A stretch of DNA of 55,782 nt, counting the filler, from Fonticula-like sp. SCN 57-25 (Eukaryota), in assembly GCA_001724245.1 (NCBI GenBank). It is 2 parts of 2 records of this genome, joined end to end, with 100 filler letters (N's around TTAATTAATTAA, not from the genome) between each part and the next. Parts side by side here need not be neighbours in the genome. Positions count along the whole stretch, not along the records: positions 1 to 27,937 come from MEDX01000054.1; 1 more part is not named here. The stretch is one strand, 5' to 3'. Positions 1-55,782 of this stretch are shown one piece after another. The notes beneath the pieces were generated by a model. The model made no database searches and was not told the DNA's origin. It saw only the letters and a list, made by a program, of their open reading frames with translations. A program made the position numbers and the translations under genes. Numbering within the stretch: the first letter of the stretch is position 1; each line of letters begins with the position of its first letter.

Positions 1-90
1 GCCTCGCTCTCCACCTTCCAGCAGATGTGGATCTCGAAGCAGGAGTACGACGAGTCTGGCCCGTCCATCGTCCACCGCAAGTGCTTCTAA
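1..90 (+). CDS. ACT: Actin, C-terminal end (partial)
   Basis: Frame 1 reads ASLSTFQQMWISKQEYDESGPSIVHRKCF*, the canonical actin C-terminus. Confidence 0.98.
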   Translation, partial: ASLSTFQQMWISKQEYDESGPSIVHRKCF

Positions 91-272
91 GCGCACGGCT
101 TTTGTACTCTGCCCCATGTGCATCAATAGAAAAAGAAAAACAACAATCCTAGACTTTTCTCTTTAAAGGCCAGTGCACAAGAAATCATAGAAAGTATCGT
201 TCTTTATTGTACAAAAAACATCTCTTGAGGAGCGTTAAACAGGTATCTGTATTGCAAATAACAAGGCGATAT

Positions 273-1325
273 CTAGTTAGGAAGACGTACGGCGGTGACG
301 GCTATAGTTCCGTCTTTACGAGCCACAGCCACCCGCCCCGTATCTAAAGGATGAAAGAGGACATGGGTAATAGAAAGGGTCCATGGCTTGTGCAATCTAT
401 CGTCGCGCATGGTAATCCTCGTCGCAACAAAGCCGGTTTTATAGTCGTAAATTACACCGTCTCCTTGAGCGCTGCCCGACGCGATCCAGCGTCCCTGCCG
501 AGGGCTAATATCACACACAATCTTCTCCGCCCCTGTTGTGTGAAGGGCAAACCGTCGCTTTGGTTTTTGCAGCTCCCTGTAAGGTGCCTTGGCATTAAAC
601 ACGGCGATAAAGTCGTGCAGCGTCTGGGCTGCAAAAGAATTTCCCGACGGGTGCGCGCAAAGCCCGGTCACGCCCGCGCGCTCGTCACCAAATGGCTGAT
701 TGGAGAGAAGAGCGCCGCTCTCCAGGTCCCATACGCCCAGTGTGCGGTCCGCCGCATTCCGCTCGACATTACTTGACGCGACGACGACGGCATCATTGTC
801 GAGGTGCAGATGGTCCTGAATGCGCACAGCAAGGGGCATTTCCCGCACCTTCTTACCCGACCGAGTGTCAAATAAAAGGACGCCTTTTGACGATGTACCA
901 ACGCTGAACAGGAACGAGTGCTGCGGATGAGCACGCAACGACATGGCAGTGCCTTGCAAGCAAAAGTCCTGCAAACGGCGTCCCGTCATTCCATCGTTCA
1001 TGCGAATAAGCCCGTCATACCCGCCCGACACAATAGCCGAGCCGTCAGAGGTAAAGCAAAGCGCGAGGACAGGGGCGCGGTGCTTTACACTATAGAATTG
1101 ATGACGACCCGAGGGCTCCCACGCTCGCACAACGCCGTCCGAGCCGCCAGTCACCAAAAATGCTCCCCGAGTGGGCTCCCAGCTCATTGCAGCGATTTGG
1201 CTCCCATGGCAACCAGGTTCAAATGAAGCTTCTTCGTCATTGTCGCTCGAAGCAGAGGGCGATGGTGGAGCGGGATCGTCGATGCGACGCCGCTTGGCCA
1301 CATACGGCCGCAGCTCGCCGCTCAT
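273..1325 (-). CDS. WDR25: WD40-repeat protein, WDR25-like (Prp17/CDC40-related propeller)
   Basis: Intronless 350-aa ORF with WD repeats (GGSDGVVRAW, GGYDGLIR, LGVWD, ASGSAQG). The segment FAAQTLHDFIAVFNAKAPYR resembles WDR25. Confidence 0.75.
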   Translation of the reverse strand: MSGELRPYVAKRRRIDDPAPPSPSASSDNDEEASFEPGCHGSQIAAMSWEPTRGAFLVTGGSDGVVRAWEPSGRHQFYSVKHRAPVLALCFTSDGSAIVSGGYDGLIRMNDGMTGRRLQDFCLQGTAMSLRAHPQHSFLFSVGTSSKGVLLFDTRSGKKVREMPLAVRIQDHLHLDNDAVVVASSNVERNAADRTLGVWDLESGALLSNQPFGDERAGVTGLCAHPSGNSFAAQTLHDFIAVFNAKAPYRELQKPKRRFALHTTGAEKIVCDISPRQGRWIASGSAQGDGVIYDYKTGFVATRITMRDDRLHKPWTLSITHVLFHPLDTGRVAVARKDGTIAVTAVRLPN

Positions 1326-1393
1326 TTCCCGCGCTCAAATATATCGCATGCGATTTTAAATAGTAGCTTATCCACGTGGACATACCGTCCGCC

Positions 1394-2875
1394 ATGGTTC
1401 TCTGGATCATCCCGCGCCGGACATGGCTTGTCGGCTACGTGCTTTTATGCTGTGTGCTTCTGTCTCTCTACAGCATTTCTACTCCCATAAGCGGAAATGC
1501 GTCTTTGCCTCCGCCGGGTGTTGATGCGGTTGGCCGAAAGGCTGGTGAAGGCCTTCATCGCCTTCCGACCAAGGTGGTGCCCGAAGTGCGTCCTTGGCCA
1601 ACGCGCCTGCCGGTCGCGCGGCCCACAACGATCTCTGAGGTGATTGCTGCGACGTTGCTTCCAACGGAGGAGAATGCGTTACCCACTCTATTCCCAACCG
1701 AAGCGCCTACAGTTGAAGGCCCCACCTCACCCCCCGAGACTGTGCAAGATCCTACACCTTCTGAGGCTGTGGAAGATCCTACACCTTCCGAGACTGTGGA
1801 AGATCCTACACCTTCCGAGACTGTGGAAGATCCTACACCTTCCGAGACTGTAGAAGATCCTACACCTTCGGAGTCTGCCGAAGATCCTACACCTTCGGAG
1901 ACCGCCGAAGATCCTACTTCACCTCCCGAGACCGCCGAAGATCCTACTTCACCCCCTGAGACCGAAGATCCTTCCTCACCTCCCGAGACCGTTAAAGATC
2001 CTACTTCATCTCCCGAGCCGCTAGCCGCCAGCGGTCTGCATTCAATGTATCCGCTTTCGGCTTCGAACCTTCCTCCTCTTGCGAGCAAGAAGCGCTATTG
2101 TATTTCGGTTCTTTCGTCCCCCCGCATTGATGCGGAAGGCAATGATCGCAGTGTGCTGGCGAGCTCTGTTGATCTTTTGGTGGCCGAGCTCGAGGGCCGC
2201 TGGGACGACGTGACGCTCGTGGTGTTTAATACGGCGAGCAACTGGTCGACATACGAGTCGATTCAGACGATCGCCAGCAAGCATCCGCAGCTGATCAGCG
2301 ACAGCCGCCTTATATTGGCGCGCCCGCCCTACGATGAGGGGCTCACGTGGCCAGCGTTGGAAGATCCGTCGCAGCTGCGCGTCTTTTTCAACGACCCGAT
2401 GGACCGCATTCTGTGGCGGTCCAAGACAGTGCTGGACTACTTGCACGCGCTGCACATGTGTTCAAACCTCGGCGACTATGTGCTCGCACTCGACGACGAC
2501 CTCATCCCGACATCACGCTTCCTCGACAAGGTCGACCAGTGGATCAGCACGCACAGCGATATTTCCGAGAGCCAATGGTTTGCAATCAACATGTTCACCA
2601 CGTTCAGGCACGCGGACGGGGAAGTCATTGTGCCGCCGTGCTGCAACCAGGCATACCTTATCCAGGCTGCGGACGTCCCGCTCTTTGACGCAACCCTGAG
2701 GCCCAAGTTTGACGAGGCGCCGCTCGACCTCTTGCTTGCGACCATGGCCAAGGATAGTGAGGATAAAAAGATGTATGGAATGATCCCGAGCTTGTTCCAG
2801 CACCAGTCGATTCTCTCGTCATTTGCCCAGAACGGGTTGAGGACGACCATTTCAAGCCCGTCATTTTTGCCATAA
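1394..2875 (+). CDS. Type II membrane glycosyltransferase, GT54/MGAT4-like, with a mucin-like P/T/S/E stalk
   Basis: N-terminal TM anchor, EDPTPSETV repeats, and motifs WRSKTVLDY, YVLALDDD and PSLFQH typical of MGAT4/GT54. First ATG is at 1394. Confidence 0.8.
   Translation: MVLWIIPRRTWLVGYVLLCCVLLSLYSISTPISGNASLPPPGVDAVGRKAGEGLHRLPTKVVPEVRPWPTRLPVARPTTISEVIAATLLPTEENALPTLFPTEAPTVEGPTSPPETVQDPTPSEAVEDPTPSETVEDPTPSETVEDPTPSETVEDPTPSESAEDPTPSETAEDPTSPPETAEDPTSPPETEDPSSPPETVKDPTSSPEPLAASGLHSMYPLSASNLPPLASKKRYCISVLSSPRIDAEGNDRSVLASSVDLLVAELEGRWDDVTLVVFNTASNWSTYESIQTIASKHPQLISDSRLILARPPYDEGLTWPALEDPSQLRVFFNDPMDRILWRSKTVLDYLHALHMCSNLGDYVLALDDDLIPTSRFLDKVDQWISTHSDISESQWFAINMFTTFRHADGEVIVPPCCNQAYLIQAADVPLFDATLRPKFDEAPLDLLLATMAKDSEDKKMYGMIPSLFQHQSILSSFAQNGLRTTISSPSFLP
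1735..2017 (+). repeat. Coding minisatellite: about 10 copies of a 27-30 bp unit (GAAGATCCTACACCTTCCGAGACTGTG)
   Basis: Directly visible tandem repeat encoding EDPTPSETV / EDPTSPPETA. Confidence 0.95.
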
Positions 2876-3165
2876 GTCGGCATTTTTTTGTCTAGCATCA
2901 TATCATGCGTTTATTATTATCACTTTGTATTACTTAGACTAATGTACCAGTAAGGCATTCCATAATAGTGTTCCGTAAACGCAAGCTGCGCGACCTATCC
3001 AGGACCTATCTGATCAAGTGTGCAAACTCGATTTAGTTTGCATCAGCAATTGGGCGGGAAAACCAAAACCGCGCCCACCAGCGGCTATCGACGGGCAAGC
3101 GAGGGTTTTTGCAGCCCTTCTTTAACGCCGTCCAGTTCCTGACTTTTTAAGCGGGGCTCTGGGTC

Positions 3166-5975
3166 ATGGCGGCGGTTTCGCGCAAGCGCCCTGCTGCGCT
3201 CGTGGTTCTCGAAGATGCTGCGCCAACAACGGAGAATGACGAGATTGAGTTTTTCGAGGCAGTCGCCGCGTTCCATGCGAGTACGAATGAAGGCGCGTCG
3301 CTCGAATATTCTCCTCTCCTCTTTGCCGGCACGCGCGTATACTGGATAGACGTTTATCGCGCTGTTGTTGCGCTTGGTGGCTGTGTTGCATCGACTGCGC
3401 AGCATGTCTGGTCCGATATTTGCGGACATCTTGGGGTACGCGATACTGGAAACCGGGACACATTTCTCTTTTTGTTTCGCGCACATTCCGCTAACTTTTG
3501 CTACGTATCAATTACAGATATCTCCCCGTTTTACGTATGCCGCGGCCTTTTTGCGTCACTGGTACATTCGGACTCTTTTCCCTTTTGAGCAGGTGTCTTC
3601 CTCGTTGCAGGTCGGGAACCCTTACGGCGATGCTCCTGTGACATCGACGCTGTTGCAAACGCGGACGTCGGACCCGACGCTCCCCATTGCAAACTCACCG
3701 GCTTTGAATAGTGGCGCTGTGTCGCTCACGTCGCTGCGCACGGAGCGTCAGCAACTCCTTTCCTTTTTGCGCCACGGCCGCCGTAGCCGGCTGGCCCTTT
3801 CGCTTGAAAGCGGCCTTCCCAACGAAGTAGACTGGGCGCTCGACGCCCTCATCCGCCTTTCGGCCCTTGTCGACGATCAGCTGGACATCTTTGAAAAGGT
3901 CCCGACGCTCTTTGACTCGCTCTTTCGGACCGTCGCCGGGTTCATGGCCCTGGAGATCACGGAAGAGAACGGCTTCATCGCTGCCGACTCTGGCTCCGAG
4001 TGGCCTTCCGTCGGGGACGCCACGAGCTTTGCGCAGGCGCCGTCCGACGTTCAGTCTGCCACGGTGGCGGCTGTGACGTCATGCAGCAGCTCAGACAACC
4101 CGACGCCGCCGCTGTCCATCGTGACACACCCATTTTGCGCTGGCAAGGTGCCTTCCTACGAGGCGCACCGTGTTGCTCAGATTGCACAGATGCTCGGCAA
4201 TTTCGGGAACCATGAACGGAGCGGGCCAACGACAGTGGCCGAGCAGCAGGTGCGTCGCTTCATCGAGCGCTGCATCATGCTGGACGGCCGCACAGAGCAC
4301 CTCGAATCCCGCCAAAAGGCGCTCGTCTACCTGCAAAACGTCGGCCACCTGCTCGTCCTGACGGTGCGCCGCACTGATTTCCATAGCCGCTTTTTTACTA
4401 ACCCGCTGCGCCATGCGCTGGCAGATATCCGACCTCTACTACCGCCGCCTTGCGAGTCTCGTGTTTTGCAATGACCGCCACCTCATTGCGGCTGCCCTTA
4501 CCGCTCTGTCGTCCGCGTGTCTCAACACAGAGAACGAGTCTCTGCTGCTTGCTATGGAGCCGCGGCTTCTTGAACACGCCGCCAACCTGCTTAGCGCAAC
4601 GACGCAGCACGGCGATGAGGAGCTCTCTCTGTGCATTCTCATGTTTTTCAACCGCTTCGTGTCGCTCAGCACGCTCTGCGCGCTGCGCGTCCTCAGCCTT
4701 CCGCACAACCATGTAATCAAAATTCTACTGTCCATCTTTATCGACGTGCGGCATCAAGGTCGGCCTGCCCGGCCCGCCGTTGGCGCCGTGAACGCGCGGG
4801 GCGCCGCGACTGCTCCGCAGGCGTCAGCCTCCGACGCGTCGCTTAGTGGCCGCGCCGCGGACGAGTGCATCAAGTGGCTTCTCGCACACTGCGAGCCCAA
4901 GCAGGACGGCGTGACGCCCGTGCTTCAGCTTTACGCCGACTACCGCGCGGCCACCAGGGGACAAGGTACGAACGAGAATCGCGGTATAATTTGCTCACCA
5001 GTGTCGCAGGCGACGAGGAGCCCGTCCCGAGGAGGACTTTCCACGCGTGCATCCAGACCGCTCTTCCGGAATCTTCACTGACTGTCGGAACGCACGAGGG
5101 CGTCGTTGAATATCCGCTCATATGATCGTTTTTGGTCTTTTTTCATGTCGTGTTGTGTACATATTGTGTCTTTGCTTTGCATGACGTGAATCTTATCGCT
5201 TTGCAGTTTGCTTCCTTAACCAGTGCTTACTCATCTAGCCCATGGCATTGTCGTCCGCACAACCGCTCTGCCGTCCGATCAAGTGGACACTCTCTTTGCG
5301 GCCATCAAGGCGCCCGAGTCGGCCGCGGCCAGCGCTCCCGGTGACGGCGAGGCAGATGAGGAGGGCGCTGAGGAGGAGCACCGCACGCTGCCGTCAGAGC
5401 TCCAGGACGTTGTGTCGCGAGCGGCCGCCGTGCTGCAGTCGCTCGAGCCGCGCCCCTTTGCGGGCGCCGCGTGCAGGTGGACCGTCGACGGCGCAGGTGC
5501 GCCGGTAGCCCATGGATTTGGTCACTTGCTGATACCGTTTTCAGAGTGCGGAAAGCGGTTCCGCTCGCTGCCGCTACTCCACGCCCACGTGGTATCCGCG
5601 CACATTGCCCAAGGCGCCGCTGCGTCCGAATGTGCCTGGCTGCGCTGCCAGCATGCGTGCCAGTCGCATTCGGCGCTCGCCGGCCACATCGTTTCGCACT
5701 TTCCCCTCGCGACGCCGAGCGCGCCCGTCGGCAGCACTGACGCGAGGCCAGAGCCCGACTCTATTTACAGCCTCTCGGCGTACGACCCGCAGGTTCTTTC
5801 GCCAGAGGCGTACATGGCCGCCTGCGTCGTCTACCTCATCGCGCGCTACCCAGAGTCGCACGAATTCATCCAGGACCTCATCGAGCCTACCCTCTTTGAG
5901 ATCGCCCAGCGAAAGCTCAGCCCAACGGCGAGATACTCGGTCGAGATTCTCGCAATGTTCAACGGCGCCGTGTAA
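3166..5975 (+). CDS. ARID2: ARID2/BAF200/Rsc9-like PBAF/RSC subunit. Exons 3166-3435, 3518-4363, 4425-4965, 5010-5109, 5231-5975 (833 aa)
   Basis: N-terminal ARID, SLESGLPNEVDWAL motif, ARM region, RFX-like winged helix, two C2H2-like fingers. Three GT-AG introns plus one AT-AC intron give a continuous 2502-nt frame. Confidence 0.88.
5110..5230 (+). other. U12-type (minor spliceosome) AT-AC intron in ARID2
   Basis: Donor ATATCCGC, branch point TTCCTTAAC (5212-5220) 10 nt before the terminal AC. Excision restores the frame (VVD/HLAHGIV); no in-phase GT donor exists in exon 4. Confidence 0.88.
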
Positions 5976-6296
5976 CGATATGTCGATAAACCAGTTGCTG
6001 TGTGAAATCAACGCACTATTTATACATTTTTTGATTATAAACTAATGTCAAACGTGCACATCTAAAAGGTTGCTCTGATTGGACTCGTAGGCAAGCGAAA
6101 AAGTTCATTCGAAAAATTGTATTGCGGTCATAATTGACTGACAAGGTACGTCGAAAGCGAAGCAAAGCTACCACAAATGTACAACAAAAGAAATGAATGC
6201 ATACATCCTTATAATCAACTAGCGAGGTAAAACTACAAACGCAAAAAAAGTGTGCACTAAAAAAAGATACATACATACATCAAAGACCAAATGAGT

Positions 6297-7150
6297 CTAG
6301 TATGCTTGCTGAAAGCGATGCTCATTGGCAATGGTCAAAGACGGCGACGAGGGGCTGACCACGCGCCCGCGCTCGGTGCCATCTGCATGAAAAACGTGAT
6401 TCTGGGCGCACGGGTTCGGAGCACGCGAAGGCGGGGTAGCTACTCAAGAGACATGAGTACGCGGAAAGGGTATCAGGGAGAATAGAAAGGATCACAATAA
6501 AGGAAACACAAAAGGCAGAATACTAGTGTATCAGAGAGGGCAAGTGTTGATCTCACTATGAAAAAGACCCGCTCTCTACCGCGAGAGTCGGTGAACTCTA
6601 ACGTCAAACAAGTCTGGTGTAGTCATCATAACTAATAGCATGCCTATACAAATACTCGACACTAAAGGTCCCGGTCCCGCAACATACCTTGGAAGAAAGC
6701 CTCGTTCGCGCGCGCCGAAGAGCGACCAATCTCGATAGGCGACGCGGTCGAGCTCGCAGGCGAATACGACGAACGAGAGAGAACCAGTCCACCGTCGCTG
6801 CTGCTAGACTCGAGGTCCGACTCGCCGCTACTAAAGAGAATGTCGTGCAGTTCCTCATAGGCCATAAAGTGTTCATCGTCGACAGAGAGCATCCGGCGCA
6901 TGGCGATACCGGCGGTGGGGCTTGCCACCGAGCTGGTAGGCGCAGAAAGAACCGGCGCAAACGTCGTGTTATGCGTGGCCATCGAGCTGAATGTACGACG
7001 CGGCTTGAGGGGCTTGGGCGCAAAGACGGCAGGGGCCCGGTGATGAAGCGTGTCCAAGTCGGCAAAACTGTCGGCTCGACGGCAGATGGGTGAAGACACC
7101 CGCTCAGAATGGAAACCCGTTGAAGAAGACGGGCGCCTATGCAATTCCAT
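6297..7150 (-). CDS. Ser-rich hypothetical protein, two exons (7150-6688, 6382-6297)
   Basis: ORF 6662-7150 plus GTATGT donor (6687) and CAG acceptor (6383), giving ...NEAFFQ/DGTERGRVVSPSSPSLTIANEHRFQQAY*. Confidence 0.6.
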
Positions 7151-7836
7151 GATAAACTACTACTCAAACCCCGGGTTAGACCTCTGCTGACGCACACGGG
7201 CAATACAACACGTCATTCCAGGAAAACAAAGCAACCATCCATCCACCGACCACGCATCCAACCCCAGCCAGAAACCTCAATCCATCCGTACCAACTAAAT
7301 CAACGGGATGGGTAGTCCCGGCTAATGGATGACTAAGAAATAACGAAGATATAAACCAAAAGATGCACAACCAACTGTGGATGCGCGTCCGGCCGAGCAG
7401 GTATCTTGAAGGAGGGTTGATAAGATGGATGCTCAAGCCGTCGCAACAATCAACGCATGCGCAGAACAATCAGACGCCTCGTCGACGACGGATGACTCGC
7501 GTAGACGAGTCCACGCCCAAGGGCGGGTTCTGGATGGCTGGTCACCGAAAGGGTGTGGGAAAGGGGGCGAACAAAGTGCACGCTGGATGCGATGGATGCC
7601 CACGACAAGTTCTGACCCGCCAAATAAACCGTCGCATGCTGATTCGTCAACCAGGGATGACATAATCCTGATGACGTAGGGTCGCAAACCGACGTCTAGT
7701 TTGCAATCCCCTTGTCTGCTTTGCCAAACACAGAGTAGTGATCGCACTCGGCGAGCCCACTGAGACGACACCCGACGACCGCCGGATCTCTGTCAAATTA
7801 GGCACGGCCATTGAGGATCCCTTTGCTTGGCCGGAG

Positions 7837-9296
7837 ATGACGCACCGCGGCGAGCCGCGGTGGGAGGTAGGTGGTGCGTCTTGAATCGTGTATGCTGACT
7901 GCCAACTAAAGTTTGTGGGGTAGGCGGTGGCGGCGGCGGTGGCAGTGGCCTGGGGCGGGTCCCCGTGCTTGACTTGAAGCCCGGCGCGCATCTAGGCCAG
8001 TTTGTGATTGGGATGTCGCTTAATGATGTTATTTCCCGTCTTCGTAATGATGGTGCGGGGCTGCCTGCGGGCCCCGTTGAGGTGGCGTACAGCTCTTTCA
8101 GCCTGCTAGACTATGACATTCAAATGACGCTTCCCCATGTCGGGATACGTCTCTACTTTGACAGCGCGTGCCAGCGCCTTGCACACGTGGAAGCGTTTGC
8201 GCTGGACCGCGTTCGTCTCGTGCTTAACCGCCAGAACTTGATAAATGCGCCCGACGCGCGCCTCACGCTCGAGATGACGGCGCATCACTTTGGCCCGACA
8301 CAGCCCGGCGGCATCCACGGATCCACCTATGTCCTCCCCTACCGCGGGCTCAGCGTCGCCTACCACCTTTCTCGGGGCGAGCGCGACGCGAATGATCTTG
8401 CCAACTCGCTTGTCGCGACGCGCCTCGCTGTGAGCAGCCCGTCGCTGCCGTCACACTTTGCCGGTTCGCTATCGACGCCGGTCGACGCGACGGGGATGAC
8501 GCTCCACATGCCCGAGCCGTGCGCGCTGTGCGACACGCGAGGGGACGTCATCCCGTGTCTGCACGTCCTATGCGCTGACCCGACCGCCATCCGCGTCGGT
8601 TCGCCGTCGGGCCCGCGCATCGCCATCGGCGACGCCTGCCAGGATGTGCTCGCCGTGCTCGGCGCGCCCGACAGCCAGTTTGTTTACACCGGCCCGCCGC
8701 TAGCTGTCGGGACAGTGGATCCGGCCGGCGAAAGCGCGGTTCCCTTGAAGGCAAGCAGCGCGTCCGTCGAGCGCAATTACTTTTACAACTACTTTCGCTT
8801 TGGCATCGACGTGCTCCTAGACGCGGCGACGCACAGAGTGCTCAAGATTATCTTTCACACAAACCTCCCCGGCTACCACGATTTTGCGCTCTACCAGAAA
8901 GCCAACTTTGCCATCGAGGTGCTGCCGATCGGCGCGGCCCGCGAGTCGCCCGCGCCTCCACCGCCGCCGGAAACCGGCGCCGATGACGACGGCACAGAGA
9001 CACCCGCGGCGGCGGCGGTAGTGGGTGACCTGCTTGGCATTGAGGACCTGGCCCCGCAGGTGCCGCGGCGCGCGTCGGTCGTCACCACGCGGCCGTACGA
9101 CCCCATCATTGTTGGGCCCGATACGAGGTGGTTCAACCTACAGAACCTGCTCGGCAAGACGCAAGCGACGGAAAAGGTAATAGAGCTTGACCTGCGCGGG
9201 TACACGGGGCGAAAAACCCGCACGCTTCACGGCCACGAGAACCTCATATTCGAGATCATCGACGAGGAGCATATCTCAGCCATTACGCTATTCTGA
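7837..9296 (+). CDS. PHAF1: PHAF1/C16orf70 (UPF0183) family protein; one 5' intron (about 7874-7923)
   Basis: Motifs LGQFVIGMSL, GIRLYFDSACQRL, FGPTQPG, GDACQDVLAVLGAP, YFYNYFRFGIDVLLD, KIIFHTNLPGYHDF and terminal ITLF. Confidence 0.85.
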
Positions 9297-9603
9297 CCTT
9301 GCGCCTCCTGTGATCAATGCCGTTAATTCTTGGCGTTATAGGCATCCATGTTTGTACTTTTTTGCTGTGCATGTAAAATAATATATATATTTTATTGCCC
9401 AATACTCTTTCTTTTCTTCGTTTCACGCGGCTCAGCCGCTGGTTGGCCGCCGACGGATCTCAGGATCTTTTTGGATTCGCTGGCCGCCGCCCATTGGCCC
9501 GCCAATCCTTTCAGTTTGCAGTTTGCATATGATGTCAGACTGATTTTTTTCTTTGCCTTTGCTGTTTGCACTGGCAAAGCTGATCTATCACTTCAGTTGT
9601 TTG

Positions 9604-11331
9604 ATGAGTTTAGTGAGCGTCGCTACTAGGTTCGCGCAGCCGTCCCGGGGTCTCCCTCTGTTTCTCCTCTTTCTATGCGTTTCGAGCACGCCAGTCTCCG
9701 TCTTTGACGCCGCCCCGGTGTGGGCGCACTACCACTCGTACGACGCGTCGTTTAAGGGTCGGGTAATCTCGGAAGTCCCCGAGTACCTCTCGAGTCACAG
9801 CCGTGTGAGCGCCGGCGCGTCCATCAATGGCGCTTTTCTCTCCGCAGTGTCTTCCGACCACGGCCACGGTGTCGAGTCGATCATTTGGTCGGTTTCGTCG
9901 GATGGGTCGACGCGCGCCCTTGCTCGCGACCTCGGCGAGTGCAATTCCGACATTCCCGCGTCGCGCTTTGGCAGCTCGCTTGCCCTCTTTGTGTGCCGCC
10001 TCACCATCAATGGGACCGAGGTTGTCTTTTCGTCGGACGCTACCGCGCGCGGCACGCGCCCCTTCTTCACGCCCGACAACTCTGCCGATCACAAGATCAC
10101 GAGCGTCGTTACCTGCGGCGATTCCGCCATGGTCGCGGCCCGCCATGGTGCGCAGATGAGCGTGTGGTCCCTCCGCCTGGACGGCTCCATCTCTGCGTTC
10201 GTGTCGCTCCCTCTGCCGTCGCCGTCGTCGTGGCTGCGCTTCCTCACTTGCCCCGGCCCAGCGAGCGACGGCGTCGCCGCCATCGTCGGGACGACCGACG
10301 ACGACTCGGGCGCCGGCAGCGCCGGCACCCCGCTTCTCGTGTCATTCGTTCCTGGCGGCATCGGTATCCTCACTGTTTTGACGTTTAACCAGCCTGTCGG
10401 CCATGTGGCGCGCATTGGGTCTGATTACGTTCTTGCGGGCGACCTCGCGGGCCGCTCTGCCGTGCGGTGGAGCACTCGGACAGGGGCGTCGTCGGCGGTG
10501 TGGGAGGCGCGCGAGGCCGGCGAGGCGATGATTGCGGGCGTCGCGCGCATCAGCGCAACAGAGGCAGTGCTCCTGGTGCACCGCGGTGACGGCGCGCCGG
10601 ACACGGTGCTGCGCGTTACCTTTTCCGATGACGACGGCGACGGCATGGCCGGTGCCGCCGTCGCCACGGCAAGCATCCTCACCGACATGCACGCGCGCGG
10701 CCTGTCGCTCAGCATGCGCGTCGCGCCGCCGACTTCGGCCGCGGCGCTCGGCGCTGTTGTGTTTGTGGCCGAGTCGGACGTTCGCGCCGAGCTGTGGGTG
10801 ACAAAGGGCGGCGACAGCGACGCGACCGCGCTCCACACTCTGCCGCCGCTGCACAGCGTATCGAGCCTTACGTGCGTCGACGGCGCCGTGTTTGTCGACG
10901 CTTTGCAGCCCGAGGCCGACGGCGGCGCGCGCGTCATTGCCGTGACGCTTGGCTCGCTTGAAACGGCGCGCGTCGTGTACGACCTGGGCGTCGTGGGCAA
11001 GGACGTGGCCGCGAGCGGTCAGTTTAGCGTGTTTTCCAATGACGTCTTTTTTGCGGGCGAGGTCGTTCCGCCGACGCTCCCGACGTGCGAGCCGATCAAG
11101 GAGGTGTGCCCGTCATGCGAGGAGCTGCCGGGCGAGGGTCTTATGATCATTGCGCAGGCCGCGTTCGCCGCGCTCGTCGTCATGGCGGTCGTCATGCCCA
11201 TCGTCCTGTCGCTCATCGGTATCCTCGTCGGGTACCGCTACGAGCGCAACAGGATGCACGGCGTGACGCCAAAGGAGCAGGAGATGGCGCTCATCAACGC
11301 GGCGGCGCTTGAGGAGGCCGAGCAGGACTGA
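9604..11331 (+). CDS. Single-pass type I membrane protein with a probable beta-propeller ectodomain
   Basis: Signal-peptide-like N-terminus, beta-rich repeats (AELWVTKGG, DVFFAGE), CEPIKEVCPSC, C-terminal TM and short tail. Intronless. Confidence 0.65.
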   Translation: MSLVSVATRFAQPSRGLPLFLLFLCVSSTPVSVFDAAPVWAHYHSYDASFKGRVISEVPEYLSSHSRVSAGASINGAFLSAVSSDHGHGVESIIWSVSSDGSTRALARDLGECNSDIPASRFGSSLALFVCRLTINGTEVVFSSDATARGTRPFFTPDNSADHKITSVVTCGDSAMVAARHGAQMSVWSLRLDGSISAFVSLPLPSPSSWLRFLTCPGPASDGVAAIVGTTDDDSGAGSAGTPLLVSFVPGGIGILTVLTFNQPVGHVARIGSDYVLAGDLAGRSAVRWSTRTGASSAVWEAREAGEAMIAGVARISATEAVLLVHRGDGAPDTVLRVTFSDDDGDGMAGAAVATASILTDMHARGLSLSMRVAPPTSAAALGAVVFVAESDVRAELWVTKGGDSDATALHTLPPLHSVSSLTCVDGAVFVDALQPEADGGARVIAVTLGSLETARVVYDLGVVGKDVAASGQFSVFSNDVFFAGEVVPPTLPTCEPIKEVCPSCEELPGEGLMIIAQAAFAALVVMAVVMPIVLSLIGILVGYRYERNRMHGVTPKEQEMALINAAALEEAEQD

Positions 11332-11789
11332 GGGTAAGGGGATTGGGGGGGTTAGTGGGTCGGACTAGTGTCCGACCTGTGTGTTACTAGTATGTGCGCG
11401 CGAGAAAGGACCCGTGTGCTGTGAGTCGTATGGTCGTATAGTCGTATGGTTATGGGCGCGAGGGAACGAATTTGCAAGCATGGATACACGAGGGTATATG
11501 AGTGATTCTGTTTGGAGCTTTATACATAGTTTATATTTAGGATTGCCTGCGATATTGCTGGGCACTGTAGTTCTCTGCCTGAATGCGAGCGACAAGAGCG
11601 GCAAGCTGCCTTTCGCTATTTTTTTCTTTTATCTGCCGATGGATTCAATTGCAACTGCTAGCTTAATATAATTACCAACAAGGTAAATTCGGTCATAAAG
11701 TCAATAATATACAACCTAAAATACAGCCTCTAAAAGTAATACTAAAGTGCACAAAAGTGGCGTGCGTCGCTTCACGCAAGCCGCTGCTC

Positions 11790-12470
11790 CTACTGCCCTT
11801 GCGCGTCTTCCTGCGTGTCCTCGTCCTGCTCGCCCTCGTCCTTGGCAGAGTCCTGACCAGAAATAGCTCTGCTCCTCCTCTGCAGCATCGAGAGTGGGAT
11901 CGCCAGCGGGTTCACCGATGACGCGTGCGCTTTCGCCGCAAGAAGCTTCTCCCCGTTCTGCTCGTAAACAATCAAATTAGATAAGCGCGCGGGCCATGTA
12001 AAGTGACGCACAGTAATCAGGTTGCGCTCATTCCGCGTCTCGCGCCCGCACGCGTAATGGATCGTTCGCGCCATCTCGCTGCGCAGCAGGTCCAGTTCTG
12101 ATTGGGAAAACATATTAGAAGCGGCAGCAGAGGGCAAACTCATAGAGGAAACGGCAACAATAGTCAAATAAACACACAAAAAGCGCTTGAATTCAAGCAA
12201 AAGAAAAAGCGTACCAGCAGGTTTAAGGTCGACGGCTGGCCATGCCGTTGGGTGAACAAAGTGCGCCAGGGCGTCGTACACCTTGGCCCATCTGACCCCA
12301 TTCTCCGACACTGCCGCCCCCTCCTCGCGGCCAAGCTCGTGCAGCGACAAGGCAAGCCTCTCCTTGAGCGTCTCGTGCGATTCGTCCGCTCCTGGCCGCG
12401 AGAGAGCGCCGCGCCACGTCCCGAGCGTGCGCGGCGACCACACTGGCCGCGCCGCACCTATCGGCGCCAT
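11790..12470 (-). CDS. Hypothetical protein with one probable 117-nt intron (12214-12098)
   Basis: ATG at 12470, head-to-head with HemK. A GTACGC...CTAAT...CAG AT-rich intron interrupts GC-rich coding sequence; acidic tail. Confidence 0.6.
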   Translation of the reverse strand: MAPIGAARPVWSPRTLGTWRGALSRPGADESHETLKERLALSLHELGREEGAAVSENGVRWAKVYDALAHFVHPTAWPAVDLKPAGTLFLLLEFKRFLCVYLTIVAVSSMSLPSAAASNMFSQSELDLLRSEMARTIHYACGRETRNERNLITVRHFTWPARLSNLIVYEQNGEKLLAAKAHASSVNPLAIPLSMLQRRSRAISGQDSAKDEGEQDEDTQEDAQGQ

Positions 12471-12522
12471 CTTTGATGCAAACTGCAAACTAATTTCGTG
12501 CGTCAGCACTTCGACTGTCATC

Positions 12523-13425
12523 ATGAGGGTGGGCGTCGGGGTGGGTGGCATGTCGGTGTCGGCGGCGCTCGATCTCGCGAGGTCCCGCCTCGCCGCGAGC
12601 GGCCTGAGCGCGTCTGAAGCGATGCCTCTTGTCACACACTCTCTTGTTTCTCCATCGCGCCGTTCGCTGCTTTTCATGAGCGATGCCGAGATGTCGTCGC
12701 CCTCACTCGTATCGCTGTCGGCGCTCCACGATGCTCTCGACGCGCGCTGCGTGGCGCGCCGCCCGCTCGCGCACATAACACACCGCCGCGAATTTTGGTC
12801 GCTTGACTTTGAAGTGTCTCCCGCCGTGCTTGTGCCGCGAGCCGACACTGAAACGCTCGTTTCAGTTGCGCTCTCGTGCGTGAAGCCGGCTCGCGATCGG
12901 TCTCTGCGCGTGCTCGAGCTCGGCGTCGGGTCAGGCTGCGTGCTAATCTCACTTTTGAGCGAGCTTCCCGGCGCGCGGGGCGTTGGCGTGGACCGCAGTC
13001 TTGCGGCGCTCTCGGTCGCTCGGCGCAACGCCCTCCGCCTTGGGGTTGCGGGCCGCACGACACTGCTCCAAAGCGACTGGTGGCAGCGACTGGAGGGCGT
13101 TGGCCAGGGCGACTTTGACCTCATCGTGTCGAACCCGCCGTACATTGGGGAAGGAGAGCGCGACGCGCTCCAGCCAGAGGTGCGGCACGACCCCGAAGGG
13201 GCTCTCTTTGCCGGCGCCGACGGGCTCGACGCGTACAGGGCGATCGCGGATGGCAGGCCGTCGCGGTGGATGGCCAACGGGGGGGCATTGGCGCTTGAGG
13301 TGGGAGCGGGGCAGCACGATGACGTGCAGAGGATTGTGCTGGAAAGGGATAGTCGCCTCGCGTTCGTGCGGGCCGCCAAGGACCTCGCGGGGCACACGCG
13401 ATGCGTCCTCTTTACCAAAAAGTAG
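12523..13425 (+). CDS. HEMK1: HemK/PrmC release-factor glutamine methyltransferase (HEMK1-like, probably mitochondrial)
   Basis: PLAHITHRREFW, VLVPRADTETLV, LELGVGSGC, DLIVSNPPY, KDLAGHTRC. Confidence 0.92.
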   Translation: MRVGVGVGGMSVSAALDLARSRLAASGLSASEAMPLVTHSLVSPSRRSLLFMSDAEMSSPSLVSLSALHDALDARCVARRPLAHITHRREFWSLDFEVSPAVLVPRADTETLVSVALSCVKPARDRSLRVLELGVGSGCVLISLLSELPGARGVGVDRSLAALSVARRNALRLGVAGRTTLLQSDWWQRLEGVGQGDFDLIVSNPPYIGEGERDALQPEVRHDPEGALFAGADGLDAYRAIADGRPSRWMANGGALALEVGAGQHDDVQRIVLERDSRLAFVRAAKDLAGHTRCVLFTKK

Positions 13426-13680
13426 TCGTTTATGAAAAGATGTCGTGTACGAATAGACAATTATTGTATGTGTTGGCTGTATGATAGATATAGACTGTAT
13501 TTTAATAGACTGTGGTACTCTCAGCTCTGTCGCTGCAAGCCTCGTGTTTCTCCTGGGCCCGTCGCAGAACATATCCTCGATCTGATTCGTCGATCAGTGC
13601 TTAGAGCGTATATGATTGGCCACTCACAAATTCACAAATTGTCCATTTCATTGCACCCGTCCCTTGGCGCGCCTGCAACC

Positions 13681-15161
13681 ATGGAGTGCGACATTGGCAC
13701 GGTGTCGTTGATCGGCTCGCGCTCGTACAACCAAGACACGTACTTTATTGAACGCGGCCTCTTTGGCCACGCCAACCAATTCGCTTTTGGCGTCCTTGAT
13801 GGCCACGGCCAGCACGGACATCTCGTGGCGAATGCCGTCCGCGGTACGCATTTATTCGTGGTCGCCGCCGGTGCTGATCGCGATCCCTAGACCAATTCGT
13901 GCATCTTTTGCTGCGCGATCAGGCTTCGCTCATGAACGACCCCCCGCAGCGTCTGCATGACATCTTTCGCGAGCTGCAGCGTTGGCTGGAGACGATGCCC
14001 GTGCCGGACATGGACGTTGACATGAGCGGCACGACCCTCACTGTCGCGCTCGTGCTCAACCTGCCTGACCCCGACGCCGCCGCGGACGCGCCGCCAGTGT
14101 ACGCACATTTAAAAGAGGAAGAGAAGGGGAGAAAGGGAGAGAGGAAAAAGGGAGAAATAAGTATAGGCGGGGATGGTCGCGCAGTGAGCTAATCGTTGTT
14201 GTGCCGCAGGCCGGTGGCGATCATCGCACATGCAGGCGACAGCGCTGCCATGGTCGGCGGCCTTAAATACACGCCGCGGCCCGTCTGGCGCCTTTCGGCA
14301 CTCACAGAGTACGCATCCATCCATGGCGCAGTAGGGGGGCTTTTATCCAACGTGGCTTCATGTTGTTGCTTTGTGGATGTCCTTGATACATGTCTACTGA
14401 ATACTGTCCGTTGCCTTTGCTAACCCTCTTGGCTCCTCTTCAGCTCGCACAACTGGGACAATGCGGACGAGCGCGCTCACGCGACCCCCCAGGCGCGCAT
14501 TGACCGCATGCCGCTCGAGGAGGGCGCGCCGGCGGTCGAGTCGGAGGAGGACCTCGGCCCGCTGCGGATATACCGCGGCACGCTGCCGTACCCGGGCCTC
14601 GCCATGTCGCGCTCGCTCGGCGACATCATCGCGCACCAGCTCGGCGTTGCGTGGGAGCCGAGCATCGCCGTCAGGAAAATCATCCCGGACGACAAGTTTT
14701 TGGTGCGAAGGGGAAGACAATGAATGGTTTAATTGTAGGCTGGGTTAGTTGGGTTTGATTATGCTTATGTGTTTATTTGTATGTCTGTATGTGTGTGAGT
14801 GTAACTGTGAGTAGATCTTGATACTGTGTGACTTTTATCCTATATGAGGCTATTTGGATGTGGTGCTGTGTGAGTGTGAATAAGGAATTTTCTATCGTTC
14901 ATTTCCCCTCGTACCCTTCTATTTCCCTTCCCTTTGTCTAATACCGTGTAGCTCATTGCGACGGACGGCCTTTGGGACGTGTTCACGATGAAGGCCGCGC
15001 TCAAGATCGCGCGCCGCTGCCCGACTGCTTCCGGCATCTGCGAGGCGCTGCGGGAAAAGATCGAGCACCTGCACGAGCTGGACAACACGACCATCGTCGC
15101 GGTGCGGTTCGTCCACGCGAGCGACAACGGCGGCGACGCGTCCGACAGCGGAAGCAACTGA
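13681..15161 (+). CDS. PP2C (PPM) protein phosphatase, five exons
   Basis: Motifs NQD, FGVLDGHG, SGTT, AHAGDS, GLAMSRSLGD, LIATDGLWD and DNTT across exons joined by GT-AG introns. Confidence 0.92.
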
Positions 15162-15551
15162 GTGCAAACTGCAAACTGATTGGGCGTCCAGCACTCGCGC
15201 GCGTATATATTCCAATATGCATAGAGTATTTCAGTATCTTGTTCTCTGGCTCGTGTATGGGCCTTCACCCCTAATGGAGTGTTTATCTTTACGTTGTGGA
15301 CAATATTGTGGGCAATAGTGTGGACAGCGCCACACAGCAGGTTTGCATGCTGCATTCTGTATTTTACAAAAGGGGGTTTCTTGGCGCCGTCGGACCCCGC
15401 CGCCGCACTCGAGCACAGTCGAGGCAAGCGGCACGTCCGACCAAAGCGCATCAAAACAAACACAGGAAAGAAAAGAACAAGAGAAAACAAAAAAAAAGCA
15501 CACTCACATCATCATCATCAGGGGTCGACCAATGTCGCCGTGTCGTCGTCC

Positions 15552-17433
15552 TTAAACGGCGCCGGTGCGGTACGACTCGAGCTGCGCGTCGAGCTGAGCA
15601 AGGGACGTCGCCGGCCTATAGCAGCACGCATGGGTCAGCACGCCATTCAGAAAGCCACGTAATCAATTCGTACCTGGGGGCGCGACCTCCGCGTCCACCG
15701 CGACCCCTGGCGGGGCCACCGCGGGCGGCGGCGGGGGCGCGGCGAGCGGCAGTGCCGGCGCGGCCGCCGGTGCCGGCGCGCTGGCGAAGAGGGGCAGCGG
15801 CGCTCCTGAAACAAACAGTCAGCAAACAATAGCGGCATCAAAAGGGACGCACGGCTCAACGCGGGCGGGCGTGTCGTCGCGGTGCTCCAGAACAAGCTCC
15901 TGACCTGTCGCGGGCACAGTTTCAATACATCTGGATTAGGTTGCGCGCAATAGAAGAGAAGAGTCAAAAGTATAAAAATAACAACACACATATAATACAG
16001 ATACACTTGATATACACACCATACAAATACACCTTCACATAATGCAACAAACACAATACATATACACATTCACATTCACGCATGCATTCTGCAATACTCA
16101 CAAGAACAGCCACTGAAACCAGTATCCACCACATATAGACGTCATATCTCCTCAGATAGACTGCATATAGCGGGGCATAAAGGAGACGTCCAGGGAGCGT
16201 AATTTGCCACGTGGCCAAGACGCGGCGTTGCAAGCACAATCGCACGGCCGGCCCTTGACCGAGGGAGGAGAGGGAGGGAGAGAGATCGGGAAAGGGGAAG
16301 GGCATCAAACAGGCACATATGCCAAGCATGCAAACTGCACGCAAGTTTGCACTCAAACCGACCCCACATTGCATCTACCGTCATTGCCATCGTATGCGCC
16401 CTTCCCCCGCCCAGGTTCCCGCTTCTATAGCCAAGAAGGAAAACCGGCGAGCGAATGCCATGCTCATCGACGCAAACTGACCGCCAGTTTGCATCCGTTT
16501 TCTCGCTCCCTTTGACGACCCTCGTCTCCCTCTCCTCGATCGTGCGGGTTCCAGGTCCCCGATACACACTAGACGCCCCATACACACGCGGCCATTCTCA
16601 CAAATAATACTCATGCAGCAGCAAAGCGGAACGGGAGGGACACGAGCGGGGGCGCGAGGCCGAGGTGTGTGTGCGGACCATCGAGAGCCATGTGGGTGTA
16701 CTTGGAGATGGCGCGCGTCACTTCGGCGCGCGTTCCAAAGAACACATCAGCCTCGCCGAGCGAGCGGCCAGCCTTGTCGTAGTGGATGCGGACATTCTGG
16801 ACGTTGCCGGCCTCGCTGAAAAGGTCCTGCAAAGAGAACGGAAAACGTCAGCAAAAAGGACAAGAAATAAATAAAAGCCACACGATAAGGGCACAGTAGT
16901 GCGCAAAATGGTGTGCATCGCATCGATGTCAGCACGCATCTGTGTACACCATCCCCTGCTTTCGTCCCGTCCCCAATCTTCCCTGCCCTCTCAACTCTGT
17001 TGCTAACGCACCTTCAGGTCCTTCTCCGTAACGTTGAAGTGAAGGTTAGACACGTGGAGCGTCGCAAGGGGGCCGACGCGAGTGGTGCGCGCCTGCACGG
17101 GGGTGCGCTGCAAATCGATCACGTCAGCATCGCAGCTCATTTCAATCAGCAGAGCGAGAGAAACGTACGGAGGGGGCCGCGGCAGCGCCGCCACGGCGAC
17201 CGCCCTGCTGACCACCACGACCGCCGCGAGCACCGCCACGGGGGGCAGCACCGCCGCGCCTGGGGCCGTTCGCAGCCTTGCGCTGGAGGAAGAAAAAAAT
17301 GTCAGAAAAAGGCCAAAAAAACGTCATAATCAATGCGAAAAAAAGAATAACAGCATAAAATAAAGCAACACAAAAACAATAAAAGTACCTGAGCGCGGAA
17401 GGTCTTGCCAATGTCGTCGAGAGTGCGATCCAT
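15552..17433 (-). CDS. ALYREF: ALYREF/Yra1/THOC4 mRNA export adaptor, seven exons
   Basis: N-terminal UBM MDRTLDDI, RGG tracts, RRM (LHVSNLHFNVTEKDLKDLF...IHYDKAGRSLGEADVFF...YTHMALDG), C-terminal UBM LDAQLESY. Splice junctions keep the frame. Confidence 0.92.
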
Positions 17434-17828
17434 GTTGAAATCAAGTTGAGACACTGTTACCGAGTCCGTTGAAGGAAAAGGAAAGAAGCGCGCGTAAGAA
17501 ACAAGCGATGCGATTGGGTCATCGACGGAATTCGCGCTGTTCATTGGTCAAAATCAACCAATCAGCACATGACGGTACCTGTTCCGCCCGCCTATATGTC
17601 TTTTTTGCAGTGCATTGGCAGGGCGATGCAGGCGCGCAGCAGTAAAGCCTCGTTGCCACGCCGTTCCTATACCGTCCTGCAAGCCATTCTCTTTCTTTTT
17701 GTGCTGGTGCAACCCACTTTGCATCCAAAAAACCAGCTTGCACTGCTCTTCCTCCAATGCCTACGTCATCACCTACGTCATCACGCAAGTATTTTGCACC
17801 CGCCTGTCAACCCCGCCAGCCGCTGGTC

Positions 17829-18867
17829 ATGACCGGAGACACGGCTCTCGAGGAGCTTGACATTGCCAAGGAGGCAGCAGGTGCGCCCCCGCTCTCCCCC
17901 CTTGCCCCCCGCCTCTCCTACGCGATATGCTCACTTTCTCTACGTTTTCTTTCTCTTAGAGTATATTCGTTCGCCCGATTGGGGCGATCCGCCGACGGAC
18001 ATGGACTCGCTCCCCTCAAGCCTTCACCATCAGCTTCATCGCTTGAGCGCGCAGCTTCCTCGCTTGAGCGCGCAGTTGTTGTCCTCTTCCGCGTCTCGTC
18101 CCAAGTCCCCCCCGGACGCCTCGGGCGCGCCCTTTTCCGCCGAGCACGTGGTCTCGTCGGCGCGGGATCTCTTACAGGAACTGTCGAACCGCGTACTTTC
18201 GCTCGAGTCCCAGCTTGAAGAGGCGCGGGCCGCCTCTTCCGCATCAGAGGCGACCGCGTTGCGACTTTCCAAGGAGCTTGACGAGCTTCGCACGCGCGTC
18301 GCTGCGCCCGCGCCGTCGCCGTCGCTGCAGCCGCCATCGTCCTCGCTCCATCTTCAGCACGCGCTTTTGCAGAACCCGGCGATCGCGCGGTCGTCTCAGA
18401 ACGGCCCGACCGTCTACGTCAACCGCAACTGGGTGCACGTCCCGGACGCCGACGGCGTCAGGAAGCGCCGGAGAGCGCACTCGGCGGCCGCGCACGTCTC
18501 GTCGTCCGTCTCGTCCAACGCCCCCATCGCCGCGTCGCCGCCGCAGGGAGGCCCTGCTGGTCAGGCCGCCGCCTCCCCATCGACGGCCGCGTCGTCGCAC
18601 TTTGACGCATCTGCTCGGCGCATCGAGGACGACGCGGTTGCATTCGCGCTTGCTCAGCAGCAGGCAACGTCGGCCAACTCTGCTCTTTCGTCGTCTTCGT
18701 CGTCCGAGTACGTGTTCCACTATGCGGTGCCGTCGATCGGGACGGCGCAGGGCGGCCCGCAGACCGCGCAGATAATGATGATGCAGCAGCAGAGCGCGCT
18801 GCAGAACGACGACAGGCGAAAGGCAAGGCAGTTCAAGTACCACGCCTACGAGGCAAAGCAGACGTGA
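17829..18867 (+). CDS. Hypothetical coiled-coil, low-complexity, probably nuclear protein; one intron (17881-17959)
   Basis: ATG at 17829, GTGCGC...TAG intron, heptad segment (LLQELSNRVLSLESQLEEA), basic RKRRR, Q-rich tail. Confidence 0.6.
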
Positions 18868-19491
18868 TGTAGAGCAAGGGGATTTTTGCGGAAGGAAACC
18901 CTCTTGAATTTTTTTTTTGCTTTTTGTTGTTGTTTGAGGTTTTTGGTTATGTATGTTTTGCGACAGTTTAGTATTTCCTGCGTTTTGGGCGTTTATATAT
19001 GTGTTTCCGCGTATGCGAGATGATGTGCAGCACGCACCCTTCGCCGGGCTTTGGAATGGCGTGGCGAATGGGAGGCGGTGGCAGTGGGAGGCGGTCCCGT
19101 GCCAGAGGCTTGTTCTTTATAGAAGATTTTTATCTCGTTGTTTGCGTCCAACCCAGTTTGTTGTTTATTTGCATAGGTATGGTGTTGCAGTAGAGGGGGC
19201 GGCAATGGTCGTTTCTCTGGTGGGAATCATCCGACGTGTATGATACATGGATGAAACAATATATTATGCAGTATGATACACTTCCTGGCATATCTAAACT
19301 GATAGCAACAGTCGTAACATGGTCACAATGTCATGCAAATCAACGCTCAGTTTGCATAGTCATGTATCAATTTGGATGGGTAACATTATATAATATATTA
19401 ACTTTTAGGGAATCATGTATGGTCGGGACACATATTCAAAAACGGCATGTTATTGGCTTTTAACACATTCATCACTAAAATAGAGTACATA

Positions 19492-20244
19492 TTATTCATC
19501 ACTTTTGTATAGGACGTCATAGTGTCCCGGCTGGTAGATGAGCCTCACCTTGATGCTCGCGTCCTCGTCTCCGTACTTGTGCGTGACAATGTCGCCCTCC
19601 CCGTTGTCCATGTACGCGACGCTCACATGCACCTCAAACGCGCTCGCGAGCGCAACGATGTGCGCCTCCTCCGCTTCCCTCCCCATCGGCATCACCTCGC
19701 TATTGCAAAACTGCTCGATGCCGACCCCGCCAGGAACAAACGCCTCAAACAGATCCCGCTGCTTGAGCATCGCAGACGCCGTCGCAAAGCGAAGGAAAAT
19801 AATGATGCAGTCGGCGTCGTCGGTCGAGTCGTGAAGCGCGCGGAGCGATGCCTCATCGCCGCCTGGCGCGGCAGAGAGCTGTTCCTTGAAGGAGTCGGCG
19901 TAGTCTTCAAACACCATCGGGGGATACACTTTGGCAAGCTCCTCTGACATGGTGTCGCACAGGGCAAGCAGTCGAGGAACGCATGAGGATCCAGCGCCGC
20001 GAACAGACTCCCAAAGGCTCACGGCAAAGGCGCGATACAGGCAGTTGCCATCGGGGCGCATGAGGCGGACGCGGGTGTAGCCCGATGACACCAACGATGC
20101 CACTTTCGCAAGCGCGATCGGGCTGGACGACCAACGCGCCCCAAGCGCCTCCTTCGACGATAAGAGAGCGCTTATCGGGCTCGTCGACTCGACGATCTCC
20201 TTTCGAATCGCCTCCTCTTGCTTTTGCGTCGCCTCGAACGACAT
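19492..20244 (-). CDS. OTUB1: Otubain family deubiquitinase (peptidase C65)
   Basis: RPDGNCLYRAF catalytic Cys motif, FCNSEVMPMGREAE, LIYQPGHYDVLY. Confidence 0.93.
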   Translation of the reverse strand: MSFEATQKQEEAIRKEIVESTSPISALLSSKEALGARWSSSPIALAKVASLVSSGYTRVRLMRPDGNCLYRAFAVSLWESVRGAGSSCVPRLLALCDTMSEELAKVYPPMVFEDYADSFKEQLSAAPGGDEASLRALHDSTDDADCIIIFLRFATASAMLKQRDLFEAFVPGGVGIEQFCNSEVMPMGREAEEAHIVALASAFEVHVSVAYMDNGEGDIVTHKYGDEDASIKVRLIYQPGHYDVLYKSDE

Positions 20245-20387
20245 GGCGCCGGCGCTCTGATGACAGCAGCGTTGTTGACACTTTCAGGGCGCAAATTTGC
20301 AAATTTGTCCCAACCAATCATGTCGAAATAAATGGGGTTATCGCATTCTGATTGGCTAACGCGGAAGCCATTGTTTGCGGCAGCATC

Positions 20388-21449
20388 ATGAGCGGCGGAG
20401 ATGCGCAGCCGCCGTCGACCGACGCGTTAACTTTATCCAGCTCTTCAAGCACCGGGTCGTCCGATTATGTTGTTCCTCACAATGTCGCCGTACTGACGAC
20501 GCCCGACGGCGGGGTCTTGTATCTCTTGGGGACGGTACATGTATCGCGCGAGAGCGGTGAGGCCGTCAAGCAGCTCATCGCCGATGTGTCTCCCGAGGTC
20601 GTCTGCGTGGAGCTCTGCCTTGACCGGCGCCACATCCTTTCTCTTTCTGACAGCGAACCGAGCGAGCCTCGAGCGGATGTCGAAGCGTCGAGCTCTTCCT
20701 CGGAGCCTTCTGCCGCGTCGTCCTCGTCAACGCCAGCGGCGTCGACTGCTGTTGCCCAGGCCGCGCCTTCTTTTTTCAGCCATGTTGTCAGCGCGCTTCG
20801 TCGTGGCGGCGGCCCTTCGAGTGCGCTTGAGCACGCCTTTAGCGAGTATCTTCGGCGGATCGGCTCCAAGCTCGATGTCATGCCCGGCTACGAATTCCGC
20901 GTCGCGATGCGCGAGTGCCAAGCACGCCGGATCCCGCTGATCCTGTGCGACCGCCCCGTGCACATTACGCTGCAGCGCACATGGTACCGCCTGTCCTATG
21001 TCGAGCGCGTCCGCTTCATCTGGGGCCTGATGACGTCATCCGATGATGTTGACGAGGAGATGGTGCGTGCGCTGTCGCGCGGCGGCGATCTGCTGGACGA
21101 GCTGGTGGAAGAGCTGCAGCGCGAGTTCCCGTCGCTGTACCGCCCGCTCGTGGAGGAGCGCGACGAGTACCTCGCGGCGATGCTGCGCGAGCACACAAAG
21201 CGGAAGCGCGTCGTCGTGGGCGTCGTCGGGCTCGGGCACGTCAAGGGGATACAGCGCCGCTGGGAGGACACCAACATAGACGTGAGGGAGCTGCTCGCGC
21301 TCCCGCCGCCAACAAGCAAGGCTGCAAAGTGGGCCATGATTGCGGGCGCCACAGTGGGCGCCGTCGCGTCCGCAGCCGCCGTCGCATTCGTCGCCAAGTT
21401 TTCGTGGAAGATCGCCGCCAGGGTCCTGAGGGCGTACTGGAGAAGGTGA
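20388..21449 (+). CDS. TRABD: TraB-domain protein with a C-terminal TM anchor
   Basis: YLLGTVHVS, VCVELC, PGYEFR, LCDRPVHITLQR, LVEERDEYL, VVGLGHVKGI. Confidence 0.92.
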   Translation: MSGGDAQPPSTDALTLSSSSSTGSSDYVVPHNVAVLTTPDGGVLYLLGTVHVSRESGEAVKQLIADVSPEVVCVELCLDRRHILSLSDSEPSEPRADVEASSSSSEPSAASSSSTPAASTAVAQAAPSFFSHVVSALRRGGGPSSALEHAFSEYLRRIGSKLDVMPGYEFRVAMRECQARRIPLILCDRPVHITLQRTWYRLSYVERVRFIWGLMTSSDDVDEEMVRALSRGGDLLDELVEELQREFPSLYRPLVEERDEYLAAMLREHTKRKRVVVGVVGLGHVKGIQRRWEDTNIDVRELLALPPPTSKAAKWAMIAGATVGAVASAAAVAFVAKFSWKIAARVLRAYWRR

Positions 21450-21775
21450 ATTTATGCAAATAGCAAACTCTCTTTTTACACATCTATACCATTAAAAGAG
21501 TGATTTAATACATCATTATATACAGCATATTCGTGTTTATTGATAATGCGCAGAGATGCTAGCGGTCAAAAAGATGTTCACGAGCAACGTTGACACAAAA
21601 GCTCCACATGGCTGACACTCTAATACTGTATGATTGCACGCTACGCTGACCGCGCTTGTATAATAAATTTCATTCATGTTTATTAATGACACCCACTTGT
21701 GTCTCTATTACAACATCAAAATCATCATCCTCATCCTCATTCTCAACGTCATTTAAGTTTTTTTTCAGAATATTT

Positions 21776-22887
21776 TTACGGGTCCCTCGCGATGATCGCC
21801 TCGGTGAGCCACTCGTTTGCAAATCCGAGCACAAACACTGCGCACGTCATCCTGATTGCCCTCGGCACGATGCCCGCAAAGAGCGTCTTTGCGCCGCCCT
21901 CCTCCCACATCTTTGCCATGCCGCTCACCGTGCCAGTGTACTTTGCGGGGATGCCCTTGGCCTTGTCGCCAATGTCGCCCTGCATGCGCGTCTTGAGCGT
22001 GTCGAAAGGCTGAGTCAGCAATGCCGCCATTTGACCGGCGAGCACCGACGCGAGCAGCGCGGCGAGCATCGGCCGCCCTTCAAAGGCGTCGGGGAAGGCC
22101 GACAGCAGAGTGCCCTTGAGCACCGGGCCGGCGCCGAGGTAGCCGCACGTGAAGAGCGACTCGCGGACCATCGTGGGGAAAAGGCCCTTGTAGAAAAGGC
22201 GCGGGCCGTGCGTCGAAAAGAGTGAGCGCGCAGTGGGCACAAGGCCGAGGCCGGTGCGCTGCTGCTGGATCATGAGCAGCTCGGCGGGCGTCGAAACAAG
22301 CGCAGAGGCAGCGCCGGCAATGCCAGACGCAAGAAGCTTCTCGAGAGGGGTGCAGGGGCGAGAGTGGCCGCCAGAGAATACTGATAGAACAACTATGGCG
22401 GAAAGGTCAGAACCAATCGAAAATGGCGCGCAGTAAAGATGTCGTCAAAGAAACAACAAAGAAATCGCATACAAAAACGTCTATCGACACGTAAAAGACT
22501 TGAACGTATAGTACAACAGTTCAACAAACAACACCAATGCAAACGATAAGGCGCAACGGGGCAACAACAACATGTGTTTTACGAGCATCGCGCCAAAACC
22601 GGGCGCACCTCCATTTACTGCAAACTGAACTGCAGTGATGGGCGCGATACTGGACGCGTTGATGAACACGCCGCGATACAAAAACCGCGGGTCAAGCACG
22701 AGTCCGCGCTTCTCCTGCAGGGCATTCTTCCATCCAACAAATGGCTGCGCACAACAAACAGCGGCATGAGCGTCGACAGCATGCATGGAATCGATCGTAC
22801 CTGATTCAACAACACTTCGGCAGTTCCCGCAATCGCGCCAACGCACGCATTCTCACCTGTTGTCAACTGACGCCTCTGGGTCGCCAT
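21776..22887 (-). CDS. Mitochondrial carrier (SLC25), three exons
   Basis: Three carrier repeats with PFVGWKNALQ, PAELLMIQQQ and PFDTLKTRMQ signatures. GT-AG introns at about 22800-22747 and 22608-22381. Confidence 0.92.
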
Positions 22888-23402
22888 CTAGTCCAACGTG
22901 CTAGGAATCACGCGAGGGCAGGCTCGTGCGACGGTCGATCCTGGGATCCGGGCCGACGGTAACGTGGATCCACGTGAGCTCCGGCCACGTGGATATAGGG
23001 TTCAAATCGTTGTCCACGTGGATCTTGGCGGGATGCTGGGGCAGGCCGTCGGCATCTTGACATCTGCTACGAAATAGTCAACAAAAGCCACTACTTTGGG
23101 TATTATATTGGAATGTAAAGGTGCTGCGAGACTTCAAAATGAGAGTCATCTCGGGCATCCTCTTTCGTTGCATAGGATGATATGGGGCGATGTTGCAAGT
23201 GATTCGTGCGTACAAGCCAATGAAGAAAAACGCCACAGAAATACACGTCTTTCTCTATTATCAAAGCTGTAGTGGGCATACTTTTGCATTTAATAAGAAG
23301 AGTTCCACGGCGACGTATGGACCTACTGGTATCCTGGACCTTTCTTCATGTTGTGGCGTAAACTATCAAAATTCCATCCACGTGGCCCCATTTCTTGTCA
23401 AC

Positions 23403-24964
23403 ATGGCGGCGGGCAAGTTTGAGGTCGAGCCGGGCGTGCTCCTTTCGTACCGCGTCTTGGCTGCCGACAAGCGCGCCACGCCCATTATCCTCATCCAGGG
23501 ACTGTACACTATTGCACTTTTGCGTTTAAATTTGCTTATTTGATTCCTAGCTCGGGTGTCAAGGAAGACTGGGGATCCTTTGCGACCCGTACGCTTTCCA
23601 TGTCGATCGTAATGTATGTCTCTGACTCTTTATTTCTTTGCAGATCTCGCCGAGACCCGCCCTGGTGCGCATTTAATTTAACCTCGCATCACTTTGTTGT
23701 CCTCATCGGCGCTTTCCTCCCGCTTTTTCAGTGATTATTTTTGATAACCGCGGGATCGGCGAGAGCAGCGTTCCAGGTGCGCATCCCCTGCGGGTCGATC
23801 GGCTTGTTCTGATGCGAGATGGTCAGATGGGCCGTATAGCATGACGGTGATGGCGCGCGACGCGCTATGCCTGCTGTCGCATATCGGCGTGGGGCGCGTG
23901 CACGTGGCGGGGATCTCGATGGGCGGCATGATCGCGCAGTGGGTCGTCATCGGGCTCGATGACTATAACGCCCAGTCGAAAAGGTCGCCCATTCAAGTTG
24001 AAAGACTTGTGCTCGGATGCACCACGCCAGGAGGCATTTGTGCGTCTTTTTGTTGAATGGTGGAAGTTTTGGCCTGTTATTGGGATTATTTGGCACAATT
24101 TAGCTCCTTTTTGCCACTTTTTGTGTATCTTTTGGCCATTTTTACTTGTTTTTATTATTTTTTCATTCTTTTTCGTGCCATTTTATGCCATTTCACCCAC
24201 TTTTAACTCACCGCTTTTCATTTTAGACTTCCGCGAGAGCCCTCCTCACTCTGACTTTATGGAGGCGATGATGGCCGGCAGCGACATGGACGGCCCCGCC
24301 ACGGACGCCGACAAGCGCCGCATCGTCGAGCGGATCATGACCATCAACATGACGCACGACTATGCTGGCAAGAACCCGGCGATTGTGCAGCGCCTCGTCG
24401 ACGAAAGTATCGCATACAGGCGCTCAACGGAAGGAATCAGTACGAATCTAAGAGAATGGCACATGTGTTGTTGATGTTGCCAATGTTGTTGCAAATTTTA
24501 TCCCTATTGAGAATGTTTTATTTGTGATAATACTTGTTTTCATATTTGTTTTCATATTTGTTTTGTTTCCTTTCCTGTATCGTGCGGTCTAAATTCCGCC
24601 CTTTTCCCTTTGCCATTGTCATTCACCCCTTTTCTTTTCCTTTCTTCACAGTGAATCAGATGATGGCAGTCCAGACGCACGACACTGTCAGCGTGCTGAG
24701 CGCCATTGCGTCGCTCGTGCAGGCGACGCTCGTCGTTCATGGCGACTCTGACCTTGTCGTGCCGCTCGCCAACGGCGTCGCGCTCCACCGCGGCATCGGC
24801 AACAGCGAGCTCTTTGTCATGCCCGGCGTTGGCCACGTGTACGTGATACGGGATGTGATGGCGGGGCTGACCAATTGGAGCGTAGGTTCTGGCAGATGGA
24901 CGGCGGCGAAAGCGCGGGAAAAGTTGCCGCGTTCCTCGGCGGCGACGCGTTGGCAAGGCTCTAA
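23403..24964 (+). CDS. Alpha/beta-hydrolase (Abhydrolase_1 type), eight exons, C-terminal PTS1-like ARL
   Basis: [21 protein letters not shown] nucleophile elbow, VVHGDSD, GVGH. The spliced product ends ...GDALARL*. Confidence 0.88.
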
Positions 24965-25161
24965 GTTTTGTGTGACGGCATCACAGATTACGTGGCCGCA
25001 TTACAGTGCCAAAGGAGCACATACTTGTATAATACATGGCTATAAATGACGCATTTCCAATTGAACAGCATTCAGACAACCACATTACACATCATCTGTT
25101 GTAGCCCTTTACAAAGTCTACACAATATACAGCCTTTTATTGGTACAACATTCCTACACAT

Positions 25162-27720
25162 TTACTTTGTGATAATGGATACGACTCGCTTCTCTCTATT
25201 TACGCGGAACGCCTTGACGTTCCTCTTGCCGACGACCTTTACGGTCTCGCCCGCCTCCCTGATTCTCTTCTCGAGCGCCTCATCATCGAGCTCGTCCATG
25301 TCCTTTTGCGTGACGCTGGTCCCCCCCTTGCCGCGGCCGTCCAGCTGGATGACGAACGGCACGGCGCGGTACCGCAGCACGCGCTCGTCGGCGGCCGGCC
25401 ACCCCGCCTCAAACACGTCGTCGCGGCGGTCGTCGCCGATGGCCGCCCACGCCTCGGCGGAAAAGTGCGGCGCGAACGGCGCGAGCAGGCGGACGAGCGT
25501 CTGCAGCGACGCGCGCACGTCGGCGCTGCCGCGGTCAGGCGCGTCGCAGATGGCGTTCAAAAGCTTCATGAGGTCCGACACGGCCGTGTTGAACGCAAAC
25601 GACGTCGACAGCGCGCTCGTCACGCGCTCCGCCGTCGCGTGCGTCAGCACAGTCAGCGAGGACGGCGTGACGTCGCCGTTGATGACGTCGGGATCGGATC
25701 CGTCGCCGCGCTTGTCAATGTGTTCGCCAATGGCGGCCCACAGCTTGCGGAGGAAGCGCGCGGGGCCGCTGATCGCCTTGTCCTCCCACATGAGCGCGTC
25801 GTCGTACGGCGCCTTGAAGAGGATAAAGAGGCGCAGCGTGTCGGCGCCGTGCTCGTCGACGACCTGCTGCGGGTCCGTCCCATTGTGCTTTGACTTGCTC
25901 ATCTTTTCAAACGAGACGGCGGGCGCCTTGCCCGTCGCGATCTCGACGCCGGTCGCGCTGTCAATCTCGTGCGGCTTGAGGTACGCGCAGCTGACGGAGC
26001 TCTTGGCGGTGCGCCCGAGCACGAGCCCCTGCGCGAGCAGCCGCTTGAACGGCTCGCCGGCCTTGGCGGGCAGCACGCCGTCATCGCGAAGGAACTTTGC
26101 TGTGAAGCGCGCGTACAAAAGGTGCAGGATGGCGTGCTCGACGCCGCCAATGTAATAGTCGACGGGCAGCCAACGCTCGGCCGCGTCGCGAGACACGAGC
26201 GCCGACGAATTGCGCGCGTCGGCGTACCGCGCATAGTACCACGCAGAGTCGACAAAGGTGTCCATCGTGTCGGTCTCGCGCGTCGCGGGGCCGCCGCAGC
26301 GCGGGCAAGTACACTTTAGCCAGTCGTGCGCATGGCGCAGCGGCGAATCGCCCTTGCCAGTGAACGGGACGCCTACTGGGAGCAGTACAGGAAGGTCCGA
26401 GGCAAGGACGGGAACAGTGCCGCACGCGCCCGCACAGTGCACGACGGGAATTGGACAGCCCCAGTAGCGCTGGCGCGAGACTAGCCAATCACGGAGGCGG
26501 AAGGGTGTCGAGGCGCGGTCGCCGAGCGCAGTCAGCATCTCGTGGTCGTCGCGCTCCGCCGCGTCAACGGCGGCAATGCCGTTCGCTTGCGCAAACCAAT
26601 CAGCGCGCGCGCACGCGCCCGGCGCGTAGATATGCGCGCGCAGATTCGAGCCGTCGGCACCCACGTGGGAGGCGACCCACACGGGAAGCGCGCGCGCCAC
26701 ACCCGGCACGCGCGCCACGACGCCTGGCAGCACCACGCCCGACGCATCCTTCTCATTGGGTACCGCGTGGTCTTTCAGCCAGGTTGCGACATGCTTGTGG
26801 CGCCGCGCGGCCTGCGTCGCGAGCGGGTGGTCGGGCGCGACGGCCACAAACGCAGCACGCGGCAGCGCACCCGCCCGCTCCACGTAAGCGTCCATGGCGT
26901 CAATTGTAATATCGTCACCGTCGCCGCTCGTGACGTCAATGCGGACATTGGTGCCGGGGTGCCTGATCCACGCTGCCTGCATCGTTTTCACGTTTTCCGG
27001 CCACTCGAGGCCCCCGACGCCGTCGAGCAGCTCCTGCTGGTACGCGGTCGTGCGCACAAACCACTGCTTGAGCAGGCGACGCTCAACAAGCGCGCCGCTG
27101 CGCCACGAGCGGCCCTGCTCGTCCACCTGCTCGTCCGCGAGCACCGTCTTGTCCACGGGATCCCAGTTCACCTCGGCCTCGGCCTGGTATGCTAGGCCGC
27201 GCTCCAGCAGGCGAACAAAGATCCACTGCGTCCACGCGTAATACGATCCGTCACACGTCACAACCTCATTGTCCCAGTCGTACGACAGACCAAGCCGACG
27301 CAGCTGGCCACGCATGTACGACATGTTGGACTCTGTCCAGGCAGCCGGTTCGACGCCGCGCTCGATCGCCGCATTCTCGGCGGGAAGGCCAAATGCATCA
27401 AACCCCATGGGATGAAGAACGTCATCGCCGCGCATCCGATGAAAGCGGGCAAGAAGATCGCCGATGGTGTACACGCGCACATGGCCCATGTGAAGCGCGC
27501 CCGACGGGTAGGGGAACATGGACAGCACGTACGACTTTGGCGCGGACGGCCGCGGCGCGACCGGCGACGTCGACCACCGCGACTGCCAACGGCGCTCCAC
27601 GTCAGAGTGGTCATACGTAGACGACCATGAAGATGAGAGCGACCGCGCGAGCACCGCCACAAGGGAACCGCGCGACGAGGCGGCTGGTCGCCCCACCACC
27701 GCGCATCCCCGCCGCAGCAT
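25162..27720 (-). CDS. LARS2: Leucyl-tRNA synthetase, bacterial type, mitochondrial
   Basis: [55 protein letters not shown]; Arg/Ser-rich presequence. Confidence 0.96.
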
Positions 27721-27937
27721 GATGTTTCAGTGCACGGCCACGTGATCCACTTGGTTGATTTGCATGGTCAGCATTTGGGCGCAGCGTCATCTGAGCCGTC
27801 ATTGCATCTATTGGCATCTGGCGGGCCTCTGCATGCTTGGCTAGTATGTGAAAGAGCAGCATGCTGCTATTGTTGCAACGATATTGGCGCAATGTTCTAG
27901 TCTAGTGATCCGTTCAACATGCGCTTCGAGCTCACAT

Positions 27938-28037
27938 NNNNNNNNNNNNNNNNNNNNNNNNNNNNNNNNNNNNNNNNNNNNTTAATTAATTAANNNNNNN
28001 NNNNNNNNNNNNNNNNNNNNNNNNNNNNNNNNNNNNN
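27938..28037. other. Artificial assembly spacer N44-TTAATTAATTAA-N44
   Basis: Exactly 100 nt with a central six-frame-stop linker. Confidence 0.95.
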
Positions 28038-28524
28038 GAGCTCTGCAACAAGAGATACAAAAAGGTCACCGAGTACGATGCGCATTTGGGCTCGTACGAC
28101 CACGGCCACACAAAGGTGCGTCCCTTTTTTGATGCCTTTTTGCGTGTTTCTTTACGTTTCATTCTCACTTTCTGTCTCTCTAGAGGTTAAAAGAGATGCG
28201 CGAGGCGGAGAGCGCGCGCAACCGGTCCAAGGAGGAGGAGCAGCGCAAGAAGGAGCAGCTGCGCGAGCAGCGCTCACTGAACGAGCAGGTGCAGCGGACG
28301 GCCGCCGCCGCCGCCCAGTCGCTTGCGCCGAGCGCCGCGGTGGCGTCGGCCGTGCCCGACACACCGCGGCAGTCGATATCTTTCGGGATTAAAAAGGCAC
28401 CGCCCGCCGCCGCCGCACCGGTGCGCACAGTCAGGGGCAGACTCTGGGTGCTAATTAAGGCGTGGCTTTACAGAAAGTGCTTAAGAGACCGGCGCTCTTT
28501 GACGACGACGACGACGACACATAG
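28038..28524 (+). CDS. GPATCH8/ZNF804-like C2H2 zinc-finger protein, 5'-truncated by the gap; introns 28116-28183 and about 28421-28473
   Basis: ELCNKRYKKVTEYDAHLGSYDHGHTK/RLKEMRE matches the GPATCH8-type finger; ends PALFDDDDDDT*. Confidence 0.8.
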
Positions 28525-28708
28525 CATCGGGACGTTATTTCGATTTGATTTATGACAGCATTTGTAAACATAGACGGCGCATTCAGAAGACCGGACACGC
28601 ACAGTACAAACGAAAAATGAGAGCAAAGAAACAGCAACATAAGCAGCGCGCGGCCGCGCATGTAACACGATTCCATAAGAATTTAGCATGAAAACAGTAT
28701 TCGCGGGC

Positions 28709-29504
28709 CTACACCATCATCTCGCGCTGCAGCTCGGCGAGCTCGTCCTCCTCCTGCTCTGCGAGCGTCTTTTGCTTGGCCTTGCCCGCGGACGCCTTGC
28801 CGGCGATAATCGGCTCGTGCGTTGGCGCGGTCGGGAGCGAGACCGTCGGCTCAACGTCCAGGAGCTCCTGCGCCAACCCTTCATTCTCGAGGTCGTCGAG
28901 CTCCTGCATCAAGTCGTCCTCGTCAATGTATTGTGAATCGAAAGGCCTTGTGAGCGCAGCGGAAAGGTCCTGGGCAACGCTCATCTGCTCCTGGATCTCG
29001 TCCATTGTGTCCTCCACCTTGACCGAGTCACTAAGCGGAAAGCCGCATGTCAGCACGAGTACGGGGGGAGAATGCGGGGTCGTACAGGCCGCCGTGCAAA
29101 GTCTTGAGCGTCGACGCGCCAGCAAGCATACTGTCGAGCACCTCCCTGTTCATGCTCGCGGCCTCAATTTGTCCAAGCTGTGTCTCCAAATTAAAGCGCA
29201 TCTGCTCGACCTGCAGCAGCTGCGACTCGATCGCCTTCTTGCGCTTGAGGGCTTGCAGAGCAACTGCAAAGCGGGACGCGGGCATGTCAGCGCCGCAAAC
29301 AGCATAGAACGAGCAGCAAAACGTACCGGTCTTATTCTTCTGAGCGTTCTCCTTGGCGACGCGCAGCTCCTTGTCCATCCGCGCGGTGAGCATCGCCTCG
29401 CGCTTGCCGAGCATCTCGAGCGTCTCCTTCATCTTGAGCACGCCATTCTTGACATTCTCCTCCTTCTTTGCCGGTGCGCTCTTTGACGCACCAAAGAAAC
29501 GCAT
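28709..29504 (-). CDS. SNF7: ESCRT-III Snf7/Vps32/CHMP4, three exons
   Basis: LKMKETLEMLGKRE, KNKT/VALQALKRKK, LETQLGQIEAA, KVEDTMDEIQEQ, IDEDDLMQELDDLE, EEDELAELQREM. Confidence 0.93.
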
Positions 29505-29947
29505 ATCCTTTGCTAACGCTCGCGCGAGTCCCGAGTAGCTGTACCTTGATGAAAGCTGCGGTCAATGGCGGCGATGCCGAGCTGATCGCGTACACACGCC
29601 CTGTTTGGTCGGGGGAACCACACAAGCACTGTGCACAACACTGCGCACAATAGTGGCACAGCCCTGTTTCCCGGATAAGCCGCAATATTGCCTTTTTTGG
29701 AAGGAGCCAAAGTTAGTATCACTGAGTCACCAAGTATCAGCAGGAAGCGGGCGGACTGGACCCGCGGACGCGTGCGACGCGCATCTCGTCGGTAGACGTC
29801 GTTCCTCGCTCGTTTGAAGGCTTTTTTTCAGCGGATAATTTAGCGCACCGAGCGAGCTATTCCTGAGAAGACGAGGGTGGCGCTTGGTGGCTGGCTCGAT
29901 TTTGCGGTCGCTTGTGAAACGGGAGGTTTGTAATCCCCGTGGCGAGG

Positions 29948-32123
29948 ATGGCCGCCGGTTCGTCTCTCGGGCTCGTAGGCTCGACGAGCAGCCGGGACCT
30001 TTTAATTGACCAGCATAGCATTACCTCTGAGAATGACATAGATATGGAGGTGTTTGGCGGCGACTCTAGTTTTGGGTTGTCGCCAAAGATCAAGTCGCAG
30101 GCGGCTGTTGTCGATGAGGCAACGGCCGACGTCAAGCTGCACTGGTTCAAGCGGATGATCCAGTACCTCGCGGACACGAATAGGCCGCTTTCCAAGGAAA
30201 AGGTAAGAAAGTATGCCGCGTTTCTGCCGACCTTTCGCTATTGGCAGCTGTTGTGGTTCTTCCCCTACATCGTCGTCACGGGCATCGTGCCAATCACCCT
30301 GTACTCGCTCCCTCTGCAGCCGTACACGGCGGGCTTTTACGAAAACTGGCTCTTTGCCTTTGTCGTTGTTCCGTTGACGACCTTTTTCGGCTTTTTCATG
30401 GTTCGGTACGCGCCGCCGCCTGTCGCGGATCGTCGCTGACTCCCCTTGACAGCCCCTTTCTCGTCATGCATCAGCCGCAGTACGAGTTTAATGCGCACTT
30501 TCTGGTCTCGCCACTGGTGGGCGCCGCAATGTCGGTGCTCTTTTCGTCGTTGATGGGCCACTTTGGCGTGTTCCCCGCGCCGCTCGGCGCCTACACGATC
30601 GTGCTCCCGGGCGTCGTCACAACGTCAATCTGCGAGTTTTTTCTCCTGCAGTCAAAGTACCGCGAGACGCTCCCCCAGCTAAAGATTTTCGCGTGCATCC
30701 TGCTTACCGAGGCCGCATTCATCAACTTTAACACGGTTTACGTGCTTTACCGCGTCCTGTCGATGCAGATGGACCCCAGCTCCCAGGCCATCTTTGCCTG
30801 CCTCCTCCCCGTCATCAAGTTTACCCTCATTGTACGCGAAATTTTGCAGCTTTTCTTTTTGCTTTCACCTTGGCTGTCCTTCCGCTCTTTTGCTTCACTT
30901 TTGCCTTTGTTCTCACTGTTGTTTTACAGCAAATCCTGCGTCCGCTTGTCGAGTACGTCGACCGCTCCCTGCTGCCCGCCTCAGCGTACTTTGTCGAGCT
31001 TTACCACACGCTCTTTTACGCTGTCCTGTTCACGGACTCGCCGAGCCCCGTGACGTTTGTTGTGATGATTGTCGGCGACATTGTGCCGTGGCTTCTTTTC
31101 CTTTTCCGCGTGAACCGCTCCCGCTCGGACCGCCACTGGGACGAGGCGATTGACGAGGGCGCCTTTGCGCACGGCAAGGAGCGCCCGGCGATGGCCGCCG
31201 GCCTGGACCTCCCGTCGGCGCGCGTCGTCAAGCCGCGCGCGGGCAAGTCGCAGCGCAAGTCAAAGCACGTGGACGCGTCGCCCGACGATGATGTTGATGT
31301 CGCACGCGGCAGCAGCATCGACGGCATCTCGCTGGCGTCGATTTCCGCTCCGCCGTCGCCCATGTTCCCGGCCGTGAGCCTCGACGCTGCAGCTGCGGAG
31401 AAGGGCATTTCGAACCCGATCACGGCCGCGATGGCGTCGGCGCCGAATCTGTTTCCCGACCTGACGACGCGGCGGAGCGGCGTACAGCGGCCCGTGGTGC
31501 TGCAGGGCGGCGCGTCGGCGGTGTCGGTGCCGTCCAAGAGCGGCACGCCGGCCGAGCTGCCGCCGCTCGTGTCGGAGAATGGCACAGAGTGGACCGAAAG
31601 CAGAGCGGCGCGCGCCGCGGCCGACCCGACGCTGACGTACGCGTACGCGGGCGTGTTTGAGACAATAGAGACGGAGGACAGCTCGCCGCAGCCCGACCAG
31701 GCGCACCTCGTGCACCTCATGCAGCCGCGCGAGCGGCGCGTGCTCTTTGTCACGTCGCACGCGTTCGTCAGCTTTGTGCTCCAGACAATGGTCCCCGTGC
31801 AGGTCATGGTATTTTTCGCCATCATCTACAACTTTGCCGACCGGTCAAACTTTTTCTTTGTCGAGGACATGGACGATCAAAGCTACAACCTCGCCCTGAT
31901 CTACAACGGCGTCCTCATCGGCGTGCACCTCCTCATCGCAGCGGCAACGCTGCCGCTCATCTATGCAAGGCTTAGGGTCAACTTTTTTGCCTACGGAGTC
32001 TTCTTTTTCAAGGAGCACCTCACGTACTTTATGACCGCGCACATCACAGTACTCACCATCGTGTTTGGCCTATCGCTTAAGCACTATGGCGACGACTTTA
32101 CCTTCCAGTTCGATTGGCTCTGA
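29948..32123 (+). CDS. Multi-pass membrane protein of unknown function with a large low-complexity loop; two introns
   Basis: About 10 hydrophobic segments across three exons joined by GTACGC...AG introns (about 30406-30452 and 30832-30929). Confidence 0.7.
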
Positions 32124-32376
32124 GCAACCTCTCGGGTCCCTTTTCTGCATTGTATCATTACTTAAAGTGTACTCTATAAATTCTATTGTCGATCGTCGAA
32201 TGTTGAATATATGCATGATTGCTACAATTGACACGCCACATTGCCTCACAGATTGCGTATTGATGAACTGATATAAATATTATTGCTTTACTCGGCAGCA
32301 GAATACTAAACTCAAAAACTGATCACAAATGATGCTAGTCTATCGTGTCGGCGCGCGTGCCGGGCGGCGGTGCCGA

Positions 32377-34097
32377 TTAGTGGGGGTTGAGGAAGAGGAG
32401 CTCCATCGGCGGATCGCCTTTGGTCATATAACGCTCAAAGAGGTTGAAGACCCACGAGCTCTTGAGGCTGTTATCAAATGGGTATGCGACGCCCAGGCGC
32501 TTGGCGACTATGAGGCCGGAGCACAGGGCCGCCTCGTGGAAGTTGATGGACACGTCGTTGCCGCAGTAGTGGATGCGGTCGGTGCCGTTGAATTTGTGGG
32601 CGGCAATGCCGGCGCCAAACATGGAAAGGCCCTGGCGCACGTGACGGAAGCGATGGACGTCGATGATCTTGTCCTCGCGCGGGTACACGACGCCCTGGAA
32701 CTTTTCGGCGTTGGCGTAGGTCAGGAGCGGCAGAGCGACCTGGTGGTTCGGGACGTCAAGGTCAAAGCGCGGCACATACGTCGTGGCGCCGCGAACGTAG
32801 TCGCCAAAGTCGGAACCGAGGTAGCGGTAGTTGAAAACCTGGTAGTCGTACGAGCCATCGGGGCGGCGGAGGTTGGGCGAAAGCACTTCGGGGTCGTTGT
32901 GCACAAACACGTCCATGTCCTCGTACTGGATCATGTTAAAGGCACCCTTTTCAGCGTCCGACGCCGAGTCGCCGAGCATCTTGAGCGCAGAGTCCTTGAG
33001 CACAGAAATGACAACCTCATCAAAGCGTTCCGTCGTGGTGACGCCGTTGCGCACGGTTGCGATCTCGACGCCCTGGGCCTTGTCCGCGAGGCGCTTGATT
33101 GACAGGACGCGCGTCTCCGTCTTTGCAATGTCGCCGAGGTGGGCCGCCATCTTGTCAGTGTATGACTGCATACCGCCCTTGAGGCGGCGGCCGTAGCTGC
33201 CGTTGTTGAAGTTGAGCGCACCGCCGCCAAAATAGAGATGGAGGAGAGCAAGCGGCACGCTGAGCAGGCCGTTGCGCGTGATGGCAAAGGTGAGCAGCAT
33301 CGGGATCACCGACTGCTGCACAAACTCGTCCGAAAAGCCGTTTGCCTTAATCCACTGGCCAGCAGTGGTTCCAAACATCTCTTTTTCAACTCCAATATCC
33401 TTGAGGTTGGACAGCTCGAGCATAAAGCGGTTTGACTCTTCGCGGAACTTGCTACGAAGCGGCAGGCCAGTCACCACGTTTGACCACGTTGTTTCCTGCC
33501 CGCCGGCGCCCATGAAGGTGCCGGTCATGCCAACGCGGACCACCTCGCTCTCCACGTTGAACTCGGGCAGCGAGAGCAGCTGGTACAGGTTGGGGTAAAA
33601 GTTTTCCTCGGTGAAGACGACGCCCGTATCGACCGCAACCTCGTTGCCTAAAAATAGCCGCATTAGCAGATAGCAGCCAGGAAATTCGGAGTAGTCGTAC
33701 CGTAAGGGTCCTTGGCGTGAACAGTGCGCACTGCGCCGCCGAGCGACTTTTCGGCCTCAAACAGCGTCACGTTGTAGCGCGAGTCCTTCTTGAGCTGGTA
33801 GGCGCACGCCAGGCCAGAGATGCCGCCGCCGATGATGGCGACCTTCTTCGTCTCGCCGGCAGCCGGACCGGAGCCCTTCTCGATCGGCGTCATCTTTTGG
33901 CTGAGTTTTGCCAGCACCTCGTGCAGCTGAACAGGCGGCCTCGGAGTCCGCTGGGCCTTGGGCAACGCCACCTCCTTGAGGAAGGCAGCCACTTCGCTGC
34001 TGGTGGTTGAAAGAGCACGCGCGACGAGGGGGACACCCGCGCCAGCACGGTTGCCGAGCATCAGGCCGTGCTTGTTGAGAATCGCCTTGCTCAGCAT
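32377..34097 (-). CDS. FAD/NAD-binding amine-oxidase-like protein (COG2907-like) with a mitochondrial-type presequence; one intron
   Basis: IIGGGISGLACA, LFEAEKSLGG, VDTG...YPNL, YCGN...FHEAALCSG. Confidence 0.82.
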
Positions 34098-34158
34098 CGT
34101 CGGGAAAGGTTGAGACGGCGGCAGAGCAGGACGATGGGGGAAATTTGCACCACGGCGC

Positions 34159-34165
34159 TTTTATA
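34159..34165 (-). promoter_or_regulatory. TATA box of the flavoprotein gene
   Basis: TATAAAA on the minus strand about 60 nt upstream of the ATG at 34097, with CCAAT boxes further upstream. Confidence 0.5.
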
Positions 34166-34512
34166 GGGGGGCAACAGGCAGGGGCGACGCGCCATTGGTC
34201 TGCCATGCAGACACCTTCCTAATCGGTTCGAATCGGGCTATAATTGGTAACAATCCAAAGTCAGTAAAAAAAATTTCGTTGTCCCGGCGGACAAAAAAAA
34301 TATTATTTCCGATTGCCCAAAAATGGTATCATTCAGTGACCCATGACTGCACCTATGCGGCCGCTCGAAACTGCCAATGAGCTCCCACACAACACCGCGC
34401 AGTATGCCGAAACGTTCGGCGCGTAGTAGATGGGAATCGGCTATCGAGCTTCGGATGCAAAACTGCTGATCGCATCCACATGGCCACACTATTTTGCTGA
34501 CTGTTGGTTGTG

Positions 34513-35817
34513 ATGGCGGGCGATGTGGCGTCGCGGCCGCGCGTGTCGCCGTTCCCGATGGTCGAGATGGACGACGCGATTCGCATCGTGAACGATAATT
34601 CGCGTGTGTTAGAGGCGGTGAATGTTCCTATTGGCGAGTCGCTCGGATATTACTTGGCGGATGACGTGGTGGCGCAGGATCCGCTACCGCCATACCGCGC
34701 CTCCATCATGGACGGCTACGCTGTCGTCGCGGCCAGCGGCACCGGGGACTTTCGGGTTGTTGCGCCTATCGTTGCGGGCGACTCGCCGGGTGTGCTTCCG
34801 CATGTTGGCGCCGGTGAGGTCTGTCGCATTACAACGGGGGCGCCGGTGCCGCCTGGCGCGGACGCCGTCGTCATGGTGGAGAACACTGAGCTGGTGGAGC
34901 GCGCCGCTGGCGGCGCCGAAGGCGTCGTCCGCATTCTTGTACCCGTGACGGCGGGCACCAATATCCGCGCTGTTGGTTGCGACATTGCATCTGGCGACGT
35001 TGTTTTGCGCCGCGGCGCGCGCATCGGGCCGACGGACGTTGGTCTGCTGGCGTCCTTGTGCATGCGGAGCGTGCGGGTACACCGCCGCCCGCGCGTCGCT
35101 CTGCTCTCCACCGGCACCGAGCTTGTTGATGTCGCGCACTGCGAGTCGGGTAAGCAGCAGATTGTCGACTCGAACCGCCCCGCGCTTCTTTCCCTCCTGC
35201 GCGAGGCGGGCTACGAGTGCTTGGATTTGGGCATCGTGGGCGACACGGAGCCGGCCGTGGAGGCTGCATTGAGGCAGGGCCTCGATTCGTGCGACGTGCT
35301 CATCACGACCGGCGGCGTGTCCATGGGCGAGACCGACCTCGTCAAGCCGATGCTTCTTCGCCTCGGGTGCACCGTCGAGTTTGGGCGTATCCGCATGAAG
35401 CCCGGCAAGCCGACCACGGTGGCGACGCTCAGGAGCAGGAACCGCGTCGTTTTTGCGCTACCAGGCAACCCCGTCTCGGCAATCGTGACATTTCACTTGC
35501 TTGTGTTGCCGTCGCTCTCGCTCTTTGCCGGCGCGCCGGCCGCCGCAGCCCGCCCTACGCGCGTGCCAGTCACGCTGCAGCAGGCCGTCCGCCTCGACCC
35601 GCGGCCAGAGTACCAGCGCGCGATCGTCTCGGTCGTGCCGGGAGGCGAGCCCGGCGGCGTCAGGCTCGTCGCGAGCGTGACGGGCGGGCAGGCATCGAGC
35701 CGGCTCGCGTCTATGCGCGCGGCAAATGCGCTGCTCGAGCTACCGCCGGCCACTGACGCGTGCGGGCGCCTCGAGGAGGGCGCCGTGGCGCACGCTCTGC
35801 TGATCGGGCCGCTTTGA
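34513..35817 (+). CDS. Molybdopterin molybdenumtransferase: stand-alone MoeA/gephyrin E domain
   Basis: RVSPFPM, PPYRASIMDGYA, RITTGAPVPPGADAVVMVE, STGTEL, ITTGGVSMGETD, MKPGKPT, FALPGNPVSA. Confidence 0.94.
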   Translation: MAGDVASRPRVSPFPMVEMDDAIRIVNDNSRVLEAVNVPIGESLGYYLADDVVAQDPLPPYRASIMDGYAVVAASGTGDFRVVAPIVAGDSPGVLPHVGAGEVCRITTGAPVPPGADAVVMVENTELVERAAGGAEGVVRILVPVTAGTNIRAVGCDIASGDVVLRRGARIGPTDVGLLASLCMRSVRVHRRPRVALLSTGTELVDVAHCESGKQQIVDSNRPALLSLLREAGYECLDLGIVGDTEPAVEAALRQGLDSCDVLITTGGVSMGETDLVKPMLLRLGCTVEFGRIRMKPGKPTTVATLRSRNRVVFALPGNPVSAIVTFHLLVLPSLSLFAGAPAAAARPTRVPVTLQQAVRLDPRPEYQRAIVSVVPGGEPGGVRLVASVTGGQASSRLASMRAANALLELPPATDACGRLEEGAVAHALLIGPL

Positions 35818-36101
35818 AATGGCAAAACATGATGGGTAGGGTGGCAGAACTTGTTTGTATTTACAAAATGAAACGGTAGACATCAGAGTGTGCGCCGACA
35901 TCAACGTCGAATATTCGACGCTGAGCGCGCGGGGCACGCCTCGTGCCTGGGCCGGGCGGAGAAAGCGGGGAGGAAAGAAAAGGGCGAGGAGCGGGTAGGC
36001 GGTGCCGGAATTGACGGCCGCGCAAAGAAAGGAAGATCAAAGAATAACAATAAACAAACACGCCGCATGAAAGAAGAGGGGGGAGGCGGACACGCCGCGC
36101 T

Positions 36102-37137
36102 TTATTGGAGGAAGGTGTGGCCAAGCTGCAGTCCGACGGCAAAGGCCACCACAACGACAAGAAGAACAAACGAGATATTGCTAAAGAGGCCGCCTGGTGA
36201 CGACTTGGCGCTCCCACCGCGGTTTACAGCAGCGGGGCCCTTGCCAGAGCCGGTACCCTCGAGCTGCTTGAGCTGGTGCCGCAAGTTTTCGTTGTCCGCC
36301 TTCAGGGTGCGGTTCTCCTCAAACGCCTAGGCGGGTGTCAGGTCAGAAAGCAACGAATAAACAAACGCCGCAGCAGGACGTACAGTCTTAAGAGCAGACT
36401 CGCTCTTCTCGCGGATCTGCGCGCTCGATGCCGACGGCGCGATGCCAGAGGTGGGCTTGTCGGCGGTGGCGGCAGGCTCGGACGTCTTCTATAACAAAGC
36501 GTCAGCAAAAGCACGAGGTAGAAGCAAGAGCATACGGAGACGGCGGCGGCCGGCGAAGGAGCAGCGGTGCTATCCGCGGGCGCAAACGCGACCTTGAAGC
36601 GGAGCTCATCGACGGCTGACGTGCTCGATTCCCACTGCAAAGGGGGCCGATTAGTGCAATTGGTATAAATAGGTGGGGCACTCGTACGGCATCATTCACG
36701 TTGGTCGAGTCGTTGGCACCGGGATACGAGCGAGATTGGATAAGGAAGCGGTCGCGGCTCTTGGGGGACGGCTCGTCCTTGAGCGGCTGCAGCATGACTG
36801 ACGAATCGGAAACGTCAGCATGGAAAGGCACGCAAACATGGGGAAAAGTGTTTATAAAAAAAGGCGCACTAGTGATTTCCTTCCGCTCATTCGGCTCAAT
36901 GAAGCCCGACGCCGGACGAACGCAGTACTGCTTCGGGTTCGTCGTCTTCACCTTGAACAGCACCGGCTCCGCCTCGGTGTTGGTCAAGAAAAGGGTCTCT
37001 TTCGTAACATCGCGGAAAGGGCCTGCAACCGGGAAAAAAGCGCAAAAAAGCGTTAAACATTCATACTGCAAAATAAAATAAAGAAAAGGCGTACGCTTGA
37101 AGGTAATCACCAGAGCTGGGTCAGCAAGGAGCGGCAT
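36102..37137 (-). CDS. VAP: VAP (VAMP-associated protein/Scs2): MSP domain, coiled coil and tail anchor; six exons
   Basis: FKVKTTNPKQYCVRP, DRFLIQS, C-terminal TM; five GT-AG introns keep the frame. Confidence 0.93.
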
Positions 37138-37438
37138 GGCGGTCGTTCCGGCGGGCGGTGCGGTGTTGATTGATAAAAATCCCTCTTAACTGTTTTGACA
37201 ATGATCAATTTTTTTCATGGTCATCAAGGGCATACCGTGAACCTGACCCTCAATAGTGCTTTCTTGCGGTTCATTCCGACCAATGTACAAAAGGAAAATA
37301 TATACAAAGAAATTGTACAAGACGGCTGGCTATGCCACTTTGACACATACTTGCCAGACGCTGTAATTTTCATGGCTGCCGGCGGGGATATTGGTAGCCC
37401 CTGTAACCTTGACTCATCACTTATCCACGTGGGCCGCG

Positions 37439-38160
37439 ATGATGCTGTGGTGGGTCGTCGTCGCGCTGGCGGCGGCGCTGTGGCTGTGGTGGCGTTCAAA
37501 GAGCAGCTCAGAGGCCGTGCGAGAAGCGAGCCAAAGCAACGCATCCCAAACAAGTGCCAGCAGTCGCAAACGCGCAAAGCGCAAGAAGGCCGAGTATGCT
37601 CGTCTACCGTGCCACCTGACGCTGTTGGGTACTGACGCGCGAATAGGGCCGCTCGGGCAGCAGGAGCCGCAGCGACTAGCGACGGCGCTTCTGATGAAGC
37701 AACTGTGTCGGCTGACGTAAACAACGATGATGCGCAGGAAGAGGCGGCAGATGAGGACGAGCAGGAAGATGAAGGCGACAATACGCAGGATATTGCATCC
37801 CAGCCGAGCGGCCCGGAGGATCTCTTCCCCAAGCGAAAGCCAGTTCGCGTGTTGCGGCTTGTTGGGTCAAGGCCGCCGCCGCCTGCCCCAAAGAAGCCGA
37901 CTTTTGAGGAGCGAGAGGAGCTCAGCAAGAAACAGCGGGAGAACCAGCGGAAAAAGGACAGGGATCGCGCCATTCGCGAGGCTAATGATGCGTCGCAGGC
38001 AGCCCATCTCCGCAAGCATAGAACGGAGAAGGAGCGGATTGAGAGCATCGAGCAGCAGAAGCGGCGCCTGTCCGCGTACAACAAGACGTCGACCCCGCCA
38101 AAATCTGCCAAGAATGCATGGACAAGCAGTGGCGCCGATGACGGCCTTTGGGAGATGTAA
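37439..38160 (+). CDS. N-terminally anchored membrane protein with an acidic region and a basic coiled coil; one intron
   Basis: MMLWWVVVALAAALWLWW anchor, GTATGC...TAG intron, ELSKKQRENQRKK coiled coil. Confidence 0.65.
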
Positions 38161-38238
38161 CGCAAACACGAAAACGACTTTTTGAAAACATCAATGTATT
38201 ATGTACACAATGAAGCAACACTATGATACCGAAACCAC

Positions 38239-38472
38239 CTAATTATCAGCCGCGTTCTTGCGCATCGCCTTCTTCTCCTTGATGGCCCCGAGGAGCGCCT
38301 TGGCGACGTTGCCGTCCTTCTTGGGGGCCGCTTTCTGGACTCCAGAGCCTGTCGTCGCCGGTCGTGAGCCATTGTCACACTAAACCAACAAAAGTGTACC
38401 CTGGCGCGCCACGAGCTTGTTGTCCTTCTCCTTCTTATTAGGGCGCTTGTGCATCTTGGCGGAGCGGCCCAT
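38239..38472 (-). CDS. Small basic protein (60 aa) with one intron
   Basis: Spliced product MGRSAKMHKRPNKKEKDNKLVARQGSGVQKAAPKKDGNVAKALLGAIKEKKAMRKNAADN*. Intron is GTACAC...CTCAC...CAG; strong AAG codon bias. Confidence 0.75.
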
Positions 38473-38560
38473 CTTTGCGGCCTCGCTGACTTGGTCACCC
38501 TCAAGTGCAAACTGAATCCAGATTGCACAGCACCACCGCGTGGGTGATCGTGACAGCGCC

Positions 38561-41500
38561 ATGGGCGGCTCCTTTGAGGTCGACCTAGGGCCTGCCTTGG
38601 CCGCCCTCGTTGCGGAGCGGCCAGACCTTGCCACCAGCTTAGAGGTTCGCTTTGCCTGTTTGATTTCGAGGGCGCCGTCTAACCGGGACGTTTAGGTCAA
38701 GGGAAATCGGCCCCCGCTCGACGTGCTCGCCGACATCCTCATAGCAGACCCTGGGCTGACGGTCGCCGTTATTCGGCATTTCCGCGCGGTTCTGCTTGAC
38801 CTTGTCGCGCGTGCAATTAATAGACACGGAAACCAGTGGTCAAAGTCGGATGATCATGCGCTGGTACCGGCCGAGCGGCTCGGCGTAGCGCTCGCCGTTG
38901 TTGCGCATGTCGTGCCGTCAGTGTCACCGTACGCTTTTGAATCGCCACCCGCGGGCTCTAACACATGTTTGTAGGCACATCCTTGAGTATTGTCAGCGGA
39001 GCTCCCCGCTTTTTGGCCGTCTTCTTTTGATAGGAAACAGCGATGGCTTGGAGGGCGCCGTGCGCGCGCTGCATGCCACGGACGACGACGTGTGGGCGCA
39101 GCTCGTGCGGGCGTCGTACTACCTGTTGCAGGTCGACGTCCTGTCGATGTCACAGAGCTGGAACTGGTCGCCAATGTATGCGCTGCTTGCGCATCGCAGT
39201 GTGCTCGTGCGCACGTACGCGGTCCGCACGATCGCCACCTTGCTTGGGGCCGCGGACCAGGTGCGCGTTCGAATGATGTCGTCGTTTGTCGGGGCCGACG
39301 AAACCGACGCCGCTCTCGTCGAGTGCGAGCGGTACGACCGGGCTTTGACGCAGGAGAGGTCGCGTGCCTTTGTCGCGCCCGATGAAGCCTCGCCCGTTCC
39401 CGCCGTCAAGGTTGCTGCTCGGCATCTCTCGTCGCGGGTGGCCGATGCGGGAGGCATTTTGCTTCCTCGCCATAGCGCCGTGGAGGCCTTTACGCCTACC
39501 CTCGTTGCCGTAGATAGCATGGTCCGCAACATGCGGAGCCTCGCCATTGCATTTGCCTCGTCGAGCCCCATTTTGCTAGAGGGAGAGACCGGGGCGGGAA
39601 AGACCGCGCTTGTGGAAGAGTTTGCGCGCCTGGTCGGGCAGTCGCACCTCGTCAAGGTTCACCTTGGCGATCAGACCGACGGCAAGGCGCTGCTCGGCAC
39701 GTACGTTTGCACAGACATGCCCGGCGAGTTCCGCTGGCAGCCTGGACTCTTGACGCGCGCCGTTCTCGAAGGAGCGTGGGTGCTTATTGAGGACGTTGAC
39801 CTTGCGCCGATGGAAATGATGTCTGTTTTGTTGCCCCTCTTGGAGAGCCGCTCGCTGTACCTTCCGGCGCGTGACGAGCGTATCAATGCGGCCCCCGGGT
39901 TTGCCCTTTTCGGCACGCGGACGGTGCGCCACGGCTCGGGCTCGATTGTGTCGCCGACGTCCGCCGCCGCCGAGGCCCGCTGGATGCGCATCGCGATCGA
40001 GTCATTGACCGACAGCGAGATCCCCGCCATCGTCGCCGCGCAGCACCCGCAGCTCGTGCCTCTTTTCCCCTCGCCCGCGCTGGACGCTTTCCGCGCCGCC
40101 GTTGACGCCGTGGGAAGCACGCGCCCGCTGTCGGTGCGCGACTTGTTCAAGTGGTGCGCGCGGTTGAAGCGCTCGCTGCCCGCCAAGGTGACGGCCACGG
40201 ACCCGGTCCGCCGCGCTATGCTGCGAGAGGCCAACGTGTGCTGGCTTGGGATGCTGCCGAGCTCGGATGAAAAGTGGAAGGCGATCGCGTCCGTTGCCGG
40301 CGCGCTCGGCCTCAACTCGGACGTTTCGCAGCTGATGAGCGACGAAACGGCCTACAAGCCGACGCTGCACAAGACATCGTCGGTGCTGAATGTCGGCCGC
40401 GCAAGCCTGCCGCTTGCGCGTGGAGGCCAGGCGGTTGTCGGGAGCTCGCTGCCGTTTGCGATGACTGGTACGTCGCTGCGGTTGCTCGAGCAGATCGCCG
40501 AGGCCGTCGAGATGAACGAGGCGCTGCTGCTTGTCGGTGAGACGGGTACCGGCAAGACAACCGTCGTGCAGCAGCTCGCGCACCAGCTCGGCCAGGAGCT
40601 GGTCGTGCTTAATATGAGCCAGCAGAGCGAGTCGGCCGATCTTTTGGGCGGTTTCAAGCCGGTGGACATCCGGTTGCTGTGCGCCCCGCTCATGGACGAC
40701 TTTGTTCCGCTTTTCTGCCGGACCTTTTCGAGAAAGAAGAATCAGAGGTTCCTGGACAATGTCAACGCCGCGTTCACGTCGCATTCGTGGTCGCGCCTCG
40801 CGACGCTGCTCCAGAATGCCGTTCTCATGGCTGACAAGAAGATGGCCGCCGATGACGAGACGAGCCTGGAGCCCTCGGCCGACGGCGCGAGCGCCAAGCG
40901 ATCTCGCATTGCGCCAGAGCTGGCGGCAGAGTGGCGCCAGTTCACCGACCGCGTCCATCGCTTTGTTGCGCAGAAGCAGCAGGTGGAGAGCAGCTTTTTG
41001 TTTGCCTTTGTGGAAGGGTCGCTTTTGCAGGCCGTTCAACGCGGTGCGTGGGTTTTGCTGGACGAGATCAACCTCGCGCCCACCGAGACGCTCGAGTGTC
41101 TCGCCGGTCTCTTTGAGTCGCCCACTGGCACGCTAGTTCTGCCCGAGCGCCCCGGCGATGCGGACATTGTCCGGCACCCGTCTTTCCGCGTGTTTGCGTG
41201 CATGAACCCCGCCACCGATGTTGGCAAGCGCGACTTTCCCCCGGGTCTGCGCAGCCGCATGACCGAGCTGTACGTGGGTGAGCTCAACTCGCGGGCCGAT
41301 CTTGTCGATATCGTGCGCGCCTACCTCGAGCCGGTCGTCATGAACGCCGCGCCATGGGGAGACATTGTCGACTGGTATCTCGGCGCGCGCGAGGCCGCTC
41401 GCTCGGGCCAGCTCGTAGACGGAGAGAACCGGCGGCCGCACTACTCGCTCCGCACACTCTCGCGTGCCCTAGAGTACACGGCGCTCCTGGCGCCTCTGTA

Positions 41501-44500
41501 CAGCTGGCGTCGGGCTCTCTACGAAGGCTTGTGCATGTCGTTTATGACGCAGCTGGGTGCCGCATCGGTTACCGTCCTACACACGAGCGTGCTCCCCGTC
41601 GTCGGTGTCGGGAAGCAGCTTGCGCTCAGCGCGATCCTCCACGAGCCCAAGCGCCCTGCCTCGGACAGCGGGAGCGATTACGTGCTCGTTGAGAACTTTT
41701 GGATCCGCTGCGGTTCGGCGACGCTCTCGTCGAGCTTTGCAGAGCCGCCTGCCTACGTGCTCACCCCGAGCGTCAAGGGCAACCTTCGCTCCCTCTCTCG
41801 TGTGGTGGCGGCGGCGCGCTACCCCGTGCTCATCCAGGGTCCGACCTCTGCGGGTAAAACTTCCATGGTCGAGTACCTCGCTCGCCTGACGAATCATCGC
41901 TTTGTGCGCGTCAACAACCATGAGCACACCGACCTCCAAGAGTACCTCGGCTCGTACGTGACCAACCCCGTCGACGGAAAGCTCGTTTTCCGCGAGGGCA
42001 TCCTTGTCGAGGCACTGCGCCGCGGCTACTGGCTCGTCCTTGACGAGCTCAACCTTGCTCCCACGGACGTCCTCGAGGCGCTGAACCGCCTGCTCGACGA
42101 CAACCGCGAGCTCTTTGTGCCCGAGCTGCAGGAGACGATCCGCCCGCACCCCGACTTTTTGCTCTTTGCCACGCAGAACCCGCCGGGAGCCTACGGCGGC
42201 CGCAAGGTGCTGTCGCGGGCGTTCCGCAACCGCTTCTTGGAGCTCCAGTTTGAGGACCTGCCGATCGACGAACTGTCGACCATCTTGTCTGAGCGCTGCG
42301 CCATGCCGCCGTCGCGGGCAAAGCTCCTCGTCAATGTCTACCGCGACCTCCAGTCGCGGCGGCAAGGCACCCGTATCTTTTCTGGCCGTCATGGTTTCAT
42401 CACCCTGCGTGATCTTTTCCGTTGGGGCTCCCGCGAGACGACCGACCCTCAGGCGTTGGCCGAGGACGGCTTTAGGCTGCTCGGTGAGCGTGTGCGGCGC
42501 TCGGAAGAGCGCGAGCTCGTTCGCGAAAGCATCGAAAAGGTGTTCAAGGTGAAGGTGGACGACCTCGCGCTGTACTCGACCGAGGCTCTCCACGCGGACC
42601 CGCTCTGGCCGGCCGTGTGTGCTGCTGCCGAGGCGGGCGACCCGACGGTGTTGCGGTGCGTTTGGACCCCGGCCATGCGGCGCCTTTTCCTACTGGCGTC
42701 ACGCTCGCTGCGCTGCGGCGAGCCGCTCCTGATTGTAGGCGAAACAGGCTGCGGCAAGACATCCGTTGTGCAGCTCCTCGCTGCGGCGCTTTCCCGCCCG
42801 CTCCACATTGTCAACTGCCACGAGCACACTGAGACGGCCGACCTTCTTGGTAGCCAGCGCCCCGTGCGCGCACGCGACCAGATCCGCAAGGACACGCAGG
42901 CTCAGCTGGCGGCGGTGCTCGCTGCGTCGGACCCGGCCTTGGCCGAATCCGTTTCCTTGGCTACCGCCACGGACGCCGACATTTCTGCAGCCCTTGCAGG
43001 CCTCGACCACCCGGATGGCGACAAGCTAAGGGCCCAATGGGCGCGCAGCCAGGCGCTGTTTGGCTGGCAGGACGGCGTACTCGTGCAGGCCATGCGCCAG
43101 GGACACCTCTTTTTGCTCGATGAAATGTCTCTTGCGGACGATTCGGTGCTCGAGCGTCTCAACAGTGTCCTCGAGCCCGTGCGTCTTCTTGTCCTCGCCG
43201 AAAAAGGCGGCGAGTCGGTCGACGAAATCATCGCGCACCCCAACTTTCACCTGTTTGCCACGATGAACCCCGGTGGCGACCACGGCAAGAAGGAGCTCAG
43301 CCCCGCCTTGCGCAACCGCTTCACCGAGCTGTGGGTGCCGGCCATCGACGACGATGTAAGCCTCGGTCTTATCTTGAAGGCCCGCCTTCCCGTCGAGCAC
43401 GCCGATGCGTTTGCCGACTACATCCTAAAGTTCCTCACGTGGATTCGCGCGCAGCCGTTTGCTTCCAAGCGCGCACCGTCCCTCCGCGACGTGATTGCGT
43501 GGGCCGACTTTGTCGTGACGACGCGTCAGCTCGCGCCAGCCGAGGCTCTTGTGCACGGCTGCGAGCTTGTCTTCCTCGATGGCTGGTCGCATTCCGAGGC
43601 CAAGGAAGGGCGCGCCATGCTTCACGCCATGGTCGGCTCGCCGAGCGACGCCCCCGCTCTGGCCAACATGTCGCAGGACCAGCTGACGATGACCAGCGAA
43701 GGCTTCTTTGGCGCGTCGCCGTTCTGGATTGCGCGCGGCCCGGCTGCACTCCCGGAGCGCTCGCAGCTCGCCCTGCACGCGCCGACAACGCGCCTCAACG
43801 CGATGCGCGTTCTCCGCGCACTCCAGCTCCGCAAGCCCATTCTCCTAGAGGGCCCTCCCGGCGTGGGCAAGACCTCCTTGGTCCAGGCCATCGCCGCCTC
43901 GGCAGGCCACAGCCTCGTCCGCATCAACCTGTCCGAGCAGACCGACCTGATGGATCTGTTTGGCGCGGATCTGCCCGTGGAAAGCTCGGCCAACGACGAC
44001 AGCGGAAGCGGAGGCCTCTTTGCCTGGCGCGACGGCCCGCTCCTTCAGGCGCTGCGCCGCGGGGCGTGGGTCCTCTTGGACGAGCTCAACTTGGCGTCGC
44101 AGAGCGTCCTGGAAGGCCTGAACGCTTGTCTCGATCACCGCGGCGAGCTTTACCTTCCCGACCTCGACCTGCGCATCAATGTGCCCCCGACGTCGCGCAT
44201 CTTTGCGGCGCAAAACCCCGTCTCGCAAGGCGGCGGCCGCAAGGGCCTTCCCCGCAGTTTTGTGAACCGCTTCACGGTGGTTCACGTTGCCGAGCTGGCG
44301 GACGAGGATTTGCTCGCCGTCGCGTCGAGCGCCCACCCGTGGGCCGACGCTGATGCGCTGAGCACGATGGTCAAGTTTACGCGCGCGATGCACGATGCCG
44401 TGAACAGCGGCCGCCTGGGACGCGACGGTGCGCCATGGGAGTTTAACTTGCGTGATATTCTGCGCTGGCTTGACGCGATGGTCGAGTACAAGTTGCAGGA

Positions 44501-47500
44501 CCCGACCCCGCTGGTCGACCTTCTGTTCCTGCAGCGCTTGCGCACGGCCTCCGACCGGTCCATTGCGCGCGAGCTTTTTGAAGAAGTTTCTGGCAAGCCG
44601 CTTCCCGTGTCTCCCTACGCCGCGCTGGACATTACCTCGGACGCGGTGCGCGTCGGGCCTCTGGCAGTGCTGCCGCGCTCGTCGTCGCTGCGCTTTAGCA
44701 CGACGGATGCTCCGAGCGACATGTACATGCACAGCACTGTGCGCGCCGTCGAGGCCGTGCTCCACGCGGTTCGCCTCGGCTGGATGGCGCTCATCACTGG
44801 CGACGCTGCAACCGGCAAGTCGGCCTTGATTCGCTCGGCCGCCACGCTGGCTGGCCGCCGTCTCCACGAAGTCGCCCTGAACGCGGGCACGGATACCGGC
44901 GAGCTGCTCGGCGGTTTTGAACAGCTTGATCTTGAGCACGAGCGTCAGCAGGTTCTTTCGGAGCTTGCGGTGCTGGTGGACAATGCGTGCGCGGACGCTC
45001 TTTGCGGCAACGTCACAGACACTTTGCTGGCTTTTGCGCGTCGCCTGCGCGATGCCGCGTCCCTTGCCCTGTCAAACACCCCCTTGCTGCACGAACAGCG
45101 CATGACGAGGATTGACCATGTCGTGTCTCTCCTCCCCGCCGCGGCACCGCTCCGCGCGCGCATGGCGCAGCTCGGTGAGCTTGAGCGCGGCGCCGCGTCT
45201 GGGCGCTTCCGCTGGGTCGACGGCGCTCTGATTCGCGCCATGGTGGCGGGCGACTGGGTCCTCCTGGACCATGCCAACCTCTGCCCCCCGGCCGTGCTCG
45301 ACCGCCTCAACCCGCTCATGGAGCCGAACGGCCGCCTCGTCGTGTCCGAGCGTGGTGTCGTCGGCGTTCAGGGCGAGCTGTACCAGGTTGCCATGCACCC
45401 CGATTTCCGCCTGTTCCTTGCGGTGGATGCGTCCGCCGGCCAAGTGTCTCGCGCCATGCGCAACCGCGGTGTCGAAATCTGCCTCGTTCGCGAGGTCGAG
45501 GGCGATGCCGCGCCGTCTCCCGATTCGTCACGCGCAATGGCCGACGCAGTCCGCGTCGCAGTCGCGCACGGCGTGACGCACGCGCCGTCCGCTACCATGC
45601 TCGCGGAGGAATCCTACGCGGCCCACAAAAAGCACAATCTCCGCGCCGTGGCGCAGGCCGCTACCGTCGCGGGTGTTTTGGCCGAGCGCGGACTTGCCGA
45701 GAACGCTGTCTTTATGGCGTCCCGCAGCGTCTATGGCCAGGAGCCAACGACAACGGTTGTGGCCACCGATTCTTCGTGCCACGTGCTTTCGCAGCGCGTC
45801 AGCGACTTTGCCGAGGATGCGCGCTCTGCCTCCACATGGCGGACGATTTCCGTCATGGACCGCGCCGAACTGGACGCGGTCGTGGCCTTGCAGCGCGCGG
45901 CCATGCGTCTGCCACTGAGCAGCGCGGGCCTGGCGGCCCGCATGAGTTTTGAGCTGAGGGGTCTTCTTGAGGCCCGCAGCTCTGTCCCCGCGCTCATGGA
46001 GGCGTGGCGGCAGGGCGGGTTCGAGTCGAACGCTCTCCCGCTCTCTGCGGCGGACGGCGGCGAAGCATCGCTTGACAACAGCTTGTTTGCCGTTGCTGAT
46101 CTGTGCTACCAGTTCTCACAAGAGCTTGAAAGTCACGTCGCGCGCGCCGCATCGCTTCCCGTTCACCAGCTGACGCTCGTTGAGCGCTCCTGTGCGCTCC
46201 ACAACCGTCGCTCGGACTTGCACGTCGGCGATTTTGCCCAGTGGGAGCCGTTGGTCTACCCGCTCCTGCGCGATGCGCTGCAGCTCATAATCTCGTTTGT
46301 TCAGTCGCTTCCCGCCACTTCGGCGGACGTCAACCACGACATTGCTCGCGTGCTGGCGCGCGCCCGCACACTCGCCTTGTCGGCCGACTCGCTCGCGTCA
46401 TTCGCCGCGCATCTCCGCCCTCTTGCGATGCTTCTCAAGAACCAGCTGAACGTTCAGGGCGACCTCGCGTCCCTCCTGGACCGTCTCGAGGCACTCTTGC
46501 CGCTGGCTGCATGGGACCGCTGGGCGCGCGGCTATCGCTCCGGCTTCCACAGCCGCCCGATCCGCTTTGAGCCGCTTGCCCGCCTCCGCGACCGCCTGCA
46601 TGCCCTGTGCGCGTCCGACGCGCTTCTGCAGCGCCCGTCGCCCGACGTGCTGAACGCCATCGGCGCAGTCTACTCGCTCGCTGATGTGAACCAGCCGGAC
46701 CCCGATGCGATTGCGGCTCTCGAGACGCTATGCACTGCTCTGGAATCGCTTCCTCAGCAGCCGAACGCGTCACTGACCGCTTCACTCTGGGCATCCCGCT
46801 CCGTGGCGGAGGAAATGGCGATCGTTGCGCAGCTCGTTTCGGGTTCGGCCGACGGCGCAGCGCTCGCGGCCGAGATTAGCGCATTCTTTTCGATGCCGCT
46901 GCGTCGCTCCCCGCGCTCGCTCGCTCCGCTTCAGCACGCCAAGTGGGTGCTTGAGGAAGGCTCGCCATCGCTGCGTCTTTCGATTCAGCCGGCCGCGCTT
47001 CGCAGTACGCAGGCTGCTCTGCACTCGCTTGTTGTTGGGCGCTCTTTCACGGCGCACGAGCTCGGCTCGGTCGCGCGCGCCATCCTCGATGCCCGCTCGA
47101 CCTCGCTTGACGCCAACGAGCGGAACAAGGCCAACCTGGCGGACGCCAAGGAACTACTCCAGAACGCCCCGCTTCACTCGTTCAATAAGGCGCTTGCCGT
47201 GTTTGACGACCTCGCCGACGCGGTCTGGATTGCCGTGTCAAGGCTGCACGAGGTGCGCGGCGACGCTGCGATGGTTCAGCCCCCAGCGGGCCCGTCGGTG
47301 TCGCTCGCCGTGGCGGGCCAGCGCCTTGCCCTCACTGGCCTGGCCCTTCTCTCCGTGACCGCGCTGCCGCTCGCACTGGACCCCGCTGCCGCTGTTCACG
47401 CCGAGCTGCAGCATGCCGCGCGTTCCTCGTCAACGGTGCTTGCCCACTTGAATGTAGAGGCGGCGCTTGAGAACGCCATTCGCGGCGTGCCTCGCAACGA

Positions 47501-50500
47501 GAGCATGAGCGAAGCATCGCCGTATCTCACGACGGTTCTTCGCGCGCTGCACGACCGCCGCCTCGTTGCCGAGCGGTCCGTGTCTGACCTTGAGCGCCAG
47601 CGCGTTGACCGCCCGTCGGATTCTGCGCGTGCCATCGCCGACATCCACTCGGCCACGTCCCAGATGCTCACCATGCTGACGCAGGGCCGCCGCCTCGAGC
47701 GCCAGCTGACAAACACTGACCCCCGCGAGGCGGCCGTGACGGCCCGCACGCTGGCCGCGTTTGCCGCGCAGCTTGACGCGTTCGCCGACCACTACAGCGA
47801 CTTGACGGACACGTCTTCCGCGGCCACGTACATGATTTTGAACGGCCTCTCGATGACCGCCACCGCCGCGATGATCAACGCCCCGCTGTTTGAAGCGCTT
47901 GCGGCGGTGGCCGTTGGCGACGACAACGCGGTTGCAGCCGACGTGGCGCTGCCCGACCTGTCCGCCAGCGCGCGCCTTTTGCTCGCCATGCAGACGACGG
48001 TTCTGGCGGCACAGCGCACCGGGCTGCCGGCCAAGTACGAGATGCCAGTTTTGGGCGACGCATTTGTCCTGTGGGCCGACGGCGAGGACGCACGCAAGGA
48101 GTTTGAGGCGGCGCAGGATGAAGCGTACCGCTACCGCATTCGTTCCCATGAGTTTGCCACCGACGATGAGCTGGACGAGCAGCGCTACCGCGAGTCCTTC
48201 CCGACGTTTGACGGCGACTACACGGACGTGTTCATGCAGATTGACGAGGCAAAGCACGACGAGCTGCAAAAGGCGGCCAAGGCGCAGGCGGCCAAGCCGG
48301 TGATGAAGTCGCCGCCGCCGCCGGCCTTTGACGCGGCGCAGGCCCGCGAGCTGCGCGCCCTGCTGACCAGCACACACTTTGCCGATCTTTCGAGCGAGTC
48401 GCGCAAGCAGCTGCGCCTCCGAGTCAAGGCGCATTCCTCTGCGCTTGTGACGCGCATTCTCGCCGCGCACGGCGATACGCTCACGTCCGACATCGACGCT
48501 GTCGCACGAATTATGGTGGCTGACGAGCTGGAAAACGCCGACTCTTTGGTCATTGCTCCGCTCGGCCAGTGGCGCTTGCTGACCACCGAGCCCTCGGCCG
48601 CGGCGCTTGCCCTCTGGGGCGACGTGCACGTAGAGGATTCGCTTCAGTTTGTGTCGCCGTCGTCGTACGACTTTTACCATGACGCGCGTCGCTCCGAGAC
48701 GTCGCAGGCAGCCGCTGCTCTGGCGGCTCTGCGCGCTCGCCTCGCCGAGCTCATGGCAGAGTGGCCCGACCACGAGATTCTTATGCGGATTGACACTGTT
48801 GCCGCACGCGTGCAGCAGCTCAATCTCGGCGCCCCCGTGATGCGCATCCTCACCGGCGTTGAGATGATTCTCCGCGTTGCGCAGGACTGGGAGCTTGTGG
48901 CGTCACAGGCGGTGTCGCTGGCGTCGTTCCTCGCACCGCTGACCGCGCTCGTGCTTCAGTGGCGCCGCCTCGAAGTCATGTCGTGGCCGCAGATGCTCGC
49001 ATCTCGTGCCGACGCGGCCGCTCAGCGTGACCTTGACGCCCTGTGGTTCCACCTTGCACGCATGGTTCTCCAGAGCAACTGGGACGCTGTCGCGTCGTCT
49101 GACGCCATGCAGGTCGACACGGGCTACCAGCAGGCGCCGCTCGCCGAGCTCGTCAAGCTTGTCGACCAGTTTATTCTGGGCGCGCCGTCGATTCAGTTTG
49201 CCACGCGTCTTCACAGCGTCGCTGCGCTTGCATCGCTCGCGCCCTCGGACTCGCCCGCGCGCGCCATCATTTCCAACATGGTGGCGCAGTACGGCCAGCA
49301 CCTGCCCAGCGTCCGTGCCAATGTGCAGTCGCTGCGCGCGCCGATCGACAAGGAGTTTGCCGAGATTGTCAAGCTCGCAAAGTGGCACGACGTCAACTAC
49401 CACGCGCTCAAGGCGTCGTCCGAGCGTCACCACCGCTCGCTCGCCCAGATGCTGCGCAAGTTTGAGGAGGTGCTCAAGGCGCCCGCGCTCAATGTGCTGC
49501 AATCCCTTGAGGCCGTCGCGCCCGCGCCGACGCCCACTGCGTCCCAAGCCGCGCCGCCGCCACCGTCGCACATCCCCGCGACATTCAACGCCAATGCGAC
49601 GGCCGTCACGCGCGCTGCCGGCGGCGATCTCTACGGGATTGCACCGCCGAGTATCGTCAGGGGACTTGGTAACTTTAGCTCTGATATTGTCGAGCAACTG
49701 CGCGGCTTCGAGACCGAGTCGAACGCTCAGCAGTACAGCGAAGAGACGAAGAAGATCTTTTCGCAGCTAAAGTCGCGCAAGCGCCTCGCCTATACGTCGT
49801 TGCTCAAGACGCTGACAAAGGTCGGCCTGAACGCGAACCGCCCGCTGCTCACTGCGGCGCAGCTCGACGATCCGCTCTTTGTGCTGGCGCGGCCGCCCGT
49901 TCGCGCGTCGGCAGACGACATGATGAAGGACGCGCGCCGCTATTTCCACCGCGGCATGGCGCAGCTCAACACGCTCCGCCGCGGCGCCCGTGCAGCTCAT
50001 GTGCACCGCGACATTAACAAGCGCGACCTCGACAAGATGGTCAATTTTGCCATTAACCTCCTTCACGTCGTGTTGCAGCAGCAGACCATTGGCCACGAAC
50101 TCGTCAACCGCGCCGATGCCATTGCGCGTCTGCGGTCGGCCCTGATCCTTGCCGCCGAGCCGGCGCCCGCCGCCAAGATTGCGCTGCGCGATTCCCGCGA
50201 CGCTGCCGAGCAGCTCGCCGCCGCGCTCTCCATGCTGATCACCTTTGCAGAGGATGTGCCGTCGTCGCAGCGCCTCGCGGCAGAGTCGCTCTCCGACGTG
50301 GCCGCACGCGTTGCCTCCACCGCTGAACTTTTGGCGGCGCCGCTCGCGGCCCTCAAGCGCGGCCTGGAAGACACGCTCGTCTGCTCGCAGCAGGATGACG
50401 TCACGCCATACTCGTTCGTTGCATCGCTGATTGAGGCCGCTCCTCTCGCCGAGCGCGCTTCCGAGATGCTTGCCCGCGCGTGCGGCGATACGGTCCTTGA

Positions 50501-53500
50501 GGCCCTCTCGCGCCCCATTGTGGCCGCCCTGCAAAAGGCGAGTGCTCGCGCATCAGAACTCACCGCTGCAATTGGCTCGCAGCAGCAGCCGCGCGGCGAC
50601 TGGGACGCCTTTGTGGCTGGCCTGGACTCGCTCGAGCGCGCGTCGGCCGCGGCTGTTCAGCAGGCCCGCATCAGGATGCCTGCTGGAGCCAGTGAGGAAG
50701 AGGATGACGACACAGAGCTTGACGACATGTTTATTGTTTCGTCGCACGGCAAGATGGTCCACTTGATCAGTTATGCGCTTCCGAGCGCGCTGCTGCCCCT
50801 GCAGGAGCGCTGCCTGTCGCTTGCACCTCGCCTTGCCTCCCCTCCCACAGAAGTCCTTGCGTCCGTCGACCGCGCCACGCGCTCCGTCGGCGCACTTCTC
50901 GAGCATGCCGAGCGCGTGTCGGCCGTCTTTTCCGAGTACCACCGCGGTACCTGCAAGACGTTTTACATTCTCTCGTCTCTGTTTGCGCACATGCTTGCTA
51001 CGGGCCTGTGCGCGCCCGCCGAGATTCGCGAAGAGGACGGCGACGGCGAGGGCGGCGACGGCCGCGCGACCTTTGAGGACGACGTTGACGGCACCGGTAT
51101 GGCCGAGGGCGAAGGAAAGAAGGATGTGAGCGACCAGATTGAGAACGAGGAGCAGGTGCTCGGCACGCGCGGCGAAAAGCCGCCGCAGGAGGAGTCTGAT
51201 AACGGCCCGCAGATTGAAGAGGAGGACAATGGCCTCGAGATGACGTCTGACTTTGACGGCGCGCTGCACGACGTTGACCCGCTCGCACAGCAGGAGAAGG
51301 AAGAAGGCAAGGACGGCGAAGATGAAGGCCCCGAAGAGCGCATGGGCGACGTCGACCGCGGCCACGAAGAGCTTGACGACAAGAAAAAGTGGCAGGACGA
51401 CGAGAACCCGCCTGGCGACGACGAGGACGGGCCCAAGGATGAGGAGGAGCTCGAGGACAGCGCAAAGAGCGCGCCGACGGGCGACCAGATGGGACCCGCC
51501 GAGGTCAAGGCCAAGAAGGGCGCCGACGACGACAAGAAGAAGGGCGGCGACGACGAAAAGAAGGGCGGCGAAAAGGGCGACGATGCCTCAAAGGACGGCG
51601 GCGACCAAGGCGACAATGACGAGGACGATGGCGGCAATGACGCTTTCCCCGAGGGCGACGACGGCGATGCCGACGACGAAGTTGCTGCACAGCCGGACGC
51701 TCAGGGCGGCGCTCCCGACGACGCCGCAGAGGGCGGCGAAGGCGACGAGCAGGCCGGCGAGGAAGACGGTGCTGGCGACCTGCCCGACGACATGCAGCTC
51801 GACAGCGATGAAGATGGCGAAGGCGACGGTGACGGCGGCGACGCCATGGACATTGACGGCGCTGACGAAGAAGACGGTGACGGCGAGCAACAGGAAGACG
51901 AGTCGGAGCAGCAGACGGACGCGCTCATGACAGACGGCGACGGAGAAGAAGCCGCCGGCCCTCAGGACGGCACTGCTGACGCCGCCGACGAAAAGGCGCC
52001 GAACGACGCCGCTGATCCTTCTGCCGCCGCTGACGCCGCCGAGGAAGATGACGGTGCTGCGGGATCTGCCGCGGCTGACGAGCCGATGGGAGCCGCACAG
52101 GCCGCCCCGACATCGGACGCCGGCAGTGGCGCGCAGGGCGTGCAGGGCGGCTCAACTTCGAGCGGCGCCGGAAATGCGACGCCGCAGGAGACGACCGCTG
52201 CGGGCGCCGATGCCGAGCACAAGGACGAGCAGCGCCCGACCGGCGCCCGCGAGTCTGCCACCGGCACATCGACGTCGCTCGCTGACCAGAACAAGCAGCG
52301 TCAGCAGCAGCGTCGCCAGCAGCAGCAATCCGGCATGGACGCGCCGAACCCGTACCGCTCATTGTCAGATGCGGCGCGCGAGTGGGCGCGGCGTGCAAAG
52401 GAAGTTCTCGAGCGCACCGACGCGCTGTCGGACGAGACGGCGCAGGGCGACAATGTGCAAGACGATGAGGCGCAGGCGCTCGGCGATGAGCTCATGCATG
52501 TCAGCGACGACGACGCGGCCAACGCCGTGACGCTCGGCGCCGCCACGGCGGAGCAGCAGCGCAAGCAGCAGGAACAGCGCGGCGCACAGGCCGACGCTGA
52601 CGAGTCATCCGCCGACGCCGCCATGGACGATGACGGTGAGCAAGAAAAGGAGGCGTCGCCGGCGCTGCCGCCGATGGACAACCGCGAGGCGCCTTCCGTC
52701 GCGCGCGCGGCGCAGAGTTCAAGCGCACCGAGCCGCGACCGCCCACAGCCCAAGGACGAGCGCGGTGCTGTCGGCGACGACGCGTCGCGCGCTGCAACCG
52801 GCGGCGATCAAGATGACCTCATGTCATACGACCCGCGGTTGGCCTCACGCCCTGCCGACGCCATCACGCAGGTTGGCTCATCTTCCGGTCGCTCTGACGC
52901 GCCTGTCAAGGCCGAGGAGAAGCAGGAGCCGCTTGATCTTTCCACGCTCCGCTCCGAGCTCGAGTCTGATTGGGCGTCCGTTCACGCCTCGTCTGCCCCG
53001 AGCGCCGCCGCTGAGCGTCTTTGGCTGAACCTTGAAGCCGCTACGCAGCAGCAGGCCTCTGAGCTCTGCGAGTCGCTCCGCCTTCTGCTTGAACCGACGC
53101 TGACGACCAAGCTGCGCGGCGACTACCGCACCGGCAAGCGTCTTCACATGCGCAAGGTGATCCCGTACATTGCGTCACAGTTCCGCAAGGACAAGATTTG
53201 GCTGCGTCGCACCAAGCCCGCCAAGCGCGCGTATCAGATTCTGATCTCTGTTGACGACTCGCGCTCGATGCGCGACACCAACGCTGTTGGCATGGCGTTT
53301 GAGACTGTTGCCGTGCTTGCGCAGGCGCTTCACCGCCTCGAAGTCGGCGAGCTCGGCGTGCTTTCCTTTGGCGAGCGCGTCGGCATTGTTCACCCGATGG
53401 ACGCGCCGTTCAGCGGCCGCGCCGGTGCCGCCGTGATTGAGAAGTTCACCTTCCAGCAGGACAAGACGTACGTCAGCCGCCTGCTGGACGCGGCGCAGGC

Positions 53501-53849
53501 GGTCCTTGAAGGCGCGCGCGCGCGTCACCACCAGTCGGCCGACCTCTGGCAGCTCCACATTGTCGTATCGGACGGCGCGCTGCTTGACGAAGACCGTTCG
53601 CAGCTCGCGCGGCTCGTGCGGCAGGCGGCCGAGCGCCGCGTGCTCATCGTGTTCCTCGCCATTGACAACCGCGCGCAGTCGATCGCGGATCTGCAGTCGG
53701 TGTCGTACGTGAATGGGCAGGTGCAGGTGAAAAGATATCTCGACTCGTTCCCGTTCGAGTTCTTCTTGCTGCTCAGGGATATGCAGACGCTGCCGGCGAT
53801 CCTCGCTGACTCGCTCAGGCAGTGGTTCGAGCTTATGGCCAGAATGTAA
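38561..53849 (+). CDS. MDN1: Midasin/Rea1 AAA+ ATPase (60S biogenesis). Exons 38561-38644, 38696-38928, 38975-53849 (about 5063 aa)
   Basis: Six Walker A motifs (GETGAGKT, GETGTGKT, GPTSAGKT, GETGCGKT, GPPGVGKT, GDAATGKS), linker, D/E-rich tail, MIDAS/VWA domain (VDDSRSM). Confidence 0.98.
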
Positions 53850-54085
53850 CTGTATTCTATGAAAGAATTTGTACATATTTGTAAATTTCCAATAAATTGA
53901 CTTGATATTAAGACGGAATTCTTATTTTATTGTTTATTATTGTGCTGAAAAACGAAAATGTCATGGTATTTTGGTGAAATAATGACAGATTTGCAGCAGA
54001 TTCGAGCAGATTTGCGTCCACTTGGTGTGTCAGCATATCGCATTTCGCAAATCGGCGCAAATCGGTGCTCCAATCGAGGGGTGTC

Positions 54086-54593
54086 ATGTCGGCGATTGTG
54101 TTTGCGGATACCGAGATTGTTGAGCGTGTTGTGAAGGAGGCATGCGACTCGGGGCTAAAGGTTCAAATTGACATTGTGAATGAGCCCGGTAATGTTGCCG
54201 TTTGCGGCGATCCCGCGGATGTCGAGCACCTTGCCGGCATGTTTACCGTGCTCGGTCATCGGGTCAACCTGATGGAGTCGTCGGCCGCATCGCCGTCGAC
54301 GTCGGCCCCCGCGGTCGCCATTCTTTTTGCTGTGCTTGCCATTGGGGTTGCCGTATTCAATTTCGCTCAATTGTACGCGTCTTTTCTATTCACGCGACAT
54401 TCCCTCACGTCTGTTTTCTAGCGATCTCTGGGACACGCTTGGCTGGTACGGCGCGGTGCTTGTGTGGGGCGCGTGGCTCGGCGCCGTCACCATCGGCTTT
54501 GGCAAGCTCTTTTTCTACTACGTACGCAGCGGCTTCCGCCTCGAGGCGCTTCCGTACAGCGGCGATCGCCGCCCTCCCGCCGCCACCCTCTGA
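54086..54593 (+). CDS. Small membrane protein: N-terminal FabD/AT ACP-binding-like subdomain plus two TM helices; one intron
   Basis: A GTACGC...TAG intron joins ORFs 54065-54421 and 54327-54593 in frame. Confidence 0.6.
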
Positions 54594-54772
54594 GTTCATT
54601 ACATCATCTGTTGCCTCCCACTCATGTTTTGTGTTTCTCCTTTGCATGTACATCAAGTTCAAGTTCCATTTCAAAAGTATTCCTAAAGTATTTCTATTTT
54701 CATTAGACTCTTGACTTTGGCAGAAAATTTTATGCAACATGCACGAATGATATGACAAGATACAAAGCCCGC

Positions 54773-55782
54773 TCAGACCTTTTCGTTGTCCGCGGCCGGC
54801 TCAGTGAATGTCGTCATCTGGATGACCTCGCCCTTGTGGCCTTCGCCCTGGGGCGGCTCCGCGTGGGCGTGGTGCTTGCCGCCCTTGTGGTCCTTGACAA
54901 AGCCCTGGTAGTACAGCGCGGCAAAGACGAGCGCCACGCCCGCCCACTGCGAGAACGTGATCGGGTGCAAAAAGATCAGCGACGACAAGAGCATCGACGC
55001 AAACTGGCGCGTCGTCATGATCGTCGAGTACGTCAGCGCGCCGAATCGCTTGATCGTAAAGTAGATGACGAGCTGGCCGAGCGATGCGGCGAACGAGAGA
55101 AGGACCGCGTCGCGCAGCATCGAGGGGTAGCGCGATGCGAACGAAAAGGCGCGAACAATGTTGCCCGTCGGCAAAAGCACTGCATCATCGGTGATCAGTC
55201 GCCATGCAATGGAGGGAAACCATAAAGTTGGGGGTGATAAACGATAGTTGGGGGTGACAAATGGAAGTTGGGGGTGACAAATGAAAGTTTGAGGGGTGAC
55301 AGTTCAAAAAGTCAGGGGATTACACGAATTGATAGTTAAACAAAAGGAATGGACATTCATAATAAACAAAACATGCAGACAATAACAAAATAAATATATG
55401 GCCGCGTACTGGTAAAGGAGATGGCGGCGGAGCAGAGGTTCACGTAGAGCATCTGGTTGTACATTGACATTGTGTATCCCTTGAAGAGGCGCTCCTGGAA
55501 CGTCGAGGTGAACCCGTCAAAGAAGAGGTAGAGGCCGACGAGCAGCAGGCCAACCATCGAGTTCTGCTCGGGTCCGTGGTTGTCAGAGATCTCCTATTGG
55601 GCGCGGGATCAGCAAGAGCACAGGGCGAGATCGGCGCCACGCACGCCCGTCACGAGGAACAATGTGCAGCCGATCATGACGGTGAACGCAATCGCATAGT
55701 CCTTTATCGAGTACTCCTTGCGGTACACGAGCGAGCCCCACACCAGCACGGGGATCATCTTGCCGCACTTGCCGAGCGTCTG
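54773..55782 (-). CDS. UAA-family nucleotide-sugar/PAPS transporter, SLC35B2-like (5' part outside the window)
   Basis: QTLGKCGKMIPVLVWG, FDGFTSTFQERLF, GQLVIYFTIKRFGAL, IMTTRQ; two GT-AG introns. Confidence 0.88.
55226..55301. repeat. Intronic 20-bp tandem repeat, four copies (AGTTGGGGGTGACAAATGAA-like)
   Basis: Directly visible. Confidence 0.85.

Follow-up and report, generated by a model that had tools for sequence, protein, structure and literature searches.

A putative U12-type AT-AC intron in an ARID2/Rsc9-like gene of Fonticula-like sp. SCN 57-25

Results

An ARID-domain gene that is open only when an internal segment is excised

The window, that is, the whole stretch of DNA analysed (55,782 nucleotides), carries on its plus strand an ARID-domain gene at 3166-5975 that is open from ATG to TAA, in five exons and 833 codons, only with 5110-5230 excised (Table 1). 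In the computed model, splicing out this putative AT-AC intron together with three GT-AG introns gives a 2502-nt ORF whose only stop is the terminal one, and an in-frame stop is present 5' of the ATG. The sequence-only reading had placed the break in the frame between the TGA at 5123-5125 and the TAA at 5217-5219, and the two ORFs found, 4847..5125 and 5220..5975, bear this out. Any acceptor upstream of the TAA would leave a stop in the downstream frame. The earlier proposal that excision joins GA|T in frame also holds, the intron lying in phase 2.

Table 1. Features of the ARID2/Rsc9-like gene and its putative AT-AC intron (window coordinates)
Feature	Position	Strand	Description
ARID2/Rsc9-like coding region	3166..5975	+	5 exons, 833 codons plus TAA; Pfam ARID
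Intron 1	3436..3517	+	GT-AG, 82 nt; donor GTACGC, branch motif CTAAC
Intron 2	4364..4424	+	GT-AG, 61 nt; donor GTGCGC, branch motif TACTAAC
Intron 3	4966..5009	+	GT-AG, 44 nt; donor GTACGA, branch motif CTCAC; phase 1
Exon 4	5010..5109	+	100 nt, coding; G+C 0.63; predicted to cover the central part of the RFX-like winged helix
Intron 4, putative U12-type AT-AC	5110..5230	+	121 nt, phase 2; excision restores the ORF
5' splice site ATATCCGCT	5110..5118	+	7/9 against /RTATCCTTT; G and C at +7 and +8
TGA closing the exon 4 frame if intron 4 is retained	5123..5125	+	ORF 4847..5125
Branch-site motif TTCCTTAAC	5212..5220	+	Candidate branch adenosines 5218 and 5219
TAA in the downstream frame, within the branch motif	5217..5219	+	ORF 5220..5975
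CAG, alternative major-type acceptor	5221..5223	+	Acceptor of all in-frame GT-AG or GC-AG rivals
3' splice site TAC	5228..5230	+	Read from the sequence
Exon 5	5231..5975	+	Predicted end of RFX-like domain, candidate C2H2-like zinc-finger region, conserved C-terminus, TAA

Composition separates the intron from the exons that flank it. The exons of the gene have a G+C content of 0.57-0.66, and exon 4 looks coding both by its G+C and by its frame-specific GC3 (0.72/0.65/0.52 by frame), a pattern equally seen in exons 2, 3 and 5; exon 5 is open for 248 codons with a GC3 of 0.77. Intron 4 itself has a G+C of 0.39 and a GC3 of 0.33-0.45, with stops in all three frames. RNA folding of the intron gave a z score of -1.25, with no notable structure.

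The region was compared with an independent metagenome contig (L001): over 3391 nt the two show 99.94% identity, and intron 4 is the same in both, which excludes an assembly or sequence error. A metagenome scan returned 190 stretches matching a pattern and gave one locus, from the same organism, and none from a relative in which the intron could be compared; a scan of prokaryote genome contigs gave 84 pattern matches and no relatives.

Splice signals of the segment

ATATCCGC is read at 5110-5117, with ATATCC at +1 to +6, and the terminal AC at 5229-5230 gives the intron its length of 121 nt. The branch motif ends at 5220, 10 nt short of the intron's final base, and the candidate branch adenosines at 5218 and 5219 precede that base by 12 and 11 nt. 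The length, the branch motif spacing and the terminal AC had all been claimed previously and can be read directly in the sequence. Minor introns are biased against phase 0, and the phase 2 position of intron 4 fits this bias. In the standard model, T residues at +7 and +8 of a minor 5' splice site pair with U11 and U6atac; both are absent from the intron 4 donor, which has G and C instead. When scored against the U12-type consensus sequences quoted in PMC2846911 (/RTATCCTTT for the 5' site and UCCUUAACU for the branch site), the 5' site matches at 7/9 and the branch site at 8/9 positions. The Physarum preprint (bioRxiv 10.1101/2020.10.12.336362) gives the branch motif as TTCCTT[G/A]AC, and TTCCTTAAC at 5212-5220, near the 3' end, fits TTCCTTRAC.

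The TT at +7/+8 belongs to the consensus (RTATCCTT) and is no obligatory feature of the U12 type. Among the entries of PMC7367187 Table 1 that were compared, introns classed as U12-type deviate at single positions (GTATCCATCA, ATAACCTTTC, GTATCTTTTT), and because of these single deviations the GC at +7/+8 was treated as a probably weak site that would not exclude intron 4 from the U12 type. The double deviation is absent among those same entries.

We then asked how readily such motifs occur by chance. TCCTTAAC is unique in the 55.8-kb window on both strands, its sole copy lying within the TTCCTTAAC of intron 4, and the looser motif TCCTTRAY occurs 8 times versus 3.51 expected (window, both strands). 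A composite pattern (ATATCC, then TCCTTRAC, 6-13 nt and AC, within 500 nt) was found anywhere in 46/2000 simulated windows, counted without demanding a position at an ORF break, the coding strand or the correct phase. By themselves, without the frame argument, the motifs of intron 4 are not overwhelming.

Alternative joins tested by frame

A total of 24 joins from the exon 4 frame are in frame and stop-free, of which 18 are AT-AC, six GC-AG and none GT-AG; the earlier statement that exon 4 lacks a usable phase 1 GT is thus confirmed. Only one of the 24, namely 5110-5230, combines an ATATCC donor with the branch motif. The donors of the six GC-AG joins are GCATCC or GCGTCG, unlike the GT[AG]CG[ACT] of the other three introns. 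Outside exon 4, the exon 3 donor GT 4966 reaches CAG 5223 in frame and stop-free, giving an intron of 258 nt with exon 4 skipped. The sequence-only reading was right that no GT in exon 4 can use this CAG, but understated the rival that it offers, which is open to the exon 3 donor. CAG 5223 sits 2-5 nt past branch-like adenosines and has a pyrimidine-rich stretch on its 5' side. As judged from sequence, 5110-5230 is supported in silico as the sole join with consensus-grade signals that would restore the full-length ORF.

Search for other candidates and for snRNA genes in the window

A relaxed motif scan of the window gave nothing but noise beyond 5110-5230. Neither ATATCCTT site (29503, 33395) is followed by a branch motif. 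Two further candidates were rejected as U12 introns: 13571-13815, excision of which would cost a PP2C-like gene its start and a conserved motif, and 11487-11085 on the minus strand, which has GT...AC, a non-canonical pair. Searching the window against Rfam gave no family at gathering score and no snRNA at E up to 1; a sub-threshold match to Acido-1 (E 0.17) was taken as chance.

Identity of the host gene

The domain content of the predicted protein was examined next. Pfam ARID (PF01388) matches in the N-terminal part with E 1.8e-5 and 25.5 bits, above the cut-off of 24.1. The match to RFX_DNA_binding (PF02257) is weak (E 0.019; 16 bits, cut-off 27); it covers profile positions 4-32 of 79 and falls at the end of exon 3. 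The 47 unmatched profile positions equal the 33 codons of exon 4 plus approximately 14 from exon 5. In the atlas, the closest clusters are 'RFX-type winged-helix' (0.83) and ARID+RFX (0.78), both below 0.9, and an armadillo/BAF250_C look-alike, likewise with similarity below 0.9, is a lead. Pfam zinc-finger models reach E 0.0088 and 0.041, under their cut-offs, and exon 5 has three zinc-finger matches in the PDB, at E 2 or more.

The PDB sequence search returned no matches for exon 3, none for the ARID exon and no solved ARID2/Rsc9. Exon 3 was compared with longer proteins (5646 candidates), none of which was significant, and the AlphaFold model of exon 3 alone was unusable (mean pLDDT 45.3). 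Among 1.84 billion representatives, exon 5 has three matches: itself, an unrelated multi-zinc-finger protein and a 126-aa metagenome fragment (P0122, from a 741-bp contig of another organism) that is 48% identical over the exon 5 C-terminus. No orthologue spanning the 5109/5231 junction was found in the protein and PDB searches.

We compared this layout with the domain layout of human ARID2. The gene resembles ARID2 (BAF200) and Rsc9 of PBAF and RSC in its N-terminal ARID and, judging by sub-threshold matches, in a candidate armadillo-like middle region, a candidate RFX-like winged helix around residues 520-600 and candidate C2H2-like fingers at the C-terminus. It differs in having no significant sequence match to solved chains, and its 833-aa product falls well short of the human protein in length. 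As the searches recovered no known ARID2 or Rsc9, the gene is termed 'ARID2/Rsc9-like' from its domain layout, and the label is consistent but weak. Of the earlier identification as ARID2/Rsc9 with an RFX-like domain, the ARID stands, the RFX-like domain is weakly matched and the family assignment has no sequence match behind it.

Position of the organism

In a midasin tree (one gene tree), the organism falls beside the sampled Fungi. The closest midasin identity is 53%, and no close relative of the organism has been sequenced. The mitochondrial-type LeuRS is approximately 45% identical to those of cyanobacteria, Capsaspora and Fonticula alike and is taxonomically uninformative.

Discussion

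Taken together, the frame, the joins and the motifs make it very probable that 5110-5230 is a U12-type (minor-spliceosome) AT-AC intron, the fourth and last of the ARID2/Rsc9-like gene. Following the established minor-splicing model, the U11/U12 di-snRNP would recognize the 5' site ATATCCGCT and the branch site TTCCTTAAC jointly, and the perfect branch site, at an optimal 11-12 nt from the 3' end, may compensate for the two pairs lost at +7/+8. U6atac would then take over the 5' site from U11, and excision at A5109|A5110 and C5230|T5231 would create a GAT codon within the putative winged-helix domain. We infer use of the 5109|5231 junction and the presence of minor snRNPs in the organism.

The main competitor requires the major spliceosome only: a 258-nt intron would run from GT 4966 to CAG 5223, 'exon 4' would be intronic and the U12-like motifs would have arisen by chance or be what is left of a minor intron since lost. 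Such a join keeps the frame and meets no stop, its donor GTACGA agrees with the local donor pattern, a pyrimidine-rich stretch precedes the acceptor, and low-G+C major-type intron candidates of 187-249 nt may exist elsewhere in the window. The existence of this in-frame route weakens the inference that the gene needs minor splicing. Nevertheless, the 100 nt that would be skipped have exon-like G+C and GC3, and intron 3 is complete by itself, with CTCAC 12 nt ahead of CAG 5009. Moreover, the sole branch-like motif is 3 nt from CAG 5223, as against 12-24 nt in the GT-AG introns, and only about 14 residues would be left for the 47 unmatched RFX profile positions. We consider this explanation improbable. 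The same acceptor, 3 nt past the branch-like motif, counts against a GC-AG major-type intron of 124 nt from GC 5100 to CAG 5223 that would replace the AT-AC pair. This join too is in frame and stop-free, but its donor GCGTCG is unlike the local GT[AG]CG[ACT] donors, and GC donors normally require an otherwise strong match, so that it appears extremely unlikely.

If 5110-5230 were instead retained, the gene would be a pseudogene or its protein would be truncated at TGA 5123. It is hard to reconcile this with an exon 5 that is open for 248 codons at high GC3 and whose C-terminus is conserved in the fragment from another organism, or with the intact state of the remaining introns and of the start and stop codons, and we regard retention as very improbable. 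Finally, the AT-AC intron could be excised by the major spliceosome, as a member of the rare U2-type AT-AC class, and the terminal dinucleotides alone leave the class undecided; PMC10639083 states that intron type is not defined by the termini. However, U2-type AT-AC introns have major-like donors and are without the minor-type branch site, whereas the ATATCC donor and the TTCCTTAAC 11-12 nt from the 3' end are minor-type motifs, which leaves this possibility with next to no weight.

Known U12-type AT-AC introns occur in animals, plants, oomycetes, Acanthamoeba and non-Dikarya fungi (Rhizopus, Rhizophagus, Basidiobolus). Intron 4 resembles them in its AT-AC termini, in ATATCC at +1 to +6 with no requirement for GT-AG, in a TTCCTTAAC branch site 11-12 nt from the 3' end and in a phase other than 0. 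Similarly, its host gene is intron-richer than its neighbours and the intron is rare, with one in the 55.8-kb window. It differs in having G and C for T and T at +7/+8, and in being known here from sequence alone.

Two further systems bear on the weak donor. PMC11347168 proposes 'minor-like' introns as intermediates between the classes, and intron 4 shares with those described there motifs of the minor type, one site of which matches less well. It is unlike them in its AT-AC termini, an A at -1 and a perfect branch site; in 'minor-like' introns AG at -2/-1 lets the major spliceosome take over, and intron 4 is without it. In Physarum polycephalum, according to the preprint cited above, a branch motif of TTTGA arose along with a matching change in U12, which makes it a precedent for a lineage-wide change of a minor motif matched by compensating snRNA changes. 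The sequence-only reading had proposed that the GC may point to divergent snRNAs or to a rate-limiting intron. By analogy with Physarum, the GC at +7/+8 might reflect a lineage-wide shift of the minor 5'-site consensus in an unsampled lineage beside Fungi, with the U11 5' end and the 5'-site-binding box of U6atac co-changed. This would be the 5'-site counterpart of the branch-site/U12 co-evolution of Physarum, and we think it unlikely. Unlike the Physarum case, this one is represented by a single intron, which departs from the consensus at the 5' site and has a canonical branch motif.

The putative U12-type intron would be a solid, if unremarkable, case of an intron class that is known already, since non-Dikarya fungi have minor introns on record. 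PMC10639083 reports them from several such lineages, which, with the placement of the organism in the midasin tree, favours the U12-type reading, and given the published surveys nothing about intron 4 appears unexpected. A gene finder restricted to GT-AG introns would truncate or split the remodeller gene, and in the public protein collections searched the last exon alone is present, as a stand-alone 250-aa ORF. If intron 4 works as a U12-type intron, the organism still carries a minor spliceosome, which would add a data point on the patchy retention and loss of minor introns around the base of Fungi. The combination of a weak donor, a perfect branch site and an in-frame exon-skipping alternative would furthermore make it a convenient natural test case for the 5'-site pairing that the minor spliceosome needs.

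Architecture of the ARID2/Rsc9-like gene

The pieces of the ARID2/Rsc9-like gene, 3166-5975 (+), sit in different frames of the ORF listing. With all four introns removed, a scripted check gave a 2502-nt model containing one stop, which is terminal. In introns 1-3 the branch motifs lie 12-24 nt upstream of the acceptor.

Features and composition of the ARID2/Rsc9-like gene (exons from sequence reading and scripted join tests; GC3 by frame)
Feature	Position	Strand	G+C	GC3	Details
ORFs carrying gene pieces	3151..3588, 3350..4474, 4362..5081, 4847..5125, 5220..5975	+
Exon 1	3166-3435	+
Intron 1	donor at 3436	+			82 nt, GT-AG, donor GTACGC, CTAAC branch motif
Exon 2	3518-4363	+	0.61	0.74 / 0.62 / 0.48
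Intron 2	donor at 4364	+			61 nt, GT-AG, donor GTGCGC, CTAAC branch motif
Exon 3	4425-4965	+	0.63	0.74 / 0.67 / 0.47
Intron 3	donor at 4966	+			44 nt, GT-AG, donor GTACGA, CTCAC branch motif
Exon 4	5010-5109	+	0.63	0.72 / 0.65 / 0.52
Intron 4	5110-5230	+	0.39	0.33 / 0.45 / 0.41	121 nt, starts ATATCCGCT, ends TAC
Branch motif of intron 4	5212-5220	+			TTCCTTAAC
Exon 5	5231-5975	+	0.66	0.77 / 0.70 / 0.51

Intron 4 is in phase 2, its excision joins GA|T, and it contains stops in all three frames. All the coordinates given for it by the sequence-only reading were correct when the sequence was re-read; ORFs and translation likewise place the stop of the exon 4 frame at TGA 5123-5125 and open the downstream frame past TAA 5217-5219. 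When all GT-AG, GC-AG and AT-AC pairs were tested, 24 stop-free joins led from the exon 4 frame to the exon 5 frame, comprising 18 AT-AC joins and six GC-AG joins from donors GCATCC or GCGTCG. None was GT-AG, in agreement with the claim that exon 4 has no usable phase-1 GT, and 5110-5230 is the sole join in which an ATATCC donor is paired with a branch motif.

Major-type donors look unusually uniform in the window (GT[AG]CG[ACT]). Besides the three in this gene, a heuristic list gives candidates at 13844, 30406, 30832 and 54373 (+) and at 33700 and 29085 (-). Taken together, their introns are short, at 44-98 nt, and the acceptor follows a CT[ACG]A[CT] branch motif by 10-24 nt. Midasin (MDN1/Rea1) is encoded by a single unbroken ORF of 4986 codons at 38889-53849 (+), and the 2.5-kb ARID gene has four introns. 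Published work describes a higher intron density in genes that carry minor introns, a trend with which this pair agrees.

Identity of the host gene

In Pfam, exon 1 scores above the curated ARID cut-off (E 1.8e-5). A weak RFX_DNA_binding match (E 0.019, 16 bits against a cut-off of 27) lies in the final 46 residues of exon 3 and spans profile positions 4-32 of 79; the 47 leftover positions correspond in number to the 33 codons of exon 4 together with approximately the first 14 of exon 5. These lengths suggest that intron 4 interrupts the winged helix and that exon 4 is needed to complete the domain; searched alone in Pfam, exons 4 and 5 each gave no match in the RFX domain check. Language-model look-alikes, taken as leads only, were armadillo/BAF250_C clusters for exon 2 (0.89) and, for exon 3, one cluster labelled 'RFX-type winged-helix' (0.83) and one labelled ARID+RFX (0.78). 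Exon 5 has weak C2H2 matches and shares 48% identity at its C-terminus with a metagenome fragment of 126 aa. The domain layout is weakly consistent with the ARID2/Rsc9 label originally proposed, but solved ARID2 or Rsc9 chains show no sequence match to exons 1, 3 or 5, and we therefore name the gene ARID2/Rsc9-like and claim no orthology.

Elsewhere in the window, an MGAT4-like glycosyltransferase ORF at 1367-2875 (+) carries N-terminal near-identical Pro/Thr/Glu-rich repeats of EDPTPSETV type. A multi-exon PP2C-like phosphatase gene occupies 13681-15161 (+); its last piece alone matches Pfam PP2C, weakly (E 0.004), and the remaining pieces we take to be PP2C from their motifs. One ORF at 25162-27726 (-) encodes a bacterial/mitochondrial-type leucyl-tRNA synthetase, with ~45% identity alike to cyanobacterial, Capsaspora and Fonticula proteins.

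Chance and sequence accuracy

TCCTTRAY occurs eight times on both strands of the window against 3.51 expected, and TCCTTAAC only once, inside intron 4. RTATCCNY is in excess over the whole window (22 observed against 9.8 expected, a count reached in 0 of 100 shuffles), probably owing to codon usage; no matching branch site accompanies the other RTATCCNY sites in the window, leaving one plausible minor donor. The strict composite pattern was present somewhere in 46 of 2000 windows simulated with a first-order Markov model, so that on its own it should be met about once in forty windows. Its position is the convincing part: it is in the right phase and on the coding strand, precisely between the last open codon of one frame and the first of the next. 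By our rough arithmetic, the joint chance of pattern and position is 1e-5 or below.

An independent metagenome contig from the same organism (L001, 3391 nt, one locus from a metagenome scan) aligns to 2462-5852 at 99.94% identity. Its two mismatches lie at 3177 and 4241 and none falls across 5110-5230, which excludes assembly or sequencing error in intron 4. The difference at 3177 (T/C) is at a third codon position and that at 4241 (G/A) at a first, and the two point to variation within the population of that organism.

Possible exon skipping and the unusual donor

The sequence-only reading had named use of the CAG at 5223 from an upstream donor as a result that would count against the intron, and such a join does exist: a script showed that GT 4966 to CAG 5223 (258 nt) skips exon 4 and keeps the reading frame. 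It is one of 24 single-intron GT/GC-AG solutions from the exon 3 frame, nine of them with GT donors (4966, 4984 and 5047), and all use acceptors at 5223, 5238 or 5283. Skipping could serve as a major-spliceosome fallback or yield a minor isoform, so that minor splicing might be dispensable for the gene. As the main product, however, it is argued against by the codon signature of coding exons in exon 4, by intron 3 having a full set of splice signals of its own and by the location of CAG 5223 merely 3 nt past the single branch-like motif. The skipped product would also be without the core of the winged helix, which, judging by lengths, exon 4 is needed to complete.

In passages of PMC2846911 the consensus 5' site reads /RTATCCTTT and the consensus branch site UCCUUAACU; the Physarum preprint writes them as [G/A]TATCCTT and TTCCTT[G/A]AC. 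Intron 4 agrees with the published consensus at 7/9 positions of the 5' site and 8/9 of the branch site, and its branch-to-3' distance is typical of U12-type introns. Table 1 of PMC7367187 includes accepted U12-type introns with single 5'-motif deviations; a double deviation at +7/+8, where intron 4 has GC in place of TT, was not seen in the passages covered. According to the sequence-only reading, this GC may mean a divergent U11/U6atac or a rate-limiting intron; that it reflects a lineage-wide shift of the minor 5'-site consensus, matched by changes in U11 and U6atac, seems to us improbable.

Placement of the organism and possible retention of minor splicing

The midasin AAA region is 46-53% identical to its best 120 matches, mostly from early-diverging fungi. 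A quick LG+G4 tree was built on 38 rows, the window and 37 of these matches, hand-picked to span named groups plus six unnamed rows; it contains no animals, nucleariids, rozellids or aphelids, as none were among the best 120. The window and the full set of 30 fungal rows together formed one clade (SH-aLRT 98), in which the window fell outside all the fungal rows (SH-aLRT 99), on a long branch (0.96) and with deviant composition. From this one gene the organism is tentatively placed as a lineage branching at the base of Fungi or close to it, or as a fast-evolving fungus. According to excerpts of PMC10639083, minor introns occur in several fungal lineages (Rhizophagus, 0.272% of introns; Basidiobolus, 0.554%) and Dikarya are without them. 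One paper, PMC10724271, is listed as holding both 'ARID2' and 'minor intron'; ARID2 is not named in the main text, as distinct from the supplementary gene lists, of PMC10639083 or PMC11347168.

Overall, 5110-5230 is real as a feature of the sequence, a well-formed intron of the U12-type AT-AC class whose donor falls below consensus, and is very probably functional. Splicing of intron 4, if it takes place, would mean that the minor spliceosome is still present in the organism, and the intron would add a further example to an already known class of minor introns.
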